A stretch of 61,340 nucleotides of DNA from an uncultured Candidatus Saccharibacteria bacterium (GTDB lineage: Bacteria; Patescibacteriota; UBA1384; XYA2-FULL-43-10; 1-14-0-10-43-13). A program made the position numbers and the translations under genes. The stretch is taken from positions 1-61,340 of the forward strand of contig CAZVMH010000006.1 of assembly GCA_964628585.1 (NCBI GenBank), read 5' to 3'. The notes below the pieces were generated by a model, which was given only the letters and a program-made list of their open reading frames with translations, was not told the DNA's origin and ran no database searches. Positions 1 to 61,340 of this stretch are shown in pieces. Numbering within the stretch: the stretch's first letter is position 1; every line of letters begins with the position of its first letter.

Positions 1-54
1 CCGGCGACCTCCACAGTGACAGTGTGGCGTTCTAACCAACTGAACTACGACCCC
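1..54 (-). tRNA. tRNA-Asp(GTC), 3' end outside window
   Basis: Minus strand reads GGGGTCGTAGTTCAGTTGGTTAGAACGCCACA-CTGTCAC-TGTGGAGGTCGCCGG; anticodon stem CCACA/TGTGG with loop CT-GTC-AC. Confidence 0.93.
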
Positions 55-98
55 AATTGTGAACTATTTGGACTGTTTTTGATCTGATAAATAATCTT

Positions 99-332
99 TT
101 ATTCGTTTTTTATGTAACCGCGACCAAATCCTGTTTTCAATTGTTTCTCTCGGACCAAAGCGTCTTTTTTTGAGATGCATCCTTCAGTGTAAACCAGTTC
201 TAGCGTGCTATATTGTTTTGTGAAAAAAACTTGTTTTGATTTGTGTTCTGCTAATCGCTTGTTGATGTCGACGCAAAAACCAATATAACATTTGCCGGTG
301 TTTTTGTCTAACAAGACGTAATTGTAATACAT
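99..332 (-). CDS. Small GIY-YIG nuclease family protein
   Basis: MYYNYVLL...CYIGFCVDINKRLAEH...LELVYTE...DALVREKQLKTG; ATG at 332 after GGGGAG preferred over the track TTG at 347. Confidence 0.85.
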   Translation of the reverse strand: MYYNYVLLDKNTGKCYIGFCVDINKRLAEHKSKQVFFTKQYSTLELVYTEGCISKKDALVREKQLKTGFGRGYIKNE

Positions 333-395
333 TATGCTCCCCGCCAAAAGCCTTGCATTCAGGCGGGTCAGACTAAATGCGTAGCTTTTGTCTGA

Positions 396-417
396 TAACC
401 AACTGAACTACGAACCC
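396..417 (-). pseudogene. 5' fragment of tRNA-Asp
   Basis: GGGTTCGTAGTTCAGTTGGTTA matches 21/22 nt of the tRNA-Asp 5' end (54..33); contains the TAG stop of the upstream GIY-YIG gene. Confidence 0.8.
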
Positions 418-656
418 GTATTAAATTTTTCTTTTATCCATTTTCTGCCAGAGTGAGATTTTAAATATTTTTCTCTTTCTAATGCTGCTACTCTAGTGGA
501 AAAATTTTCAAAATAAGCTATCTTCCATGGTTTGTATCGGCTGGTCCACTTAACCTTGCCGAGATTGTGATAAGACAATCTTGTTTGTAGATCAGATGTC
601 TGGCCGACGTAAATATGATCAGAATTCTCACTTTTTAAAATATATATGAAATACAT
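408..656 (-). CDS. Small GIY-YIG nuclease family protein
   Basis: MYFIYILKS...YVGQTSDLQTRLSYHN...RYKPWKIAYFENF...ALEREKYLKS; likely start at 656, the extension to 884 in the track is read-through of non-coding sequence. Confidence 0.88.
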   Translation of the reverse strand: MYFIYILKSENSDHIYVGQTSDLQTRLSYHNLGKVKWTSRYKPWKIAYFENFSTRVAALEREKYLKSHSGRKWIKEKFNTGS

Positions 657-670
657 TTTAAATAACAGGT

Positions 671-730
671 GTTCTAACCAATCCGTCAGACCTCGGCTCG
701 GTCTGCCGAGACGGGCTGAACTACGACCCC
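671..730 (-). pseudogene. 5' fragment of tRNA-Asp with 34-nt hairpin inserted in the D-loop
   Basis: GGGGTCGTAGTTCAG (730-716) + 34-nt insert (715-682) + TTGGTTAGAAC (681-671); the 26 tRNA nucleotides are identical to 54..29. Confidence 0.82.
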
Positions 731-777
731 GCAATAGACAAACTATAGCAAAATATGGATATTTTTTCAATAACGAA

Positions 778-815
778 AAACGGCGTGTTTCCCCCGAAAA
801 GGAAACACGCCGTTT
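778..815 (-). terminator. Intrinsic terminator
   Basis: 15-bp stem AAACGGCGTGTTTCC/GGAAACACGCCGTTT with T-run on the minus strand, downstream of 865..1056. Confidence 0.7.
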
Positions 816-864
816 GGTTGTTTGGGCTCCGGCGCCCAACACGAGGGGCAGGAGCCAGTTTGGA

Positions 865-1056
865 CTACCGATGCGAAACCGCACTGACTAGCCCAAAGGT
901 GGACACACTGGCCATCAGAATGAGGCCAGCAAAGACCGCCGTCATGGCGGTTATCCCGCTCGTAGGAAGAGCGGGACAATTGTTTAATACAGAGGGCCAC
1001 ACGAGCGTGAGCCCTCCAAAAAGCAAACTTAATACTGCGAAAATCACAAGCAACAC
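865..1056 (-). CDS. Small membrane protein (two hydrophobic helices)
   Basis: AAAGGAGG upstream, hydrophobic 63-aa ORF, followed by a terminator; exact start codon uncertain. Confidence 0.5.
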   Translation of the reverse strand: MLLVIFAVLSLLFGGLTLVWPSVLNNCPALPTSGITAMTAVFAGLILMASVSTFGLVSAVSHR

Positions 1057-1193
1057 CTCCTTTCACAGTATTTTTATATTATAGCATACTTAAGCGTAAA
1101 AGTCAAGTATGGCGTTGTTTTTGAGATCAGAATTTGGTAGTCTAAAAGTTGTATTAGCGGGTATCGTATAGCATATACGTCCCTCACCTATAT

Positions 1194-1267
1194 GCGGGAT
1201 TAGTTTAGTGGCAGAATGTGACCTTCCCAAGGTTAAGGCGCCAGTTCGATTCTGGTATCCCGCTCCA
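1194..1267 (+). tRNA. tRNA-Gly(CCC)
   Basis: GCGGGAT/ATCCCGC acceptor stem, loop TT-CCC-AA, GTTCGATTC T-loop, CCA end. Confidence 0.95.
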
Positions 1268-1280
1268 AGATAATTAATTA

Positions 1281-1356
1281 GCCAACGTAGCTCAGCTGAT
1301 AGAGCAATGCTTTCGTAAAGCAGAGGTCGCGGGTTTGAATCCCGCCGTTGGCTCCA
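1281..1356 (+). tRNA. tRNA-Thr(CGT)
   Basis: GCCAACG/CGTTGGC acceptor stem, loop TT-CGT-AA, CCA end. Confidence 0.93.
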
Positions 1357-1360
1357 GATT

Positions 1361-1621
1361 ATGGTTACCACGTATTTGCTAAAAAGTGAATTAGACGATT
1401 CCTATTATGTTGGTATCACATCGGATATAAACAAAAGAGTTGGCGAGCATAATTCGGGGAAATCAAGGTCGACTGCACGAAAAAGGCCATGGAGACTCGT
1501 CTTTATGAGAGATCATGAAGATTATCTGGAAGCTCGTAAGCATGAGAAGTGGCTGAAAAAGAAAAATCGCGATTATAAGGATAAATTAGCTCAGCTTGCC
1601 CCGCCTGGCGGGGTGAAGTAG
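1361..1621 (+). CDS. Small GIY-YIG nuclease family protein
   Basis: TYLLKS...YYVGITSDINKRVGEHNSG...RKRPWRLVF...EARKHEKWLK; starts 4 nt after the tRNA-Thr CCA. Confidence 0.88.
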   Translation: MVTTYLLKSELDDSYYVGITSDINKRVGEHNSGKSRSTARKRPWRLVFMRDHEDYLEARKHEKWLKKKNRDYKDKLAQLAPPGGVK

Positions 1622-1700
1622 AGCAATTCTTTCGTAAAGTTTACCCCGCCCGTACGGGTCGGGGTGAAGGTCGCCAGTTCAAATCTGGCTATCGGCTCCA
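1587..1700 (+). pseudogene. Degenerate tRNA-Thr(CGT) copy with two palindromic insertions and no 5' acceptor strand
   Basis: TAGCTCAGCT-[CCCCGCCTGGCGGGG]-TAGAGCAATTCTTTCGTAAAG-[CCCCGCCCGTACGGGTCGGGG]-AAGGTCGCCAGTTCAAATCTGGCTATCGGCTCCA. Confidence 0.8.
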
Positions 1701-1760
1701 ATTGTTAGATATCAGTTAGACAGATAACAGATAACAGTTTTTAGTGATATAATAATTGTA

Positions 1761-2090
1761 ATGAAAAAATCGCCGATAAATCTCAAAAAAGTTTTGATTG
1801 ATGACAGAATAAATTTGGTATTCACAATATTTTCAATAATTATTTATTTAATCGTTTTCTTAATCTGGCATTTTTCATTACGTTATAAAAATATGTATAT
1901 TTATTCGACAAGTGGCATTTATCCGGTGCGTTATCTTACAATTATTTTGCCACTGAACTATTTTCTTGGTATAATTTCATACAGGAAAGAAAAAGAAATC
2001 TCATATCTTTTGTTTGGGGCTGGTCTATTTATTGCGCTACTTTTGTTAATTCTGGAGATCTTTTATCTTATAAATTTAAACTATGTCTAA
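1761..2090 (+). CDS. Small multi-pass membrane protein
   Basis: 109 aa with three hydrophobic segments; overlaps the next gene. Confidence 0.7.
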   Translation: MKKSPINLKKVLIDDRINLVFTIFSIIIYLIVFLIWHFSLRYKNMYIYSTSGIYPVRYLTIILPLNYFLGIISYRKEKEISYLLFGAGLFIALLLLILEIFYLINLNYV

Positions 2091-3600
2091 TACATGGCGC
2101 TATAAAAGGTTGTTCGAAATTCTACCCGGACTAATTGTTTGGATCGTCTTGTTATTCCCCTTGTCTTTGGCTATTTGGGCACCGGGTGCTCTGGCAATCT
2201 TTATGATATTTTTCCTCTCCTATTGGCTAGTTCGGACATTTTTTATGTCTGCCCATTTGGTTCAAGGATATTTTTATTATAAGGCGGAAACTAGCATCGA
2301 TTGGCTTTTGCGTCTAAAAGAATTAGCTCCAAAAGATGATTGGAAAGATATCTATCATTTAATTATTGTGCCGGAATATAAAGAACCAATTGAAATTTTG
2401 CGCAATTCGGTTGAATCAGTTTTAAAATCGGATTATCCAACAAATAATCTAATCTATGTTTTAGCAACAGAAGAGCGAGACAGAGAAGGAGCAATGAAGG
2501 CGGCTGAGGATTTAGGAAAAGAGTTTGGCAAAAAGATTGATTTTCATCATATTATGCATCCGGTTGGTTTGCCACAGGACAAAATCTTGGGAAAGGGCCC
2601 CAATATTACTTTTGCTGGCAAAGAGATTCTTAAATATATTGAAAGAAAAAAAATCCCTTTAGAGAATGTAATTGTGACTAATATGGATGCAGATCATGTA
2701 ATGGATAAAAAATATCTAGCTTGTCTTACCTATAAATATATTACTGATCCAGATCCACTACACAAAAGTTTTCAACCAATCCCAATGTTTTTCAACAATA
2801 TCTGGGATGTGCCAATGCTAACCCGCTTGATTGCAATGGGTTCTTCTTTCTGGCAACTGATTGTAAATACTAGGCCAACTCGTTTGCGAAATTTTTCTGC
2901 TCAAGCACAGAGTCTTGAGGCGCTTAAGGAAGTCAATTTTTGGTCAACAGAAACAATTGTTGAAGATGGCCATCAATTTTGGCGTACCTACTATCACTAT
3001 AACGGTTGTCATGAGGTAGTGCCTCTTTACACCCCAATTTATCAAGATGCCGTGCTTGGTGATAATTTTATCGAAACAATTAAAGAACAATACTTACAAA
3101 AAAGACGATGGTCTTGGGGTGTTTCCGATATTGCCTTTGTAATGGAGAGAACAATCGGCAATGAAGAAATCCCCTTTATTGATCGGTGGTCAAATGCTCT
3201 AATTCTTTGGGAGTCGCACATCTCTTGGTCAACTACTTCATTGATTTTAGCCACTTCTTCTTGGTTACCACTTGCATTAAATCCAGCTTTTAGAAATACA
3301 GTGCTTGCTTTTAATTTTCCACATGTTTATGCCTGGTTAGTCTCCCTTGCTTGGCTCGGCATGATCACAACTCTTGTGATCTCGACGCTATTGCTTCCTC
3401 CTCACAAGGGTAAAACTCCTGTAAAAAGAATAATTTTAGACTGGATCCTTACACCATTCGTTTTGCCAATATCTAACATATTGTTTTCCTCAATACCAGC
3501 TTTAGTTTCACAGACAAAGCTTATGTTCAATCAACAAATGGGAGTTTTCAGGGTAACTAAAAAATCTACCAAGCGTTCTTTTTTATCAACGGAGGAGTAA
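2083..3600 (+). CDS. Membrane glycosyltransferase family 2 (processive type)
   Basis: IIVPEYKEP, MDADH (DxD), VEDG and QKRRW (QxxRW) motifs flanked by TM helices. Confidence 0.85.
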   Translation: MSNTWRYKRLFEILPGLIVWIVLLFPLSLAIWAPGALAIFMIFFLSYWLVRTFFMSAHLVQGYFYYKAETSIDWLLRLKELAPKDDWKDIYHLIIVPEYKEPIEILRNSVESVLKSDYPTNNLIYVLATEERDREGAMKAAEDLGKEFGKKIDFHHIMHPVGLPQDKILGKGPNITFAGKEILKYIERKKIPLENVIVTNMDADHVMDKKYLACLTYKYITDPDPLHKSFQPIPMFFNNIWDVPMLTRLIAMGSSFWQLIVNTRPTRLRNFSAQAQSLEALKEVNFWSTETIVEDGHQFWRTYYHYNGCHEVVPLYTPIYQDAVLGDNFIETIKEQYLQKRRWSWGVSDIAFVMERTIGNEEIPFIDRWSNALILWESHISWSTTSLILATSSWLPLALNPAFRNTVLAFNFPHVYAWLVSLAWLGMITTLVISTLLLPPHKGKTPVKRIILDWILTPFVLPISNILFSSIPALVSQTKLMFNQQMGVFRVTKKSTKRSFLSTEE

Positions 3601-5424
3601 ATGTATAAGAATTTTTTTATTAGGAACAAAACAAAACTTCTGGTCTTCGCCATTTTACTTTTTATGTTTTTAGTTGCCCTATTTTCTTCAAAGGGTGCTT
3701 TTGGCATACCAGGAGACTCCGGTACAACCGATGAAGTGGCTCACATACCTTCTGGCTATGCTTACGATAAATATCAAGATTACAGACTAAACCCAGAACA
3801 TCCGCCATTGGCTAAAGCTTTGGCAGGCCTTCCCCTTGTTTTACAGAAAAACATCAAAGGGCCAGAGGCCGATTGGAGTTGGAATGGTATAAATCAATGG
3901 GAGGCGGGTTGGTACACCATATATGAATCAGGAAATAATCCAGCTGATGTTTTGTTCTGGGCTCGTTTGCCCATGATGCTTTTGATGATAGTGCTTGGTC
4001 TATTTATTTTTAAGTGGGCTAAAGAGCTATATGGCGATAAAGTCGCACTATTAGTTTTACTTCTATACGCTTTCTACCCAGACGTGATTGCACATGGACG
4101 TCTAGTCACGACTGATATTGCGGCAGCCCTGGGTTTTGTTATCACAATTTACTTTTTTGATCGAGCACTCATTAATCAAACAAAAATTGATACTTTCTGG
4201 GCAGCTGTTGCTTTTGCTCTGGCTCAATCACTTAAGTTTTCTGCTTTTTTACTTTTCTTCGTACTTCTTATGATGATCATTATCAAAGCAATTTTGGAGA
4301 AATCAAAAGAAACAAAATTTTGGAAAACATTTTGGCCATACTTTAGAATTTATTTTTGGACCTGTTTTATCTCGGTTTTTCTAGTATGGCTTATATATAT
4401 TCCGTTTAGTTATAATACTCCACCTGAAATTGAACATAAAGTTATAGAAATGAATCTAACCACGGATCCAGCTACTTTACCGCTACGAAATTTCTTGCAT
4501 ATGTTTGAAAATAATCCAATCACCTTGGCACTCGGCCATTATCTATTGGGAGTTATATTGGTGGTAGCTAGGGTGGCGGGGGGTAATGCCACCTTTATCA
4601 TGGGACATCTTTCAGATAAATCAATTCCTTGGTATTTTCCGGTTGCTTGGCTGCTAAAGACACCGATTTCAATCATTGTTCTCTTCTTGTCATCGGTGGT
4701 CTACTTTATCTTTAAGAAGAAAAAAGACAAAAAAGATGCTTGGATTGCTAGTTTGATATTTTTACCTTTTTTGGTTTATTGGGGCTTCACTCTAAAAGGC
4801 TCGCTTAATATTGGAATTCGTCATTTAATGCCAACGGTACCATTTGTTCTTCTCGCGATCGGATATCTATTTAAACCGATATTTGATTCTAAAAAAATTA
4901 CTTTTCTAAAATCAGCTTCAGTAATTCTCATACTTTATATGATAATATCAGTGATGTCATACTATCCATCTTTTATTGGATATTTTAATGAATCAGTTCC
5001 AAGGAATGAGAGACATAAATATTTAATAGACTCTTCGCTAGATTGGGGGCAAGATCTTTTGAGGCTCAAAAAATATGTTAACGACAATAATATAAAAAAT
5101 ATTAAAGTTGATTATTTTGGCGGGTCACAACCAAATTATTATCTACCAGAATCAACACAATGGCGCAGTTCGTACGGACCAACAACAGGTTGGATTGCAG
5201 TTTCAGCTACTTTCTATCAGTCATCAAAATTATATGGTCCAATTGAAAATAAATGGTCGTATGAGTGGCTAGATAATATTAAACCAACAGCTATTATTGG
5301 CGGATCGATATTGGTCTACAACATTCCAGCTGATTATTTTATAAAAAATCCTCCAAAGGCGTCATATGAAATTAAAACAATCGAAAAACCAAAACCGATT
5401 GAAATTAGAAAGGTAGAATTATAA
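3601..5424 (+). CDS. GT-C fold membrane glycosyltransferase (PMT/ArnT-like)
   Basis: TTDEVAH, NPEHPPL, HGRLVTTD, K/FS motif, GIRHLMP and DSSLDWGQD; many TM helices. Confidence 0.82.
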   Translation: MYKNFFIRNKTKLLVFAILLFMFLVALFSSKGAFGIPGDSGTTDEVAHIPSGYAYDKYQDYRLNPEHPPLAKALAGLPLVLQKNIKGPEADWSWNGINQWEAGWYTIYESGNNPADVLFWARLPMMLLMIVLGLFIFKWAKELYGDKVALLVLLLYAFYPDVIAHGRLVTTDIAAALGFVITIYFFDRALINQTKIDTFWAAVAFALAQSLKFSAFLLFFVLLMMIIIKAILEKSKETKFWKTFWPYFRIYFWTCFISVFLVWLIYIPFSYNTPPEIEHKVIEMNLTTDPATLPLRNFLHMFENNPITLALGHYLLGVILVVARVAGGNATFIMGHLSDKSIPWYFPVAWLLKTPISIIVLFLSSVVYFIFKKKKDKKDAWIASLIFLPFLVYWGFTLKGSLNIGIRHLMPTVPFVLLAIGYLFKPIFDSKKITFLKSASVILILYMIISVMSYYPSFIGYFNESVPRNERHKYLIDSSLDWGQDLLRLKKYVNDNNIKNIKVDYFGGSQPNYYLPESTQWRSSYGPTTGWIAVSATFYQSSKLYGPIENKWSYEWLDNIKPTAIIGGSILVYNIPADYFIKNPPKASYEIKTIEKPKPIEIRKVEL

Positions 5425-6152
5425 TGCCAAAAGATTATTATGTTTCAATTGTAGTGCCTTGCTACAAAGAAGAAAAGCGGCTTTCCAAAATTTTTGAGGC
5501 AATTAAGGAATATAAAAAAGCGCATGATTTTACGATTGAAACAATTATTGTTATCGATGGTTCACCCGACAAAACGGCCGAAGTGGCCAAAGAACAGGCA
5601 AAAGGAATGACCGATGTTAAAATAATTGATCGAAAAGAAAACAGGGGAAAAGGATATACAGTAAAAGAAGGAGTAGAAAATGCTACGGGTCAATACATCC
5701 TTTTTACCGATGCAGACAATTCAACACCGCTTGAACAGCTTGATAAATTACTAAAATATATTGAAATTTATCCTGTCGCAATTGGTTCTCGCTATTGTGA
5801 TGGTGGAAAGTTGGCTCATCCACAACCTTTGCAGCGAATAATTGGCGGAAGAGTATTGAATGCCATAATTCAACTTTTAGCAGTTCGAGGGATTAAGGAC
5901 ACTCAATGTGGTTTTAAGCTTTTTGAAAAGAAAGCAGGAAAAGAGATTTTCAAAAGAGCGACTTTCGAAAGATTTTCTTTTGACATTGAGATTTTAGCTA
6001 TCGCTCGTAAATTGGGTTATAAGGTTAAAGAGGTTGGTATAACCTGGTACGACGACCCTCATTCAACAGTTGACCCTATAAAAGATGGTTTGCGGATGAT
6101 AAAAGACTCTTGGATGGTTAGAAAAAATATTACTCAAAAAAAATATAAATAA
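5424..6152 (+). CDS. Polyprenol-phosphate glycosyltransferase (DPG/DPM synthase-like GT2)
   Basis: SIVVPCYKE, IDGSPD, NRGKG, FTDAD, DTQCGFKLF, FSFDIEIL. Confidence 0.88.
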   Translation: MPKDYYVSIVVPCYKEEKRLSKIFEAIKEYKKAHDFTIETIIVIDGSPDKTAEVAKEQAKGMTDVKIIDRKENRGKGYTVKEGVENATGQYILFTDADNSTPLEQLDKLLKYIEIYPVAIGSRYCDGGKLAHPQPLQRIIGGRVLNAIIQLLAVRGIKDTQCGFKLFEKKAGKEIFKRATFERFSFDIEILAIARKLGYKVKEVGITWYDDPHSTVDPIKDGLRMIKDSWMVRKNITQKKYK

Positions 6153-6156
6153 TTTG

Positions 6157-6194
6157 AACTAAAAAACGACTATTTCAATAGTCGTTTTTTAGTT
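6157..6194. terminator. Bidirectional terminator-like hairpin
   Basis: 18-bp perfect inverted repeat AACTAAAAAACGACTATT/AATAGTCGTTTTTTAGTT between convergent units. Confidence 0.75.
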
Positions 6195-6213
6195 TACATT
6201 GAACAAAGTGAAA

Positions 6214-6231
6214 TGGAGCGGGTAAGGGGAG
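6214..6231 (-). repeat. 18-bp duplication of the tRNA-Gly(TCC) 3' end
   Basis: TGGAGCGGGTAAGGGGAG is identical to 6388..6405. Confidence 0.85.
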
Positions 6232-6387
6232 GCGAACACGCTAATTTCTATATTTCGCTTATAGAAACCCACGGTTTCTATTCTTTTCCTCCAACGGGAA
6301 ACTACCGTTTCCCGACCCCTTCCCTGGTCCGACTCCCTTTTTTGTTTATTCCAAAATAAAGACACCACTTACGTGATGTTCTCATTT

Positions 6388-6462
6388 TGGAGCGGGTAAG
6401 GGGAGTCGGACCCCTGTCTCGAGTTTGGAAAACTCGCATAATAACCGTTATACTATACCCGC
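6388..6462 (-). tRNA. tRNA-Gly(TCC)
   Basis: GCGGGTA/TACCCGC acceptor stem, CGAGT-TTTCCAA-ACTCG anticodon arm, CCA end. Confidence 0.95.
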
Positions 6463-6466
6463 AATA

Positions 6467-6847
6467 TTAAATTAATATTTTTTTATTTTTTTTCAAACTC
6501 GTAATTTTTTTGAGAGAACATTCTTTGCATCTGTATTCTGGGTTTTCGTCTTCTGTCCTGTCATATCCGCCTGGTGCAACAACCAAGCGCCTTACAGAAT
6601 CTTTTTTGCCACAATCAGCGCAAACTCCTTTTTTCAAAATTTCCCATTTCTCGATTGCTTTGCTCTTGAAAATAAATCGATCAATCCAGAAAAAAATGCA
6701 TCCTCCGATTAAATTGGCAACAGTTGCAGCAACCCAGTCTTCTCTTGTTCCCATTATTGAAGGAGAATGTTTAAAAAATGCTACGGCAGGCGCCAGGATT
6801 AAGGTCGAAAGTTGCCACCTAATCAAATAAAGAATAAATTTCAGCAT
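6467..6847 (-). CDS. Hypothetical membrane protein with CxxC...CxxC motif
   Basis: N-terminal TM segments, CADC and CKEC; AAGGA RBS directly after the att repeat. Confidence 0.7.
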   Translation of the reverse strand: MLKFILYLIRWQLSTLILAPAVAFFKHSPSIMGTREDWVAATVANLIGGCIFFWIDRFIFKSKAIEKWEILKKGVCADCGKKDSVRRLVVAPGGYDRTEDENPEYRCKECSLKKITSLKKNKKILI

Positions 6848-6862
6848 TTGTTTCCTTTGGAG

Positions 6863-6870
6863 TGGTACCC
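6863..6870. repeat. Left att core TGGTACCC
   Basis: Identical to the last 8 nt of tRNA-Arg(TCT); followed by ATTCGAAC at 6884-6891, which echoes the T-loop. Confidence 0.75.
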
Positions 6871-6948
6871 TTGATGCACTTTCATTCGAACACCTTTTGG
6901 CCTGGTTGGACCAACTTAGGCGTGCATATAACCGAACCGAACCGAATA

Positions 6949-7161
6949 TTAAAGAATATCAAGAGACTTAATATGAAGAGCTTTCATTATGCTCTGTATT
7001 TTTGCGAGCGAAGGATTAATTTCTCCTCTTTCAATGCGAGCATAATAGCTAACATTGATACCCGCTTTCATGGCGATATCCGCTTGAGTCAAACCGGCTT
7101 TTTCCCGAATATTCTTCAGTTTTTCGCCAAACTGTTTTTGAGCTTTATCATTATTAACCAT
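6949..7161 (-). CDS. XRE-family HTH regulator
   Basis: FGEKLKNIREKAGLTQADIA...YYARIERGEINPSL; probable start 7161 (track start 7179). Confidence 0.9.
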   Translation of the reverse strand: MVNNDKAQKQFGEKLKNIREKAGLTQADIAMKAGINVSYYARIERGEINPSLAKIQSIMKALHIKSLDIL

Positions 7162-7222
7162 ATGTGGATAACATAGCAAATTTTATCAACAATTTCCAGC
7201 TTAATTTATAAAAAGGAGGAGT

Positions 7223-7903
7223 ATGGTTTCACAGACACATTCATTTAAAGAGCACTTAACAAGAAGACAGACGATCATTGATCAAGAGAAGTCGGCTGCG
7301 CAAAATGCAGAATTGTTCAATGAAAAAACTTTCTACCGCTCATTTATCAAGGATTTATTTGAAGCTAAGAGGGAGGTAATAATCTACAGCCCCTTTATCA
7401 CTAAACATAGAACCGACTTCTATAAAAATATTATTGAGAAATTAAGGAAAAGAAACATCGAGGTCTTTATTTTCACCCGGCCGATTGAAGAATACAGCTC
7501 GATATTGCAGCCACAGATCGAATGTGCACTTAAGCGATATGAAGAGATGGGAGTTTGTGTTTTTTATCTTGGAAAATATATTCATGAAAAGGCGGCGATC
7601 ATTGACCGTGAAATCCTATGGGAAGGGAGCTTGAACATCCTCGCTCATAGGGCAGGTAATGAAATGATGAGAAGAATACGAGATGAAGATTCTGCTATGC
7701 AGGTCATTTCTCATATCGGTTTAAACAAGAAGCTGGAGGAAGGATATAAACAAAGGTATGAAAAGTTATGCAGAAATTTGATCGACAATTCCAGGCGAAA
7801 TATTAAACAAAAAATCTGCCTTTTCGCTCTTGGGCTATCGATTCCCCTCCTTATCTGGTGGTTGATTTTCTTTTCAAAGACCGTGATTGGCTGGATTAAT
7901 TAA
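7223..7903 (+). CDS. Single-HKD phospholipase D/nuclease-domain protein with C-terminal TM helix
   Basis: IYSPFIT and HEKAAIID-REILWE-GSLN (HxK-x4-D-x6-GSxN); hydrophobic C-terminus. Confidence 0.82.
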   Translation: MVSQTHSFKEHLTRRQTIIDQEKSAAQNAELFNEKTFYRSFIKDLFEAKREVIIYSPFITKHRTDFYKNIIEKLRKRNIEVFIFTRPIEEYSSILQPQIECALKRYEEMGVCVFYLGKYIHEKAAIIDREILWEGSLNILAHRAGNEMMRRIRDEDSAMQVISHIGLNKKLEEGYKQRYEKLCRNLIDNSRRNIKQKICLFALGLSIPLLIWWLIFFSKTVIGWIN

Positions 7904-8058
7904 CTTTTATCTTTTGGAATCGGTTTGTAAACTAGTTTGAAAAATTGAAGCCAATTTAAAGCCATGCTTTCTGCTTCTTCATAACTTGGTTTTATGCCTC
8001 GCTTTTTCTCAATAAGGGCTTGAAAATCCTCTACGGCTTTTTTAGATAATTCAGTCAT
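7900..8058 (-). CDS. 52-aa hypothetical protein missing from the ORF track
   Basis: MTELSKKAVEDFQALIEKKRGIKPSYEEAESMALNWLQFFKLVYKPIPKDKS; starts 3 nt after the DUF2971 stop. Confidence 0.65.
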   Translation of the reverse strand: MTELSKKAVEDFQALIEKKRGIKPSYEEAESMALNWLQFFKLVYKPIPKDKS

Positions 8059-8061
8059 ATT

Positions 8062-8805
8062 TTAATATATAGGTGGGTGATGGGCTTTTAATATTGAATC
8101 CTTGAATTTGTTTACCATTTTGTATCGTGTAAGCAATTCTCTTACTTTCTGATTGAAATGTTTATCAGAAAATGGAGAAATAATCACTTCATCAATTAAA
8201 TTATTGGTATCTATTGGTATGTTAATGCCTTTTGGCATCTTAATACTTCCGCTGATAATGCCATCGATATCTATCATTCTTTCTTTAACAATTCGGAATT
8301 CTCTTTCACTGGCGAATTCTTTCCTTTTACAAAAAAATGGAGCAAATGCATTACCTTCACTAACTAGATCTTGTTGATAATCAATATAATGAATTGGCCC
8401 TAAAAGAAAAGAAGATTCCTCATCTAATATGTAATTCTTAATCTTCGAAATTGTTGTCGTAATAGCAATAGCCTTCCCTTTATCAACGTATGATTGCCAC
8501 ATGTGAATATTTTCATCATTATTTACATGCCAACATGAAATGTATGTGCATTTCTTTAAATTGAAGTTTATTTTTGGCATTGTGTTTTCTATCCAACCAG
8601 TAGCCTCTTCTCCGTAAAATGTTTTACGAAATTCCTTTGCTTTAGCAGTATAAGACCCTTCATGTTGATCGTCGAATAAATCGCTTCTGCAAAAATAAAG
8701 CGCGTTATCCCTGATAAGGAATTCTAGCTTTTCTAGCGATATATAGCGCCATAATTTCTTATCGATATTATCTGGTATTTTAAAATGAAGGTGTTGTTTT
8801 ATCAT
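8062..8805 (-). CDS. DUF2971-like protein
   Basis: LWRYISLEK...LYF, YISCWH...MWQSY, KRKEFASEREFRI. Confidence 0.7.
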   Translation of the reverse strand: MIKQHLHFKIPDNIDKKLWRYISLEKLEFLIRDNALYFCRSDLFDDQHEGSYTAKAKEFRKTFYGEEATGWIENTMPKINFNLKKCTYISCWHVNNDENIHMWQSYVDKGKAIAITTTISKIKNYILDEESSFLLGPIHYIDYQQDLVSEGNAFAPFFCKRKEFASEREFRIVKERMIDIDGIISGSIKMPKGINIPIDTNNLIDEVIISPFSDKHFNQKVRELLTRYKMVNKFKDSILKAHHPPIY

Positions 8806-8831
8806 AATCGAATCTACCAGGTAGGGCTCGG

Positions 8832-9056
8832 TTAGTATTCTTTATCAACCAGACGTTCATACTGAGACATAGAAAAATATTTAGCGCACTCTTGATTATT
8901 ACATTTGGCAAATTGGCCGGATTCCCTTGCTCCCTGCAAGCTGGAAATGAATCCGGTTTTAGTAACGATCTCTCCGCATTTGTCACAAGACTTGTACTTC
9001 ATGGCAATAGTTATCTTAGCAGTAAAGCTAGAACCAATTCCAGAGGCATAATTCAA
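8832..9056 (-). CDS. Small putative zinc-finger protein
   Basis: CDKC and CNNQEC; overlaps the upstream gene stop; start uncertain. Confidence 0.55.
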   Translation of the reverse strand: MNYASGIGSSFTAKITIAMKYKSCDKCGEIVTKTGFISSLQGARESGQFAKCNNQECAKYFSMSQYERLVDKEY

Positions 9057-10051
9057 GAAAACAGCTTTATCTTACTTGTGTCTAGTTTTTGCCAATCTTG
9101 GGCATAATTAAAGATCTCTTCATCTGAATATTTGTGTTGCTTTTTAATATGCTTAGAGATTTTGTGCTTGGGAAACCTTCTCTGAAATTCCAGCGCCGCT
9201 AAATGATAATACTCGGAAGAATCAGATACCCAGCCGAATTTTTCAGCAATCTCTAATGGGACTCCAGGGAAGACAGCAAGTTGTTCCGTGGCCTCGCCTT
9301 TTTTAACGCCTTCTCTTGAAACATTAACATTTGCAAGTCCAACTTCTTCATCTGTAAAATCGGGCCGAGGCTGGCTAACGAAAGCGAAATTACTGAACAT
9401 TCGCTCAAGTTGCACTTCAGCATCCCGTAACCAATTCAAGAAGATTTTAATGAAAGCTTTATGCTCTTTGCCCTCAATGATTTCTTCATAATAATAATCA
9501 ATTTTTTTCTGCGGCAAAATATTGTTTGGGTCTTGCTTAATTTCCGCTTTGCCAATAGATCCAATAATTGTCCAGGCCTCCTGTGGAAGATCCCTGGCAG
9601 TCTTGATTTTGCCTTCTTCAATTCTCTCCTCCAAATACTTATGTGCTTTATCACGAAAGTCCTTCGGTGTTTTCCCGTACATAACCAAAAATTCAACTGG
9701 AGCCGTCAGGTGTTCTTTGTCAGAGAAAGCAAGGCCGGGACTAGAAAATGCTTTGTAAAAATTAAATGTTTTTGTGATGATAATATTTTTGGTTGATTCT
9801 TTTTTAATCAAATAATATGCCAGATAATAAAGAAGCGGGAATAATCCCATCCAGTAATATGATTCTTCGTTGAAGATTAAAAACTCTCCTCCCGCAAACA
9901 TTAAAATGGCGCAAGAAAGAAGAAAATATTTTCTTTTCTTGCTGTTAAAAAAAGAGGGACGGTTTAAATCATCCTCATTTGCTTTCATATTATAGTATGT
10001 AAAAAGAAGTAAGGATACTAAGACTAAAAATGTTCCGGGAATAACAAGCAT
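9053..10051 (-). CDS. Hypothetical membrane-anchored protein
   Basis: Three N-terminal TM segments and a soluble C-terminal region; tightly packed in the operon. Confidence 0.7.
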   Translation of the reverse strand: MLVIPGTFLVLVSLLLFTYYNMKANEDDLNRPSFFNSKKRKYFLLSCAILMFAGGEFLIFNEESYYWMGLFPLLYYLAYYLIKKESTKNIIITKTFNFYKAFSSPGLAFSDKEHLTAPVEFLVMYGKTPKDFRDKAHKYLEERIEEGKIKTARDLPQEAWTIIGSIGKAEIKQDPNNILPQKKIDYYYEEIIEGKEHKAFIKIFLNWLRDAEVQLERMFSNFAFVSQPRPDFTDEEVGLANVNVSREGVKKGEATEQLAVFPGVPLEIAEKFGWVSDSSEYYHLAALEFQRRFPKHKISKHIKKQHKYSDEEIFNYAQDWQKLDTSKIKLFS

Positions 10052-10060
10052 AGCAAATCT

Positions 10061-10819
10061 CTATAAACTTATAACTTTTTTTACTGCGTTAATATAAGAA
10101 CAATAATCGCAATCTGGATTAGCTGATGGAATAGAACTAGAATCAAGGCAATTCTTCGCATCTTTTATAGTTTTCTCAATCCAGCTGTCGTTTCCCTTGT
10201 AAGGAATTAGGGTAAGATCGAATTCCAGCTTTGCGTCAAATACTTCTCTGTCTGTACAACCGTTGCAGTAAACAAAATAACCAGTATCAGATACTTTAAG
10301 GCCGTTCTGCCGCAGAAGCCACTGGTATATCTCCATTTGCCTCTTGTAGCCGTCCTGCCACTCTTTATTTAGCTCCGTGATTTCCTCATCCTTGCTGGTT
10401 GATTTATAATCCACAACAATATATTCGCCTTTCTCATTGATCCAAAGGTCATCTATCGCACCGGTAATCAAAAGATTGGTCGGCTTATGTAAGAACTGCA
10501 CGCCCTTAAAATTCTCCCGCCAGATATCCAGCTCCGCATGCTCCACCGGACGGGCATCAACGTCATATTTTTCAATTAATGGATGCTTCTCGCCCTTAGC
10601 TCGGTGAATATCAAACTCTTTCTTTAGAAGGCAATCAACTGCGCTATTCAAAGCAAACGGAAACCCAGGCGGTCGCCCTACTCCGAGCCGGCGGTCTAGA
10701 TAGAAACATCTGGGGCAATCGGTAAATAGCTCCAACTTCGACCGGCTTAGCTTAAACGCTTCGGCAGAGTTAGGGTTGTATAAATTTTTAGTTCTTTGGG
10801 AATTGTAGTATTCAGACAT
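10061..10819 (-). CDS. PD-(D/E)XK (RecB-like) nuclease family protein
   Basis: LSRSKL...DCPRCFY, GAIDDL...IVVDYKST, QMEIYQWLL, CDYC. Confidence 0.85.
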   Translation of the reverse strand: MSEYYNSQRTKNLYNPNSAEAFKLSRSKLELFTDCPRCFYLDRRLGVGRPPGFPFALNSAVDCLLKKEFDIHRAKGEKHPLIEKYDVDARPVEHAELDIWRENFKGVQFLHKPTNLLITGAIDDLWINEKGEYIVVDYKSTSKDEEITELNKEWQDGYKRQMEIYQWLLRQNGLKVSDTGYFVYCNGCTDREVFDAKLEFDLTLIPYKGNDSWIEKTIKDAKNCLDSSSIPSANPDCDYCSYINAVKKVISL

Positions 10820-10821
10820 AT

Positions 10822-11376
10822 TTATTCTTTCTTTTTTACTTCTTCTCTCTTAAGGCATTTAATTTTATCGGTGTTGAGCCCGCTTCCAGGGTTTAACTCA
10901 AAGAAGTAATATGGATCGAGTACATATATATAAAGTATAAGTACAGCGGATCCAATGAACAGACCTTTGTGCCAGCCGAAGATTAGAAGGCCTAATGCAT
11001 AAGCAATCGCATAATCACGAACGCAGTTCTTTCCTTTCCCGCCAATTAGCCAAATTACATCACAAATCAAAGAAAGAGCCCCGCCTAGATAAAACAACGG
11101 CAAGTTATTGACCATGAGCCCCCAAACAAGAAGGATTGCTCCGATCAATTTAACGAGCCGTCTCTTGTTTAACCGTTGAAATAGAAATAAAAGATACTGC
11201 CATTTTGAAAGTGTTAATTCAAAGCTCTTGCCCGGATGTTTTATAGAACTTGAAACTCTAAGGATGTAATGGATAATCTTATCGTTCTTGTCGACATCAT
11301 GGCCAATGACAATAGGCCGATCCATAAGATTGACCATCTTGTTATTAAGCTGAATTTCTTTAAGCCTTTTCATCAT
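10822..11376 (-). CDS. Hypothetical membrane protein
   Basis: Several hydrophobic helices in the C-terminal half; 2-3 nt gaps to both neighbours. Confidence 0.65.
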   Translation of the reverse strand: MMKRLKEIQLNNKMVNLMDRPIVIGHDVDKNDKIIHYILRVSSSIKHPGKSFELTLSKWQYLLFLFQRLNKRRLVKLIGAILLVWGLMVNNLPLFYLGGALSLICDVIWLIGGKGKNCVRDYAIAYALGLLIFGWHKGLFIGSAVLILYIYVLDPYYFFELNPGSGLNTDKIKCLKREEVKKKE

Positions 11377-11379
11377 GTT

Positions 11380-14300
11380 TTATTCCTTGCCCACCCAATC
11401 TTTGCAGACTGTCTCGGCCTGCAATAGCACCAATTGAGTTGCACCTTCCTGCTTGTCTGGCGGATAGTTATATTTTTTTAACAATTTTTTAATATAGATC
11501 CTCATTTTGGCTTTGATATTATCACGTAATGTCCAATCCACTGTGGCATTCTGGCGCATTAGTTGGACTAGCTCTTTAGCAATTTTCTTCAAAGTCTCAT
11601 CGCCAATCTCAAGTTTTGCACTTTCGTTCTCAGCTAAAGCATCATAAAAAGCAATCTCATCATCAGCAAGACCCGTATCTTTGCCTCTTTCAACTTCTCC
11701 CTTTATTTCCTTGGCCAAATCAATCAAGTCAGCAATCACTTGAGCGGCTTCAATTGTTCGGTTTTGATAAGCTTTTATCGTCTTCTCCAGCATTTCAGCA
11801 AAAGAACGCCCCTTGATCATATTCTTTCGCATAAAAGATTTGATTTCATCATTTAAGAGTTTCTTCAAAATCTCAAGGGCTACATTCTTTCTGCCAAGTC
11901 CACGCACTTCTTCCAAAAATTCATCGGACAAGATCGCAACATCGGGCTTGTCCAGTCCGGCTGCCTTAAAAACATCAATAATTTCATCGGAAGCTATCGA
12001 ATCAGATACTATTTGTTTTATTGCTAAGTCGTAATCATCTTCGGTCGGCCCACTAACTGGAGAGATTTTTCTCACATATGCTTTCAACGCTTGAAAAAAG
12101 CCAACATGGTCTTTAATTACCAAAGCTTTTTCGTTCGGCACAGATAATGCGAAAGCTTTTGATAATTCCGTGACCGCCTTATTAAATCTTTTCTTGGCTT
12201 CTTCGTCGTCTGGATCAAGGGTTAAAACAAATTCCATGGCGTCACCGAAGAAGCTGGTTTTTGCTGAGGGGCTCATCTTAAAATATTTTTCATATCCGAA
12301 GTCATGAAACATTCCCTGCATTACTTCAAACTTCTCAAGCATTATTGAAACGGCCTGTTCCTGGTCAATTGCTGTATTTTCCTGATCATTTTGCGAATAC
12401 TCCGCCAATGCCTCTTTCAATTGTGGTGCAATGCCTAAATAGTCAACAATTAATCCGCCCGGCTTGTTTTTGTAGACTCTATTCACTCGAGCAATAGCCT
12501 GCATCAAACCGTGGCCTTTCATAGGCTTGTCGATATACATAGTGTGCAAGCTGGGCACATCAAAACCGGTCAACCACATATCGCGTACAATGACCAACTG
12601 CATTTCATCAGTTGGGTCTTTCATTCGATCAGCCATTTTGCCCAGTTCTTCTTTATTGCGGATATGCTTTTGAAAATTTAATGGATCAGAGGCGGAACCA
12701 GTCATCACTACCTTCAGAAAACCTTTTTTATCCGAATCATTGTGCCATTCTGGTTTGAGCTTGATAATTTCTTCATATAAATCAACTGCAATTCGCCGGC
12801 TCATCACAACAATCATACCCTTGCCATTCATCACATCAAGGCGATTGCCAAAATGTTCCACAATATCTTTGGCGATTTGCTTGATTCTCTTTTCACTTCC
12901 GACCATTGCCTCAAGTCTTGCCCATTTACTCTTTAATTTATTCACTAGTTCTGGTTCCTCATCCTCCATAATTTCATTGAAATCTGAATCAATCTTTGGC
13001 TTTTCTGATTCCAGTAATTGGATTTTAGCCAGTCTTGCTTCGTAGAAAATAGGAACTGTCGCTTTGTCGGCTACTGCTTGGGTAATGTCATAGACATCAA
13101 CATAGTCACCAAAGACTGCTTTAGTATTTTTGTCTGAGAGCTCAATAGGTGTTCCGGTAAAACCGATAAAAGAAGCATTGGGCAGTGATTCGCGCATGCT
13201 TTTAGCATAACCATCAATAAAATCGTACTGGCTACGATGGGCTTCATCGGCAATCACAACGACATTTCGTCGATCAGTCAGAAGCATTTTTTCTAAAAAT
13301 CCTTTTTGCAAAAATTTCTGAATGGTTGTAAATACGACTCCTCCGCTAGCAACTTTCAAAAGCTCGCGTAAATGACGACGGTTTTTTGCTTGAATTGGAG
13401 TTTGCTTTAATAAATCTTTGCATTTAGTGAATGTGTCAGCCAGCTGTTGATCCAAGTCATTTCTATCAGTCAAAACCACTAGCGTTGGATTATTTAAAGC
13501 GTCAATCAACTTGCCGGCGTAAAAAGCCATGGTCAAGCTTTTGCCCGATCCTTGAGTATGCCAAACAACTCCGGCTCGTCTGTCACCATCTTTTGATGTA
13601 GCCTCAATTGTGCTTTCCAGAGCCTTATTTGTTGCGAAGTATTGATGATAGGCTGGAATAATCTTAATAGTCCGTTCCTCACTATCCTTTTTTGTTGTAT
13701 TAAAAACAATAAAATTGCAAACGATATCAAGAAATCTCTTTTTATCAAATACCCCTTTTATTAAGGTTTCCAATTGCGGAATTAAATCAGATGCTAACTC
13801 ATTTCCTTCAATACTTCTCCAACGCATGAAACGATCTGTGTCAGAAGTAATAGAGCCAACTTTCGCCTCCGAGCCATCGGAAATTATCGCCAGCTCATTA
13901 AAGACAAACAATGAGGGAATATCTTGCTTATATGTTTGAATTTGATTAAAAGCTTCTTTGATCCCAACATTTTCATCTGCCAAATTTTTTAACTCAAAAA
14001 CTGCTAATGGCAAACCATTTACAAATATAACAACATCGGGACGGCGATTTGAATTCTCAACAACCGTAAACTGATTCAGCCAGACCCAATCATTGTTCTC
14101 AATAGTTTTTCGGTCAATCAACCAAACTTTATCGCCAGCAATCGAACCACCTTTTCTTTGATATTCAACATCTATCCCGTTGACTAAATATCTATGAAAA
14201 ATCTGATTATTGGAGACCAAAAGCGATGTGGCATTAGCCACATTTACTACTTTTTTGAAGGCTTCGTCCAAAGCATCGGCTGGAATATTAGGATTTATTC

Positions 14301-14466
14301 GCCCGATAGCATCTCGAAGCCGCCCTTCCAAAACGACTTGAGAAAAATCCTTCCGTTCCGGCTTTTCACTTTCAGGCTCAATGTCCGGTCCGTAGATGGT
14401 TGGATAGCCAAGTTCCTCAAACCATTCTCTTGTTGCTTCTTCTAGTGATGATTCGGTGTATTTCAT
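11380..14466 (-). CDS. hsdR: Type I restriction enzyme R subunit
   Basis: [18 protein letters not shown] nuclease motif, [37 protein letters not shown]; ATG at 14466 after AAGGAAG (track start 14505). Confidence 0.96.
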
Positions 14467-14476
14467 ATTACTTCCT

Positions 14477-16051
14477 TTATTCATATTTATCTGCCATGTC
14501 CTCAACAGTAAAATTTTCTATTTTAATCTTCTCATAAGGCCAAAAATACATGACGCTTTTTAAATCCTTTAAAAACTTAATAAAAAATTCGGGCCAGATT
14601 TCTTTCTGGCATTCATTGTAAAAGTCGTTCCTAGAAGCTAGCCCTAATTCCTGCAACGAGATAGCAAGATTTTTTTTCAGCTCATCGTTTGATTCTTCGT
14701 AAAAAAAATCTTTGACAATCTCTCTTCGAGTATTATTTCCATATTTACCCAAAAGCAGCGCGTAAAGAGATCTTATGGCCCAATGATTATTTCTGTCTTT
14801 AAAACGATCTACAAAGAGATCTAAACTTTCCTCATTAAAAGAATTGGCGGTTTCCAATAGACCTCTTAATACATGCAATTCCTGCCATTCATAGATTCTA
14901 TCATCTGCCTTGATGTAGTTTATAAAAAACTCCCTTACTTTGCTTTCTGGAAATTGAACCAAGAACTCGCAAAATATTTGTCCAAGATGAGGCTTATTGT
15001 GAAACTCTTCCATTATTTTGTTAACTATTGTACTGCAATCAATATCAATTCCGCTATTTTTAATTATTGAGAGTCTAAAAAGCGCAAATTTGATGTGCCT
15101 ATCTCCAAACCTGTTGTTTTTATCAAAAGCATTTACAAATAAATTTTTTAGAACAGGCACTATCGTTTTTATTTTAGTTTTATTCCTTGTATCAATAATA
15201 TTCTGTATGATGTTTAGAATTTCTCTATTGTCGTCGAACAACGACATTACTTCCTGTTGTTTTAATATTCTGGTTTTTTTAGCATTAATATTTAATTTAT
15301 ATTTCCGAAGTTCTTTAATTAATTTTATTAAGGATATTTTTGCTTCAATCTCTGTTTTGCAAAAGATGTGGATGTCGTCCATGTAACGAATATACCCCTC
15401 TATGTGCTCCATTGACTGGTCAACATTGTCTAAGTACAAATCGCCAAGGTAACTTGATGCTTGCGGCCCTTGAGGCAAACCAAAGTTTTTGAGCCTGCCA
15501 GCACTCCATTTATACAAGATCTTATTAAAGAGCAAATCTATCGAGGCTTTAAGCTTTTCATCATCGGGAATATGGTTATATATTTTCGAACGTAATTCTA
15601 TTAGGTTGATGTTCTCAAAATACCCAGAAATATCTGTCGTTACACAAAATACAAATCCTTTCTTGAAAAGAGTTGAAGAATCTTCATCGAATTGTTTCCA
15701 AGCATTAATTTTGCTCGATTTATTTTTAAAATTCCGGACACTGTAGCTTCTATTACTTAACTTGTCTATCGTATTTTTCATTATTTCATCAGTAATAAAT
15801 TGATAAATTACCCAATCCCGCACTTCGGGTCTGGCCATGGGCCTGATTGTAAAATTTTCTTTTGGCACATCTATTCTGTAGAGCTCCTTCGCTACATATT
15901 CACTGTCTGCGATCATCTTTATAATTTCCTCTGCATTACTGTCTTTCTTGGAATGCAGATAAGAAAATCTTAGTGGATCTGGAATAGGATTGTTCCCGCG
16001 TTGGTCTTCCTTTAATATCTTTAAAATGGATTCTTCTATATTTCTTTTCAC
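14477..16051 (-). CDS. Reverse transcriptase, UG/Abi (DRT)-like, with alpha-helical C-terminal region
   Basis: [45 protein letters not shown], then about 230 aa of helical repeat-like sequence. Confidence 0.88.
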
Positions 16052-17298
16052 TTCACCCTCAACTTTCCGCTCATTAATCTTGGTAAAAGAGAATCGCGGA
16101 TTTGCGATAAGATTTCGATTTCTTGCATATTGAAGACAACTTTTTTAACTAGTAAATTTGCAGTTATACCAAAAGACAATAAAGCATCGCTGCTTGGGAT
16201 ATTCAGCTCTATGTTTGCGGTTTCAATAGGACTTAGGTTTTGCTGTGCAGTACCCTTGGATATCGATATTAAATAGTTTTGAAATTCTCTATTTCTGAAC
16301 AAAAAATATGTAAACCCATAATTTCTTGTGTCCACAGGCGAAAGTTTTGCAACGCGCTGGTTTAGAAGATACTTATCGTGTCCGAAGACAAGGCAGCTCC
16401 TCCCTACATTTCCGGTTAATGATAAAATAATATCGCCAACTTTCAAGTGAGCATAGTCAGGCACTTTAGCAAGTATATTGGTTATTCTATTAGCACAGAT
16501 TGAACTGAAATTACCATCCTGGACATTTTTGATGGTAACCAGCCCGTAAATACCTTTGTCGTCAAAACAGGCGCTTGAGAACGAGAATCCGGAGAGAACT
16601 TTTATTAAGTCACCAAGCCGAGTATTGCCCGCAGTTAGAATCTCACCAAAAGTATTATTAAAATAAACTTGACCAAGGGATTCGAGGGTTTTAATCATTT
16701 TCTGATTCAATTCAATTTTTTCATCCAGTGTCCCTAATATCTTTGCAATTTGTAGCTGTTCCTGTATTGGTGGAAAAGCAAACTCCAATGATTTTATTTG
16801 ATCCGGGCTGATATTGGCTTGGTTGCCGCTTCCTTTTGCGCTAGATACCAACAAAAATTTAACTTCATCAGAAATTAAAAGATAATATAGGAAATCCTTA
16901 CATAATCTAGTTTTATCTTTTACCTCGAACTTACCGACCCTCTGGTTAAGTAGGGCAATTCGCTCTCTGTTTCTTAGCCGCCCTATCTTTCCTACGGCCG
17001 ACTGATACTGATTAAAATTAGACCCAGTTAAGGAAATTAAAATGTCATTATATCGAACCTCATAACCGCCGAGCTTTTCTGACAACATTTTATCTGCATA
17101 CTCTACTTCAGTTAAATCAACAACTGGCGGGATAATATTTTTTATTTTAATTATCGGCACTCCGCTACTGACAAATTCATTGCTCTTAAAAGCATAGCCC
17201 GATTTAATGTCAGCAATATCGCTTAACTTTAAAATTTCCCAATCTTCAGGAATTAGACCGAGTTCGGTTTGCTTAAATTGTGTTTGGCTATTTTGCAT
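16048..17298 (-). CDS. hsdS: Type I R-M specificity subunit
   Basis: Two TRDs separated by PPIQEQLQIAKILGTLDEKIELNQKMIKTLE; ends RDSLLPRLMSG. Confidence 0.93.
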   Translation of the reverse strand: MQNSQTQFKQTELGLIPEDWEILKLSDIADIKSGYAFKSNEFVSSGVPIIKIKNIIPPVVDLTEVEYADKMLSEKLGGYEVRYNDILISLTGSNFNQYQSAVGKIGRLRNRERIALLNQRVGKFEVKDKTRLCKDFLYYLLISDEVKFLLVSSAKGSGNQANISPDQIKSLEFAFPPIQEQLQIAKILGTLDEKIELNQKMIKTLESLGQVYFNNTFGEILTAGNTRLGDLIKVLSGFSFSSACFDDKGIYGLVTIKNVQDGNFSSICANRITNILAKVPDYAHLKVGDIILSLTGNVGRSCLVFGHDKYLLNQRVAKLSPVDTRNYGFTYFLFRNREFQNYLISISKGTAQQNLSPIETANIELNIPSSDALLSFGITANLLVKKVVFNMQEIEILSQIRDSLLPRLMSGKLRVK

Positions 17299-18046
17299 TG
17301 TTCCTCGTAATTAAATCATATGCCAGACTTGCCAACGAAATGTAATGAATGGCTAAATTTTTATCCATAGGACTTGCTGGAGTGTGAGCCTTTTCGTTTC
17401 TCAGAAATTGAATTGCCATATGTAAAAATTTTACGCCTTCAAAAAAATCCTTCTCGGGTTCATCGGAGGGTTCATGGCCAAAGATAATCTTGATGTTGCC
17501 AGCACAGAATGCATCGGTTGCTCTCTCCTGGCCGGTAATATCTTTTAGTCTTTTTCTAACAATTTTATATGATTCCTCAACTGCATGAAAATAGTTTTCA
17601 TTGGCTAAAAGTTCTTTAACGTGATCAAAAATATCAGCTTGTAGTAATATATTAATGTTTCCGTTTTCGAATGTAGCTTTTGACTTCCCCGCTGTTTTCC
17701 CAGTTGGATCATACAATCTATCTGCTATATCAAGTGCAGCAATTACCCTGTTAGGTGGGAAGTCTTCACTCGGCAAACCATCTATCAATGTTTGAGTCTT
17801 GATATATTCGATAAGGCCAACAATACTCTCAGAAACATCTCTATTTGTGGCTTTTAGCCAGAATCCTCGCATCCTGTTTGCTTTTGACCCAGAAGCATAA
17901 TTGTATTTTGGATTGTAAATGTCTATTTTGAGATCATCTCGAAAATATTCGCCGAAGGTCCTATCTGTAAAGTTCAAAACATAACCGCCACTCATTTGAA
18001 AAAGCTTTTCCAAGATTTGTTTTTCATTAGTTGTTAGATCAGCCAT
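17288..18046 (-). CDS. AbiJ-NTD-like domain fused to TIGR02391/Ymh-type HEPN-like domain
   Basis: N-terminal GGYVLNF...SGSKANRMRGFW; C-terminal YFHAVEES...RNEKAH (R-x4-H). Confidence 0.72.
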   Translation of the reverse strand: MADLTTNEKQILEKLFQMSGGYVLNFTDRTFGEYFRDDLKIDIYNPKYNYASGSKANRMRGFWLKATNRDVSESIVGLIEYIKTQTLIDGLPSEDFPPNRVIAALDIADRLYDPTGKTAGKSKATFENGNINILLQADIFDHVKELLANENYFHAVEESYKIVRKRLKDITGQERATDAFCAGNIKIIFGHEPSDEPEKDFFEGVKFLHMAIQFLRNEKAHTPASPMDKNLAIHYISLASLAYDLITRNNAK

Positions 18047-18160
18047 TTTTCTTCCTTATTTTGCATGATTTTACAAATATTTATCCACAGTTTTATTTAG
18101 TTTTATTTAATTTGATTTGTTTTTGGTTATTTTTGTGATATATTGTTATTGGAATTAATT

Positions 18161-18245
18161 CTGGTCCGAAATGTGGTGTTTATCACCTGCGTTCCCTTCG
18201 GGGATAGGATCGGAATAAATAAATTGGGACTGGGTAACCGGACCC
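18161..18245 (-). ncRNA. Putative structured ncRNA downstream of the DUF3800 gene
   Basis: Closing stem GGTCCGG/TCGGACC enclosing hairpins TCCC-CGAA-GGGA and GGTG-ATAAA-CACC; GC-rich island in AT-rich spacer, 3 nt after the stop codon. Confidence 0.65.
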
Positions 18246-18248
18246 TTT

Positions 18249-27438: not shown

Positions 27439-28725
27439 ATGAAAAGAATATTCTCAAAAATTATTCTTTTTTGTGGAATACTATTTCTCCCTGTTTCCGC
27501 TTATGCCGCTTCAAACCCCGAAGTTGAAAGCTTTACCCATGACGCCATGATCGCCCTGATCGGATTAGCTTCGGTTGCCGTTGTCTTCTTTCTGGTACGG
27601 GGAGCGTACCTGTATATAACCTCGAGTGGAGATCCGGCGGCACTGGACGAAGCAAAGCGGACTATCAGAAATGCCCTTATCGGATTGGTAATTGTTATAG
27701 GGGCAGCAGTTTTCAGCTCAATGCTTAACAGCGCAATGACAGAGCCTGCCAACAATGCTACCGGTACGGCTTTGACTTTAAGCGCAATCGAACCTGCTCC
27801 TCCTGATAATTCCCTTACCCAAGTTCTTCTGGATGCGATATCCGGTTTTCTGCAAAATATTATTCAGTCAGCCACCAAACCTCTCTTTGACGGAATCACC
27901 TGGTTTTTAACCTCTACGCCCCTTCTTTCCACCAATTCGGTTGTCTTTAATTTCTGGCTTGTTATGGTCGGTATCACCGATTCTCTCTTTGCTCTGGTAA
28001 TTGCCCTTCTGGGATTTAGGATAATGAGCACCTCAACTTTCGGGCTGGAAGAGATGACTTTGAAGGAAGTATGGCCTAAAATCGCCCTTGCCTTTGTCGG
28101 AGCCAATACCTCGATCTTTTTGATTGATTGGGTCATCCAGCTTTGCCAAGTCATGGTCAATGCAGTCCTTCATGCCACAGGCGGATTAGGACAGGCCTGG
28201 ATATTAAACGCTTTCGATCCGGCTGCCCTAGTTACCAATACGACAGCTCTCATAACTTTGATATTCATTATCATTTTTGTAATTCTGGCTGCCGTACTTC
28301 TGCTCTTCTATATCTCCCGTTTGATGATCCTGGCTTTCGGTGCCGTTATCTCGCCCTTTGTCTGCCTGCTTGCTCTAATTCCGAGCATGTCGGGCCTGGC
28401 CGCAAACCTAGCCAAAGCCTACTTTATTACTATTTTCACAGTCTTTATCCATGTTGTCATAATTCAGTTGGCCTCGGCTTTCTTAACCGCTCCCGGTCAA
28501 GTTGGAGCTAATCCGGTAGTTTCAATTTTAATCGGAGTCGCTCTTTTCTCAATCCTCTTAAAAAGTACTGCTACCGCCATTCAGCTTGCTCTTGCCAGCG
28601 GAACAACCAATTCAATTAAGAAATTCAGCGGACAGATTATGAATGTGATCAGTTCGGGAAATGTTTCCAATGTAAAGAATACGGTCAGCGCAAAAGAAGC
28701 GATTAAACAAGCGAGGGTCAAATGA
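27439..28725 (+). CDS. VirB6/TrbL-like channel protein with N-terminal pilin-like segment
   Basis: YITSSGDP pilin-like N-terminus followed by many TM helices. Confidence 0.72.
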   Translation: MKRIFSKIILFCGILFLPVSAYAASNPEVESFTHDAMIALIGLASVAVVFFLVRGAYLYITSSGDPAALDEAKRTIRNALIGLVIVIGAAVFSSMLNSAMTEPANNATGTALTLSAIEPAPPDNSLTQVLLDAISGFLQNIIQSATKPLFDGITWFLTSTPLLSTNSVVFNFWLVMVGITDSLFALVIALLGFRIMSTSTFGLEEMTLKEVWPKIALAFVGANTSIFLIDWVIQLCQVMVNAVLHATGGLGQAWILNAFDPAALVTNTTALITLIFIIIFVILAAVLLLFYISRLMILAFGAVISPFVCLLALIPSMSGLAANLAKAYFITIFTVFIHVVIIQLASAFLTAPGQVGANPVVSILIGVALFSILLKSTATAIQLALASGTTNSIKKFSGQIMNVISSGNVSNVKNTVSAKEAIKQARVK

Positions 28726-29225
28726 AAACTACCGTTGTACCCGCTCAAATCACAACCGTTGAAGATAGAATTGCCGGCAGTTTAACCCTGCCCCAGATTG
28801 TGCTGATGGTTATCTCCCTTGTGATCGGCGTAGTTATCTATGCCGGAATCCCGCCCAAAATGCACCTTAGCGCTTTCAAAATGACATTTATCGTGATCCA
28901 GTTCGCCGTGCTGGGAATATTAGCCATAAGGTTTAACGGCAAGATCGTGGCCGATTGGCTGATCATATTTCTGCGATATAAATCCAGACCCAATAAATAT
29001 GTTTTTACCAAGAATGATCTCATATATAGAGAAATCGTCGCTTCCAAAGAAGTTGCTAATAACAGGGAAAAACAAGTCAGCACAAACGAAAACAAAAAAT
29101 CCTCCAAGCCCTTAACCCTATTGGAGGAATTAAATCTAAAGAAGATTCTCGCCAGCGATTCACTATCTTTATCATTTAAGCCGTCGAAGAAAGGAGGAAT
29201 GGATGTTGCGCTCGAGCAAAAGTAA
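28722..29225 (+). CDS. PrgI/VirB3-like protein
   Basis: VPAQITTVEDRIAGSLT, two TM helices. Confidence 0.75.
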   Translation: MKTTVVPAQITTVEDRIAGSLTLPQIVLMVISLVIGVVIYAGIPPKMHLSAFKMTFIVIQFAVLGILAIRFNGKIVADWLIIFLRYKSRPNKYVFTKNDLIYREIVASKEVANNREKQVSTNENKKSSKPLTLLEELNLKKILASDSLSLSFKPSKKGGMDVALEQK

Positions 29226-29817
29226 AAATGGATCGGCCAGAACTCAAATCGGCATCAAAGAGGTCAGAGACGGCATCTTAATTCTGCCCGATAACTGCTA
29301 CCGCTCAATCCTCTCGACTTCATCCTTGAACTTCGAGCTTCAGAGTGAAGAAGAGCAGGATGTCGTGATCGATGCCTTTCAATCCTTTCTAAATAGCTTA
29401 ACAACATCGATTCAGATAATTGTCCGGGTTCGAGAGCTCGATATCGACCACTATCTTGAGGATTTCCAGGAGAAACTTAAAAATGAGAAGCAAAAGATTT
29501 ATGTAGATCAGCTGGCAAACTATAGCGACTTCATCCGAAAGCTGGTTTCGGGCAACAAGATTCTCTCCCGAAGATTCTATTTGGTAATTCCTCATGACAA
29601 CAAGGGCAAGGTTGATTTCCAAACTGCCAAGGAACAGCTCATGCTTGAGCAGGAGATTATCATTAAGGGATTAGAGAAGATCGGGATGACAGCAAGACAG
29701 CTTACATGCATAGAAATTCTAGACCTATTCTACAGCTATTACCGGCCGGAGCAGGCCAAGATTCAGCCTTTAGTTGAAGCATTAGTGAGGAAAACAAATG
29801 ATCAAAATTTTTTCTAA
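29203..29817 (+). CDS. T4SS-associated protein (VirB4 N-terminal/TraC-like)
   Basis: LNFELQSEEEQ...FLNSL...IQI...RRFYLVIP; located between prgI-like and virB4. Confidence 0.65.
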   Translation: MLRSSKSKNGSARTQIGIKEVRDGILILPDNCYRSILSTSSLNFELQSEEEQDVVIDAFQSFLNSLTTSIQIIVRVRELDIDHYLEDFQEKLKNEKQKIYVDQLANYSDFIRKLVSGNKILSRRFYLVIPHDNKGKVDFQTAKEQLMLEQEIIIKGLEKIGMTARQLTCIEILDLFYSYYRPEQAKIQPLVEALVRKTNDQNFF

Positions 29818-31594
29818 ACCAAGACCAAACTCAAGATGGGCCAAAAGAAAAAGGGTAGAGAAGGAAAAGAAGGACGCCCTCATTTTTCATGTCGGCGACC
29901 AGGATCAGCTCGATATGATCACTTATTCGGGGCTTCAGGAATTTACCGATCACCTGGAAATTGACGGGCGATATGTTAAGACCCTCTTCATCTCCGGCTA
30001 CCCATATACTGCATCAAGCGGCTGGCTAAACCACCTCATAAACTTCAACTACAACGTCGATATTTCCTATCATATTGAACCGGTAGATGCGATACTTGCC
30101 CTTCCCAAACTAAACCGCAAAATAACCGAGCTAATCTCTACAAAAAGAGCTATGGAGAGGGCAGGCAAGATCATCGGTTCGGAGCTAACAGATCCATTGG
30201 ATTCGGCAACAGAGCTTCGGGACAAGATTCAGCGGGGGCAGGAGAACCTATTCCAAGTTTCCCTATATATAAATCTCTCGGCCGACACTCTGGCTGAATT
30301 AAATAAGACGATCAAACTCCTAGACACCGTCTTGGCAACCCGCCTCTTCTATACCAAACCGGCTACTTTTCAGCAGATCGAGGGCCTACAATCGGTATTG
30401 CCAAGATGCAACAACCAACTGGCTCAAAAAAGAAATTTGGACAGCTCCTCAGCCGCTCTGACCTTTCCGTTTATCTCATCTGAACTGGTTCATGAATCGG
30501 GAGTACTCTACGGAATCAACCGGTCAAATAGCTCGCTTGTAATACTGGATCGATTCTCGCTTCCGAATGCAAACAGTATATTATTCGCCCAATCGGGAGC
30601 AGGAAAAAGCTACACCGCCAAAGTGGAAATTCTTCGCCACTTAATGCAGGGAACCAAGGTAATCGTGATCGATCCGGAGAGAGAATACAAAAGACTGGCC
30701 CAGTCAGTCGGCGGAACAAATATCAAACTCTCTGTTCATTCCAAGGAGAAGATTAATCCCTTTGATCTTGAAGTCAACGCTTTCTCCGAGGAAGAGGGCT
30801 TTGCTGATCATATTCAATCACTGACTGAAATTATCTCTTTGGTGGCAGAGGGGCTTTCTGCCGAAGAGAAATCAGTCGTTGATAAAGCCATAATCACAAC
30901 ATACCAAAAAGCCGGCTGGACAAAGAAGAACTCAACCAAGAAGAAAAGTCGAACATACCCTAGACTATTTGACCTCTATGTTACTCTGCGGGGAATGAAA
31001 CAGATTAAGCTTTGCCGAAGGCTTGAGAAATATACGACGGGCTCGCTTTCACAGGTTTTCGATACCCAAACGAATATTGAACTTGATAATCGGCTGGTAG
31101 TATTTGATACCAAGGATCTGCCCGAATCGCTTCGCCAGATCATGCACCTAGTTATCGCTCAATTCGTTCAAAATCAAGTCAAATCAGACCCTTGCAAAAG
31201 AATACTGGTTATTGATGAAGCCTGGCTTCTTTTAGAGCATGAGGAAAGCGCTAGATTTGTAGCCGGATTAGTAAGAAGGGCTCGAAAGTACTATTTGGGA
31301 GTTTCCATTATCTCCCAGCAAGCCAATGACTTTCTCGGCAATGTTTACGGACGGGCAATAGCATCACAAAGTGCTCTGCGAATACTGATGAGACAGGACA
31401 CCACTACTATTAAAGGAGTCGCTTCGGAGTTCCACTTAAGCGAATATGAGCAAAGATTTCTTTTAACCTGCGAACAGGGAGAGGCATTGATCATTGCCGA
31501 TCAGCACCATGTCGCAGTCAAAGTAACGGCCTCCGAAACCGAGCATCCTCTGATTACAACCGATCCGACCGATATTATGAAAAAAGAAACATGA
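29798..31594 (+). CDS. VirB4-like ATPase
   Basis: AQSGAGKS, VIDPEREY, INPFDL, VIDEAW, RKY...SQQ. Confidence 0.9.
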   Translation: MIKIFSKPRPNSRWAKRKRVEKEKKDALIFHVGDQDQLDMITYSGLQEFTDHLEIDGRYVKTLFISGYPYTASSGWLNHLINFNYNVDISYHIEPVDAILALPKLNRKITELISTKRAMERAGKIIGSELTDPLDSATELRDKIQRGQENLFQVSLYINLSADTLAELNKTIKLLDTVLATRLFYTKPATFQQIEGLQSVLPRCNNQLAQKRNLDSSSAALTFPFISSELVHESGVLYGINRSNSSLVILDRFSLPNANSILFAQSGAGKSYTAKVEILRHLMQGTKVIVIDPEREYKRLAQSVGGTNIKLSVHSKEKINPFDLEVNAFSEEEGFADHIQSLTEIISLVAEGLSAEEKSVVDKAIITTYQKAGWTKKNSTKKKSRTYPRLFDLYVTLRGMKQIKLCRRLEKYTTGSLSQVFDTQTNIELDNRLVVFDTKDLPESLRQIMHLVIAQFVQNQVKSDPCKRILVIDEAWLLLEHEESARFVAGLVRRARKYYLGVSIISQQANDFLGNVYGRAIASQSALRILMRQDTTTIKGVASEFHLSEYEQRFLLTCEQGEALIIADQHHVAVKVTASETEHPLITTDPTDIMKKET

Positions 31595-32205
31595 ACCCGC
31601 AAACTCTTAGATTGATCGCCCTCTCCTTTTCAATGAAGAAGGAGATTAAACTCATATTCTTTACTGTGGGAGTCCTCTGCCTCCTGCCGGTTTTTGCCGT
31701 CATTATCTTAACCCAAGCGGGCTTTAATTTTGTTTCCGATACTCTGGCCTCAATCAATCCCACAACTTTGCTGGTAGAGATCCATGACCCTGCTGACGGC
31801 TCAATCATTGAAGTCATCACCGAACCGAGGATCTGGCCTACTGTTGGCAATGTTACATTGGAGTTTTCCCAAAGATCGCCCTATCAGCTCTTTCATACCG
31901 GTATTGATATTGCAGGGCCTACAGGAGAGCCGGTCGGGGCTTTTATGAAAGGAACGGTCATCTATGCCGATGAAACGATCACAGGCTTCGGCAAACATGT
32001 CAAAATAGATCATGGCCATCATATAGTTACTATCTATGGTCACTTGGATTCTATTGCCGTACAAGAAGGCCAGGAGGTTGATATAGGTACAGTCGTAGGC
32101 ACCAGAGGAGATACCGGCTGGTCAACAGGGCCTCATCTTCACTTTCAAACAAATGTATTCGGAATACCGGTCAATCCGAGGGTGTTTTTGACGGGGAGTC
32201 CATAA
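31591..32205 (+). CDS. M23 family peptidase
   Basis: HTGID (HxxxD), YGHL, GPHLHF (HxH); N-terminal TM. Confidence 0.88.
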   Translation: MNPQTLRLIALSFSMKKEIKLIFFTVGVLCLLPVFAVIILTQAGFNFVSDTLASINPTTLLVEIHDPADGSIIEVITEPRIWPTVGNVTLEFSQRSPYQLFHTGIDIAGPTGEPVGAFMKGTVIYADETITGFGKHVKIDHGHHIVTIYGHLDSIAVQEGQEVDIGTVVGTRGDTGWSTGPHLHFQTNVFGIPVNPRVFLTGSP

Positions 32206-32303
32206 AAACAAAAAGCCAGAGAAATCAATTATTTAATTGCTCTGGCCTTGCCCTGCTTGTCCTGGTTGGGACTACAGGGCTCGGTTTGGGAAAGACGGTC
32301 CCG

Positions 32304-33032
32304 CTATTGCCGTTCAGCTACCCATCCGCAGTGCTCACAGCGACCTTCGCGAACGATGTCCTTGATGTGATCGGCATGGTAACCAGCTCCAAGGACGGGG
32401 CAGTCAGATCCGGAAATCATGACGTACTTGTCCTCTCCAGGGACAAGAACTGTCATCTCCTCAAGATGGTCGTGAAACGATTGACCTTCGAGGATGGCGT
32501 ATCGGATCTTTCCCGGGGGAAGATCGGTTCTCCTGAAGACCCTTTCGATCTTGTCGAACAGATCTCCCAGGTCGTCGTACCAGTTGTTCTTCCTCATCAT
32601 CATCATTATCTGCTCAGCGAAGAAGTAGACGATATACCGAGCCGCATCCTCGTACGTCATCGGGCGGCGGTACCGGCTACTTCCTTTCTCTCTGAGCATC
32701 ACTCGCGTGAAGCAGAACACCACCTCAACGTGGAGGTCGGAGTCCTCTCTGGTACGCAGGTCGGACGAGGGAATGTTGAGTGTCAGCGATCTGAAAGCAT
32801 CCGCAAGGAAGCTCTTACCATCCGGCACTTCCCCACCCAGGTCGTTGGCGAGACAGTTGCTGTCTATTGTCTCTATGTCTGTGACTCCGATTCTCGCGAA
32901 GAACTCTCGGTTCAGCTCCGTAGCAAAGTCGCAGAGGATTTCTGCTTTTCTTCTGACCGCTGCTTCTTCTCCTGGGCTGGGAACGCTTGCGAGCATGAGC
33001 TGAACTGCCTGATTCACGTCTTTCGTGTTCAC
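32304..33032 (-). CDS. GC-rich hypothetical protein
   Basis: 242 aa, AAGGAAT upstream, C-terminal CEHC; composition visibly differs from flanks. Confidence 0.62.
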   Translation of the reverse strand: MNTKDVNQAVQLMLASVPSPGEEAAVRRKAEILCDFATELNREFFARIGVTDIETIDSNCLANDLGGEVPDGKSFLADAFRSLTLNIPSSDLRTREDSDLHVEVVFCFTRVMLREKGSSRYRRPMTYEDAARYIVYFFAEQIMMMMRKNNWYDDLGDLFDKIERVFRRTDLPPGKIRYAILEGQSFHDHLEEMTVLVPGEDKYVMISGSDCPVLGAGYHADHIKDIVREGRCEHCGWVAERQ

Positions 33033-33219
33033 GTCTTTATTCCTTGCCCTTTTCCCCCTTGGGCGCGAGGATATCAGATGGTTCGTATTATACCATGCAT
33101 TCGATTAAAAAGCAATACCCTAGCAAAAATTATATGAACAATAAGACCTCGGTTTCTCATAACAGAATAGGTGTTCGGTTTAACCTCTATAGGACTAAAT
33201 AATTTATCGAACACTTTGC

Positions 33220-33264
33220 TTGACAGGTGTTCATATATGGATATATACTATCCATATATGAACA
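33220..33264 (+). promoter_or_regulatory. Promoter overlapped by a 16-bp perfect inverted repeat
   Basis: TTGACA(33220)-18-TATACT; TGTTCATATATGGATA-N5-TATCCATATATGAACA at 33228-33264. Confidence 0.65.
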
Positions 33265-33278
33265 TAACGGAGGGATAG

Positions 33279-33602
33279 ATGGGGCCTTGTCAAACAAAAT
33301 TGTTTCAACCGAATGAAGCGGTTTCTGTAAACGAGAAAATTACTTCGGAGTTTGCCTCTTCCCTTATCACAGAACATTCTAAGCCAAATATTACTCTGGA
33401 CTCAATTTTCCCTACAGAACAGGAAGAGAACAAACTTCAAAGAGCTCGCCGAATTTTGGGCGAGATTGTAACCGACATACCCGACGATATTCTTGAGATT
33501 CATTTAGTCAAATTTCAATACTTAGTAGATTGCTGGCTTGATAGTTTTGAAAAACAGGCCTTCAACGGCAAAACATTAGATCAATTATTAAGAGAGGGGT
33601 GA
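33279..33602 (+). CDS. Hypothetical protein co-transcribed with the recombinase
   Basis: GGAGG RBS; 3-nt gap to the recombinase gene. Confidence 0.7.
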   Translation: MGPCQTKLFQPNEAVSVNEKITSEFASSLITEHSKPNITLDSIFPTEQEENKLQRARRILGEIVTDIPDDILEIHLVKFQYLVDCWLDSFEKQAFNGKTLDQLLREG

Positions 33603-33605
33603 AAA

Positions 33606-35219
33606 ATGGATCAATCCAATTCAAACCAAAAAAAGGGCGCTGTCGTTTATCTTCGCGTCTCGACAGAAGAACAGGTTGATAACTATTCCTTGGAAACACA
33701 GGAAGACATTTGTAACAAAGAGGCGCAAAAAAGAAAGCTCATAATTCGTCATACTTTTCGGGAGGAAGGAAAGTCGGCTAAAACCATAACCGGCAGACCG
33801 GTATTGATTGAAATGTTGGAGTTTTGCCGAAAACACAAAAAAGACATCGATGCCATCATTATCTATCGCTTGGATCGCATCTCGCGTCAAACAGCAGACT
33901 ATTTAGCAATCAGAAAGAAGCTGGCCGAGTGCGATATCAAATTAATCTCTGCAACCGAACCGACAGGCAACAGTCCGACGGAAAAATTCGTCGAGACAAT
34001 GCTTGCTGGCTTTGCTCAGATGGACAACGATGTCAGGAGTGAAAGAACAAAAAACGGCATGAAAGCAAGATTCTTGGCCGGATTAAACAGCGGCTATGTC
34101 CCGATGGGTTATTTAAATAATAACGGTTATGCCATAAAAGATCCGGAATTTTTCGATATTTTAAGTTATGGCTGGGATTTGATGGCGACAGGCGAGAAAA
34201 CCCTGAACGAAATGGTTAAGATTTTAAGCGAAAAAGGATTGCGGGGAGGAACCAAGGCCAAACCAACCATTCTAAGGGCTCAACAGCTTAATAGGATATT
34301 CCGAAACAAATTCTATGCCGGGAAAGTCATCTCAAAGAAGTATCACAAAGAAATTCAAGGCCAGCATCCGCCAATGGTAACTGAGGAAAAGTTTTACCAA
34401 GTCCAGGCGGCATTAGACGGAAGGAACACAAGAATTGCGATGCCGCTTGCCAGAAGAAACCGGGACAATCCGGAATTTCCACACCGCCGCTTTATTAAAT
34501 GCGGATGTTGCGGAGGTTCTTTCACCGGAGCCAAGAGTAAAGGAAAACGTCTTCATTATGGCTATTACTTTTGCCAGAAACGATGCAAGGGGGCAAATGC
34601 TTCCGTTGTAAAGATAGAAGAAAAAACTGAAAACCTTCTGGGGAAGATTGCGATCAAAGAAAAAACCGCAGAGCTCTTAAATGCTTATCTTAGAAGAAGA
34701 TACTATGAGAGGATCTCTACGCTGCAAAAAAGGCGGGATAGAGCCGATCAGGACCTTCGTGAGCTATATGAGTTTCGCCAGGCATTAATCCAGAAAAATA
34801 TCTCGGGAGTGTATTCCGATGAGGTCTTCAAAGAACAAAATAAGATTGTTGAGAAGAAAATACAAGCCGCAGTAATGGCCAAAGAGGATGAGTTGATTGA
34901 TAAATATAACTTAAAGGATATAACCCTGTTTATAAAAAATAAGCTCGGCAATCTTTTGCAAACATACAAAGATTCCGAGTTACAAGACAAGCGCACGCTC
35001 ATGTGTTCGATATTTCCCTCTGGACTGGTCTGGGACCAAAACGACTATTCACACACCGAAATTAGTCAATACTACAGCGCAATAACCGATATTGAAAAAC
35101 CTAGCATCCGGTTTGGTACCCCAGGCAGGATTCGAACCTGCGACCTAATGTTTAGAAAACATTTGCTCTATCCACTGAGCTACTGGGGCATTTTTTATGT
35201 CAAAACCCATTTCTTTTAA
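33606..35219 (+). CDS. Large serine recombinase (integrase)
   Basis: VYLRVSTEEQ catalytic Ser, YRLDRISR, recombinase domain, CGCCG/YYFC zinc ribbon, coiled coil; last 32 aa are encoded antisense to the tRNA. Confidence 0.93.
   Translation: MDQSNSNQKKGAVVYLRVSTEEQVDNYSLETQEDICNKEAQKRKLIIRHTFREEGKSAKTITGRPVLIEMLEFCRKHKKDIDAIIIYRLDRISRQTADYLAIRKKLAECDIKLISATEPTGNSPTEKFVETMLAGFAQMDNDVRSERTKNGMKARFLAGLNSGYVPMGYLNNNGYAIKDPEFFDILSYGWDLMATGEKTLNEMVKILSEKGLRGGTKAKPTILRAQQLNRIFRNKFYAGKVISKKYHKEIQGQHPPMVTEEKFYQVQAALDGRNTRIAMPLARRNRDNPEFPHRRFIKCGCCGGSFTGAKSKGKRLHYGYYFCQKRCKGANASVVKIEEKTENLLGKIAIKEKTAELLNAYLRRRYYERISTLQKRRDRADQDLRELYEFRQALIQKNISGVYSDEVFKEQNKIVEKKIQAAVMAKEDELIDKYNLKDITLFIKNKLGNLLQTYKDSELQDKRTLMCSIFPSGLVWDQNDYSHTEISQYYSAITDIEKPSIRFGTPGRIRTCDLMFRKHLLYPLSYWGIFYVKTHFF
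35114..35189 (-). tRNA. tRNA-Arg(TCT), integration target
   Basis: GCCCCAG/CTGGGGT acceptor stem, AATGT-TTTCTAA-ACATT anticodon arm, CCA end. Confidence 0.95.
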
Positions 35220-35885
35220 AACATATATTCTCCACGTAACAATTTTTCTGAACAAGTCTACGTTATGAATTCTGATAGAACAAGTTCCTTGATATGAAGG
35301 ATTTTTCAAAGACCCATGTTGAGTCGGTTTTATAAAGACGCTGAATCTGGTTACTGAAATTTTTGTAACACTTAACCACAATGACAACATTTTTTCTTTA
35401 TCAAGTAGCTCGTGAATATTTAATTCGATGAAAAATTTATTTTCAGGAACTTTGCAAATTTGTCTAAACCACTTCATCATAAACTCAACCATCAAAGGAT
35501 CTGAATTGCAGAATTTGACGTTTTGGCGATCTACCGATTTATCGCCCTCAGCCCAATAAAGCATGAGTCCCATCAGGAAAAAGTTGTCACTTTTTAGGGT
35601 TTTTACTTCTTTTTTTGCTTCAGTAACTATCTGTTTTATTCTTTCAATCTTGCGCAGTTGGTTTGTCCATGATCCACGTTGTCTCTGGATAGACCTTGCG
35701 CTATCGGCACCCGTTCTCATTTTCTTAAGAATGAGATCTTTTTGATTGTGGGTTAATGCTATATTTCTAACCCATCCACACAAAGTACCTTTCGAAAGAT
35801 TGGGAATTATAGATCTGATTTCGGAATAAGTTTTCCCTTGTCTGCGTAACCCTTGGGCTTTCTTTTTATCGTCTACTCTTGTCAT
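35145..35885 (-). CDS. HTH plus LAGLIDADG-like protein overlapping tRNA-Arg(TCT)
   Basis: N-terminal HTH (LRRQGKTYSEI...LSKGTLCGW), GLMLYWAEGDK helix, FCNSDP; last 14 codons lie inside the tRNA. Confidence 0.7.
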   Translation of the reverse strand: MTRVDDKKKAQGLRRQGKTYSEIRSIIPNLSKGTLCGWVRNIALTHNQKDLILKKMRTGADSARSIQRQRGSWTNQLRKIERIKQIVTEAKKEVKTLKSDNFFLMGLMLYWAEGDKSVDRQNVKFCNSDPLMVEFMMKWFRQICKVPENKFFIELNIHELLDKEKMLSLWLSVTKISVTRFSVFIKPTQHGSLKNPSYQGTCSIRIHNVDLFRKIVTWRIYVLKEMGFDIKNAPVAQWIEQMFSKH

Positions 35886-35948
35886 AATTGTACTGGCTAT
35901 ATTATAGATCTATTATAACAATATAGTGTGTACACAAGCAAGAAATTC

Positions 35949-36026
35949 TGGTACGCCCGGCAGGACTTGAACCTGCAAACCTCTCGATCCGAAGTCGAGC
36001 GCTCTATCCAATTGAGCTACGGGCGC
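35949..36026 (-). tRNA. tRNA-Arg(TCG)
   Basis: GCGCCCG/CGGGCGT acceptor stem, CTCGA-CTTCGGA-TCGAG anticodon arm, CCA end. Confidence 0.95.
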
Positions 36027-36027
36027 A

Positions 36028-36103
36028 TGGGGCGGCTAACGGGAATTGAACCCATGACTCCAGTGCCACAAACTAGCGTGATAACCACTTCACCATAGCC
36101 GCC
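36028..36103 (-). tRNA. tRNA-His(GTG)
   Basis: GGCGGCTA/TAGCCGCC 8-bp acceptor stem, loop TT-GTG-GC, CCA end. Confidence 0.95.
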
Positions 36104-36209
36104 ATACTTTTTAGATTGTAGCATTTTATGCACAAAAAGTGAAGTAACAAGGCGATATCTGCCTTCTTGAAAAAAATGGGCCAAACCTGATAAATTAATA
36201 GAGTATTAA

Positions 36210-37505
<1,296 letters not shown>

Positions 37506-37523
37506 GATTTTAAGGAGAAACTA

Positions 37524-38147
37524 ATGGCATATTTAGTATTAGTTCGACACGGACAATCAGAATGGAACCTTTTAAATATTTGGACTGGTCATACTGATGT
37601 TGCGCTGTCTGAGCAAGGCAAAGAGGAAGCAAAAAAGGCAGCAGGGCTGTTAAAAGATATCACTTTGCATAAAGCCCATACTTCAGATTTGAAAAGAGCT
37701 CAAGATACCCTTGGTATCATTTTGAAAGAGTCGGGACATGAAAAAATTTCGGTAAAAAGGCATCCGGCGATAAAAGAGCGACATTATGGCGATTTAACCG
37801 GTATGAATAAGGATGAGGCCAAGAAAAAATTTGGCGAAGAATTATTTCTCAAGTATCGTCGAAGTTGGGACGTAGCTCCACCAAATGGAGAAAGTCTAAA
37901 AGATACGGCAAATCGATCTATCCCTTACTATGAAAAACATATTATGTCTGATCTAAAGGCAGGTCATAATGTAATTGTTTCAGCACATGGCAACAGTCTT
38001 AGGGCGATTGTAAAACATTTGGAACAAATATCAGATGAAGAGATCCCTAGTCTTGAAATTGGAACAGGAGAAATTTATGTGTACGAAATTGACGAAAATG
38101 GTAAAATTTTAAACAAAGAAATCCGCGATCATAACAAAAAATCTTAA
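37524..38147 (+). CDS. gpmA: 2,3-BPG-dependent phosphoglycerate mutase
   Basis: LVRHGQSEWN, ERHYG, PPNGESL, AHGNSLR. Confidence 0.95.
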   Translation: MAYLVLVRHGQSEWNLLNIWTGHTDVALSEQGKEEAKKAAGLLKDITLHKAHTSDLKRAQDTLGIILKESGHEKISVKRHPAIKERHYGDLTGMNKDEAKKKFGEELFLKYRRSWDVAPPNGESLKDTANRSIPYYEKHIMSDLKAGHNVIVSAHGNSLRAIVKHLEQISDEEIPSLEIGTGEIYVYEIDENGKILNKEIRDHNKKS

Positions 38148-38194
38148 TGTTCTGATTGAATAAAATGTCTTTTTGTGATAAGATTTTTTAGTAT

Positions 38195-38271
38195 CGGGGT
38201 GTGGCTCAGTTGGCTAGAGCACCGCGTTTGGGACGCGGGGGTCGTCGGTTCGAGTCCGACCACCCCGACCA
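38195..38271 (+). tRNA. tRNA-Pro(TGG)
   Basis: CGGGGTG/CACCCCG acceptor stem, CCGCG-TTTGGGA-CGCGG anticodon arm, CCA end. Confidence 0.96.
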
Positions 38272-38942
38272 TTCCGTACTTTGTAAATTTTTTTGAGTTT
38301 TTTTTCTACCACGGTGACTAGAGTATCATTGAATGTTTTGTGATGTCTTGATATATGCAAGTCGCAATTTGTGCAAAGTTTTTCAGGTTCATCAATCTGA
38401 TTTTTTTTTATGCCCAATTTTGTAAATTGATCTACATATGCACTCTTAAGATCAAAAGTATATTCCTTGGCTTCCTTCTTGGCAAATTCTGGATATAGGG
38501 AATGTAAGACTGACCACTTTAATTTTCTTATTATGCCATTATGGTCGTAGCATTTTTCACAAATTGAAGGTCCAAATATTATTTTCGTCTTATCTGCCGA
38601 TAGGTTTAATTTATTGATTTTTCGGATTAGCTTTTTTGTTAGATCTAAAAGTAACCCATCATATCCCATATGAATAAGTCCAAACCAATCGGTTCCTGGC
38701 CAGTATAGAATAGCAGGAATACAATCGGCAGTTTTTAAAAATATCGTAATACGAGGATCATTTGTTAAAAGACCGTCAGTTTTTATTACGGACGATTTAT
38801 CATTATCTAATATCTTAATATCGCCTCGATGGCTCGGGAATATCTTTGTCATATTAGATTTGTTCGCAAAATCTTCGTTTTTATCAGATATTAAAAACTG
38901 CCAAGAAATTGATTCATTTTTATTTTCAGAAATTTTATTCAT
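38214..38942 (-). CDS. YfiH/PgeF (laccase-like domain) family protein
   Basis: TDGL, TADCIP, IHMG, GPSIC, FDLK, CTNC; 3' end runs antisense through tRNA-Pro. Confidence 0.75.
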   Translation of the reverse strand: MNKISENKNESISWQFLISDKNEDFANKSNMTKIFPSHRGDIKILDNDKSSVIKTDGLLTNDPRITIFLKTADCIPAILYWPGTDWFGLIHMGYDGLLLDLTKKLIRKINKLNLSADKTKIIFGPSICEKCYDHNGIIRKLKWSVLHSLYPEFAKKEAKEYTFDLKSAYVDQFTKLGIKKNQIDEPEKLCTNCDLHISRHHKTFNDTLVTVVEKKLKKIYKVRNGRGGRTRTDDPRVPNAVL

Positions 38943-39059
38943 TTGTAATTATCATACATATTTAATATTGAATTTGGCAAATAAGAAACTTAGTCATAAT
39001 TCATTCGATCTTGTTAAAAGATCAAAAATTTGATATAAAATATAGGTGATCCTGGACTT

Positions 39060-39135
39060 GGATTGCTAGCTCAATTGGTAGAGCAGTGCCCTCTTAAGGC
39101 ATTGGTTCTGGGTTCGAGTCCCAGGCAATCCACCA
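39060..39135 (+). tRNA. tRNA-Lys(CTT)
   Basis: GGATTGC/GCAATCC acceptor stem, loop CT-CTT-AA, CCA end. Confidence 0.95.
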
Positions 39136-39136
39136 T

Positions 39137-39211
39137 GGCCTCATCGTCTAGTGGTTAGGACACCACGCTTTCAATGTGGCAACAGGGGTCCGATTCCCCT
39201 TGAGGCTACCA
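39137..39211 (+). tRNA. tRNA-Glu(TTC)
   Basis: GGCCTCA/TGAGGCT acceptor stem, loop CT-TTC-AA, CCA end. Confidence 0.95.
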
Positions 39212-39414
39212 AAAAAATCATCAATGAGAGTTGGTGATTTTTTTATTGCAAAAAAATACAAATTAGAGTATATTTTATTTAGCTTATTATTTTAAAAATA
39301 CTTCCTATATATCAATCTTATGGAAAGAAAAACGGGACAATTTGCTTAAGGGGACATTCTCAATCCATTTTTTGATTGATTTGGCTTTTCGCCAATAGGA
39401 TTTGAAAGGATCTT

Positions 39415-40938
39415 ATGGTTAATACTATTCTTACTGCCGTTGCTGGCTTATTTGTCGGTGGAATTTTGGCATTTGTGTTTTTTAATGTTCTGTCGGGGAA
39501 GAAAATTGCAAAAGCAAAAGAAAAAGCAGACAAAATTATTGATGAGGCCAAGACAAAAGAAAAAGAAATGTTACTTTCTGCTCGAGACGAGGCACTTAAA
39601 GAAAAAGAAAATGCAAAGAGGGACATGGTAGACAAAGAGCGACATTTGGAGAAAATTGAATCAGATTTGCGTCGTCGTGAAGGGAGTTTAGACAGTCGTT
39701 ATGACGAATTAGACAAGAATCAGAAACAACTTCATAGTAAAGAAAGACAAATTGAAGAGACAAAACAGCTTCTTCGTGATTTAAGAAAAAAACAGGAAGA
39801 TAGTTTGGAACGAATTGCAAAGATGACCAAAGAAGATGCAAAAAAAGTTTTACTTGATTTGGTTGAGAAAGAAGGTAAGGCAGAATTGGTAAAAAAAATT
39901 AAGGAGGTTGATTTATATGTAAAAGATGGAGCAGAAAAAGAAGCGACCAAAATTATTGTGACAGCCATGCAAAGAATTGCAGCTGAAACAGCGTCTGAAT
40001 CAACAATTTCGACCATCGATATACCGACAGATGAAATGAAAGGGCGAATTATTGGTCGTGAAGGAAGAAATATCCAATCATTTGAAAAATTGACTGGAGT
40101 TGATCTAATAATTGATGATACACCAGAGGCAGTCGTAATTTCTACATTCGATCCTATTCGAAGACAGGTAGCAAAAGTTACTCTTTCAGAGCTTGTGGCC
40201 GATGGTAGGATTAACCCTGCTCGTATTGAGGAAGCGTTTGAAAAGGCTAAAAAAATAGTATCGGCTGATATCAAAAAATCTGGAGAAGAAGCTGCTTACG
40301 AAGTTGGCGTAGCTGGTATGCCACCAGAAATTATTAAAATATTGGGACGACTAAAATACAGAACCTCTTTTGGTCAAAATCAGCTTCAGCATGCTATCGA
40401 AGTTGCTCGAATTGGTGCTTTAATTTCTGTTGAGGTTGATGCAGACACAGCTTTAGTGAAAAAAGCAGGGTTATTGCATGACTTGGGTAAAGCAGTTGAT
40501 CATGAGGTTCCAGGTTCACACGCAGTTATTTCTGCAGACATAGCTCGAAAGTTCAAATTGCCTAAAGAATTGATTCATGCTATTGAAGCTCATCATGAGG
40601 ATGTCCCAATTGAATCGGTTGAAGCCGCTATTGTTCAGATTGCAGATGCAATTTCCTCAGCTAGACCTGGAGCTAGACGCGAATCTCTTGATCTTCATAT
40701 TAAACGACTTGAAGAACTGGAACGTGTGGCAAATTCATTTCCTGGTATCGATAAATCATATGCTATTCAAGCTGGACGAGAAGTGCGCATTTTTGTTAAG
40801 CCAGAAGAGGTAGATGATTTACAGGCAGAAAAATTATCCAAAGAAATTGCTAAAAAAGTTGAAGAAGAGGTCCAATATCCTGGACAGGTTAAAATTCATG
40901 TAATAAGAGAGACAAAAGCAATCGAATATGCCAAATAA
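39415..40938 (+). CDS. rny: Ribonuclease Y
   Basis: N-terminal TM, coiled coil, KH domain (KGRIIGREGRNI), HD domain (LLHDLGK). Confidence 0.97.
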   Translation: MVNTILTAVAGLFVGGILAFVFFNVLSGKKIAKAKEKADKIIDEAKTKEKEMLLSARDEALKEKENAKRDMVDKERHLEKIESDLRRREGSLDSRYDELDKNQKQLHSKERQIEETKQLLRDLRKKQEDSLERIAKMTKEDAKKVLLDLVEKEGKAELVKKIKEVDLYVKDGAEKEATKIIVTAMQRIAAETASESTISTIDIPTDEMKGRIIGREGRNIQSFEKLTGVDLIIDDTPEAVVISTFDPIRRQVAKVTLSELVADGRINPARIEEAFEKAKKIVSADIKKSGEEAAYEVGVAGMPPEIIKILGRLKYRTSFGQNQLQHAIEVARIGALISVEVDADTALVKKAGLLHDLGKAVDHEVPGSHAVISADIARKFKLPKELIHAIEAHHEDVPIESVEAAIVQIADAISSARPGARRESLDLHIKRLEELERVANSFPGIDKSYAIQAGREVRIFVKPEEVDDLQAEKLSKEIAKKVEEEVQYPGQVKIHVIRETKAIEYAK

Positions 40939-40943
40939 AGATT

Positions 40944-41741
40944 ATGAAAAATAATTTGATAAAAATTTTATTTATTGGTGATATTGTGGGACGACCTGGA
41001 AGAAGATCTGTCAAGGAATTTTTAGATACAAATAAACAAAAATATGATCTTATTTTCGCCAATGCCGAAAATCTTTCTTCTGGTAGGGGGATTACAATCG
41101 AAAAATATCTGGAAACACTATCTTTTGGCATTGACTACTTTACTTCTGGTAACCATATTTGGTCCTACGAGGAATTTGTAGAGTATTTAAACGATCCGAA
41201 GATAAAAGTCCTACGCCCAGCCAATTATCCCGACTCCGCGCCTGGTAGGGGACTGGTAAAGATTCCTATTAAGGGTACCAAAGTTATTCTCGCTAACTTA
41301 CAAGGAAGGGTCTTTATGAAAGATGAGATTGATGATCCTTTCATTGTTGCTAAAGAAATTGCTAACACGAATAAAGATTCAATCATTATTATTGATTTTC
41401 ATGCAGAGGCCACAAGCGAAAAGATTGCTCTCGGGTATTATTTAGACGGAATGGTATCAGTTTTGGTTGGCACACATACACATATTCAAACAGCAGACGA
41501 GCATATACTTGAACATGGTACTGCTTATATCTCTGATATCGGAATGTGTGGGCCAGAGATTTCAGTTCTAGGTATTAAAAAAGAGATAATTATTGAAAAA
41601 TTCTTGACAGCGGTTCCAATATCCCATAAAGTAGCTAGAGGAGACAGTTTATTTAATGCAGTAGAAATTGAAATTGATATAGAAACAAAAAAAGCAGTAT
41701 CAATAAAAAGAGTAAAAGAAATTTTTAAGGTTAACAGTTAA
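40944..41741 (+). CDS. ymdB: YmdB/TIGR00282 metallophosphoesterase
   Basis: GDIVGRPG, NAEN, SGNH, DFHAEATSEK, GTHTH; typical position after rny. Confidence 0.92.
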   Translation: MKNNLIKILFIGDIVGRPGRRSVKEFLDTNKQKYDLIFANAENLSSGRGITIEKYLETLSFGIDYFTSGNHIWSYEEFVEYLNDPKIKVLRPANYPDSAPGRGLVKIPIKGTKVILANLQGRVFMKDEIDDPFIVAKEIANTNKDSIIIIDFHAEATSEKIALGYYLDGMVSVLVGTHTHIQTADEHILEHGTAYISDIGMCGPEISVLGIKKEIIIEKFLTAVPISHKVARGDSLFNAVEIEIDIETKKAVSIKRVKEIFKVNS

Positions 41742-41753
41742 AAAGGAGAAAAA

Positions 41754-42026
41754 ATGAACAAAAGTGAATTAATTAATGAAGTTGCAAGAGAAACCGGTCT
41801 CTCCAGAAGAGAGGCAGAGGTTGGGGTTTCTACTCTACTTGATTTGATTGTTAAAAAAATTACTAAAGGTGAAAAAATAACTTTAACAGGATTCGGTACT
41901 TTTGATGTGGGCAAAAGAAAAGCTAGAGCTGGTGTTAACCCTCGAACTGGAGATGCCATTAAGATTGCTGCTTCAAAAATGCCCCGATTTAAGCCAAGCC
42001 GAAGCCTTCGAAACCAAGTCAAATAA
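41754..42026 (+). CDS. hup: DNA-binding protein HU
   Basis: MNKSELI, GFGTF, GVNPRTG, PRFKP. Confidence 0.96.
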   Translation: MNKSELINEVARETGLSRREAEVGVSTLLDLIVKKITKGEKITLTGFGTFDVGKRKARAGVNPRTGDAIKIAASKMPRFKPSRSLRNQVK

Positions 42027-42150
42027 TTTTTGTATAGAATAATAAATTAAAAATCCCTCTTATGAGGGATTTTTAAAAAAAGCGAATGATTGCTATCGCA
42101 AATAATTCAAATTTTTGATAAAATATTATCGATCCAGTAATAGATAATTT

Positions 42151-42226
42151 GCCCCTGTAGCTCAGTGGATAGAGCGAGACACTCCTAACGTCTAGGTCGT
42201 AGGTTCAATTCCTACCAGGGGTACCA
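42151..42226 (+). tRNA. tRNA-Arg(CCT)
   Basis: GCCCCTG/CAGGGGT acceptor stem, loop CT-CCT-AA, CCA end. Confidence 0.93.
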
Positions 42227-42243
42227 TTTATTATGAGCATAAT

Positions 42244-42975
42244 ATGAAACATACCTCATCCGAAAAAATTACTAAAGCAAAGTCTGTATCAATACGCGCC
42301 TTAGTCGCAGTTGCAGGTGTGGTTTTTGGTTTATTAATTTCGGCTCAAATGCGTTCTGTGCCAGATAGAATAATAAATCCAATCTCTCCTTACACTAGTC
42401 TTAAGGAAACCAGAGATTCTTTATATGAAGAACAGGGTCAACTTAAGGAAAATATATTGAATTTACAGAAATCATTGAACCAAGCCGAAAAAAATACTTT
42501 AGAGGCAAAATTATCAAAAACAGAGCTGACTAACATTAAAAATAAAAAAGCTTTAGCCGGATTAACCGCATTAAACGGACCGGGTATTATTATTGAGCTA
42601 GACGACAGCAAAAGAGAACAAATGACAGAAGATTCTATTATTCATGCTGCCGATCTACGTGACATAGTAAATTTACTTTGGTCTTCTGGCGCAGAAGCAA
42701 TTTCAATTAATAACCAACGTGTAGTTGCCAATACTGCCATTGATTGCATTGTAAATACAATATTGGTTAACAATACACGATTAACTACACCTTTTAGAGT
42801 AGAAGCAATTGGAGATCAGAACAAAATGTATGAAAATATCATATCATTAGATAATCTGATCGGTCTTCATGAAAGACAGAAGAATAATGGTTTAATTTTT
42901 GATACATCAAAAAACAACGACATAACGGTTCCAGTTTTCGATGGTAGTTTTGATGTAAAATCGGAGACGAAATAA
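42244..42975 (+). CDS. DUF881 family protein
   Basis: TM, coiled coil, GPGIIIELDD, DLRDIVNLLWSSGAEAISINNQR. Confidence 0.88.
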   Translation: MKHTSSEKITKAKSVSIRALVAVAGVVFGLLISAQMRSVPDRIINPISPYTSLKETRDSLYEEQGQLKENILNLQKSLNQAEKNTLEAKLSKTELTNIKNKKALAGLTALNGPGIIIELDDSKREQMTEDSIIHAADLRDIVNLLWSSGAEAISINNQRVVANTAIDCIVNTILVNNTRLTTPFRVEAIGDQNKMYENIISLDNLIGLHERQKNNGLIFDTSKNNDITVPVFDGSFDVKSETK

Positions 42976-43616
42976 TGTTTAAAAAAGCAGACAAAATTAT
43001 CTTAGCTACAGTAGGATTTTTTCTAGGAATATTTTTTGTTACTCAATTTTATTCTACCCAAGCGATTAAGAAAGTTACTCAGCCAGAAAATAACGAAGTT
43101 ATTGTGCTTGAAGTGGCAAAATTATCGAAAACAAATGCTGACTTAAGAACAGAAGTAAAAACCTTAACAGTCAATCTGGACAGTTATAATAATTCAAATC
43201 AAACAGCTCAAGATACGCTATTGCAATATCAGAATGATATTGTTAGATATGATAACATAAATAGTGCAAAATCTATTTCAGGCCAGGGCGTAATTATTTC
43301 AATAGATGATATGCTTCTTATTCCTCAAATTGTTGATTTGGTAAATGCAATTAAAAATATCGGCTATGAGTCAATTCAGGTCAATAATGTCAGACTTTCA
43401 ATTAATACAAATTTGGGACAATTTTCTGGACTACCAAAATATGAAATTATTGTTCTGGGCAATAGTAAATTAATTAAATCTGCTTTAGAGAGAAAGGGTG
43501 GTATAATTGAACAAATTACTATCAATAAAAATAAATATTCTATTGAAGAGAAAACCAACCTTGAAATAAGAGAAGGAAAACCGTTACAATTAAAATATGC
43601 GAAAGTAGTTGATTAA
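42975..43616 (+). CDS. DUF881 family protein (divergent)
   Basis: TM, coiled coil, GQGVIISID, DLVNAIKNIGYESIQVNNVR. Confidence 0.8.
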   Translation: MFKKADKIILATVGFFLGIFFVTQFYSTQAIKKVTQPENNEVIVLEVAKLSKTNADLRTEVKTLTVNLDSYNNSNQTAQDTLLQYQNDIVRYDNINSAKSISGQGVIISIDDMLLIPQIVDLVNAIKNIGYESIQVNNVRLSINTNLGQFSGLPKYEIIVLGNSKLIKSALERKGGIIEQITINKNKYSIEEKTNLEIREGKPLQLKYAKVVD

Positions 43617-44637
43617 ACAAGGAAGAAAAATGAATCAAAAACATGAAATTTCGATCTCTCCCTGGTCAATAGTATCTGCTGTGTTAATATTAGTCTTAAT
43701 CTATTTTCTATATTTTATCCGTGATATTTTAGTCTTATTTTTTATTGTATTGATATTAGCAGCGACATTTAGACCTATTGTTAATCGTTGGGAAAAGAGC
43801 ATATATCGTCTTCCTGCAGTTTTATCACTGATTATTATTGCGGTTTTTATCATTGCCCTAATCTCTTATGTAGTCTTTCCACCATTAATTCTTCAGTTTA
43901 AAGAGTTCATTTCCTCTATACCCGATCTCATAAATAGATTTAATTTTTCAGAAAATTATAAAAAAGTATTGGTAGATAATACCAGGTCAATAGCAAATAA
44001 CCCGTCTGCAATAACTGGTGGTTTTATTAATATTACTACAGGGTTATTTGGTGGATTTGTTTCATTTATAACGGTAATTGTGCTTACAGTTTACTTACTT
44101 CTTGAAAAGAACGGTATAAATCATTTTGTTGCAAATCTATTTCCAGAAGAAAGGCAAAGTTCGGTTCTAAATATTACAAAAAAAATTGCTGAAAAAGTTG
44201 GAAGTTGGTTTAGGGGACAGATGCTACTTTGTCTATGTATGGGTATTATCTATTTTATTATTTTATCAATATTAAAGGTTCCATATGCCTTACCACTTGC
44301 AGTTATAGCAATGATTTTAGAAATTGTTCCAACAATAGGTCCTATTATTTCTGGAGTTATTGCAATGCTTGTGGCCTTAACCGTTTCGCCATTAGTAGCA
44401 ATTATTGCTGGAATTTTGTTTATTATTACTTCACAACTGGAAAATTCTTTTTTAGTACCAAAGATAATGCAAAAGGCGGTTGGTCTCTCCCCTATTATTA
44501 TTATTCTTGCAATAATCATTGGAGCAAAAATTTTAGGAATTGCCGGTGCATTGATCGCGGTACCTGTGGTTGCATCACTTTCAGTTATTGTAAAAGATTG
44601 GGCATTAATTAAAAAAACATTTCAACCCAATGGATAA
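43609..44637 (+). CDS. AI-2E family transporter
   Basis: Multi-TM; WFRGQ, EIVPTIGP, QLENSFLVPKIM. Confidence 0.88.
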   Translation: MIKQGRKMNQKHEISISPWSIVSAVLILVLIYFLYFIRDILVLFFIVLILAATFRPIVNRWEKSIYRLPAVLSLIIIAVFIIALISYVVFPPLILQFKEFISSIPDLINRFNFSENYKKVLVDNTRSIANNPSAITGGFINITTGLFGGFVSFITVIVLTVYLLLEKNGINHFVANLFPEERQSSVLNITKKIAEKVGSWFRGQMLLCLCMGIIYFIILSILKVPYALPLAVIAMILEIVPTIGPIISGVIAMLVALTVSPLVAIIAGILFIITSQLENSFLVPKIMQKAVGLSPIIIILAIIIGAKILGIAGALIAVPVVASLSVIVKDWALIKKTFQPNG

Positions 44638-45061
44638 TAGAAAAGCTAAAGAGTTTTTGAATAGAAAAGCAAATTTTGATTATAAAATAGAGGATACTTT
44701 TGAGGCCGGGATAGTCTTGCTGGGTAGTGAAATTAAAGCAATTCGGAATGGCAGAATTAATATTAATACTTCATATGCCAAAATAATCGGCGGTGAACTT
44801 TTTTGGATTGGCGGAAACTTTGATGTCGAAGGCGACAAGCAAAGGACAAAAAAATTACTGATTAAAAAAAATGAAATCAACAAATTGATTGGAAAAACCT
44901 CAGAACAAAACTATTCGATCATTCCAATTAAACTTTATTTAAAAAGAGGTCGAGCCAAACTTCTTTTAGGACTTGGTAAGGGTATGAAGAAATATGAAAA
45001 AAGAGATAAAATTAAAGATAGAGAGCAAGAACGTGATGTAAAACGTATTGTTGGCGTTTAA
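44630..45061 (+). CDS. smpB: SsrA-binding protein
   Basis: NRKANFDY, EAGIVLLGSEIKAIR, RTKKLL, GKGMKKYEKR. Confidence 0.93.
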   Translation: MDNRKAKEFLNRKANFDYKIEDTFEAGIVLLGSEIKAIRNGRININTSYAKIIGGELFWIGGNFDVEGDKQRTKKLLIKKNEINKLIGKTSEQNYSIIPIKLYLKRGRAKLLLGLGKGMKKYEKRDKIKDREQERDVKRIVGV

Positions 45062-45579
45062 TTTATTGAAAACTCACAGCCACAATATTTTTGACGGTAA
45101 ATATTAAATTCTTTCGAAAGTTCGAGAGATTTTTTATTGCAACCCAATGAATACAAATTAAATGACACATATTCTTTACTTATTCTTTTACCGATCTTAT
45201 TAATATCACTAGCTTTTTTATGCGGAGAAATTGTTAGAGTTGTTGAAAATTGCTTATTTCCAACATTATTAAAGATTCTCTTAAGTCGATATTCAAAGCA
45301 TCGTTTACATCTTTTTCCGCCTTCTGGTTCATTTCCAAATCCAGCAATGTGTTGAAGCCATTTTGAGTGCTCAACGTCATAATCACCTTTAACAATCTCT
45401 AGGGTGGCATCAATTATTTTTGCATATCGTTTTACCTCTTCAAACCTCTTTCGGTATTCTGACTTTGGAAAAATGTTTGGATTAAACCAAAATAGTTCGA
45501 TTTTATGTTCATCTTTTAAATAATCATACGCACCCGCTAAACATGGCGCACAGCAAGTGTGTAGGGACAACTTGTTCAT
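45058..45579 (-). CDS. queH: Epoxyqueuosine reductase QueH family
   Basis: HTCCAPC, FNPNI, EGGKRCKRC, YRQKYCGC. Confidence 0.88.
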   Translation of the reverse strand: MNKLSLHTCCAPCLAGAYDYLKDEHKIELFWFNPNIFPKSEYRKRFEEVKRYAKIIDATLEIVKGDYDVEHSKWLQHIAGFGNEPEGGKRCKRCFEYRLKRIFNNVGNKQFSTTLTISPHKKASDINKIGKRISKEYVSFNLYSLGCNKKSLELSKEFNIYRQKYCGCEFSIN

Positions 45580-45648
45580 AGTTTGTAAAGTAAAAAGTTT
45601 ATAAAGTTCTTAAAGTAAAATTAATATTCTTTAAAAGCCCTATGCAAT

Positions 45649-46596
45649 TTACGAACTGGATAACTTTTGAAATATCCTTAGTTTGGCACTACGGGAGCGG
45701 GGATTGATCAAAACTTCTTCGTTCGATGCGACTATTGGTTTTTTGGTTTCGATTTTAATAATTGGTTTTTTATTGCAAGCACAGGGCATATCTTTAGGGC
45801 ACTTACAGGGGTTTGCAAGATCAAAAAAGGTTTGCTTGACAATTCTATCTTCTAAAGAGTGAAAGGAGATTATGACAAACTTACTACTTGGCGATAGTAC
45901 ATCGCAAAAATCAATTATTGATTTGCCTAAGCCATCTAGTTCATTATTCGTTTCTATTCTTATTGCCTGAAATGTTCTGGTGGCAAAGTGGATTTTTCCA
46001 AACTGTTTTTTCTTAGGAATAGATTTTTCTACAATATATAGTAAATCGCCCACGGTTTTTATCGGTTTTTCTTTTCGAGTGGAAGCAATGTTATCGACAA
46101 TTCTTTTTGCATGTTTTTCTTCGCCATAGTCTCTTAGTATTTTCAGCAAATCAAACTTTGAGTATCCATTTACAACATCTTTTGCGCTAAAGGTCTGGGA
46201 CTGGTCCATTCTCATATCAAGTTCTTCATCTGGATTTTTGAAGGAAAAACCACGAGAAGTATCATCTAATTGCATTGAAGAAACGCCTAAGTCTAAAAGT
46301 GCTCCATTGATTTTATCGACACTCAACTTATCAAGTATATTTTTTAAGTTTTTAAAATCATCATGAATGAAAGTAAAAGAATCTGATAGTTTTTTGCTAG
46401 AGATATTTTTTTTCGATAAATTGATCGCAGACTGGTCTTTATCAATCGCAATGACTTGAGTTCCAGTTTTCTTTGCTATAGAAATGCTATGTCCAGCATT
46501 GCCAATCGTTCCATCAACAAAAATAGTATCTTTAATAGCTGAAAGATACGAAAAAATATTTACTATCTCATTCTCTAGGACTGGAATATGATTCAT
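45649..46596 (-). CDS. rsmH: 16S rRNA m4C1402 methyltransferase
   Basis: HIPVL, DGTIGNAGH, DLGVSSMQLD, FQAIRI, ISFHSLEDR, NPRSRSAKLR. Confidence 0.96.
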   Translation of the reverse strand: MNHIPVLENEIVNIFSYLSAIKDTIFVDGTIGNAGHSISIAKKTGTQVIAIDKDQSAINLSKKNISSKKLSDSFTFIHDDFKNLKNILDKLSVDKINGALLDLGVSSMQLDDTSRGFSFKNPDEELDMRMDQSQTFSAKDVVNGYSKFDLLKILRDYGEEKHAKRIVDNIASTRKEKPIKTVGDLLYIVEKSIPKKKQFGKIHFATRTFQAIRIETNNELDGLGKSIIDFCDVLSPSSKFVIISFHSLEDRIVKQTFFDLANPCKCPKDMPCACNKKPIIKIETKKPIVASNEEVLINPRSRSAKLRIFQKLSSS

Positions 46597-46631
46597 AAAA
46601 AGTTAAATACATTATGGTGGAGGTGGAGGGA
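46390..46631. repeat. 242-bp exact direct repeat (other copy 57384..57625)
   Basis: Covers rsmH 5' 207 nt, the 18-nt spacer and the last 17 nt of tmRNA; offset 10,994 bp; homology continues at lower identity to about 46887. Confidence 0.9.
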
Positions 46632-46887
46632 ATTGCACCCTCGTCCAAAAGGTTAGAAACATATTATCTACAAGCATAGTTCTGATTGGTGGTTTGAGAA
46701 ATAGATAGAAATCAGAACAAAAATCTACTTCTCTATCAGCTGTTTAACTTCAGTCTCTTTGCGCCTGACCCAAAGAGGTTGTAGCTCGAATTATTACACC
46801 CGTGGCTCCAGTTCGAGCAGACTAAAGACGGATGGTCGCGGCAATTAAGCAGCAACTGGCGCAAAGCTAGGAACTGCAAAAGCAGTC
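46615..46887 (-). pseudogene. ssrA: 5'-truncated, divergent tmRNA copy
   Basis: 3' end CCCTCCACCTCCACCA and tag end AFAVPSFAPVAA-stop are present; the 5' acceptor strand and resume codon are absent. Confidence 0.82.
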
Positions 46888-46911
46888 TTTTTTTCAATCC
46901 GGGTAATATTA

Positions 46912-48108
46912 TTACTGTGACTTTAGGGCCTGAAGAGGGCTTAGGCGGGCGGCACGAATTGCCGGATAGATTCCTGCAAAGAGGGCCAATCCGGTTGAGA
47001 CACAAAAAATAAATATTGCAAAATTTATTGGCATGATAAATAAAGTAAGGTCTTCTTCGATATTATTTGAACGAAGAATTACCAGAAGTATTACATTGAC
47101 AAGTTTCCCAATCAGCCAGCCTGTGAGTAAACCATATAGCGAGCTGGTAAAACCCATAATACCCGCTTCATAAAGAAAGATTTTGGCGATATCCCAATTA
47201 CTGGCGCCAACCGCTTTCATTATTCCAATCTCGTGAGTACGCTCCAGAAGCGAGATAGTCATAGTGTTGATAATCCCAATGGCCGCCACAAACAAAGCAA
47301 TTCCGCCAATTACGCCCAATATTATTTGAAAATAAAGAAACGCTTGATCTATCTGATCAACTAGATCTGAAATAGTAGTGGTCTGAAACCCCATACTTTC
47401 TATAATAGTTTTTGTTTCTTTTACGTATTTCCTGTCAGATACTTTTACATTCAATGTGTTATAAGATGTTACATCTTTGGTCTTTAAAATTGACAAGGGC
47501 ATGTAAACACTGTTTAGAGTTTCGTCAGCGGTAACTCCGACAACCTTCGCCTTAATTTCTCTCTCCTTAACCATTTCTTTATTCAAAAGACCGGTTACGA
47601 CTTTGAAATCGGTTTCTTTTCCGATTACTCCATCGGGGTCATTCTCTTTGCCAAACAATTTCAAAACCGCCTTCGATATAATAACTTCATTTTCTCCGTT
47701 TTTAAAGGTCTCCCCATTCGTTATAACCAGATCACTATATGGCAAACACTCTGCATTCATTCCCATTGCTATCACATCGCTTTGAGAATCGAAAAAGCTC
47801 ATCTGGGCGGGGTATTGCAGTTCAGGAGACACCCCTTGAATATTTGGTAAGCTCTTTATTTTTTCTATAATCGGTTCGTCAATTTTATTACTGTTTAAGC
47901 CTTCCTTTGAAGAAACCGTCAGCTTGGTTAAAGCGGTCAAGCTGGCAATTCTGGTAACCGAAATATGCTGCAAGCCCATACCCAAAGAAACCAAAATAAC
48001 GATCGCTGAAATGCTGACAATAACACCTAGCATAGTAAGACGAGATCTGATTTTGCTTCTAGATAAATTCCCCTTGGCGATTTTGTAGCAATCTGTAATT
48101 TTCATCAA
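46912..48108 (-). CDS. MacB/FtsX-family ABC permease
   Basis: LTMLGVIVSISA, periplasmic-type loop, ERTHEIGIMKAVGA, YPAIRAARL. Confidence 0.9.
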   Translation of the reverse strand: MMKITDCYKIAKGNLSRSKIRSRLTMLGVIVSISAIVILVSLGMGLQHISVTRIASLTALTKLTVSSKEGLNSNKIDEPIIEKIKSLPNIQGVSPELQYPAQMSFFDSQSDVIAMGMNAECLPYSDLVITNGETFKNGENEVIISKAVLKLFGKENDPDGVIGKETDFKVVTGLLNKEMVKEREIKAKVVGVTADETLNSVYMPLSILKTKDVTSYNTLNVKVSDRKYVKETKTIIESMGFQTTTISDLVDQIDQAFLYFQIILGVIGGIALFVAAIGIINTMTISLLERTHEIGIMKAVGASNWDIAKIFLYEAGIMGFTSSLYGLLTGWLIGKLVNVILLVILRSNNIEEDLTLFIMPINFAIFIFCVSTGLALFAGIYPAIRAARLSPLQALKSQ

Positions 48109-48827
48109 CGACCTTTCATTTCGCCTGTTATTTTTCCATCTTGCATTTCAATCACCCTGTCCGCAAAACCAAGATAATTTGGGTTGTGCGTTACAAGTAA
48201 AACAGTTTTTTTTGAATCTTTGTTCAGCGCTTTAATGATTTTCATAATTTCATTTGCCGCCTTGCTGTCAAGATTTCCTGTCGGTTCGTCAATAATTAGA
48301 ATTTCTGGATTGTTAACCAACGATCTAGCAATGGCTACTCTTTGTTGCTCGCCCCCGGACAATTCTATCGGTTTGTGTTCATATCTTTTTTCCAAACCCA
48401 TCCCTGTCAAAAGCTCTTTGGCGATTTTAACCCTTTGTTTATACCCCATATTATTGAAAATCAAAGGCAAAGTAACATTTTGCAAAGCCGTCATGGTTGG
48501 TATCAAATTGAAATCCTGAAAAACTATGCCAATATTTAACAACCTGTGCTTGGCCTTTACTCTGGAGCTACTCCTGCCTAGATCTTTACCATTTACTACT
48601 ACTGATCCGCTGGTAGCGCGATCCAAACCAGCAATCATGTTTAAAAGAGTTGTCTTTCCTGATCCGGAAGGACCGAACAAGATAACAAACTCTCCGGAAT
48701 AAATGTCGATATTTATTCCCTTTAATACTCTAATAATATTTTCGCCCAAAGAAAAATCCTTAACCAGATCTATCGTCTGTATCAAAGGTTTTTCAGTTTC
48801 TGGCACTTTTACCGCCTTCATTATCAA
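48105..48827 (-). CDS. ABC ATP-binding protein (LolD/MacB type)
   Basis: GPSGSGKT, LSGGEQQRVAIAR, DEPTGNLD, VTH. Confidence 0.94.
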   Translation of the reverse strand: MIMKAVKVPETEKPLIQTIDLVKDFSLGENIIRVLKGINIDIYSGEFVILFGPSGSGKTTLLNMIAGLDRATSGSVVVNGKDLGRSSSRVKAKHRLLNIGIVFQDFNLIPTMTALQNVTLPLIFNNMGYKQRVKIAKELLTGMGLEKRYEHKPIELSGGEQQRVAIARSLVNNPEILIIDEPTGNLDSKAANEIMKIIKALNKDSKKTVLLVTHNPNYLGFADRVIEMQDGKITGEMKGR

Positions 48828-49101
48828 AGTTAGTGCCAGTTTTTTCTTCTAATACCTTGACCTCCTTTTCGATCTTGAGAAAGTATCGCAAAAACTCATA
48901 AATACCGAAAAAGAAGAAAAAGATTATTATGGCAATAATAATTATGACGATAATACCCAAAAATAACTTAGACAGATTCATACCCTCTGAACTGGAGATC
49001 AGAAGAATTGCCACGAGAAGTACGCCAACCGATAAAACTATACCGATTGCCAGCGAAAGAAATGCTGAAAGGTTTATAAGTCTTTCTGCAATCTTTTTCA
49101 T
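48793..49101 (-). CDS. Small two-TM membrane protein
   Basis: Two hydrophobic helices; abuts or overlaps both neighbours. Confidence 0.7.
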   Translation of the reverse strand: MKKIAERLINLSAFLSLAIGIVLSVGVLLVAILLISSSEGMNLSKLFLGIIVIIIIAIIIFFFFFGIYEFLRYFLKIEKEVKVLEEKTGTNFDNEGGKSARN

Positions 49102-52100
49102 TTAACTCCTAAACCAAGATGAAAATTTTGCAATAATATCTTGAAATTGTTTTATTATAATTTCTAACACACTTTTTGTTTCGGTTTTTTGCGGTGTTTT
49201 AAATACAAGGTTACTGCTTTCGGCCCCGACACCATTGTCGGCGATGCTTTTAATTTTATATTTATATTCAGTTCCTGCTTGCAGACCATCAAGTATTACT
49301 AAGTGTGATGAATTTTGACTTTCGCTTTTTTCTGTTTCAATAGAAGGTTCACCGGGTCCGTAAACCACCTGACTGGTAGCCGGCCTGCTCGTTTGCCAAC
49401 TTATGGCTATCATCGCCTTATCATCTGAAAGCTGCGTCGCTTCTTCTAATAATTTCGGGTTAATAATCTCGGGCGCTCCGGTATCGTTATTATCAGGTCT
49501 GATACTAACAATGCCATCATTACCTTTCGTACGGTAGTAATATGTCTTTGTTGGCACAAGCGCTTGATCGACATAATAATTTTCGACTGGGGTTGCCAAA
49601 GCTGCAAAGTTTTTGCCGTCCTCTGATTTTTCAATCGTTTGCCCTGCTTTCGATAATGAAATAAATGAATTATAATGACTGAGCTCTGGATCAGAAACAT
49701 TGTAAACAATGAGCCCTTCTTTAGAAACCTGGGTTGGCTTTAATACTCCGATTTTTTCCAATATGGCGGCAGAGGCCTTGGTAAAGAGAGAAAAGACATC
49801 TTGCAAAGATCTGATAATTATTTCTAATGTAGATTGTTTCTTGATAATTCCATTCGTTCTAAAAACATTGCTTTCTGAAGTAATATTATTACCATAAATA
49901 TCTCGGCTTATAACCTTATATTGATACGAGGTGCTAGCTTTTAGACCGGTTATCAATACGCCGTGTCCGGTGTTTAGTTTGCTTAAATCTTCCTCGCCAT
50001 ACGATTTTCCTTCCATTTCAACCACAGAAGTTGCAAGTGAACTTGTTTTCCAGTTTATAAGTACAGAAGTGTTGCCACTATCAGGGTCAACGATTGTACT
50101 TGGCGTTGATTTGATATCCGTTATTGATAAAGTATTCGATTCTTTGGCAGAAATTTCCAAAGGAGCTTCCGGAGAAGAGGCGCTTTCATTGCCGGCCAGA
50201 TCTATACCTTTAACTGTGAATACATAGCGTCCTGGCTTTAATTCGTTTTTAACAAAATATCTCGGGCCTTCTTGGCTTACAGTCCCCACCTTTTCATTTG
50301 CCAAATATATAGCATACTCTTTCATACCCTCGCCTACCGCATCACTTGAAGACGTCCATGTTATGTAAGCAGCATATGAACCCGTAACTTTGTTTGAGAC
50401 GTCAAACACAACCGCTTTTGTTATTGCAGACGGAGCTGACGAATCAAACCTTACTTTATATTCTGAACTGATTGCAGACAAATTTCCGGCCCTCCCCTTG
50501 GTTTTAACCGAAAAGTAATAATATCCATCAGCTACCAATTTGGCTTCATATTTATTCGTTGAGACTTCTTCTCCATTAACGATATCAGTTTTGCCTGGTT
50601 CACTTCCTACATATACAAGGTAAGACCCAACTCCCGCCCCTTGATCGGTTGCAACATCCCATTCGAATATTACCGGAGAGTTTTTGGTAAGCGACAATTC
50701 ACTATTAGAAAGATTGGTTGCCTTAATGCCGGATGGAATAGTAGGCAAACTTTGATCTATACCAAATGTTCGTTTCTCCGATGAAGTTTCATTGGTTAAG
50801 TTGTCGATTGCTTTAACCTGCCATGTATGTTGGCCAAGAGTAAGATTTGTTAAGTCATAACTAGTTACGGAAGATAAAATGTTCCCATCCAATAAGGCAT
50901 CGTCAAAATAAAGTTGGTATTTTTGCAATCCAGAACCCAAATCGGATGCTGCCTCCCATGTTAATTGTAGAGAAGTTGTATTAGCCCAATAATTGTTTGC
51001 AGGAGAGTAAAGAGAGAATGCTTGAGGACCGGTAGTGTCCATGAGGATTGTGTCGGTATATACGCTAGACTCATTTCCGGCGGTGTCTTTAAATTTTATG
51101 TAAACAGTTTTAATACCATCGCCTGCTACTAAATTGTGCTCTATTTCAGCCCCATAGCTTTGCCAGGAGGAATAGTTCGCTCCGTTATTTGAAATAGCCA
51201 CCTCGGATACATCCCCGCCGCCGGTGTCACTTGCGGTAAACGAAAGAAAAACTCCAGCAGTAGTAACTTCAGGCTCATCACCATTAATAACAACGGAGCC
51301 AGTCGGAGGAGTAGTATCAATCAAAACAGTGCCGGCGTCAGAGACAACGCTTTCATTGGTCGCATTGTCGGTTGCTTTAACGGTGAGAGAATAACTGCCT
51401 TCAGCCAAGGTTGTTGATGTCCATGTAGTATTGTTGCCGATATTTGTCCAATCTCCAGAGCCATACCTTACTGAATAAGAATTAACCCCAGCCAAAGAAT
51501 CCTCTGATGATGTCCAGCTCCAAGTCGGTGTGGTGTCATTTGTTATAGCTATAGTGGTGGGCGTGCCAGGTTTTGTCGGTCCAGCCGTATCATAAATAAT
51601 TGAATCAGAAGCTGCGGCTGAAACATTGCCGGCATTGTCGGTAAATCTGGCGGCAATTGTTATATTGCCCGTTCCTCCTGTAATAGTATATACCGTTGGA
51701 TCTTCGGTATAGGCAAAAGGGTCTCCCCAAACCGTCCCTCCGTCTTCAGATACTTCAATAGTATTTAAACCGGAGGTAGCGTCTGTAGCTGACATATTAA
51801 GAGTTATGGAATTGTCATTGGTGTATGATCCTTCCGTTATTGTAACCTCTGGGCTTGTTGGAGCAGTTATATCCTTTATTATTGCCGCTTCTGTATCCGT
51901 CCCGGTATTATTCGCCAAATCCGTGTCTTTTAAGTAAAGACTAAAAGCGCCATCAGCCAGGCCGGTAAAACCAGTAATATCCGAAAGTGTAGTTGCCCCG
52001 CTGGTACAGGAGGACCAGTTGATATTGTTAATAGAACACTGGGGTGAAGTTGATTCGGTATCGGTAAAGCTAACAATCGTTGTTCCTTTAACAAATGCGC

Positions 52101-55100
52101 CGGCAACAGGAGCAGTAATATTGACAGTTGGGGCAGCAGTATCAACAGAGAAATCCGCCGCTGCCGGAGTCCCTGGTGGAGTGCCGTCGCTATTTCCGCC
52201 AAATGATACCCACGCAGATGTAGCACCACTATTGTCTATGGCCCTTGCTTGCCAATGATATTGCGTCCCGCTGACCAGACCACTGATAGTTATTGTGTTT
52301 GTGCAAGGAGACTGGCAAAAGCTATCCGATGTCCCGGAAACTGTTCCGTCAAAAGCAGAGTCAATCGGCTGGCGCTCAATTTGTAATTTTACTTCATCCA
52401 AATCTAAATCACTGATCGAGGCACTAAATTTTACTGAATCTGTGTTAATCCAACTTCCTGTGGCAATAGGAGTATCGTCTTCTTCGGCCTGATCAAGAGA
52501 CGTGGGTTCGCTTGGCATGGTATTGAACAACCAACCATCATTGTTGCCATTATCGGTAGATGTTGCCACAATTGGCGCTATGGTGCCTCCGGACACCGCA
52601 AAATCTCTCACATTTACATAGTTTACGTTGGTAATGTTTGAAGGAATTGCATAAGAATACCTGTCGCCGATTAAACCACTATCAGTTGTGCTTTGGTAGG
52701 TTATGCGCTTATCGCTGGCTGATCCCGAAAGAGAAAGTGTTCCGCTTACAGTTTGAGTCGTACCAGCCGTCGTCTTGATTGTTTTGGCCCCTTGGGACGA
52801 GTCAAAGGTTAGGTTATTGAAAGTAGTATTTCCAGAAATTGTAGCAAGAGAAGTGCCATCAAAAGTAACCGTACCAGAGTTGGCGGTAAAAGTAGCAGTA
52901 TTTGACCAATTGCCAGCCACATTTATATTTTGGCCATTGGCATCAAAAATCCCGGCGGAGTTGGTGAAGTTGCCGTTGATATCTAAGGGGCTAGTTATAA
53001 CCTGCAAAGTTCCGGCGCCGGAATGAATAATATTGTTAAACGCCTGCCCGCCGTTATCTAAGGTCTGGGTACTGCCACTATTAAGAGTGACTGTAGAATT
53101 ACTAAAGTTGGACCCAGTAGTTTCACTGTTTGACCAATTGCCAGAAACATTGAAATCAATAGTGTTAACACCATTTGTTAAAATTTGATTTGCCCCCCCA
53201 CCGGCACGAATCGTCATGGCTGTTGTGTTCACTGTTGACTTAGAACCGCCAGTATTTTGTATAACACCGTTTTTAACAGTTGAACCAGAATAACCAAGAA
53301 TAATTCCGCTGGCACCCGTCACGGTAAGATCGTAACCTTTAAGATCTAAAAGACCTTTGACATTATTGGCCCAATCCCCTCCGATCGAAATGTCAGTCGT
53401 ACTAATTGTCCCCAGTAGATTAAAAGTAGTAATACCAGCCGACCTGCAATAAAGAGTAAGAGGACCATATGACGCTGCAGGTATATTTACAGCATTGCCT
53501 CCATTGACAAAAAAATAAATTCTTAATCCGCTTATATTTGCCCCATTGTAAGTAATGGGCGTGCCTGACGCATAAAAACGCAAACCTGAGGCCCCATACC
53601 CCCCCGAATGCTGAACTGTTGTTGTGGCATCGCCAAAGGTAACGCTACCTCCCACACCAATACACGCTATGCCTTGATTAATAGTATATGTTGTTCCCCC
53701 GGTAGCAGGAAATTGAATGTTGTTAAAAACAGTACTAGCAGCCGCCGGGAAGCTCATTGTGCCACTATCCGCAAAAATAATCGTGCTCGAACCAGCATAA
53801 AAATGGGTATCGTAACCACTTTGAGACCAGTTGCCATGACAAGTAATAGTTGACGCCGATGAAGTAGCGTTGATATTACCCGTACCATTGAGTGTTATAT
53901 TGTGAGCATAGATGTTGTAATCGTTGGAAGCAGGCCGAACGTCCAAAGTCGCGCCGGTAGAGATGGTTAGATCGCCGGCCAATGCGTTTGCATCGGTTAG
54001 ATTGCCGGTTAGGTTGTAGGTGGTAGCTGTTCCGCCAGTAGGGCTCAATATTAAATTATTGTAAGGAGCAGTAGTTATGTTAGTTGCTGTTGTTACTCCG
54101 GCATAGGTGACGGTCGATCCGGTGGTTGTCAACGCTCCGTTGATTGTTAGAGGTGTGCCGGTGCCGGTCAAGGTAAAGTTTCGGCTAGAAATATCAAGAG
54201 TGTCTTCTGCTGCAACTGTAATGGAGGTCGCCTTAATATCTGTCTGTGCCGTTATTACGGCTGCACTACTACTATTAAAATTCAATATTCCCAAATCTTG
54301 CTTCACAGTGTTGTTGTCAGTTATACTGGCCGCTGCAGTATCTGTAGTAATATTTATTTTTGCAATACCGTCATCCTGTTTTGTCCACGTTGCGCCGTTG
54401 GCAATTGTAAGACTCCCGTTAATATACACTTCAGGATCATTGGTAGCCAAATCAAGAACAGCAGTCCCTTCAACGCTCAAATTGTTCCCGGCAGCTAATA
54501 TCCCGGATACAACTTTTGTGCCGGAACCGGAAAAAACAGCATTCCCGCCGAGTGCAACCCCACTAGCGTTAAAGGCAATATTTTGACCACCCCCCGAAAA
54601 ATTAACCGTAGAATTGTTATCGATTACTGATAAACCCGTCGTGTCTATAACAGAAACATCCCCTTGAATATTTAAGGTTGATGAATTTTGCAAAGTAAAG
54701 GTCTCTGCCGTTGCAATGGAAAAAGCCCCGCTTCCTCCGTTGGCGCTCGATATTGTCAAAGTATGTCCGCCATCCACATAGAATACATTCCCGCCACTTT
54801 CAAGCATAGTGACAGACGCCACTGTTTTGTCGGAATTTAAAATAATATCAGAATCAATTATAACGTTAAAAATGCGATCAGCAGTGTTGTTTGGAATTTC
54901 GGGTAGCTCTGAAGGACCACAAATCCAGTTGTCAGCCACATCCCAGTTTGTCGGATCTTCAGACGCTGCAATGAATCTACAATCAACTATAGTCGCTTCA
55001 GCTTTCGCCTTCTGAATCGTGCCACCAAACAAACCCAAAAAAGAACCGACAAAGGTACCAAGAATCATTATTGTTAAAAAACTCATGTGCACAGCGTTGG

Positions 55101-55383
55101 CATTGGGATTTAAATGCCATCGATAATACCAACCGTACTTCATCCTTAAACGATCATGGACCGGAACAAACCACCTAAGGGAAGTTTTTGTGCTCCGCTG
55201 AATTCTTAATAATTTATCATCTTCATCCATGTTTACCATCTTTTGATCCAAGACCTTTCGCTGTTTTTTGTTTTTAAACCAATTTTTAAATTCATAAGTA
55301 TAGCACTCGCCGACAATAAGACATATGGAAAAGACCGCTAATGTTAAAAGCAGCAAGAGAACTAGTACCGTAGTGATCCACAC
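49102..55383 (-). CDS. 2093-aa surface protein (beta-helix-like region plus Ig/FN3-like domains)
   Basis: N-terminal TM segments, T/G/N-rich beta-solenoid-like repeats (GNWSN, TVTFDG), repeated D-x-AGN and D-T-T-x-P Ig signatures. Confidence 0.85.
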   Translation of the reverse strand: MWITTVLVLLLLLTLAVFSICLIVGECYTYEFKNWFKNKKQRKVLDQKMVNMDEDDKLLRIQRSTKTSLRWFVPVHDRLRMKYGWYYRWHLNPNANAVHMSFLTIMILGTFVGSFLGLFGGTIQKAKAEATIVDCRFIAASEDPTNWDVADNWICGPSELPEIPNNTADRIFNVIIDSDIILNSDKTVASVTMLESGGNVFYVDGGHTLTISSANGGSGAFSIATAETFTLQNSSTLNIQGDVSVIDTTGLSVIDNNSTVNFSGGGQNIAFNASGVALGGNAVFSGSGTKVVSGILAAGNNLSVEGTAVLDLATNDPEVYINGSLTIANGATWTKQDDGIAKINITTDTAAASITDNNTVKQDLGILNFNSSSAAVITAQTDIKATSITVAAEDTLDISSRNFTLTGTGTPLTINGALTTTGSTVTYAGVTTATNITTAPYNNLILSPTGGTATTYNLTGNLTDANALAGDLTISTGATLDVRPASNDYNIYAHNITLNGTGNINATSSASTITCHGNWSQSGYDTHFYAGSSTIIFADSGTMSFPAAASTVFNNIQFPATGGTTYTINQGIACIGVGGSVTFGDATTTVQHSGGYGASGLRFYASGTPITYNGANISGLRIYFFVNGGNAVNIPAASYGPLTLYCRSAGITTFNLLGTISTTDISIGGDWANNVKGLLDLKGYDLTVTGASGIILGYSGSTVKNGVIQNTGGSKSTVNTTAMTIRAGGGANQILTNGVNTIDFNVSGNWSNSETTGSNFSNSTVTLNSGSTQTLDNGGQAFNNIIHSGAGTLQVITSPLDINGNFTNSAGIFDANGQNINVAGNWSNTATFTANSGTVTFDGTSLATISGNTTFNNLTFDSSQGAKTIKTTAGTTQTVSGTLSLSGSASDKRITYQSTTDSGLIGDRYSYAIPSNITNVNYVNVRDFAVSGGTIAPIVATSTDNGNNDGWLFNTMPSEPTSLDQAEEDDTPIATGSWINTDSVKFSASISDLDLDEVKLQIERQPIDSAFDGTVSGTSDSFCQSPCTNTITISGLVSGTQYHWQARAIDNSGATSAWVSFGGNSDGTPPGTPAAADFSVDTAAPTVNITAPVAGAFVKGTTIVSFTDTESTSPQCSINNINWSSCTSGATTLSDITGFTGLADGAFSLYLKDTDLANNTGTDTEAAIIKDITAPTSPEVTITEGSYTNDNSITLNMSATDATSGLNTIEVSEDGGTVWGDPFAYTEDPTVYTITGGTGNITIAARFTDNAGNVSAAASDSIIYDTAGPTKPGTPTTIAITNDTTPTWSWTSSEDSLAGVNSYSVRYGSGDWTNIGNNTTWTSTTLAEGSYSLTVKATDNATNESVVSDAGTVLIDTTPPTGSVVINGDEPEVTTAGVFLSFTASDTGGGDVSEVAISNNGANYSSWQSYGAEIEHNLVAGDGIKTVYIKFKDTAGNESSVYTDTILMDTTGPQAFSLYSPANNYWANTTSLQLTWEAASDLGSGLQKYQLYFDDALLDGNILSSVTSYDLTNLTLGQHTWQVKAIDNLTNETSSEKRTFGIDQSLPTIPSGIKATNLSNSELSLTKNSPVIFEWDVATDQGAGVGSYLVYVGSEPGKTDIVNGEEVSTNKYEAKLVADGYYYFSVKTKGRAGNLSAISSEYKVRFDSSAPSAITKAVVFDVSNKVTGSYAAYITWTSSSDAVGEGMKEYAIYLANEKVGTVSQEGPRYFVKNELKPGRYVFTVKGIDLAGNESASSPEAPLEISAKESNTLSITDIKSTPSTIVDPDSGNTSVLINWKTSSLATSVVEMEGKSYGEEDLSKLNTGHGVLITGLKASTSYQYKVISRDIYGNNITSESNVFRTNGIIKKQSTLEIIIRSLQDVFSLFTKASAAILEKIGVLKPTQVSKEGLIVYNVSDPELSHYNSFISLSKAGQTIEKSEDGKNFAALATPVENYYVDQALVPTKTYYYRTKGNDGIVSIRPDNNDTGAPEIINPKLLEEATQLSDDKAMIAISWQTSRPATSQVVYGPGEPSIETEKSESQNSSHLVILDGLQAGTEYKYKIKSIADNGVGAESSNLVFKTPQKTETKSVLEIIIKQFQDIIAKFSSWFRS

Positions 55384-55594
55384 CCTCCTCCTTTCATTTC
55401 AATCAACAATACTATTATAGTATATAATAGCGATTCTTGGCAAATCTACTGTTCTCTCCCCCTTTCAAAGAATAAACTAACCCTATCTGCAACTTGTCTC
55501 TGAACTGCATCGAAATAATCCTCAAATAAATAATTATTCAATAATTATAAAAAGCCGCCATTGCTGGGGGCTTTTTTATAATTTGCGAGCGTTT

Positions 55595-56350
55595 TTACTT
55601 TTTTTCTTGGTTCTTACCAAATTTTACTTTGGTAGCCTTCTTCGGCTCTACTTTGGGAAGTTTGATTGTTAAAACACCATCTTTCATGTCTGCTTCCGCT
55701 TTGTCGGCAACAACATCTGAAGGAAGTGAAAAACTTCTCGAAAATTCACCAGAATGGCTTTCTTTATGGTAGTACCCTTCCTCTTCTGTTTCCTTTTCCT
55801 CCATCTTCTTTCCCGATATTGTCATGACTCCGTCAGCTATCTCAACTTCGATTTCTTCTTCCTTCATGCCCGGCAACTCGGCTTTCACAACCAAATCCGA
55901 CTTTGTGTCCTTTATGTCAATTTTTGGCATGACTGCCATTCCTCTTGGCGTAATAACGCTGTCTTCAAACAAACGATCCATTGCATCGCGCAAAGAGACC
56001 ATCTCTCGAAAAGGTCTCCATGGCTCAATTTCTTGTGACATATGTGTCTCCTTTCCGGCCCAATCTTCTTGTTTCGAAGATTGCGGCTTATTAATAATAT
56101 TTTTTATATTACCATTATTATCCTTGTCTCCAGCCAATTCAAATGGCAGTTCTAACAATTCATCAATACCTGAATCAAAAAACTTGCACATAGTCAAAAT
56201 CAACGGAAGCGACGGAAGAAATTTGCCCTGTTCCAGTGCAATTATTGATTGACGTGAAATTCCAAGCTCTTCGGCAAGCTCTTCCTGACTCAATTTTTTG
56301 CTTTTCCGTAAATCACGTAAACGGATTACTATTGAAAAATTTTCATCCAT
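55595..56350 (-). CDS. XRE-HTH / Hsp20 fusion protein
   Basis: LRDLRKSKKLSQEELAEELGISRQSI + linker + alpha-crystallin domain (AELPG, FSRSFSLP, GVLTIKLPK); internal RBS and ATG at 56041. Confidence 0.88.
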   Translation of the reverse strand: MDENFSIVIRLRDLRKSKKLSQEELAEELGISRQSIIALEQGKFLPSLPLILTMCKFFDSGIDELLELPFELAGDKDNNGNIKNIINKPQSSKQEDWAGKETHMSQEIEPWRPFREMVSLRDAMDRLFEDSVITPRGMAVMPKIDIKDTKSDLVVKAELPGMKEEEIEVEIADGVMTISGKKMEEKETEEEGYYHKESHSGEFSRSFSLPSDVVADKAEADMKDGVLTIKLPKVEPKKATKVKFGKNQEKK

Positions 56351-56385
56351 AAAGTATTCAGCTAAATAGTTTAATCTTATCAATT

Positions 56386-56416
56386 AAAATGTAAAGTAAA
56401 CTTTACATTTTGTCAA
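56386..56416 (-). promoter_or_regulatory. Promoter with palindromic operator upstream of the HTH-Hsp20 gene
   Basis: AAAATGTAAAG-N4-CTTTACATTTT (56386-56411) lying over TTGACA-17-TACATT. Confidence 0.7.
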
Positions 56417-56584
56417 GGGGCGGGGTTCCATTCGCCCCGCAGACCCCCAACGAAGTGCTATTATGAATCGTGGACGTAGACCACGTGAATAACAAAACGT
56501 AGTGGGGTCAATTTATCATGAACACGCAAGTAGTATATTTTCTTAATTATTACTAGTTCGCTTGAATGCTTGTATGCTTATCAG

Positions 56585-57136
56585 TTAACCGTTATCTGAT
56601 TTAATATACAAATACATTTTTGTCTTTATGCCCAGCGTTCGCGTGTAGGAAATATTTTTCGGTTTCATTGTCAAATTAAAAGCTAAAGACACAATTCTTG
56701 TTTTTGATCCAACGCTCTTAAGCAACCAGTTTTCTATTTTTTTTACCGTTTTAAAAAGCAAGTACATGTAAACTACATCCGATTTTTTCAAATATTTCTC
56801 CGCTTTTACAAAGTCGCTAATAATAATTTTTATATTATTTTTCTCCCCCAAAAGACTTACCCTTATTTTGGCCAGCAGAAAACAGTAAAGCGATTTTTCC
56901 ACTCCAATACCCTTTGCGCCAAATATTTTTGATGCAATAATGAGCGTTTTTCCATTTCCGCAACCCAGATCAACTACCGTTTCGCCCCTTTTAAGCTTTG
57001 CCAGTTTTAAACAATCAATGACTGCCTCGTCGCTGGCATAGACAATGGGCGCACCCGATTTCAGAGCATAAATCAAATTTATTTGCCAAAATAAAAGAAA
57101 TAGAAGTATAATTATAATTAGAATTAATAAGTCCAT
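56585..57136 (-). CDS. SAM-dependent methyltransferase with N-terminal TM
   Basis: VVDLGCGNG, IGVE, DVVYMYL. Confidence 0.85.
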   Translation of the reverse strand: MDLLILIIIILLFLLFWQINLIYALKSGAPIVYASDEAVIDCLKLAKLKRGETVVDLGCGNGKTLIIASKIFGAKGIGVEKSLYCFLLAKIRVSLLGEKNNIKIIISDFVKAEKYLKKSDVVYMYLLFKTVKKIENWLLKSVGSKTRIVSLAFNLTMKPKNISYTRTLGIKTKMYLYIKSDNG

Positions 57137-57154
57137 ATATTTAATATATCAGAT

Positions 57155-57382
57155 ATGAACGAACATGAATTTACCGAGTTGGTGAAACAACTCGTAAAAT
57201 ATGAAAGAAGGTTGTCAAGTCTGGCTTGGAACTTTTGGCGTGGGATTGTTTATGGTTTAGGTTTTTTTATAGGTTCTGCCCTACTGGCCGCTTTAATTAT
57301 CTACATTCTTGGACGAGTTGAGGACGGAAGTGCCGTTGGAAGATACCTTCAAGATTTCGTGGAGATATTGAGAGGGCAATAA
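57155..57382 (+). CDS. Small membrane protein (DUF5665-like)
   Basis: WNFWRGIVYGLGFFIGS...; stop codon abuts the repeat boundary. Confidence 0.65.
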   Translation: MNEHEFTELVKQLVKYERRLSSLAWNFWRGIVYGLGFFIGSALLAALIIYILGRVEDGSAVGRYLQDFVEILRGQ

Positions 57383-57383
57383 A

Positions 57384-57590
57384 TTTTTTGCTAGAGATAT
57401 TTTTTTTCGATAAATTGATCGCAGACTGGTCTTTATCAATCGCAATGACTTGAGTTCCAGTTTTCTTTGCTATAGAAATGCTATGTCCAGCATTGCCAAT
57501 CGTTCCATCAACAAAAATAGTATCTTTAATAGCTGAAAGATACGAAAAAATATTTACTATCTCATTCTCTAGGACTGGAATATGATTCAT
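57384..57590 (-). pseudogene. rsmH: Truncated 5' copy of rsmH
   Basis: First 69 codons identical to 46596..46390, then runs into unrelated sequence. Confidence 0.88.
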
Positions 57591-57608
57591 AAAAAGTTAA
57601 ATACATTA

Positions 57609-57997
57609 TGGTGGAGGTGGAGGGAGTTGCACCCTCGTCCAAAAGGTTAAAAACGTACATTTTACAAGCTTATCTCCGATAAATTTTGATCAAATAATGG
57701 ATAGAATCGGAGAAAAAATCCACTACTTTATCAGCTGTTTAACTTAGGTTTCTTCGCGCCTGACCCAAAGAAACTGTAGTTCGAGATATGACACTCATGA
57801 CTTCGATTCGAACAGACCAAAGGTGAGCGGTTGCCACAATTAAGCAGCAACTGGCGCAAAGCTAGGAACTGCGAAAGCAGATCTTACTTTGCTAAAAAGT
57901 GTGTTTGCACTTAAGTTTTTGCCAACATTTAAAGCGATTGGCGTTCTTGCTTGCAATATGTTTTTAAGGTTCCTTTTGTCGAAGCTAAAACACCCCC
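57609..57997 (-). ncRNA. ssrA: tmRNA (full length)
   Basis: 5' GGGGGTG...TTCGAC, 3' CACCTCCACCA; tag reading frame ANTLFSKVRSAFAVPSFAPVAA-stop. Confidence 0.93.
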
Positions 57998-58131
57998 AAG
58001 TCAATATATAATCCTACATTATTTTGCGAAAATGTCAACATAAAATCGACTTTCGGCCATTTTTTGCTTGTAGATAACTGTTTATTGTTATATAATATAT
58101 ATAGCAAGCGTTAAACTAATTAGGAGGGAAA

Positions 58132-61340: not shown

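Follow-up and report, generated by a model that had tools for sequence, protein, structure and literature searches.

DRT4 and DRT6 are single-gene systems that form hexamers and constitutively produce random ssDNA, with a tyrosine of the protein as the primer; this ssDNA becomes toxic once it is protected from the exonucleases of the host by a DNA-binding protein of the phage (PMC12783706). As for AbiK, AbiA, and Abi-P2, their DNA synthesis is untemplated and the product is linked to the protein (PMC9508834, PMC11077055). UG21 was assigned to Class 1 of the UG/Abi reverse transcriptases (RTs), with an RT domain joined to HEAT-like α-repeats (Mestre 2022, PMC9226505); one criterion in the UG/Abi preprint was "operonization with a type I R-M system", and UG21 was listed there with the groups predicted to act in defence; the journal version gave the prediction for UG21 as "inconclusive" (Mestre 2022, PMC9226505).

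It is also described that Type I restriction-modification (R-M), BREX, and DISARM systems host defence genes within them, with a discovery strategy named "guilt-by-embedding", and PrrC is almost exclusively found embedded, compared to other systems that are so only rarely (Payne 2024). TgvAB is a tested case of such an insertion into Type I R-M. A preliminary description of the RT reported here considered its pairing with a Type I R-M operon as not described; this holds only in part, because both the embedding in Type I R-M and the operonization criterion that took in UG21 are published, while our literature search turned up neither a test of UG21 nor a systematic report of its linkage to R-M genes. 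The papers that pair hsdR or hsdS with "reverse transcriptase" mostly list strain genotypes.

The RT is encoded in a stretch of 61,340 nucleotides, the whole of which is called here the window, and it is a Class 1 DRT-type RT from an uncultured lineage, carried as cargo inside a Type I R-M operon, a kind of arrangement that is already known. The operon sits on an ICE-like, conjugative island in a Patescibacteria-type genome, and it is complete, with full-length Pfam and PADLOC matches for hsdM, hsdS, and hsdR; the features are collected in Table 1.

Table 1. Genes and sequence elements of the R-M operon that hosts the RT, in the order in which they are read
Feature	Position in the window	Strand	Evidence and remarks
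hsdM, Type I methyltransferase, first gene of the array	18879..20402	minus	Pfam HsdM_N + N6_Mtase 3e-109; PADLOC MTase_I 8e-231
DUF3800 gene (PDC-M04A-like), hsdM-hsdS slot	18249..18878	minus	Pfam DUF3800 3.7e-17; PADLOC PDC-M04A 2e-10
Hypoth_Ymh / TIGR02391 gene (PD-Lambda-3_B-like), hsdM-hsdS slot	17288..18046	minus	Pfam 1.8e-15; NCBIfam TIGR02391 4e-28; PADLOC 1.3e-6
hsdS, two target-recognition domains	16048..17298	minus	Pfam Methylase_S 3.5e-33, 2 stretches; PADLOC Specificity_I 5e-67
Overlap of hsdS stop and RT start, GTGA	16048..16051	minus	TGA 16050..16048, GTG 16051..16049
RT gene	14477..16051	minus	524 aa, GTG start; ORF and translation
Codons of the catalytic YMDD (residues 223-226)	15374..15385	minus	translation
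RT-hsdR spacer AGGAAGTAAT, 10 nt	14467..14476	minus	contains the hsdR Shine-Dalgarno AGGAAG
hsdR, 1028 aa from ATG 14466	11380..14466	minus	Pfam HSDR_N, SWI2_SNF2, T1R_D3-like, T1RH-like_C; PADLOC REase_I 1114 bits
184-aa gene, 3 nt after hsdR	10822..11376	minus	no Pfam, PADLOC or NCBIfam match
PD-(D/E)XK / Cas4-like nuclease	10061..10819	minus	Pfam PDDEXK_1 1.2e-16; 79% identical to the L178 gene directly after hsdR
332-aa gene, last of the packed co-directional array	9053..10051	minus	ORF; no Pfam, PADLOC or NCBIfam match

Regarding the RT gene, it is an intact ORF read on the minus strand (16051..14477), a strand left unstated in the preliminary description, and the translation contains all the catalytic motifs announced in the preliminary description: TDISGYFE (residues 139-146), GLPQG (191-195), and YMDD (223-226), with D140, D225, and D226 invariant in an alignment of 32 sequences of the family. 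The RT domain spans residues ∼55-270; it is followed by an α-helical repeat domain (∼275-495) and by a conserved C-terminal tail with an invariant tyrosine, Y502. Because the RT has 148 homologs at E ≤ 1e-5, and 51 columns of the 32-sequence alignment are invariant, it is not a chance ORF.

Both junctions of the gene were found as first described. On the upstream side, the start codon of the RT overlaps the stop of hsdS (minus-strand reading: ...TTGAGGGTGAAGTGAAAAGA), and a GAGG stands 5 nt upstream of the GTG; the homologous hsdS/RT junction of another locus, L083, has an overlap of the same type (ATGA). On the downstream side (minus-strand reading: ...TATGAATAAAGGAAGTAATATGAAATAC), the TAA stop at 14479..14477 is separated from the hsdR ATG by the 10-nt spacer that carries AGGAAG. 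The alternative hsdR start proposed by the ORF finder, TTG 14505, is probably wrong, as the 1028 aa counted from ATG 14466 match the length of the homologs with 85-87% identity (L083 and the protein P0122). This layout leaves no non-coding space beside the RT of the window, and likewise none flanks that of L083; the statement that intron RNA, an msr-msd, or a DGR template would find no room there is borne out by the junctions and by the Rfam search. The tight and co-directional packing inside the R-M operon is consistent with the transcription of the RT together with the hsd array as a single polycistronic mRNA, and its translational coupling to the hsd neighbours is likely, given the 4-nt overlap and the 10-nt spacer; for this last trait, given at first as a fact, probable is the appropriate grade. 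The scan of the operon for promoters and terminators was uninformative, with counts near those expected from shuffled sequence.

As for its family, the RT matched Pfam RVT_1 (2.9e-19), and its best PADLOC model was RT_UG21 (2.3e-78, 262 bits), with residues 12-484 aligned to positions 13-488 of the 503 of the model; the next ones were UG9, UG32, UG23, UG20, and UG19, and all the strong matches were Class 1 UG groups. RT_UG21 was the best model also for 32 of the 32 aligned relatives, with 8.3e-94 as the best E-value of the family. The RT is a UG21-like Class 1 UG/Abi reverse transcriptase, as the preliminary description had anticipated for the broader UG/Abi type, and it does not belong with the RTs of group II introns, retrons, or DGRs. 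The scores of the clade on the UG21 model (260-310 bits) can be set beside those of true UG9 and UG19 proteins from the surveyed loci on their own models (367-683 bits); judged from these scores, the clade, mostly uncultured and rich in CPR members, may be a sister group of UG21, with perhaps different properties.

The other classes of RT were rejected on several counts. For a group II intron RT, the score with TIGR04416 was under the cut-off (105.6 vs 300 bits), and there was neither an Rfam intron RNA nor a flank to hold one; for a retron, Rfam found no retron RNA in the window, the msr-msd had no room, and the retron RTs were weak matches in the PDB; for a DGR, no long direct repeats occurred in the 5.8-36.5 kb interval, no TR/VR-like pair was found, and there was no room beside the RT. 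Overall, the Rfam search of the whole window returned no RNA of group II introns, of retrons, or of any other type associated with RTs. A phage or prophage origin of the RT is unlikely, with only two distant RT matches in IMG/VR.

The AlphaFold2 model of the RT, built from the 32-sequence alignment, had a mean pLDDT of 90.9 and a pTM of 0.89; after the RT domain, consecutive helices occupy residues ∼265-495, so the C-terminal half is all-helical, in agreement with the long helical C-terminus first noticed in the sequence, and the last ∼15 residues have low confidence. In the Foldseek comparison with the PDB, the best full-length matches were DRT4/UG15, DRT6, AbiK, AbiA, and Abi-P2 (TM ∼0.5-0.6); DRT9 was also among the matches, and group II intron RTs matched the RT domain only. 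A sequence search of the PDB gave no close solved relative, and the retron RTs appeared there with E ∼3e-3. Three tyrosines are invariant across the family: Y220, which adjoins the YMDD and whose role is probably structural; Y387, in the α-repeat; and Y502, in the conserved tail beside the low-confidence end. All three are candidate priming residues on the strength of their conservation; homology does not single out one of them as the primer, since each solved relative has its priming tyrosine at a different place.

Compared to the UG21 group, the RT has the same single ORF with an RT domain and a HEAT-like α-repeat, and no fused effector domain; its 262 bits are well under the scores of true members of the neighbouring groups given above. 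It has in common with DRT4 and DRT6 the RT and α-repeat architecture, the single gene, the lack of an ncRNA, and the catalytic YxDD; however, sequence identity is only 16-17%, no conserved tyrosine occurs around the equivalent of the priming Tyr125 of DRT4 (by sequence position, not by alignment), and neither DRT4 nor DRT6 is reported as embedded in R-M. With AbiK, AbiA, and Abi-P2 it shares the fold, for which untemplated, protein-primed synthesis and a role in phage defence would be expected by analogy; the sequences are instead very divergent, the hosts and the mobile-element contexts differ, and the HEPN domain of AbiA is missing. Finally, the layout is that of PrrC, RloC, TgvAB, and the PDC candidates embedded in R-M operons, in which a foreign gene stands between hsd genes, in their orientation and with close packing; PDC-M04A is matched by other genes embedded in the operon of the window, and PDC-S31 by a neighbour. 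The RT is not homologous to PrrC and RloC, which combine an ABC ATPase with an anticodon nuclease, and UG21-like RTs, unlike PrrC, are mostly found outside R-M operons.

The operon offers two places where foreign genes are inserted, one between hsdM and hsdS and one between hsdS and hsdR, and their contents change among related operons. The window and L083 share 85% identity in HsdR, compared to only 60% in the RT. In the protein database, the HsdR nearest to that of the window (P0122, 87%, from a MAG annotated as Patescibacteria) belongs to the operon L178, which has the order hsdM, Fic, trypsin-like (PDC-S45-like), hsdS, a 275-aa gene, hsdR, and PD-(D/E)XK. The hsdM-hsdS slot of L178 hosts Fic and the trypsin-like protease in the place of the DUF3800 and Ymh genes of the window, the second of which overlaps the start of hsdS by 11 nt. 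In the hsdS-hsdR slot, the 275-aa gene is dissimilar to the RT and matches no PADLOC family; 4-nt overlaps connect it with hsdS and hsdR, like the type of junction in the window. Since this gene is unrelated to the RT yet equally coupled, the tight coupling belongs to the slot itself, for which the RT is one alternative cargo among several. Downstream of hsdR, the PD-(D/E)XK gene is conserved alongside this lineage of hsdR, as seen by comparison with L178, and the 184-aa gene is probably further cargo, because it is missing from the sister operon. The G+C content of the RT (33.0%) and of the DUF3800 (35.9%) and Ymh (36.8%) genes is lower than that of hsdM (42.5%) and hsdR (39.7%), which may faintly hint at a cargo status of the embedded genes.

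The relatives of the RT were gathered from one genome per species, from JGI metagenomes, and by exact-protein look-ups; ORFs were called at each locus, HsdM, HsdS, and HsdR were labelled by iterated HMMs seeded from the window, and the RTs were collapsed at 90% identity. Among the 45 informative clusters of the UG21-like clade, Hsd genes were found on both sides of the RT in 6, on one side within two genes in 8, and in neither position in 31; for the 78 clusters of other UG RTs that came from the same scans, the counts were 0, 6, and 72, respectively. The difference is significant both for any linkage (14/45 vs 6/78, Fisher p = 0.0017) and for embedding (6/45 vs 0/78, p = 0.0019), and the embedding between Hsd genes occurs, within the sampled UG RTs, in the UG21-like clade only. 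Two of the eight one-sided cases are Type IIG Eco57I/MmeI-like fusions, not Type I. Two further loci stand outside this count: L086 (RT, HEPN-like, HsdS, GmrSD), which was merged with a near-identical RT cluster, and L174, where a Type III-like N6_N4 methylase and a ResIII gene flank the RT. With these two, the R-M-linked cases are about 16 of 45 (roughly 36%), and about two thirds are unlinked.

The linked loci have different gene orders. With M, S, and R for the hsd genes and x for another gene, these are S-RT-R in the window and L083; M-RT-x-S-R(EcoEI type)-KAP in L169; M-RT-S-NYN-R-YgjP in L172; M-(Fic or HATPase_c_4)-RT-S-R-YgjP in L008/L107/L111; RT-M-S-S-GmrSD-R in L100; and R-x-RT in the L005 group. 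The RT is therefore found between S and R, between M and S, before M, or after R, and its partners vary as well: HsdR of the T1RH-like_C and EcoEI_R_C families, Type III mod-RT-res, and Type IIG. The closest homolog of the RT (P0002, 61%) is a stand-alone copy, in the locus L081, as are P0018, P0019, P0021, and P0030, and a complete 695-kb Nealsonbacteria genome has its copy away from any R-M system. In a neighbour-joining tree, R-M-linked and unlinked loci are interspersed; L081 is nested within the clade of the window and L083, and its RT is 68% identical to that of L083 and of equal length. A sub-clade of L095, L107, L111, L005, and L112 is R-M-linked wherever a neighbouring gene is visible. 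Besides Hsd, no conserved partner gene was found among 64 close loci; the neighbours at other RT loci include GmrSD, Fic, RhuM, HEPN, AbiEi, NYN, a KAP NTPase, Type IIG and Type III R-M, and a DISARM-like SNF2 with a DUF1156 methylase.

Taken with the solved structures, these data make it fairly probable that the RT is a Class 1 UG/Abi defence polymerase that works autonomously as a single protein, is carried as interchangeable cargo between hsdS and hsdR, and is endowed with DRT/Abi-like chemistry. It can be described as swappable because two thirds of its relatives are unlinked, because both its position and the R-M type vary, and because the slot of L178 holds a different gene; it looks like a stand-alone defence gene placed in a known cargo slot. 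The mechanism is modelled on the solved relatives DRT4, DRT6, AbiK, AbiA, and Abi-P2: by analogy, the protein would oligomerise, prime the synthesis on one of its own tyrosines, and make untemplated ssDNA that stays covalently attached to it; upon phage infection, its activity or its product would turn toxic, or would sequester the ssDNA-binding or annealing proteins of the phage, and the infection would be aborted, with the RT as a putative second layer against phages that escape restriction. The RT and the R-M system would then be linked by being expressed and transferred together, by way of a defence cargo slot, with no physical or regulatory dependence on Hsd.

The preliminary description saw in the RT a guard of the R-M enzyme, a PrrC-like effector held inactive by the Type I complex and released when Ocr or ArdA disables it, a role that the comparison of loci makes unlikely. 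The tight insertion between hsdS and hsdR, the position of prrC in EcoprrI, speaks for such a role, together with the enrichment of R-M linkage over the other UG RTs, the embedding confined to the UG21-like clade within the sample, and the sub-clade linked wherever its neighbours are seen. On the other hand, two thirds of the relatives are unlinked, including the closest homolog, and PrrC is almost exclusively embedded (Payne 2024); the position of the RT and the family or type of its R-M partner both vary among loci, embedded and stand-alone copies share the same architecture, the sister operon has an unrelated gene in the slot, and the solved relatives act as single-gene systems. The preliminary description itself had named a majority of homologs away from hsd genes as a result that would refute its reading, and 31 of the 45 non-redundant relatives lack an Hsd gene within two genes.

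A looser dependence, by which UG21-like RTs are functionally tuned to restriction and are triggered or potentiated by its activity or its inhibition, is unlikely too, and the trigger might in that case be the DNA ends or ssDNA left by the HsdR/Res translocases, or the anti-restriction proteins. This tuning would explain why about one third of the lineages reside in Type I, III, and IIG R-M operons, and why the other sampled UG RTs are never embedded; a synergy with restriction is kept under consideration because the linkage to R-M is significantly above that of the other UG RTs.

It is very unlikely that the RT copies an RNA, in the manner of DRT2, DRT9, or DRT10, from a template hidden in the mRNA of the operon, for instance in the 3' coding part of hsdS or the 5' one of hsdR. 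Some UG RTs do require an ncRNA, DRT9 is among the structural matches, and gaps of 170-330 nt occur downstream of the RT in some stand-alone homologs; however, non-coding sequence flanks neither the RT of the window nor that of L083, the sequences around the RT show no conservation in the family, no Rfam match adjoins the RT, and the best matches of both sequence and structure are Class 1 untemplated enzymes. Finally, that the RT is left over from, or part of, a selfish retroelement (group II intron, retron, or DGR), or that it is a G2L4-like DNA-repair RT, in either case with no role in defence, is highly improbable and largely refuted, since the alignment of the RT domain with group II intron RTs, including those in the PDB, and the TIGR04416 match that fell short of its cut-off are outweighed by the absence of a maturase X or endonuclease domain and of intron, msr-msd, or TR/VR sequences, by a C-terminal domain that is the α-repeat of UG/Abi Class 1, by surroundings made of defence genes, and by the lack of close relatives in viral contigs.

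With the RT read as an autonomous defence polymerase, its presence inside the operon and the linkage of about one third of an under-sampled, CPR-rich clade to R-M genes are fresh support for a defence role of UG21-like RTs, and the RT operon of the window is a compact construct for testing it. The picture of DRT and R-M biology stays unchanged unless the hypothesis of a coupling between the two is true. The M-S and S-R junctions of one Type I R-M lineage are cargo slots with swapped contents, and therefore the uncharacterised genes in these slots are good defence candidates; small-genome, Patescibacteria-type organisms carry layered defences on a conjugative island. As for the rest of the region, a PDC-S31-like gene lies beyond the 332-aa gene, after a gap.

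Regarding the genomic setting of the restriction-modification (R-M) genes, an ICE-like conjugative module adjoins the defence array (window ~20600..35219), with components running from a coupling protein to a large serine recombinase (see the table); the G+C content is higher over window 26-34 kb, at 0.44-0.49, and the ICE-like element probably carries the R-M island as cargo. At the other side of the array, a 24-nt direct repeat (window 6214..6237 and 6388..6411) has 92% identity with the 3' end of tRNA-Gly(tcc), from which it is separated by 174 nt; this repeat could be an att-site remnant marking the left edge of the island. The PDC-S31-like gene, named after a Payne candidate family, and the PLD-like gene that flank the array on this side are probably additional defence cargo.

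Features of the window and of the sister operon L178, with their positions
Feature	Position	Strand	Remark
PLD-like nuclease-family gene	window 7223..7903	+	flanks array, tRNA-Gly side
PDC-S31-like (DUF2971) gene	window 8062..8805	-	flanks array, tRNA-Gly side
DUF3800-IX RNA motif, RF02968	window 18157..18221	+	Rfam gathering-level match, 39.7 bits, E 5.7e-5
TrwB/HerA-type coupling protein	window 20600-23260		ICE-like module
Replic_Relax	window 23350-24105		ICE-like module
T4SS pilin/TrbL	window 27439-28725		ICE-like module
PrgI			ICE-like module
TraG/VirB4-like ATPase	window 29798-31594		ICE-like module
M23 peptidase			ICE-like module
Large serine recombinase	window 33606-35219		abuts tRNA-Arg (35114-35189)
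Surface-type protein, 2093 aa, fn3 + Big domains	window 49102..55383	-	
tmRNA gene	window 57609..57997	-	
275-aa protein	L178 9177..10004	+	hsdS|hsdR slot of sister operon

Downstream of hsdR, three tightly packed genes (window 9053..11376, minus strand) encode an unknown protein of 184 aa, a PD-(D/E)XK/Cas4-like nuclease, and an unknown protein of 332 aa. Within this hsdR lineage the nuclease is a conserved companion gene: it is 79% identical to its counterpart in the sister operon L178, where it lies directly 3' of hsdR. As for the 184-aa gene, its counterpart is not present in L178, and it looks like one more inserted cargo gene.

In L178, the slot between hsdS and hsdR holds a different protein of 275 aa, which is not similar to the reverse transcriptase (RT) and has no Pfam or PADLOC family; its embedded position makes it an unexplored defence candidate, by the "guilt-by-embedding" reasoning (Payne 2024). 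At another locus (L174 4059..7945), an RT homolog with 47% identity has an N6_N4 methylase gene on one side, the two overlapping by 17 nt, and on the other side, where the contig ends, a ResIII-type gene; this order is apparently Type III mod-RT-res.

Regarding the chromosome, the 2093-aa surface-type protein, the tmRNA and the 11 tRNA genes scattered through the window, together with best HsdR matches annotated as Patescibacteria, suggest a small CPR-type chromosome.

Finally, the RF02968 match in the hsdM|hsdS slot falls within the 202-nt gap separating the embedded DUF3800 and Ymh genes and lies on the plus strand, opposite to that of the operon (Rfam).

What the first reader, a model, noticed from the sequence alone, without database searches (positions are those of the whole stretch)
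33606..35219. Serine recombinase whose att site lies in its own 3' end, so integration swaps its C-terminus
Seen: the integrated ORF reads ...SIRFGT|PGRIRTCDLMFRKHLLYPLSYWGIFYVKTHFF through the antisense tRNA. Joining the two TGGTACCC repeats as in an excised circle keeps the frame and gives ...SIRFGT|LDALSFEHLLAWLDQLRRAYNRTEPNIKEYQET-stop (6870-6971). That is a 33-aa amphipathic-looking tail of almost the same length, stored 28 kb away at the other end. The reconstructed attP has the inverted repeat GCATC-cggtt-TGGTACCC-tt-GATGC. Known: tyrosine integrases of Mx8 and SSV1 are altered by attP lying inside int. Inference: a built-in directionality or stability switch in a serine integrase.
Basis: partly seen in the sequence, partly recalled or inferred. 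Interest (0 to 1): 0.8.

Follow-up and report, generated by a model that had tools for sequence, protein, structure and literature searches.

The report
tRNA-targeting serine integrase with swappable tail
A 28-kb conjugative element in a candidate-phyla-radiation bacterium sits in a tRNA gene, put there by a serine integrase whose own gene spans the insertion site, so the enzyme has a conserved helical tail only when the element is free; the same holds for a large integrase family that I could not find described.

Summary
ORF 33606-35219 is a large serine integrase. Its last 33 codons read antisense through tRNA-Arg(TCT). The 8-bp core TGGTACCC recurs at 6863-6870. Joining the cores keeps the frame and adds a 33-aa tail (6870-6968).

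An independent metagenome contig, L001 (85% nt identity), carries exactly that joined arrangement. The 28.2 kb between the cores is a conjugative element with defence cargo.

The trait is family-wide. In 69 of 80 related Patescibacteria loci the integrase 3' end overlaps an antisense tRNA gene, covering 24 tRNA species. More than 100 element left ends carry the stored tail LDALSFEHLLxWLxxLxxAF.

The tail's first ~10 codons double as the attP P' arm. There the T-loop box ATTCGAAC lies 5 bp further out than in the tRNA, as the serine-integrase att model predicts. Later codons are conserved only at protein level. AlphaFold predicts a helix for this tail and disorder for the tRNA-derived one.

The proposed directionality or stability switch is plausible but untested. 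One paper already noted att sites inside serine integrase genes of streptococcal ICEs, so I rate this a new variant of a known kind. No empty site was found.

The parts
33606..35219 (+). Large serine integrase gene, integrated form (537 aa). Residues 1-505 are element-encoded; the last ~32 residues come from tRNA antisense and host flank.
   Evidence: Resolvase and Recombinase; Zn-ribbon below cut-off; PHROG integrase; R17/S19 and four Cys invariant. AF2 gives residues 501-537 pLDDT 32-41 with no secondary structure.
35114..35189 (-). tRNA-Arg(TCT) gene, the attB target. Its 3'-terminal GGGTACCA is the core. The gene stays intact after integration.
   Evidence: ARAGORN; 3' end CCTGGGGTACCA.
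35114..35121 (+). attR core TGGTACCC, the antisense of acceptor end + discriminator + CCA.
   Evidence: One search shows the core shared by attL and attR in relatives is TGGT[AG]C plus 0-3 nt.
6863..6870 (+). attL core TGGTACCC; left boundary of the element.
   Evidence: The boundary is confirmed by L001 colinearity.
6870..6971 (+). Stored alternative 3' end of the integrase gene: 33 codons (LDALSFEHLLAWLDQLRRAYNRTEPNIKEYQET) plus stop. It has no start codon of its own and joins the integrase frame only in the attP configuration.
   Evidence: Natural joined homologue P0001/L001. Conserved at >100 left ends. Predicted helix in P0001 residues 511-526.
6884..6891 (+). ATTCGAAC in the P' arm (codons S-F-E-H), at +21..+28 from the T of TGG. 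Proposed zinc-ribbon-domain motif of attP.
   Evidence: best register +5 relative to the tRNA copy.
35130..35137 (+). ATTCGAAC of the tRNA T-loop/T-stem (antisense), at +16..+23. Proposed zinc-ribbon-domain motif of attB, 5 bp closer to the core.
   Evidence: The model is from Rutherford et al. 2013 (PMC3783163).
33279..33602 (+). 107-aa ORF directly upstream of the integrase gene; its stop lies 3 nt before the integrase ATG. Conserved partner of this integrase family; candidate accessory or directionality factor.
   Evidence: present in 78 of 80 sequences with an upstream ORF, with motif ..EFQYLLDSWLDEFEKQIF... No Pfam or PHROG hit. Weak similarity to the tail.
6949..7179 (-). HTH_3 (Cro/CI-type) regulator at the element's left end, convergent with the stored tail and overlapping it slightly.
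   Evidence: The same gene follows the tail in L001 and in L084.
20600..32205 (+). Conjugation module: TrwB-like coupling protein, Replic_Relax relaxase, T4SS pilin, TrbL-like, PrgI, VirB4/TraG-like ATPase, M23 peptidase.
7223..20402 (.). Defence cargo: PLD-like nuclease, PD-(D/E)XK nuclease, type I R-M (hsdR 11380-14505, hsdS 16048-17298, hsdM 18879-20402), defence reverse transcriptase (14477-16051), DUF3800 and others.
6863..35121 (+). Whole integrated element, about 28.26 kb, attL core to attR core.
   Evidence: GC is raised to 0.43-0.52 over about 19-33 kb.

Best explanation
The window holds a 28-kb integrative conjugative element of a Patescibacteria (CPR) bacterium, inserted at the 3' end of tRNA-Arg(TCT) by its own large serine integrase.

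The element's attP overlaps the last codons of the integrase gene. The P arm is the coding sequence ...DIEKPSIRF. The crossover lies in TGGT, the antisense of the tRNA's discriminator plus CCA. The P' arm is the first ~10 codons of a further 33-codon tail.

In the free, circular form the gene therefore encodes a full integrase. It ends in a conserved amphipathic helix, LDxLSFEHLLxWLxxLxxA[F/Y]. Integration moves that tail 28 kb away. The integrase ORF then runs on into the antisense of the tRNA and ends in an arbitrary, probably disordered peptide.

Recognition follows the standard large-serine-integrase scheme. An inner motif (GA at +10/+11) sits at the same place in the P' arm and in the tRNA. 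The T-loop box TTCGAAC sits 5 bp further out in attP than in the tRNA. The invariant T-loop and encoded CCA would explain how the family has spread over 24 tRNA species.

Shown: the anatomy, the boundaries, the family-wide pattern, the conservation of the tail and the att geometry.

Inferred: the tail can be expressed, and so selected, only while the element is excised. It should therefore serve integration (attP x attB), or the enzyme's stability at that stage. Excision must be carried out by the tail-less form, probably with help from the conserved 107-aa protein encoded just upstream.
For: - Integrase identity: Pfam, PHROG and Foldseek hits to the SPbeta, Bxb1, phiC31 and LI integrase structures.
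- Junctions: the 8-bp core is at both ends. L001 runs colinearly from window 33159-35121 straight into window ~6870-7428, followed by HTH and PLD-like genes.
- Element content: conjugation genes and defence cargo.
- Family pattern: nearly all of the 120 best homologues end in ...FG[STAG] followed by a tRNA-antisense peptide. In 69 of 80 genome loci the integrase 3' end lies over an antisense tRNA, 24 species in all. Seven of the other 11 are cut by a contig end.
- Reading frame: the tRNA 3'-terminal base is a third codon position in 55 of 69 loci.
- Stored tails at left ends: about 24 in genome loci. A further >=120 metagenome stretches matched; 87 were classified, of which 79 are attL-like.
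- Level of selection: tail codon 13 uses all six Leu codons, codon 16 is L/I/M and codon 20 is F/Y. Codons 1, 4 and 9 are almost always CTT.
- att geometry: the outer block fits best at a +5 shift (3.55 against <=1.13). The inner block fits best at 0. The dyad centre is at +2.0. This matches Rutherford et al. 2013.
- Structure prediction: the tail is a helix in P0001 (pLDDT 65-76). The tRNA-derived tail is disordered (pLDDT 32-41).
- Upstream ORF: conserved in 78 of the 80 sequences in which an upstream ORF was found.
Against: - No empty attB for this host was found, and no circle junction for this exact element.
- L001 is only 3.2 kb. It could be the internal junction of a tandem array and not a free circle.
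- Other joined int-tail proteins (P0121, P0123, L127) are integrase remnants, not full genes.
- Many tails stop soon after the W-L. Stop codons appear from codon 18 on.
- pN/pS for codons 13-20 is only about 0.63, with saturated synonymous sites. Protein-level selection on the distal tail is therefore moderate, and the metagenome set was selected with a pattern that fixes codons 1-12.
- I had no model coordinates, so I could not see whether the helix docks on the enzyme.
- The crossover dinucleotide (GG or GT) is not resolved.
- No functional difference between the two protein forms has been shown.
Confidence: 0.75

Rival explanations
1. The tail swap is a functionally neutral by-product. attP happens to overlap the end of the integrase gene. 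The enzyme's working part ends near ...FG. The apparent conservation of the tail is mostly the DNA-level constraint of the P' arm, and both protein forms behave alike.
For: - Codons 1-10 of the tail are conserved at third positions too: CTT in 98/125, 125/125 and 98/125 at the three Leu codons. That is what a protein-binding DNA site predicts.
- Distal tails vary in length and many stop 4-10 codons after W.
- Integrated-form tails are arbitrary, 6-76 codons long, so the enzyme tolerates any C-terminus at least for excision.
- The linker before the helix has low confidence.
Against: - Positions 13, 16 and 20 of the tail keep hydrophobic or aromatic residues while using all synonymous codons.
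- These positions lie 36-60 bp from the crossover. That is outside the ~25-bp half-site reach described for these enzymes.
- The hydrophobic spacing fits an amphipathic helix, and AF2 predicts one.
- Distant relatives (29-40% identity) also carry helical W-containing tails where they do not end in a tRNA.
Confidence: 0.25
2. Self-contained directionality switch by helix competition. The 107-aa protein co-transcribed with the integrase is the recombination directionality factor. Its C-terminal helix (FQxLLDxWLDxFE) and the integrase tail (FEHLLxWLDxL) bind the same surface of the integrase. With the tail present (free element) the factor is excluded and the enzyme integrates. Once the tail is lost on integration, the factor binds and permits attL x attR excision.
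For: - The small ORF is conserved and abuts the integrase gene in 78 of 80 sequences.
- Profile-profile comparison of tails against the ORF's C-terminus gives 14 aligned columns, probability 49%, E 1.7e-4 for the single comparison.
- The ORF has no known family.
- Large serine integrases generally need a separate factor for excision (PMC3783163; abstracts listed).
Against: - The similarity is short, needs a gap and is of low complexity (amphipathic helix with WLD).
- No complex model or binding data were available.
- A factor made from the same operon in both states is unusual for known systems.
- The ORF could equally be a regulator or an integration cofactor.
Confidence: 0.15
3. The integrated, tail-less integrase is inactive and the element is locked in (domesticated island). 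Mobility would then need a full-length integrase supplied in trans.
For: - For Mx8 the integrase form made after integration is reported to be less active (PMC4701971, citing Magrini et al. 1999).
- attL-like junctions vastly outnumber attP-like ones in metagenome contigs: 79 against at most one, and that one (L127) is a remnant.
Against: - The integrase ORFs are intact in most of the 80 loci (only L080 looks disrupted). Catalytic residues are invariant in the 49 aligned homologues.
- The family occupies 24 different tRNA species in many CPR lineages, which requires repeated mobility.
- A joined attP-type contig exists.
- The conjugation genes of this element are intact.
Confidence: 0.07
4. 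The two 8-bp repeats are a coincidence and the element's boundaries lie elsewhere.
For: TGGTACCC occurs four times in the window. One in a hundred shuffles reaches that count.
Against: - L001 joins exactly these two points.
- The same core-plus-tail structure recurs at more than 100 left ends.
Confidence: 0.01

Closest known systems
Canonical large serine integrases (phiC31, Bxb1, A118/LI, SPbeta SprA)
   Same: - Domain order: resolvase, recombinase, zinc ribbon with coiled coil.
- Short att sites with a small common core.
- The inner motif sits at the same position in attP and attB, and the outer motif is displaced by 5 bp.
   Different: - At most 27% identical to any phage or plasmid integrase in the collections searched.
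[quoted passage not shown]
- attP lies inside the integrase ORF.
- There is about 100 aa after the coiled coil, plus a swappable terminal helix.
- A conserved small ORF is fused in an operon upstream.
Myxophage Mx8 IntP/IntX (attP inside int; integration alters the C-terminus)
   Same: - attP lies within the integrase gene.
- Integration replaces the C-terminal sequence (PMC4383910; PMC4701971).
- From my own knowledge, not checked here: Mx8 also targets a tRNA gene.
   Different: - Mx8 Int is a tyrosine recombinase.
- There 112 residues are replaced by 13, and the altered form is reported as less active.
- Here a serine integrase loses about 30 residues, and no activity data exist.
SSV1-type fusellovirus integrases
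   Same: The integrase gene extends across attP (PMC4383910). From my own knowledge, not checked here: the target is a tRNA gene.
   Different: Tyrosine recombinase, archaeal. From my own knowledge: the gene is split into two large parts rather than losing a short tail.
Serine integrases of streptococcal ICEs inserted in rumA (Ambroset et al. 2016)
   Same: attR lies inside a serine integrase gene, so the excised element encodes an integrase of different length and C-terminus. This was noted in silico, with a suggested functional difference.
   Different: - The target there is a protein-coding gene, in Firmicutes.
- That paper gives no analysis of tail conservation or of att geometry.
- Relatedness to this family was not tested. 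The best streptococcal phage integrases are about 26-27% identical.
tRNA-targeting genomic islands and ICEs with tyrosine integrases (P4-like, Islander-type islands)
   Same: Integration at the 3' end of a tRNA gene, with the element supplying the displaced 3' nucleotides so the tRNA stays intact. The integrase gene lies next to the tRNA.
   Different: - The enzyme family differs. The Islander paper states that serine integrases were not known to target tRNA genes.
- The duplicated segment here is only 6-9 bp, which fits a serine-recombinase crossover.

Membership tests
Large serine recombinases / serine integrases | N-terminal resolvase-type catalytic domain with the catalytic serine | tested here: met
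   PF00239 E 3.9e-32. Y15, R17, V18 and S19 are invariant in 49 homologues.
Large serine recombinases / serine integrases | Recombinase domain followed by a zinc-ribbon domain with an embedded coiled coil | tested here: met
   PF07508 is above cut-off. PF13408 scores 22.3 bits, below its 25.3 cut-off, in the window protein but is recorded for most homologues. C299, C302, C323 and C327 are invariant. AF2 shows long helices at 352-426. Foldseek top hits are 9dxh, 9iu2, 9tep and 4kis.
Large serine recombinases / serine integrases | Short att sites sharing only a small core around a 2-bp crossover | tested here: inconclusive
   The attL/attR shared core is 6-9 bp, TGGT[AG]C.... The dyad centre falls on G at +2. 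The dinucleotide itself (GG or GT) cannot be fixed from sequence.
Large serine recombinases / serine integrases | Outer (zinc-ribbon) motif 5 bp closer to the centre in attB than in attP; inner motif unchanged | tested here: met
   Consensus from 110 attL and 57 attR sequences. TCGAAC is at +18 in the tRNA and +23 in P'. GA is at +10/+11 in both. The best shift is +5 (outer) and 0 (inner). Model from PMC3783163.
Large serine recombinases / serine integrases | Excision depends on a separate recombination directionality factor | not testable with these tools
   The candidate is the conserved 107-aa upstream ORF. No functional or complex data.
Integrase genes that span attP (Mx8 / SSV type) | attP core inside the integrase coding sequence, so integration changes the protein's C-terminus | tested here: met
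Integrase genes that span attP (Mx8 / SSV type) | Tyrosine recombinase chemistry | tested here: not met
   The enzyme is a serine recombinase. It works like this group but is not a member.
Integrase genes that span attP (Mx8 / SSV type) | The two protein forms differ in activity | not testable with these tools
   Indirect evidence only: the tail is conserved, and AF2 predicts a helix for it against disorder for the tRNA-derived tail.
Integrative conjugative element (T4SS type) | Integrase, relaxase, coupling protein, VirB4-type ATPase and mating-pore genes between att junctions | tested here: met
   junctions.
Integrative conjugative element (T4SS type) | Demonstrated excision to a circle and an empty site in related genomes | tested here: inconclusive
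   L001 shows the joined attP arrangement for an element 85% identical at nucleotide level. It could be a tandem junction. No empty site was found.

The most novel reading that the evidence does not exclude
The integrase tail and the co-transcribed 107-aa protein form a built-in directionality switch that needs no outside signal. The cis tail helix, present only on the free element, occupies the surface that the small protein (acting as directionality factor) would bind, which forces integration. Loss of the tail on integration hands that surface to the small protein and licenses excision. The site choice (T-loop box plus CCA) would make this a family of integrases that can be retargeted between tRNA genes by changing a few codons of their own C-terminus.
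Probability: 0.15. Interest if true: 0.88.

Novelty: new variant of a known kind. Interest (0 to 1): 0.7.

Why it matters
**For the integrase field.** The standing view is that tRNA genes are targets of tyrosine integrases. The Islander paper stated that serine integrases were not known to use them. Here a large clade of serine integrases (810 cluster representatives below E 1e-30) appears to specialise on tRNA 3' ends. It seems to read the universal T-loop box and the encoded CCA. In its CPR branch this spans at least 24 tRNA species.

**For the directionality question.** These enzymes store part of their own gene at the other end of the element. That gives a natural pair of enzyme forms, one per recombination direction. 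Control of directionality in serine integrases is under active structural study, and this pair makes it directly testable.

**For practical use.** These enzymes are candidates for genetic tools in CPR bacteria, which lack them. They also show how attP and integrase specificity co-evolve when one sequence encodes both.

Tried and rejected
1. **Empty attB via the flanking gene.** I looked for it through the 126-aa gene at 6467-6847. It has 690 homologues, but its relatives have different synteny with no tRNA-Arg upstream. L086 is the same organism in the occupied state.
2. **Degenerate junction pattern.** One 36-nt pattern covering attB, attP, attL and attR of this element found nothing in the JGI metagenome contigs.
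3. **tRNA-Ala site.** I tried L082 (intact tRNA-Ala) and L084 (left end of a related element with a tRNA-Ala core) as an empty/occupied pair. Their flanks do not align, so I dropped the claim.
4. **Profile search for joined forms.** A profile of C-terminus plus tail returned only short fragments. P0121, P0123 and L127 proved to be integrase remnants.
5. **Viral contigs.** The P' arm pattern is absent from them, so the elements are not catalogued as viruses.
6. **Direct repeats of 10 nt or more.** Searching within 10 kb upstream of related integrases found few ends, because the cores are only 6-9 bp. A peptide and HMM search for the tail worked instead.
GCATC...GATGC as a whole is not conserved (L001 has GAGGG). 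Only TC/GA is.
8. **Helix docking.** Model coordinates are not exposed, so I could not check whether the tail helix docks on the enzyme.
9. **Literature.** Searches for a described CPR or tRNA-targeting serine integrase family found none. That library omits most subscription journals.
Full report
**1. What is in the window**

The ORF at 33606-35219 (+, 537 aa) is a large serine recombinase.
- Pfam finds the Resolvase domain (E 3.9e-32) and the Recombinase domain. The recombinase zinc ribbon scores just under its cut-off.
- PHROGs calls it an integrase.
- An AlphaFold model of its closest relative matches the solved SPbeta, Bxb1, phiC31 and Listeria integrase structures best.

ARAGORN places tRNA-Arg(TCT) at 35114-35189 on the opposite strand. 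After ...SIRFGT the ORF reads PGRIRTCDLMFRKHLLYPLSYWG..., which is the tRNA read backwards.

TGGTACCC lies at 35114-35121 and at 6863-6870. On the tRNA strand this is GGGTACCA: the end of the acceptor stem, the discriminator and the CCA. T35114 is a third codon position. Joining the two copies therefore keeps the frame and appends LDALSFEHLLAWLDQLRRAYNRTEPNIKEYQET (6870-6968, stop at 6969-6971).

**2. Is it more than chance?**

The 8-mer alone is not convincing. It occurs four times in the window against 0.74 expected, and one other copy is simply the end of tRNA-Arg(CCT). The decisive evidence comes from outside the window.

The best database homologue, P0001 (93% identical, 531 aa), does not end in a tRNA-derived peptide. 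It ends in ...SISLGT|LEGLSFEHLMSWLNQLMCAFNQDDDG.

Its contig is L001 (ENA ERZ28593234, 3222 bp). L001 aligns with window 33159-35121 at 85% and then runs directly into sequence matching window 7009-7089 and 7316-7428. The same HTH and PLD-like genes follow. L001 therefore carries the predicted attP arrangement of a sister element, joined exactly at TGGTACCC. This fixes the boundaries of the window's element at 6863 and 35121.

**3. What the element is**

Between the cores lie two gene sets.
- Conjugation genes: a TrwB-type coupling protein, a Replic_Relax relaxase, T4SS pilin, TrbL-like and PrgI proteins, a VirB4/TraG-type ATPase and an M23 peptidase.
- Defence cargo: type I restriction-modification, a defence-type reverse transcriptase (RT_UG21), PLD-like and PD-(D/E)XK nucleases.

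It is an integrative conjugative element. The related genome loci are nearly all labelled Patescibacteria (Saccharibacteria, Berkelbacteria, Microgenomates groups, CPR2). A few are labelled Gammaproteobacteria or Bacillota.

**4. The trait is family-wide**

- Nearly all of the 120 best homologues (57-93% identity) end in ...[FLI]G[STAG] followed by peptides such as GIRTRDL, GNRTPV or RIRTYDL. These are tRNA T-arms read antisense in one frame.
- In 80 loci from GTDB genomes, the integrase 3' end overlaps an opposite-strand tRNA in 69. These cover 24 tRNA species for 11 amino acids. Seven of the other 11 loci are cut by the contig end within 52 nt.
- The tRNA's terminal base is a third codon position in 55 of 69 loci. 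The tRNA-derived tails run 6-76 codons, median 20.
- More distant representatives (29-36% identity) also end in tRNA-antisense peptides, but in another frame (RGFEPLLPG, TGIEPVLPA), or in W-containing helical tails. The habit therefore seems to belong to a much larger clade. These more distant cases were read by eye from C-termini only.
- No member is closer than 27% to any integrase in the phage or plasmid collections.

**5. The stored tail is conserved**

A motif and HMM search of all six frames found the tail at about 24 places in the genome loci. All are on the integrase strand, nearly all 1.5-11 kb upstream of it, and most are preceded by the same in-frame G-x codons of the core.

A DNA pattern for the P' arm found at least 120 further stretches in JGI metagenome contigs. 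Of 87 classified, 79 are left junctions. The consensus is L-[DEN]-A-L-[SCP]-F-[EQ]-H-L-L-x-W-L-[DNS]-x-[LIM]-x-x-[ASV]-[FY].

Two kinds of constraint are superposed.
- Codons 1-10 are conserved even at silent positions: CTT at Leu1 in 98 of 125 and at Leu9 in 98 of 125. This is what a DNA site predicts.
- Codon 13 uses all six leucine codons about equally. Codon 16 is L/I/M. Codon 20 is F/Y. These lie 36-60 bp from the crossover and were not fixed by my search pattern, so the conservation here is at protein level.
- The signal is moderate. pN/pS is about 0.63 with saturated silent sites, and stop codons appear from codon 18.

**6. How the sites are read**

Consensus sequences from 110 left and 57 right junctions give the following, numbering the T of TGG as 0.
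- The tRNA arm has GA at +10/+11 and TCGAAC (the T-loop and T-stem) at +18.
- The element's P' arm has GA at +10/+11 and TCGAAC at +23.
- In the window, both arms carry the identical octamer ATTCGAAC, at 35130-35137 and at 6884-6891.

A register scan confirms a best fit of 0 for the inner block and +5 for the outer block. The dyad centre falls on +2.

This matches the rule established for the Listeria integrase. There the zinc-ribbon motif lies 5 bp nearer the centre in attB than in attP, while the recombinase-domain motif stays put (PMC3783163).

So the codons S-F-E-H of the tail are at the same time the attP copy of the tRNA T-loop box. All ten tRNA genes of the window encode CCA. The crossover lies in TGGT; GG and GT cannot be told apart from sequence.

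**7. Structure predictions**

In P0001 the tail forms a helix at residues 511-526 (pLDDT 65-76). It follows a low-confidence linker. In the window's integrated form, residues 501-537 have pLDDT 32-41 and no secondary structure. I could not inspect contacts.

**8. A conserved partner**

A small ORF (33279-33602, 107 aa) ends 3 nt before the integrase start codon. An upstream ORF was found in 80 of the sequences examined, and 78 of those carry the strongly conserved C-terminal half ...LSDEELExYLTEFQYLLDSWLDEFEKQIFNGKTLKQLL. It has no Pfam or PHROG family.

Its FQxLLDxWLD helix resembles the tail's FEHLLxWLD. A profile comparison gives 49% probability and E 1.7e-4 over 14 columns. This is suggestive, no more.

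**9. Mechanism**

Shown: the anatomy, the boundaries, the family pattern, the conservation and the site geometry.

Inferred: the tail has no start codon of its own and is joined to the integrase only in the attP arrangement. It can therefore be selected only while the element is free, for example in a new host after transfer. The only reaction then available is integration.

Its protein-level conservation thus argues that it helps integration, or stabilises the enzyme at that stage. Excision must be done by forms carrying arbitrary tails, so it cannot depend on the tail. Whether this amounts to a directionality switch is untested, as is any role of the 107-aa protein as the directionality factor.

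**10. Comparison with what is known**

- Integrase genes spanning attP are known for the tyrosine recombinases of Mx8 and SSV.
- Ambroset et al. 2016 noted that streptococcal ICEs in rumA have attR inside a serine integrase gene, with a changed C-terminus.
- The Islander paper stated that serine integrases were not known to target tRNA genes.
- I found no description of this CPR family, its tRNA specificity, the conserved stored tail or the T-loop-based att geometry. The searched library omits much of the subscription literature.

I therefore class it as a new variant of a known kind.

**11. Caveats**

- No empty site and no circle junction were found for this exact element.
- L001 could be the inner junction of a tandem array and not a circle. 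Either way it shows the P-core-P' arrangement exists in nature.
- The metagenome tail set was selected with a pattern fixing codons 1-12. Only later codons of that set are unbiased.

Noticed in passing
window 33279-33602 (+); same position in L002-L081: A 107-aa ORF abutting the integrase start is conserved in 78 of 80 sequences (…EFQYLLDSWLDEFEKQIFNGKTLKQLL). It has no Pfam or PHROG family. Its WLD helix weakly resembles the integrase tail.
   Followed up: partly
P0307-P0423, relatives at 29-36% identity: Many distant serine integrases also end in tRNA-antisense peptides, but in a different reading frame (RGFEPLLPG, TGIEPVLPA, RGIEPRFPG). Others end in W-containing helical tails. The att-in-int, tRNA-targeting habit may span a far larger clade than the CPR family.
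   Followed up: partly
L048 (999 and 2348), L059 (1952 and 5170); metagenome loci L089, L115, L117, L131, L142, L147, L152: Two stored tails lie upstream of one integrase, or on one short contig. This suggests tandem arrays or left-end remnants piling up at the same tRNA. In a tandem array the inner junction would restore a helical tail to the upstream element's integrase.
   Followed up: partly
window 42219-42226 (end of tRNA-Arg(cct), 42151-42226): The last 10 nt of tRNA-Arg(CCT) (AGGGGTACCA) equal those of the occupied tRNA-Arg(TCT), including the full 8-bp core. This is a possible secondary attachment site.
   Followed up: no
window 14477-16051 (-): A reverse transcriptase gene sits between hsdR and hsdS of the type I R-M system. 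Its best PADLOC match is RT_UG21 (defence-associated RT, E 2e-78). The left 13 kb of the element is a defence island.
   Followed up: partly
window 25759-26859 (+): A 366-aa repeat-rich secreted protein in a 52% GC patch ends in VPEPTSLLALAGLL...RKKVK. From memory this looks like a PEP-CTERM sorting signal, which would be unexpected in a CPR element. It has no Pfam hit.
   Followed up: no
L084 2422-2540 (-): A related element's left end carries a divergent tail (…QFIEFVLEWEPILRYIY) next to a TGGTGGAC core, which matches a tRNA-Ala 3' end. The HTH and PLD-like genes are in the same order as in the window.
   Followed up: partly
L045 3578-5203: One family member on a 90-kb contig has no tRNA after the integrase. 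It ends instead in a 46-aa non-tRNA tail (…SLELFIILSENLELVKEF…). This may be a different target or a tandem junction.
   Followed up: no
window 35145-35885 (-): A 246-aa ORF without family hits ends inside the 5' half of tRNA-Arg(TCT); its last residues read the tRNA in sense. It may be a real gene overlapping the tRNA or an over-extended ORF.
   Followed up: no

Follow-up and report, generated by a model that had tools for sequence, protein, structure and literature searches.

An integrase-free cassette between the tmRNA and rsmH genes of a CPR bacterium: a candidate for gain and loss by homologous recombination

Among the classic targets of genomic islands and prophages are tmRNA genes, where insertion is normally carried out by an integrase. 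Williams is said to have described, in 2002 and 2003, islands of tyrosine integrases at tmRNA sublocations. Other routes of insertion do not depend on such enzymes. Campbell-type insertion-duplication belongs to general bacterial genetics, as do the RecA-dependent deletion and tandem amplification of DNA lying between direct repeats. Homology-facilitated illegitimate recombination reportedly takes place during natural transformation, as de Vries and Wackernagel and Prudhomme et al. are said to have found. In the phylum considered here, genomes are tiny and encode few enzymes of mobile elements. In Dehalococcoides, the ssrA genomic islands are moved by the serine recombinase DsiB, and their insertion point is the T-loop (PMC3146451). 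Saccharibacteria, relatives within the phylum, are naturally competent. Finally, PMC10633639 documents natural competence and recombination-based insertion in Patescibacteria.

Here, we describe a 10,994-bp unit, a genuine insertion that some members of a Berkelbacteria-like CPR population carry between tmRNA and rsmH. The window, that is the whole stretch of DNA analysed, is 61,340 nucleotides long and belongs to an 851-kb metagenome-assembled genome (MAG) made up of 18 contigs and 97% complete.

Anatomy of the tmRNA-rsmH locus

On the minus strand, the gene order is full tmRNA, R, truncated rsmH, cargo, partial tmRNA, R, and full rsmH. R is a direct repeat whose two copies (46390-46631 and 57384-57625, offset 10,994) are identical at 242/242 nt, as found by repeat search and pairwise alignment. 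The features of the locus are the following:

45649-46596, minus strand: intact rsmH, 16S rRNA m4C1402 methyltransferase of 315 aa (Pfam Methyltransf_5, 3e-103; synteny with relatives)
46390-46631, unstranded: right copy of R (repeat search, alignment)
46632-46889, minus strand: a1, 3' fragment of a foreign tmRNA allele, spanning from about nt 113 up to the T-loop (identity and compensatory pairs)
46912-48105, minus strand: MacB/FtsX-type ABC permease (Pfam MacB_PCD and FtsX)
48105-48821, minus strand: ABC transporter ATPase (Pfam ABC_tran, 4e-36)
48793-49101, minus strand: hydrophobic small protein of 102 aa (translation)
49102-55383, minus strand: giant protein of 2093 aa (Pfam; hydropathy and composition)
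55595-56350, minus strand: HTH(XRE)-Hsp20 fusion protein (Pfam HTH_3 and HSP20)
56585-57136, minus strand: SAM-dependent methyltransferase-like protein of 183 aa (weak Pfam class-I methyltransferase matches)
57155-57382, plus strand: DUF5665 small membrane protein (Pfam PF18910)
57297-57590, minus strand: truncated rsmH, a 97-aa ORF with 69-70 genuine residues, then read-through into the cargo (Pfam, tblastn)
57384-57625, unstranded: left copy of R (repeat search, alignment)
57609-57997, minus strand: resident intact tmRNA, body a2, tag ANTLFSKVRSAFAVPSFAPVAA (ARAGORN; Rfam RF00023, 114 bits, full length)
58011-58038, minus strand: TTGACA-16-TAGGAT, a promoter-like site immediately 5' of the tmRNA gene (consensus scan only)

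Three parts make up R: the 3' 17 nt of tmRNA, which begin at T-loop position 7, a spacer of 18 nt, and nt 1-207 of rsmH. An exact match of 242 nt is far above chance, and the perfect direct repeats that flank the cassette are well over the minimal length for RecA pairing. The repeat search delimits a longer direct repeat (46390-46686 and 57384-57680), which runs on to 46885 and 57880 with a 1-nt indel; the additional part corresponds to about 258 nt of the tmRNA body at about 78-81% similarity. The unit of 10,994 bp is made up of 10.5 kb of cargo, the a1 fragment and one copy of R. The original prediction had described this gene order, the 242-bp identity at this offset, the reach of 207 nt into rsmH and the lack of an integrase, all of which were recovered by tmRNA searches, repeat search, alignment, and Pfam and PHROGs scans of every cassette ORF. 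The duplication it proposed holds for the 242 exact bp, and its full extent is refined to about 500 bp, with about 258 bp contributed by a diverged tmRNA allele. Self-BLAST of the genome returned only two other repeats of at least 100 nt and at least 90% identity; the match of the R pair in the same search averages 89% and is therefore under the filter.

tmRNA and rsmH both stay intact, since the tmRNA 3' end and the rsmH 5' end flank the cargo on either side. The truncated rsmH portion (57384-57590) covers only positions 3-68 of the 309 in the Pfam Methyltransf_5 profile, and tblastn gives 99% over residues 1-70. The intact rsmH is followed by queH and smpB. The partial tmRNA (46615-46889, minus strand) is devoid of about the first 112 nt and scores 36.8 bits with Rfam, below gathering. 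Across the 41 genomes that represent the order, no other has a long partial tmRNA. Second tmRNA fragments in two relatives were considered as signs of ordinary ssrA islands and rejected, the first (G023) being a 123-nt contig-end overlap and the second (G031) lying at a contig start.

The cargo between the R copies carries genes for DUF5665, the methyltransferase, the HTH-Hsp20 fusion, the 2093-aa protein, the small membrane protein and the MacB/FtsX-type ABC pair. At one boundary (b2), the DUF5665 stop codon is 1 nt from the end of R; at the other, a1 starts 25 nt past the permease stop codon. The 2093-aa protein has two N-terminal hydrophobic segments followed by a Thr/Ser/Gly-rich region with FN3, Big_13 and Ig-like domains, and is predicted to be a membrane-anchored, adhesin-like surface protein. 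A counterpart of the 102-aa protein occupies the equivalent position in homologous modules (L062). The GC content of the cassette (0.37-0.46, vs. 0.375 for the genome) does not settle its origin. No megablast match pointed to a plasmid or a phage, the cassette had no PHROG recombinase or replication match, and its ORFs include no replication or transfer genes for a circle.

Several of these features recall ssrA islands. The insertion lies immediately 3' of a single-copy tmRNA gene that stays intact (57609-57997), a copy of the tmRNA 3' end is present at the far boundary, and the interval downstream of tmRNA is variable in relatives, with tmRNA and rsmH 0.9 to 33 kb apart. The boundary between diverged a1 and exact identity lies in the T-loop, as does the insertion point of the Dehalococcoides islands specific for ssrA (PMC3146451). 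The locus could then be a classical tmRNA island produced by a T-loop crossover, the site-specific recombinase being lost, supplied in trans or encoded on unassembled DNA. A 537-aa serine integrase is indeed encoded in the window (33606-35219) on an unrelated ICE. However, the tRNA-Arg att/target region of this integrase shows no resemblance to the 3' end of tmRNA, and its action in trans was rejected for this reason. In contrast with ssrA islands, the cassette has no integration module: no integrase or recombinase was found in any cassette ORF with Pfam and PHROGs, and the leftover unassigned space is too small for one. Genome-wide, a single tyrosine recombinase, Xer-like, and a single serine integrase, that of the ICE, are present. 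Moreover, the repeat is exact over 242 bp, not about 20 bp, and continues for 225 nt beyond tmRNA into rsmH, a stretch of identity for which an att site has no need. Upstream of the identity block, the distal fragment bears about 258 nt of foreign tmRNA body, whereas a classical island leaves only the displaced native 3' end. The position of the boundary is itself ambiguous, the tRNA-like domain being so conserved that homology-anchored recombination also predicts it in the T-loop. A classical island is therefore very unlikely.

Empty and filled sites in independent assemblies

Three samples contain the empty site, in which full tmRNA, R and full rsmH follow one another (L024, SRR29243449; L025, SRR12447078; L026, JGI 3300076594), with flanks 99.9-100% identical over 2-7.5 kb. 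In L024, window positions 59074 to 57384 are directly joined to positions 46389 to 44329. The flanks of the empty alleles match the window, since all 49 mismatches fall in a1 vs. a2. Two Logan contigs of the empty site pass through R unbranched. The left junction (full tmRNA, R, truncated rsmH, cargo) was assembled in four JGI samples (L027, L044, L045, L048) at 99.9-100% identity. The junction expected for a circle or a tandem (permease, a1, R, DUF5665) is carried at 100% identity by one 1.9-kb contig (L046, JGI 3300076255). The right junction (a1, R, full rsmH) is found only in the MAG contig itself, while L028 ends within R. In sample 3300076594, the empty junction and cargo contigs are both present. 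All these junctions come from short-read assemblies, which can mis-path through a 242-bp repeat.

Identical flanks suit recurrent excision, but also one recent insertion alongside which cells that never received the cassette have persisted.

The original prediction had proposed looking for the empty site and the circle joint, and comparing relatives. Every part of that prediction open to checking held up: the empty site and the joint were recovered, the latter in its single contig, and in the sister species tmRNA directly adjoins rsmH without interruption (L063, L064). The two R copies together rebuild one contiguous stretch of the uninterrupted chromosome, as seen in the three empty-site contigs and in the sister species.

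An assembly artefact, already raised in the original prediction, would imply that the chromosome is always empty and that the 11 kb, as a free circle or located elsewhere, were threaded in via the shared 242 bp. An empty chromosome and a 10,994-bp circle are exactly what the alternative path through R would yield, and the two corresponding junctions are found; the genome is a MAG of 18 contigs, and its contig alone has the right junction. This possibility is nevertheless weakened by the joint of full tmRNA, R and cargo, separately assembled in four other samples, because the same wrong path taken 4/5 times is unlikely. In addition, R always follows a1 (L028, L046) and its known exits are two, so that, if the left junction is real, a copy must be integrated. 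Finally, the circle would have neither a replication gene nor a plasmid or phage match. We regard an artefact as highly improbable.

The cassette might also be a fixed historical insertion that entered one sub-lineage once and does not recombine today, the empty sites being those of never-inserted cells and L046 a mis-join. The empty state is ancestral, as indicated by the sister-species arrangement, the circle or tandem junction is seen in one contig only, and a strain mixture would explain the co-occurrence of empty and cargo contigs in sample 3300076594. However, with flanks of empty and filled sites 99.9-100% identical over 2-7.5 kb, any split must be very recent. A perfect 242-bp direct repeat in a recA+ genome is expected to recombine measurably, and L046 is 100% identical on both sides of a joint that lies exactly as predicted. 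On balance, an insertion fixed in this way is unlikely.

We therefore favor, with moderate confidence, a cassette recently acquired by Campbell-type insertion-duplication and now deleted, and perhaps amplified, through homologous recombination of the host. As in Campbell-type insertions, a copy of one contiguous chromosomal segment lies on either side of the insert, the two interrupted genes are whole, an empty site exists, and recA is present, as a single gene (C7:14778-15563). One contig (L046) has exactly the joint predicted for a circle or tandem. Unlike a Campbell-type plasmid construct, the 11-kb cassette is natural and chromosomal, and its bearer is an uncultivated CPR bacterium. The perfect R copies would be substrates for general homologous recombination by the host, presumably with RecA as the enzyme. 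Crossover between them would precisely restore the ancestral tmRNA-rsmH junction and release an 11-kb circle, while unequal crossover between sister chromosomes would give tandem copies. Recombination may be ongoing rather than historical.

The foreign tmRNA fragment and the founding event

From about nt 113 to the T-loop, a2 and the sister-species tmRNA are 94.9% identical, whereas a1 is 78.3% identical to a2 and 79.1% identical to the sister-species tmRNA. Between a1 and a2, 11 base pairs are altered on both sides with pairing kept. Because of these compensatory changes, and because a1 is more distant from a2 than the sister-species tmRNA is, a1 is a foreign allele; the 11 compensatory pairs rule out a decayed copy of the resident tmRNA. 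An exact-pattern scan for a1 in metagenome and genome contig collections gave no match, the JGI samples that hold a1 evidently being outside these collections.

In contrast, the 242 bp of R are native DNA, and only the adjoining a1 fragment is foreign. A foreign origin of the whole duplicated segment, including the truncated rsmH, was rejected: the R copies are 100% identical, yet the sister species differs at 30/207 positions of rsmH nt 1-207 (85.5% identity). Hence, the incoming DNA cannot simply have brought a foreign tmRNA-rsmH junction, and with a foreign tmRNA fragment beside a native R, a single simple crossover does not suffice for the founding event.

The cargo itself has links to the genus and to tmRNA neighborhoods. 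The ABC pair is 82% identical in nucleotides to that of the sister lineage, so some of the cargo may have originated within the genus. The permease has a 91%-identical sister-lineage orthologue, with homology to the window ending at 46908. A native adjacency of permease and a1 was discarded, since this homology stops at the permease stop codon and is followed in the sister lineage by an RNA-gene promoter and the start of a tRNA. DUF5665, the methyltransferase and HTH-Hsp20 are conserved tmRNA neighbors in relatives; methyltransferase homologues adjoin tmRNA in two of them (G001, G007) and in the sister species (L063). The HTH-Hsp20 fusion also has a 76% paralogue on contig C1, where the genes of a paralogous locus are arranged as they are at the circle junction. 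With conserved tmRNA neighbors in the cargo and this C1 locus, the cassette may have a more complicated history of rearrangement than simple insertion. Derivation from the sister gene order by one or two inversions was also considered, and no simple scheme yields both joints.

In the reading we favor, the first integration may have been anchored by homology at the conserved tmRNA 3' end, and copying would have continued through about 225 nt of host sequence before the other end was joined illegitimately, 1 nt beyond the stop codon of DUF5665. Homology-facilitated illegitimate recombination would likewise join one side via a short conserved anchor, here the tRNA-like 3' end of tmRNA, and two abrupt non-homologous joints are found, 1 nt beyond the DUF5665 stop and 25 nt beyond that of the permease. 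The usual outcome of that process, however, is replacement or loss of recipient DNA, whereas at this locus 242 bp of it occur twice.

Significance for CPR genomes

A broader reading, taken as a whole distinctly unlikely, places the cassette in a class of integrase-free, homology-anchored mobile CPR cassettes acting via RecA alone. Fragments of the tmRNA neighborhood of one lineage would circularize and enter cells by natural transformation, and the universally conserved tmRNA 3' end would be the landing pad in another lineage, the foreign tmRNA fragment being the footprint of the previous host. RecA alone would then turn the giant surface protein and the ABC module on, off or multi-copy, a recombination-driven device of surface variation for an epibiotic lifestyle.

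Our results also hold a warning for MAG users, because a 242-bp repeat can mask two or three co-existing genome forms behind one contig. Taken together, the anatomy and the population data suggest that the cassette is most likely gained, lost and perhaps amplified by general recombination alone. If confirmed with reads, the locus would offer a conserved RNA gene used as a homology anchor for gene transfer across lineages, and a concrete, testable case of variation of the CPR surface repertoire within a population.

The duplicated junction and its cargo

The window spans contig C6 from end to end; the contig belongs to an 851-kb genome assembled in 18 contigs and 97% complete. On its minus strand, the tmRNA-3'/rsmH-5' duplication that had been predicted is recovered by a repeat search as a direct repeat, 46390-46686 and 57384-57680, continuing to 46885 and 57880. 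When both copies are aligned, 242 consecutive bases match, as originally claimed, and identity is then about 80%. This exact repeat, called R (57384-57625 and 46390-46631), starts at T-loop position 7 with the final 17 nt of the tmRNA, continues through an 18-nt spacer and ends with nucleotides 1-207 of rsmH, the same reach into the protein gene as in the original prediction. Upstream of R lies either the full resident tmRNA body (a2, 57626-57997) or a partial tmRNA copy (a1, 46632-46889); downstream lies either the cargo (b2, below 57384) or the rest of full rsmH (b1, below 46390).

Main features of the region
57609-57997, minus strand, complete tmRNA (ARAGORN and Rfam, 114 bits)
57155-57382, plus strand, DUF5665 gene, first cargo gene from the b2 side
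46615-46978, second tmRNA copy, sub-threshold in ARAGORN/Rfam, with model positions 1 to ~112 not truly matched
45649-46596, minus strand, full rsmH, 315 aa
33606-35219, serine integrase, outside the cassette

Of 41 genomes compared within the order, this is the only one with a long partial copy of the tmRNA. In the truncated rsmH copy, the RsmH sequence ends after residue ~70. On the rsmH strand, neither the 18-nt spacer nor the 3' part of the tmRNA (46390-46631) shows a consensus promoter for this gene. To judge from the sequence, rsmH is probably expressed by read-through, coming from the tmRNA where the site is empty and from the ABC operon where it is filled.

Seven genes occupy the whole 10.5-kb cargo. 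From the b2 side, DUF5665 is followed first by a methyltransferase-like gene (183 aa) and one for an HTH-Hsp20 fusion, then by the gene of a 2093-aa protein, which has two hydrophobic segments at its N terminus as well as FN3/Big/Ig-like domains and in which Thr, Ser and Gly together make up 33%. A hydrophobic protein of 102 aa, an ABC ATPase and, on the a1 side, a MacB/FtsX permease complete the set. The best named relative of the permease is from a Candidatus Berkelbacteria MAG, which places the organism in the CPR/Patescibacteria. Pfam and PHROGs searches gave no recombinase match among these genes, in keeping with the predicted lack of an integrase, and none to replication or transfer genes; megablast gave no plasmid or phage match to the cassette. 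The whole genome has one recA and one tyrosine recombinase, presumably Xer. The tRNA-Arg target region of the serine integrase does not resemble the 3' end of the tmRNA.

The cassette behaves like an insertion-duplication unit. In contrast, integrase-mediated ssrA islands encode their own integrase and have a repeat confined to the gene, neither of which holds here. A site-specific recombinase, since lost or acting in trans, is an improbable agent: the boundary in the T-loop recalls that of ssrA islands in Dehalococcoides (PMC3146451), but no enzyme is present and the repeat far exceeds the needs of an att site.

Junctions in independent assemblies

All junction evidence consists of assembled contigs. 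Those from other samples are short; they were found by exact-protein look-up and aligned to the window.

Contigs covering each junction
a2-R-b1 (empty site): L024 (Logan SRR29243449), L025 (SRR12447078), L026 (JGI 3300076594)
a2-R-b2 (left junction): L027, L044, L045, L048 (JGI 3300076256, 3300076258, 3300076591, 3300076298), 99.9-100% identity
a1-R-b2 (circle or tandem junction): L046 (JGI 3300076255), 100% identity
a1-R-b1 (right junction): the MAG contig only
a1 and part of R: L028, with a1 and 99 nt of R, where the contig ends

The empty site is seen directly in L024 (3752 nt), in which window positions 59074 to 57384 are joined straight to 46389 to 44329. When empty-site contigs are compared with the right-hand copy, 49 of 49 mismatches are a1/a2 differences, and the flanks are therefore identical; L023, another contig, has one mismatch to the window in 7482 nt. 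Logan contigs are built from a simple k=31 graph. Since L024 and L025 cross R unbranched, the empty form is the only appreciable one in SRR29243449 and SRR12447078. In SRR29243451, L023 and L055 both terminate exactly at the boundary between the tmRNA copy and R, as would be expected of a branch point between a1 and a2. L055 also has an end at a palindrome near 59536-59583.

That the whole structure is an assembly artefact is very improbable, being contradicted by the four independent left-junction contigs. Only two ways out of R are known, and a1 leads into R in every case; if the a2-R-b2 junction is real, the cassette must therefore exist as an integrated copy, either alone or in tandem. The integrated form is thus very probably real, and the empty form slightly more probably still. 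The circle or tandem joint is less certain because one contig carries it: positions 1-428 of L046 correspond to window 56956-57383 and positions 429-1875 to 46390-47836.

Empty, filled and circle or tandem forms with identical flanks in one habitat series fit an insertion-duplication cassette, now deleted and possibly amplified by host homologous recombination. We favor this explanation, with modest confidence. A fixed insertion in which recombination is no longer ongoing differs from it solely in reading L046 as a mis-join, and we consider it rather unlikely. A circle with the cargo, a1 and R would, on recombining once with the chromosome, yield the present structure; equally, any perfect direct repeat of 242 bp will undergo deletion and amplification by general recombination where recA is functional. 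We infer that this recombination depends on RecA and is still ongoing.

Foreign and native parts of the repeat

The two tmRNA copies do not have the same history. With both placed on the Rfam model, 11 base pairs of the a1-covered region are changed on both sides with pairing kept in both copies, and about three are broken in a1; a caveat is that each alignment was fitted to that model. The compensated pairs mean that a1 evolved as a functional tmRNA, in a lineage other than this one. From tmRNA nucleotide 113 to the T-loop, a2 and the sister-species allele share 94.9% identity, and a1 shares only 78.3% with a2, 79.1% with the allele of the sister species and 71.9% with genus g14; hence, a1 comes from a lineage more remote than the sister species. 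Over rsmH nucleotides 1-207, this genome and the sister species differ at 30 positions, and the R copies are identical. R is thus native at either end of the cargo, and foreign meets native DNA at the a1/R boundary, a recombination joint. This joint sits in the most conserved part of the tmRNA: the last a1/a2 mismatch before R falls within the T-loop, and the 22 bases ahead of it are identical.

At the remaining two joints the change is abrupt. R meets b2 1 nt beyond the DUF5665 stop codon, and a1 begins 25 nt beyond the permease stop codon, directly after a ATTGAAAAAAAG motif. The same motif stands at the start of an RNA-gene promoter, with a tRNA after it, in L061, a sister-lineage contig whose permease is 91% identical in amino acids and 82% in nucleotides. 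A promoter-like motif, ATTGAAnAAAA..TCTTTTT.TGATAAnATTTTTTAGTAT, is common to window 46890-46911 and 38150-38194 and to L061 1660-1700; it precedes tRNA-Pro in the window and the RNA gene after the permease in L061. The cassette keeps its first part only (ATTGAAAAAAAG), abutting a1, and this contact marks the illegitimate joint.

Elsewhere in the genome, an 81-nt sequence (contig C3, 101766-101846, minus strand) scores 67.6 bits against the Rfam tmRNA model, above the gathering score. With its GGGGGTG... 5' end, ...GGACGCGGGTTCAATTCCCGCCATCTCCACCA 3' end and G3:U70-type pair, it looks like the tRNA-like domain of a tmRNA without the mRNA-like part; ARAGORN has no tRNA or tmRNA call at this place.

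As a best guess, the cassette would have been founded in four steps: the conserved tmRNA 3' end paired with foreign DNA, copying took in about 225 nt of host sequence, illegitimate joining to the fragment's other end gave a circle, and the circle integrated via R. Such a course would account for the native R, the foreign a1 and the two illegitimate joints.

Ancestral state and significance

In the sister species (L063 and L064, Logan; RsmH 86% identical in amino acids), the gene order is Hsp20(-), methyltransferase(-), DUF5665(+), FN3 protein(-), tmRNA(+), rsmH(+), queH(+). There rsmH directly follows the tmRNA, as at the empty site, so the empty state is ancestral for both species. The three-gene block of the cassette's left end lies on the other side of the tmRNA, in opposite orientation (L063, Logan SRR30503913, 1-4508), its methyltransferase being only 45% identical vs. 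80-90% for the FN3 protein, RsmH and SmpB. No derivation of the cassette arrangement from this order by one or two inversions was found. Upstream of the window's tmRNA (58132-60946) lie a 464-aa FN3 protein, for which the sister species has an 80% identical counterpart, and a 381-aa DUF3466/HAF-like repeat protein, GC-rich (up to 0.56) vs. 0.375 for the genome.

Among more remote relatives, tmRNA and rsmH often share a strand, with 0.9-33 kb between them. Seven of them, of different genera (G001, G005, G007, G008, G009, G014 and G018; loci L030-L038), have spacings of 0.9, 4.4, 7.9, 13.7, 17, 18.8 and 32.6 kb, and the interval is a variable region across the family.

DUF5665, methyltransferase and Hsp20 are conserved tmRNA neighbors in G001, G007, G021 and the sister species, with varying side and orientation. 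In the genome itself, a paralogous locus (contig C1, 1-8303) has the gene order of the circle junction: ABC ATPase (3-191), permease (251-1453), DUF5665 (2339-2563, minus strand; 64% identical to that of the cassette), HTH-Hsp20 (2663-3391; 76%) and a 1644-aa giant protein, without the methyltransferase or any piece of tmRNA or rsmH. A third giant-ATPase-permease module is at C1:12274-18418 (minus strand). The conserved neighbors and the C1 locus suggest that the cargo may be partly tmRNA-neighborhood DNA of a related lineage or rearranged native DNA.

To a specialist, the evidence at population level and the mosaic of foreign and native DNA in the repeat would be noteworthy; the underlying recombination is textbook. 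In this CPR bacterium, the cassette unites an island at a tmRNA site with the dynamics of homologous recombination, and the footprint of a foreign tmRNA comes with it.
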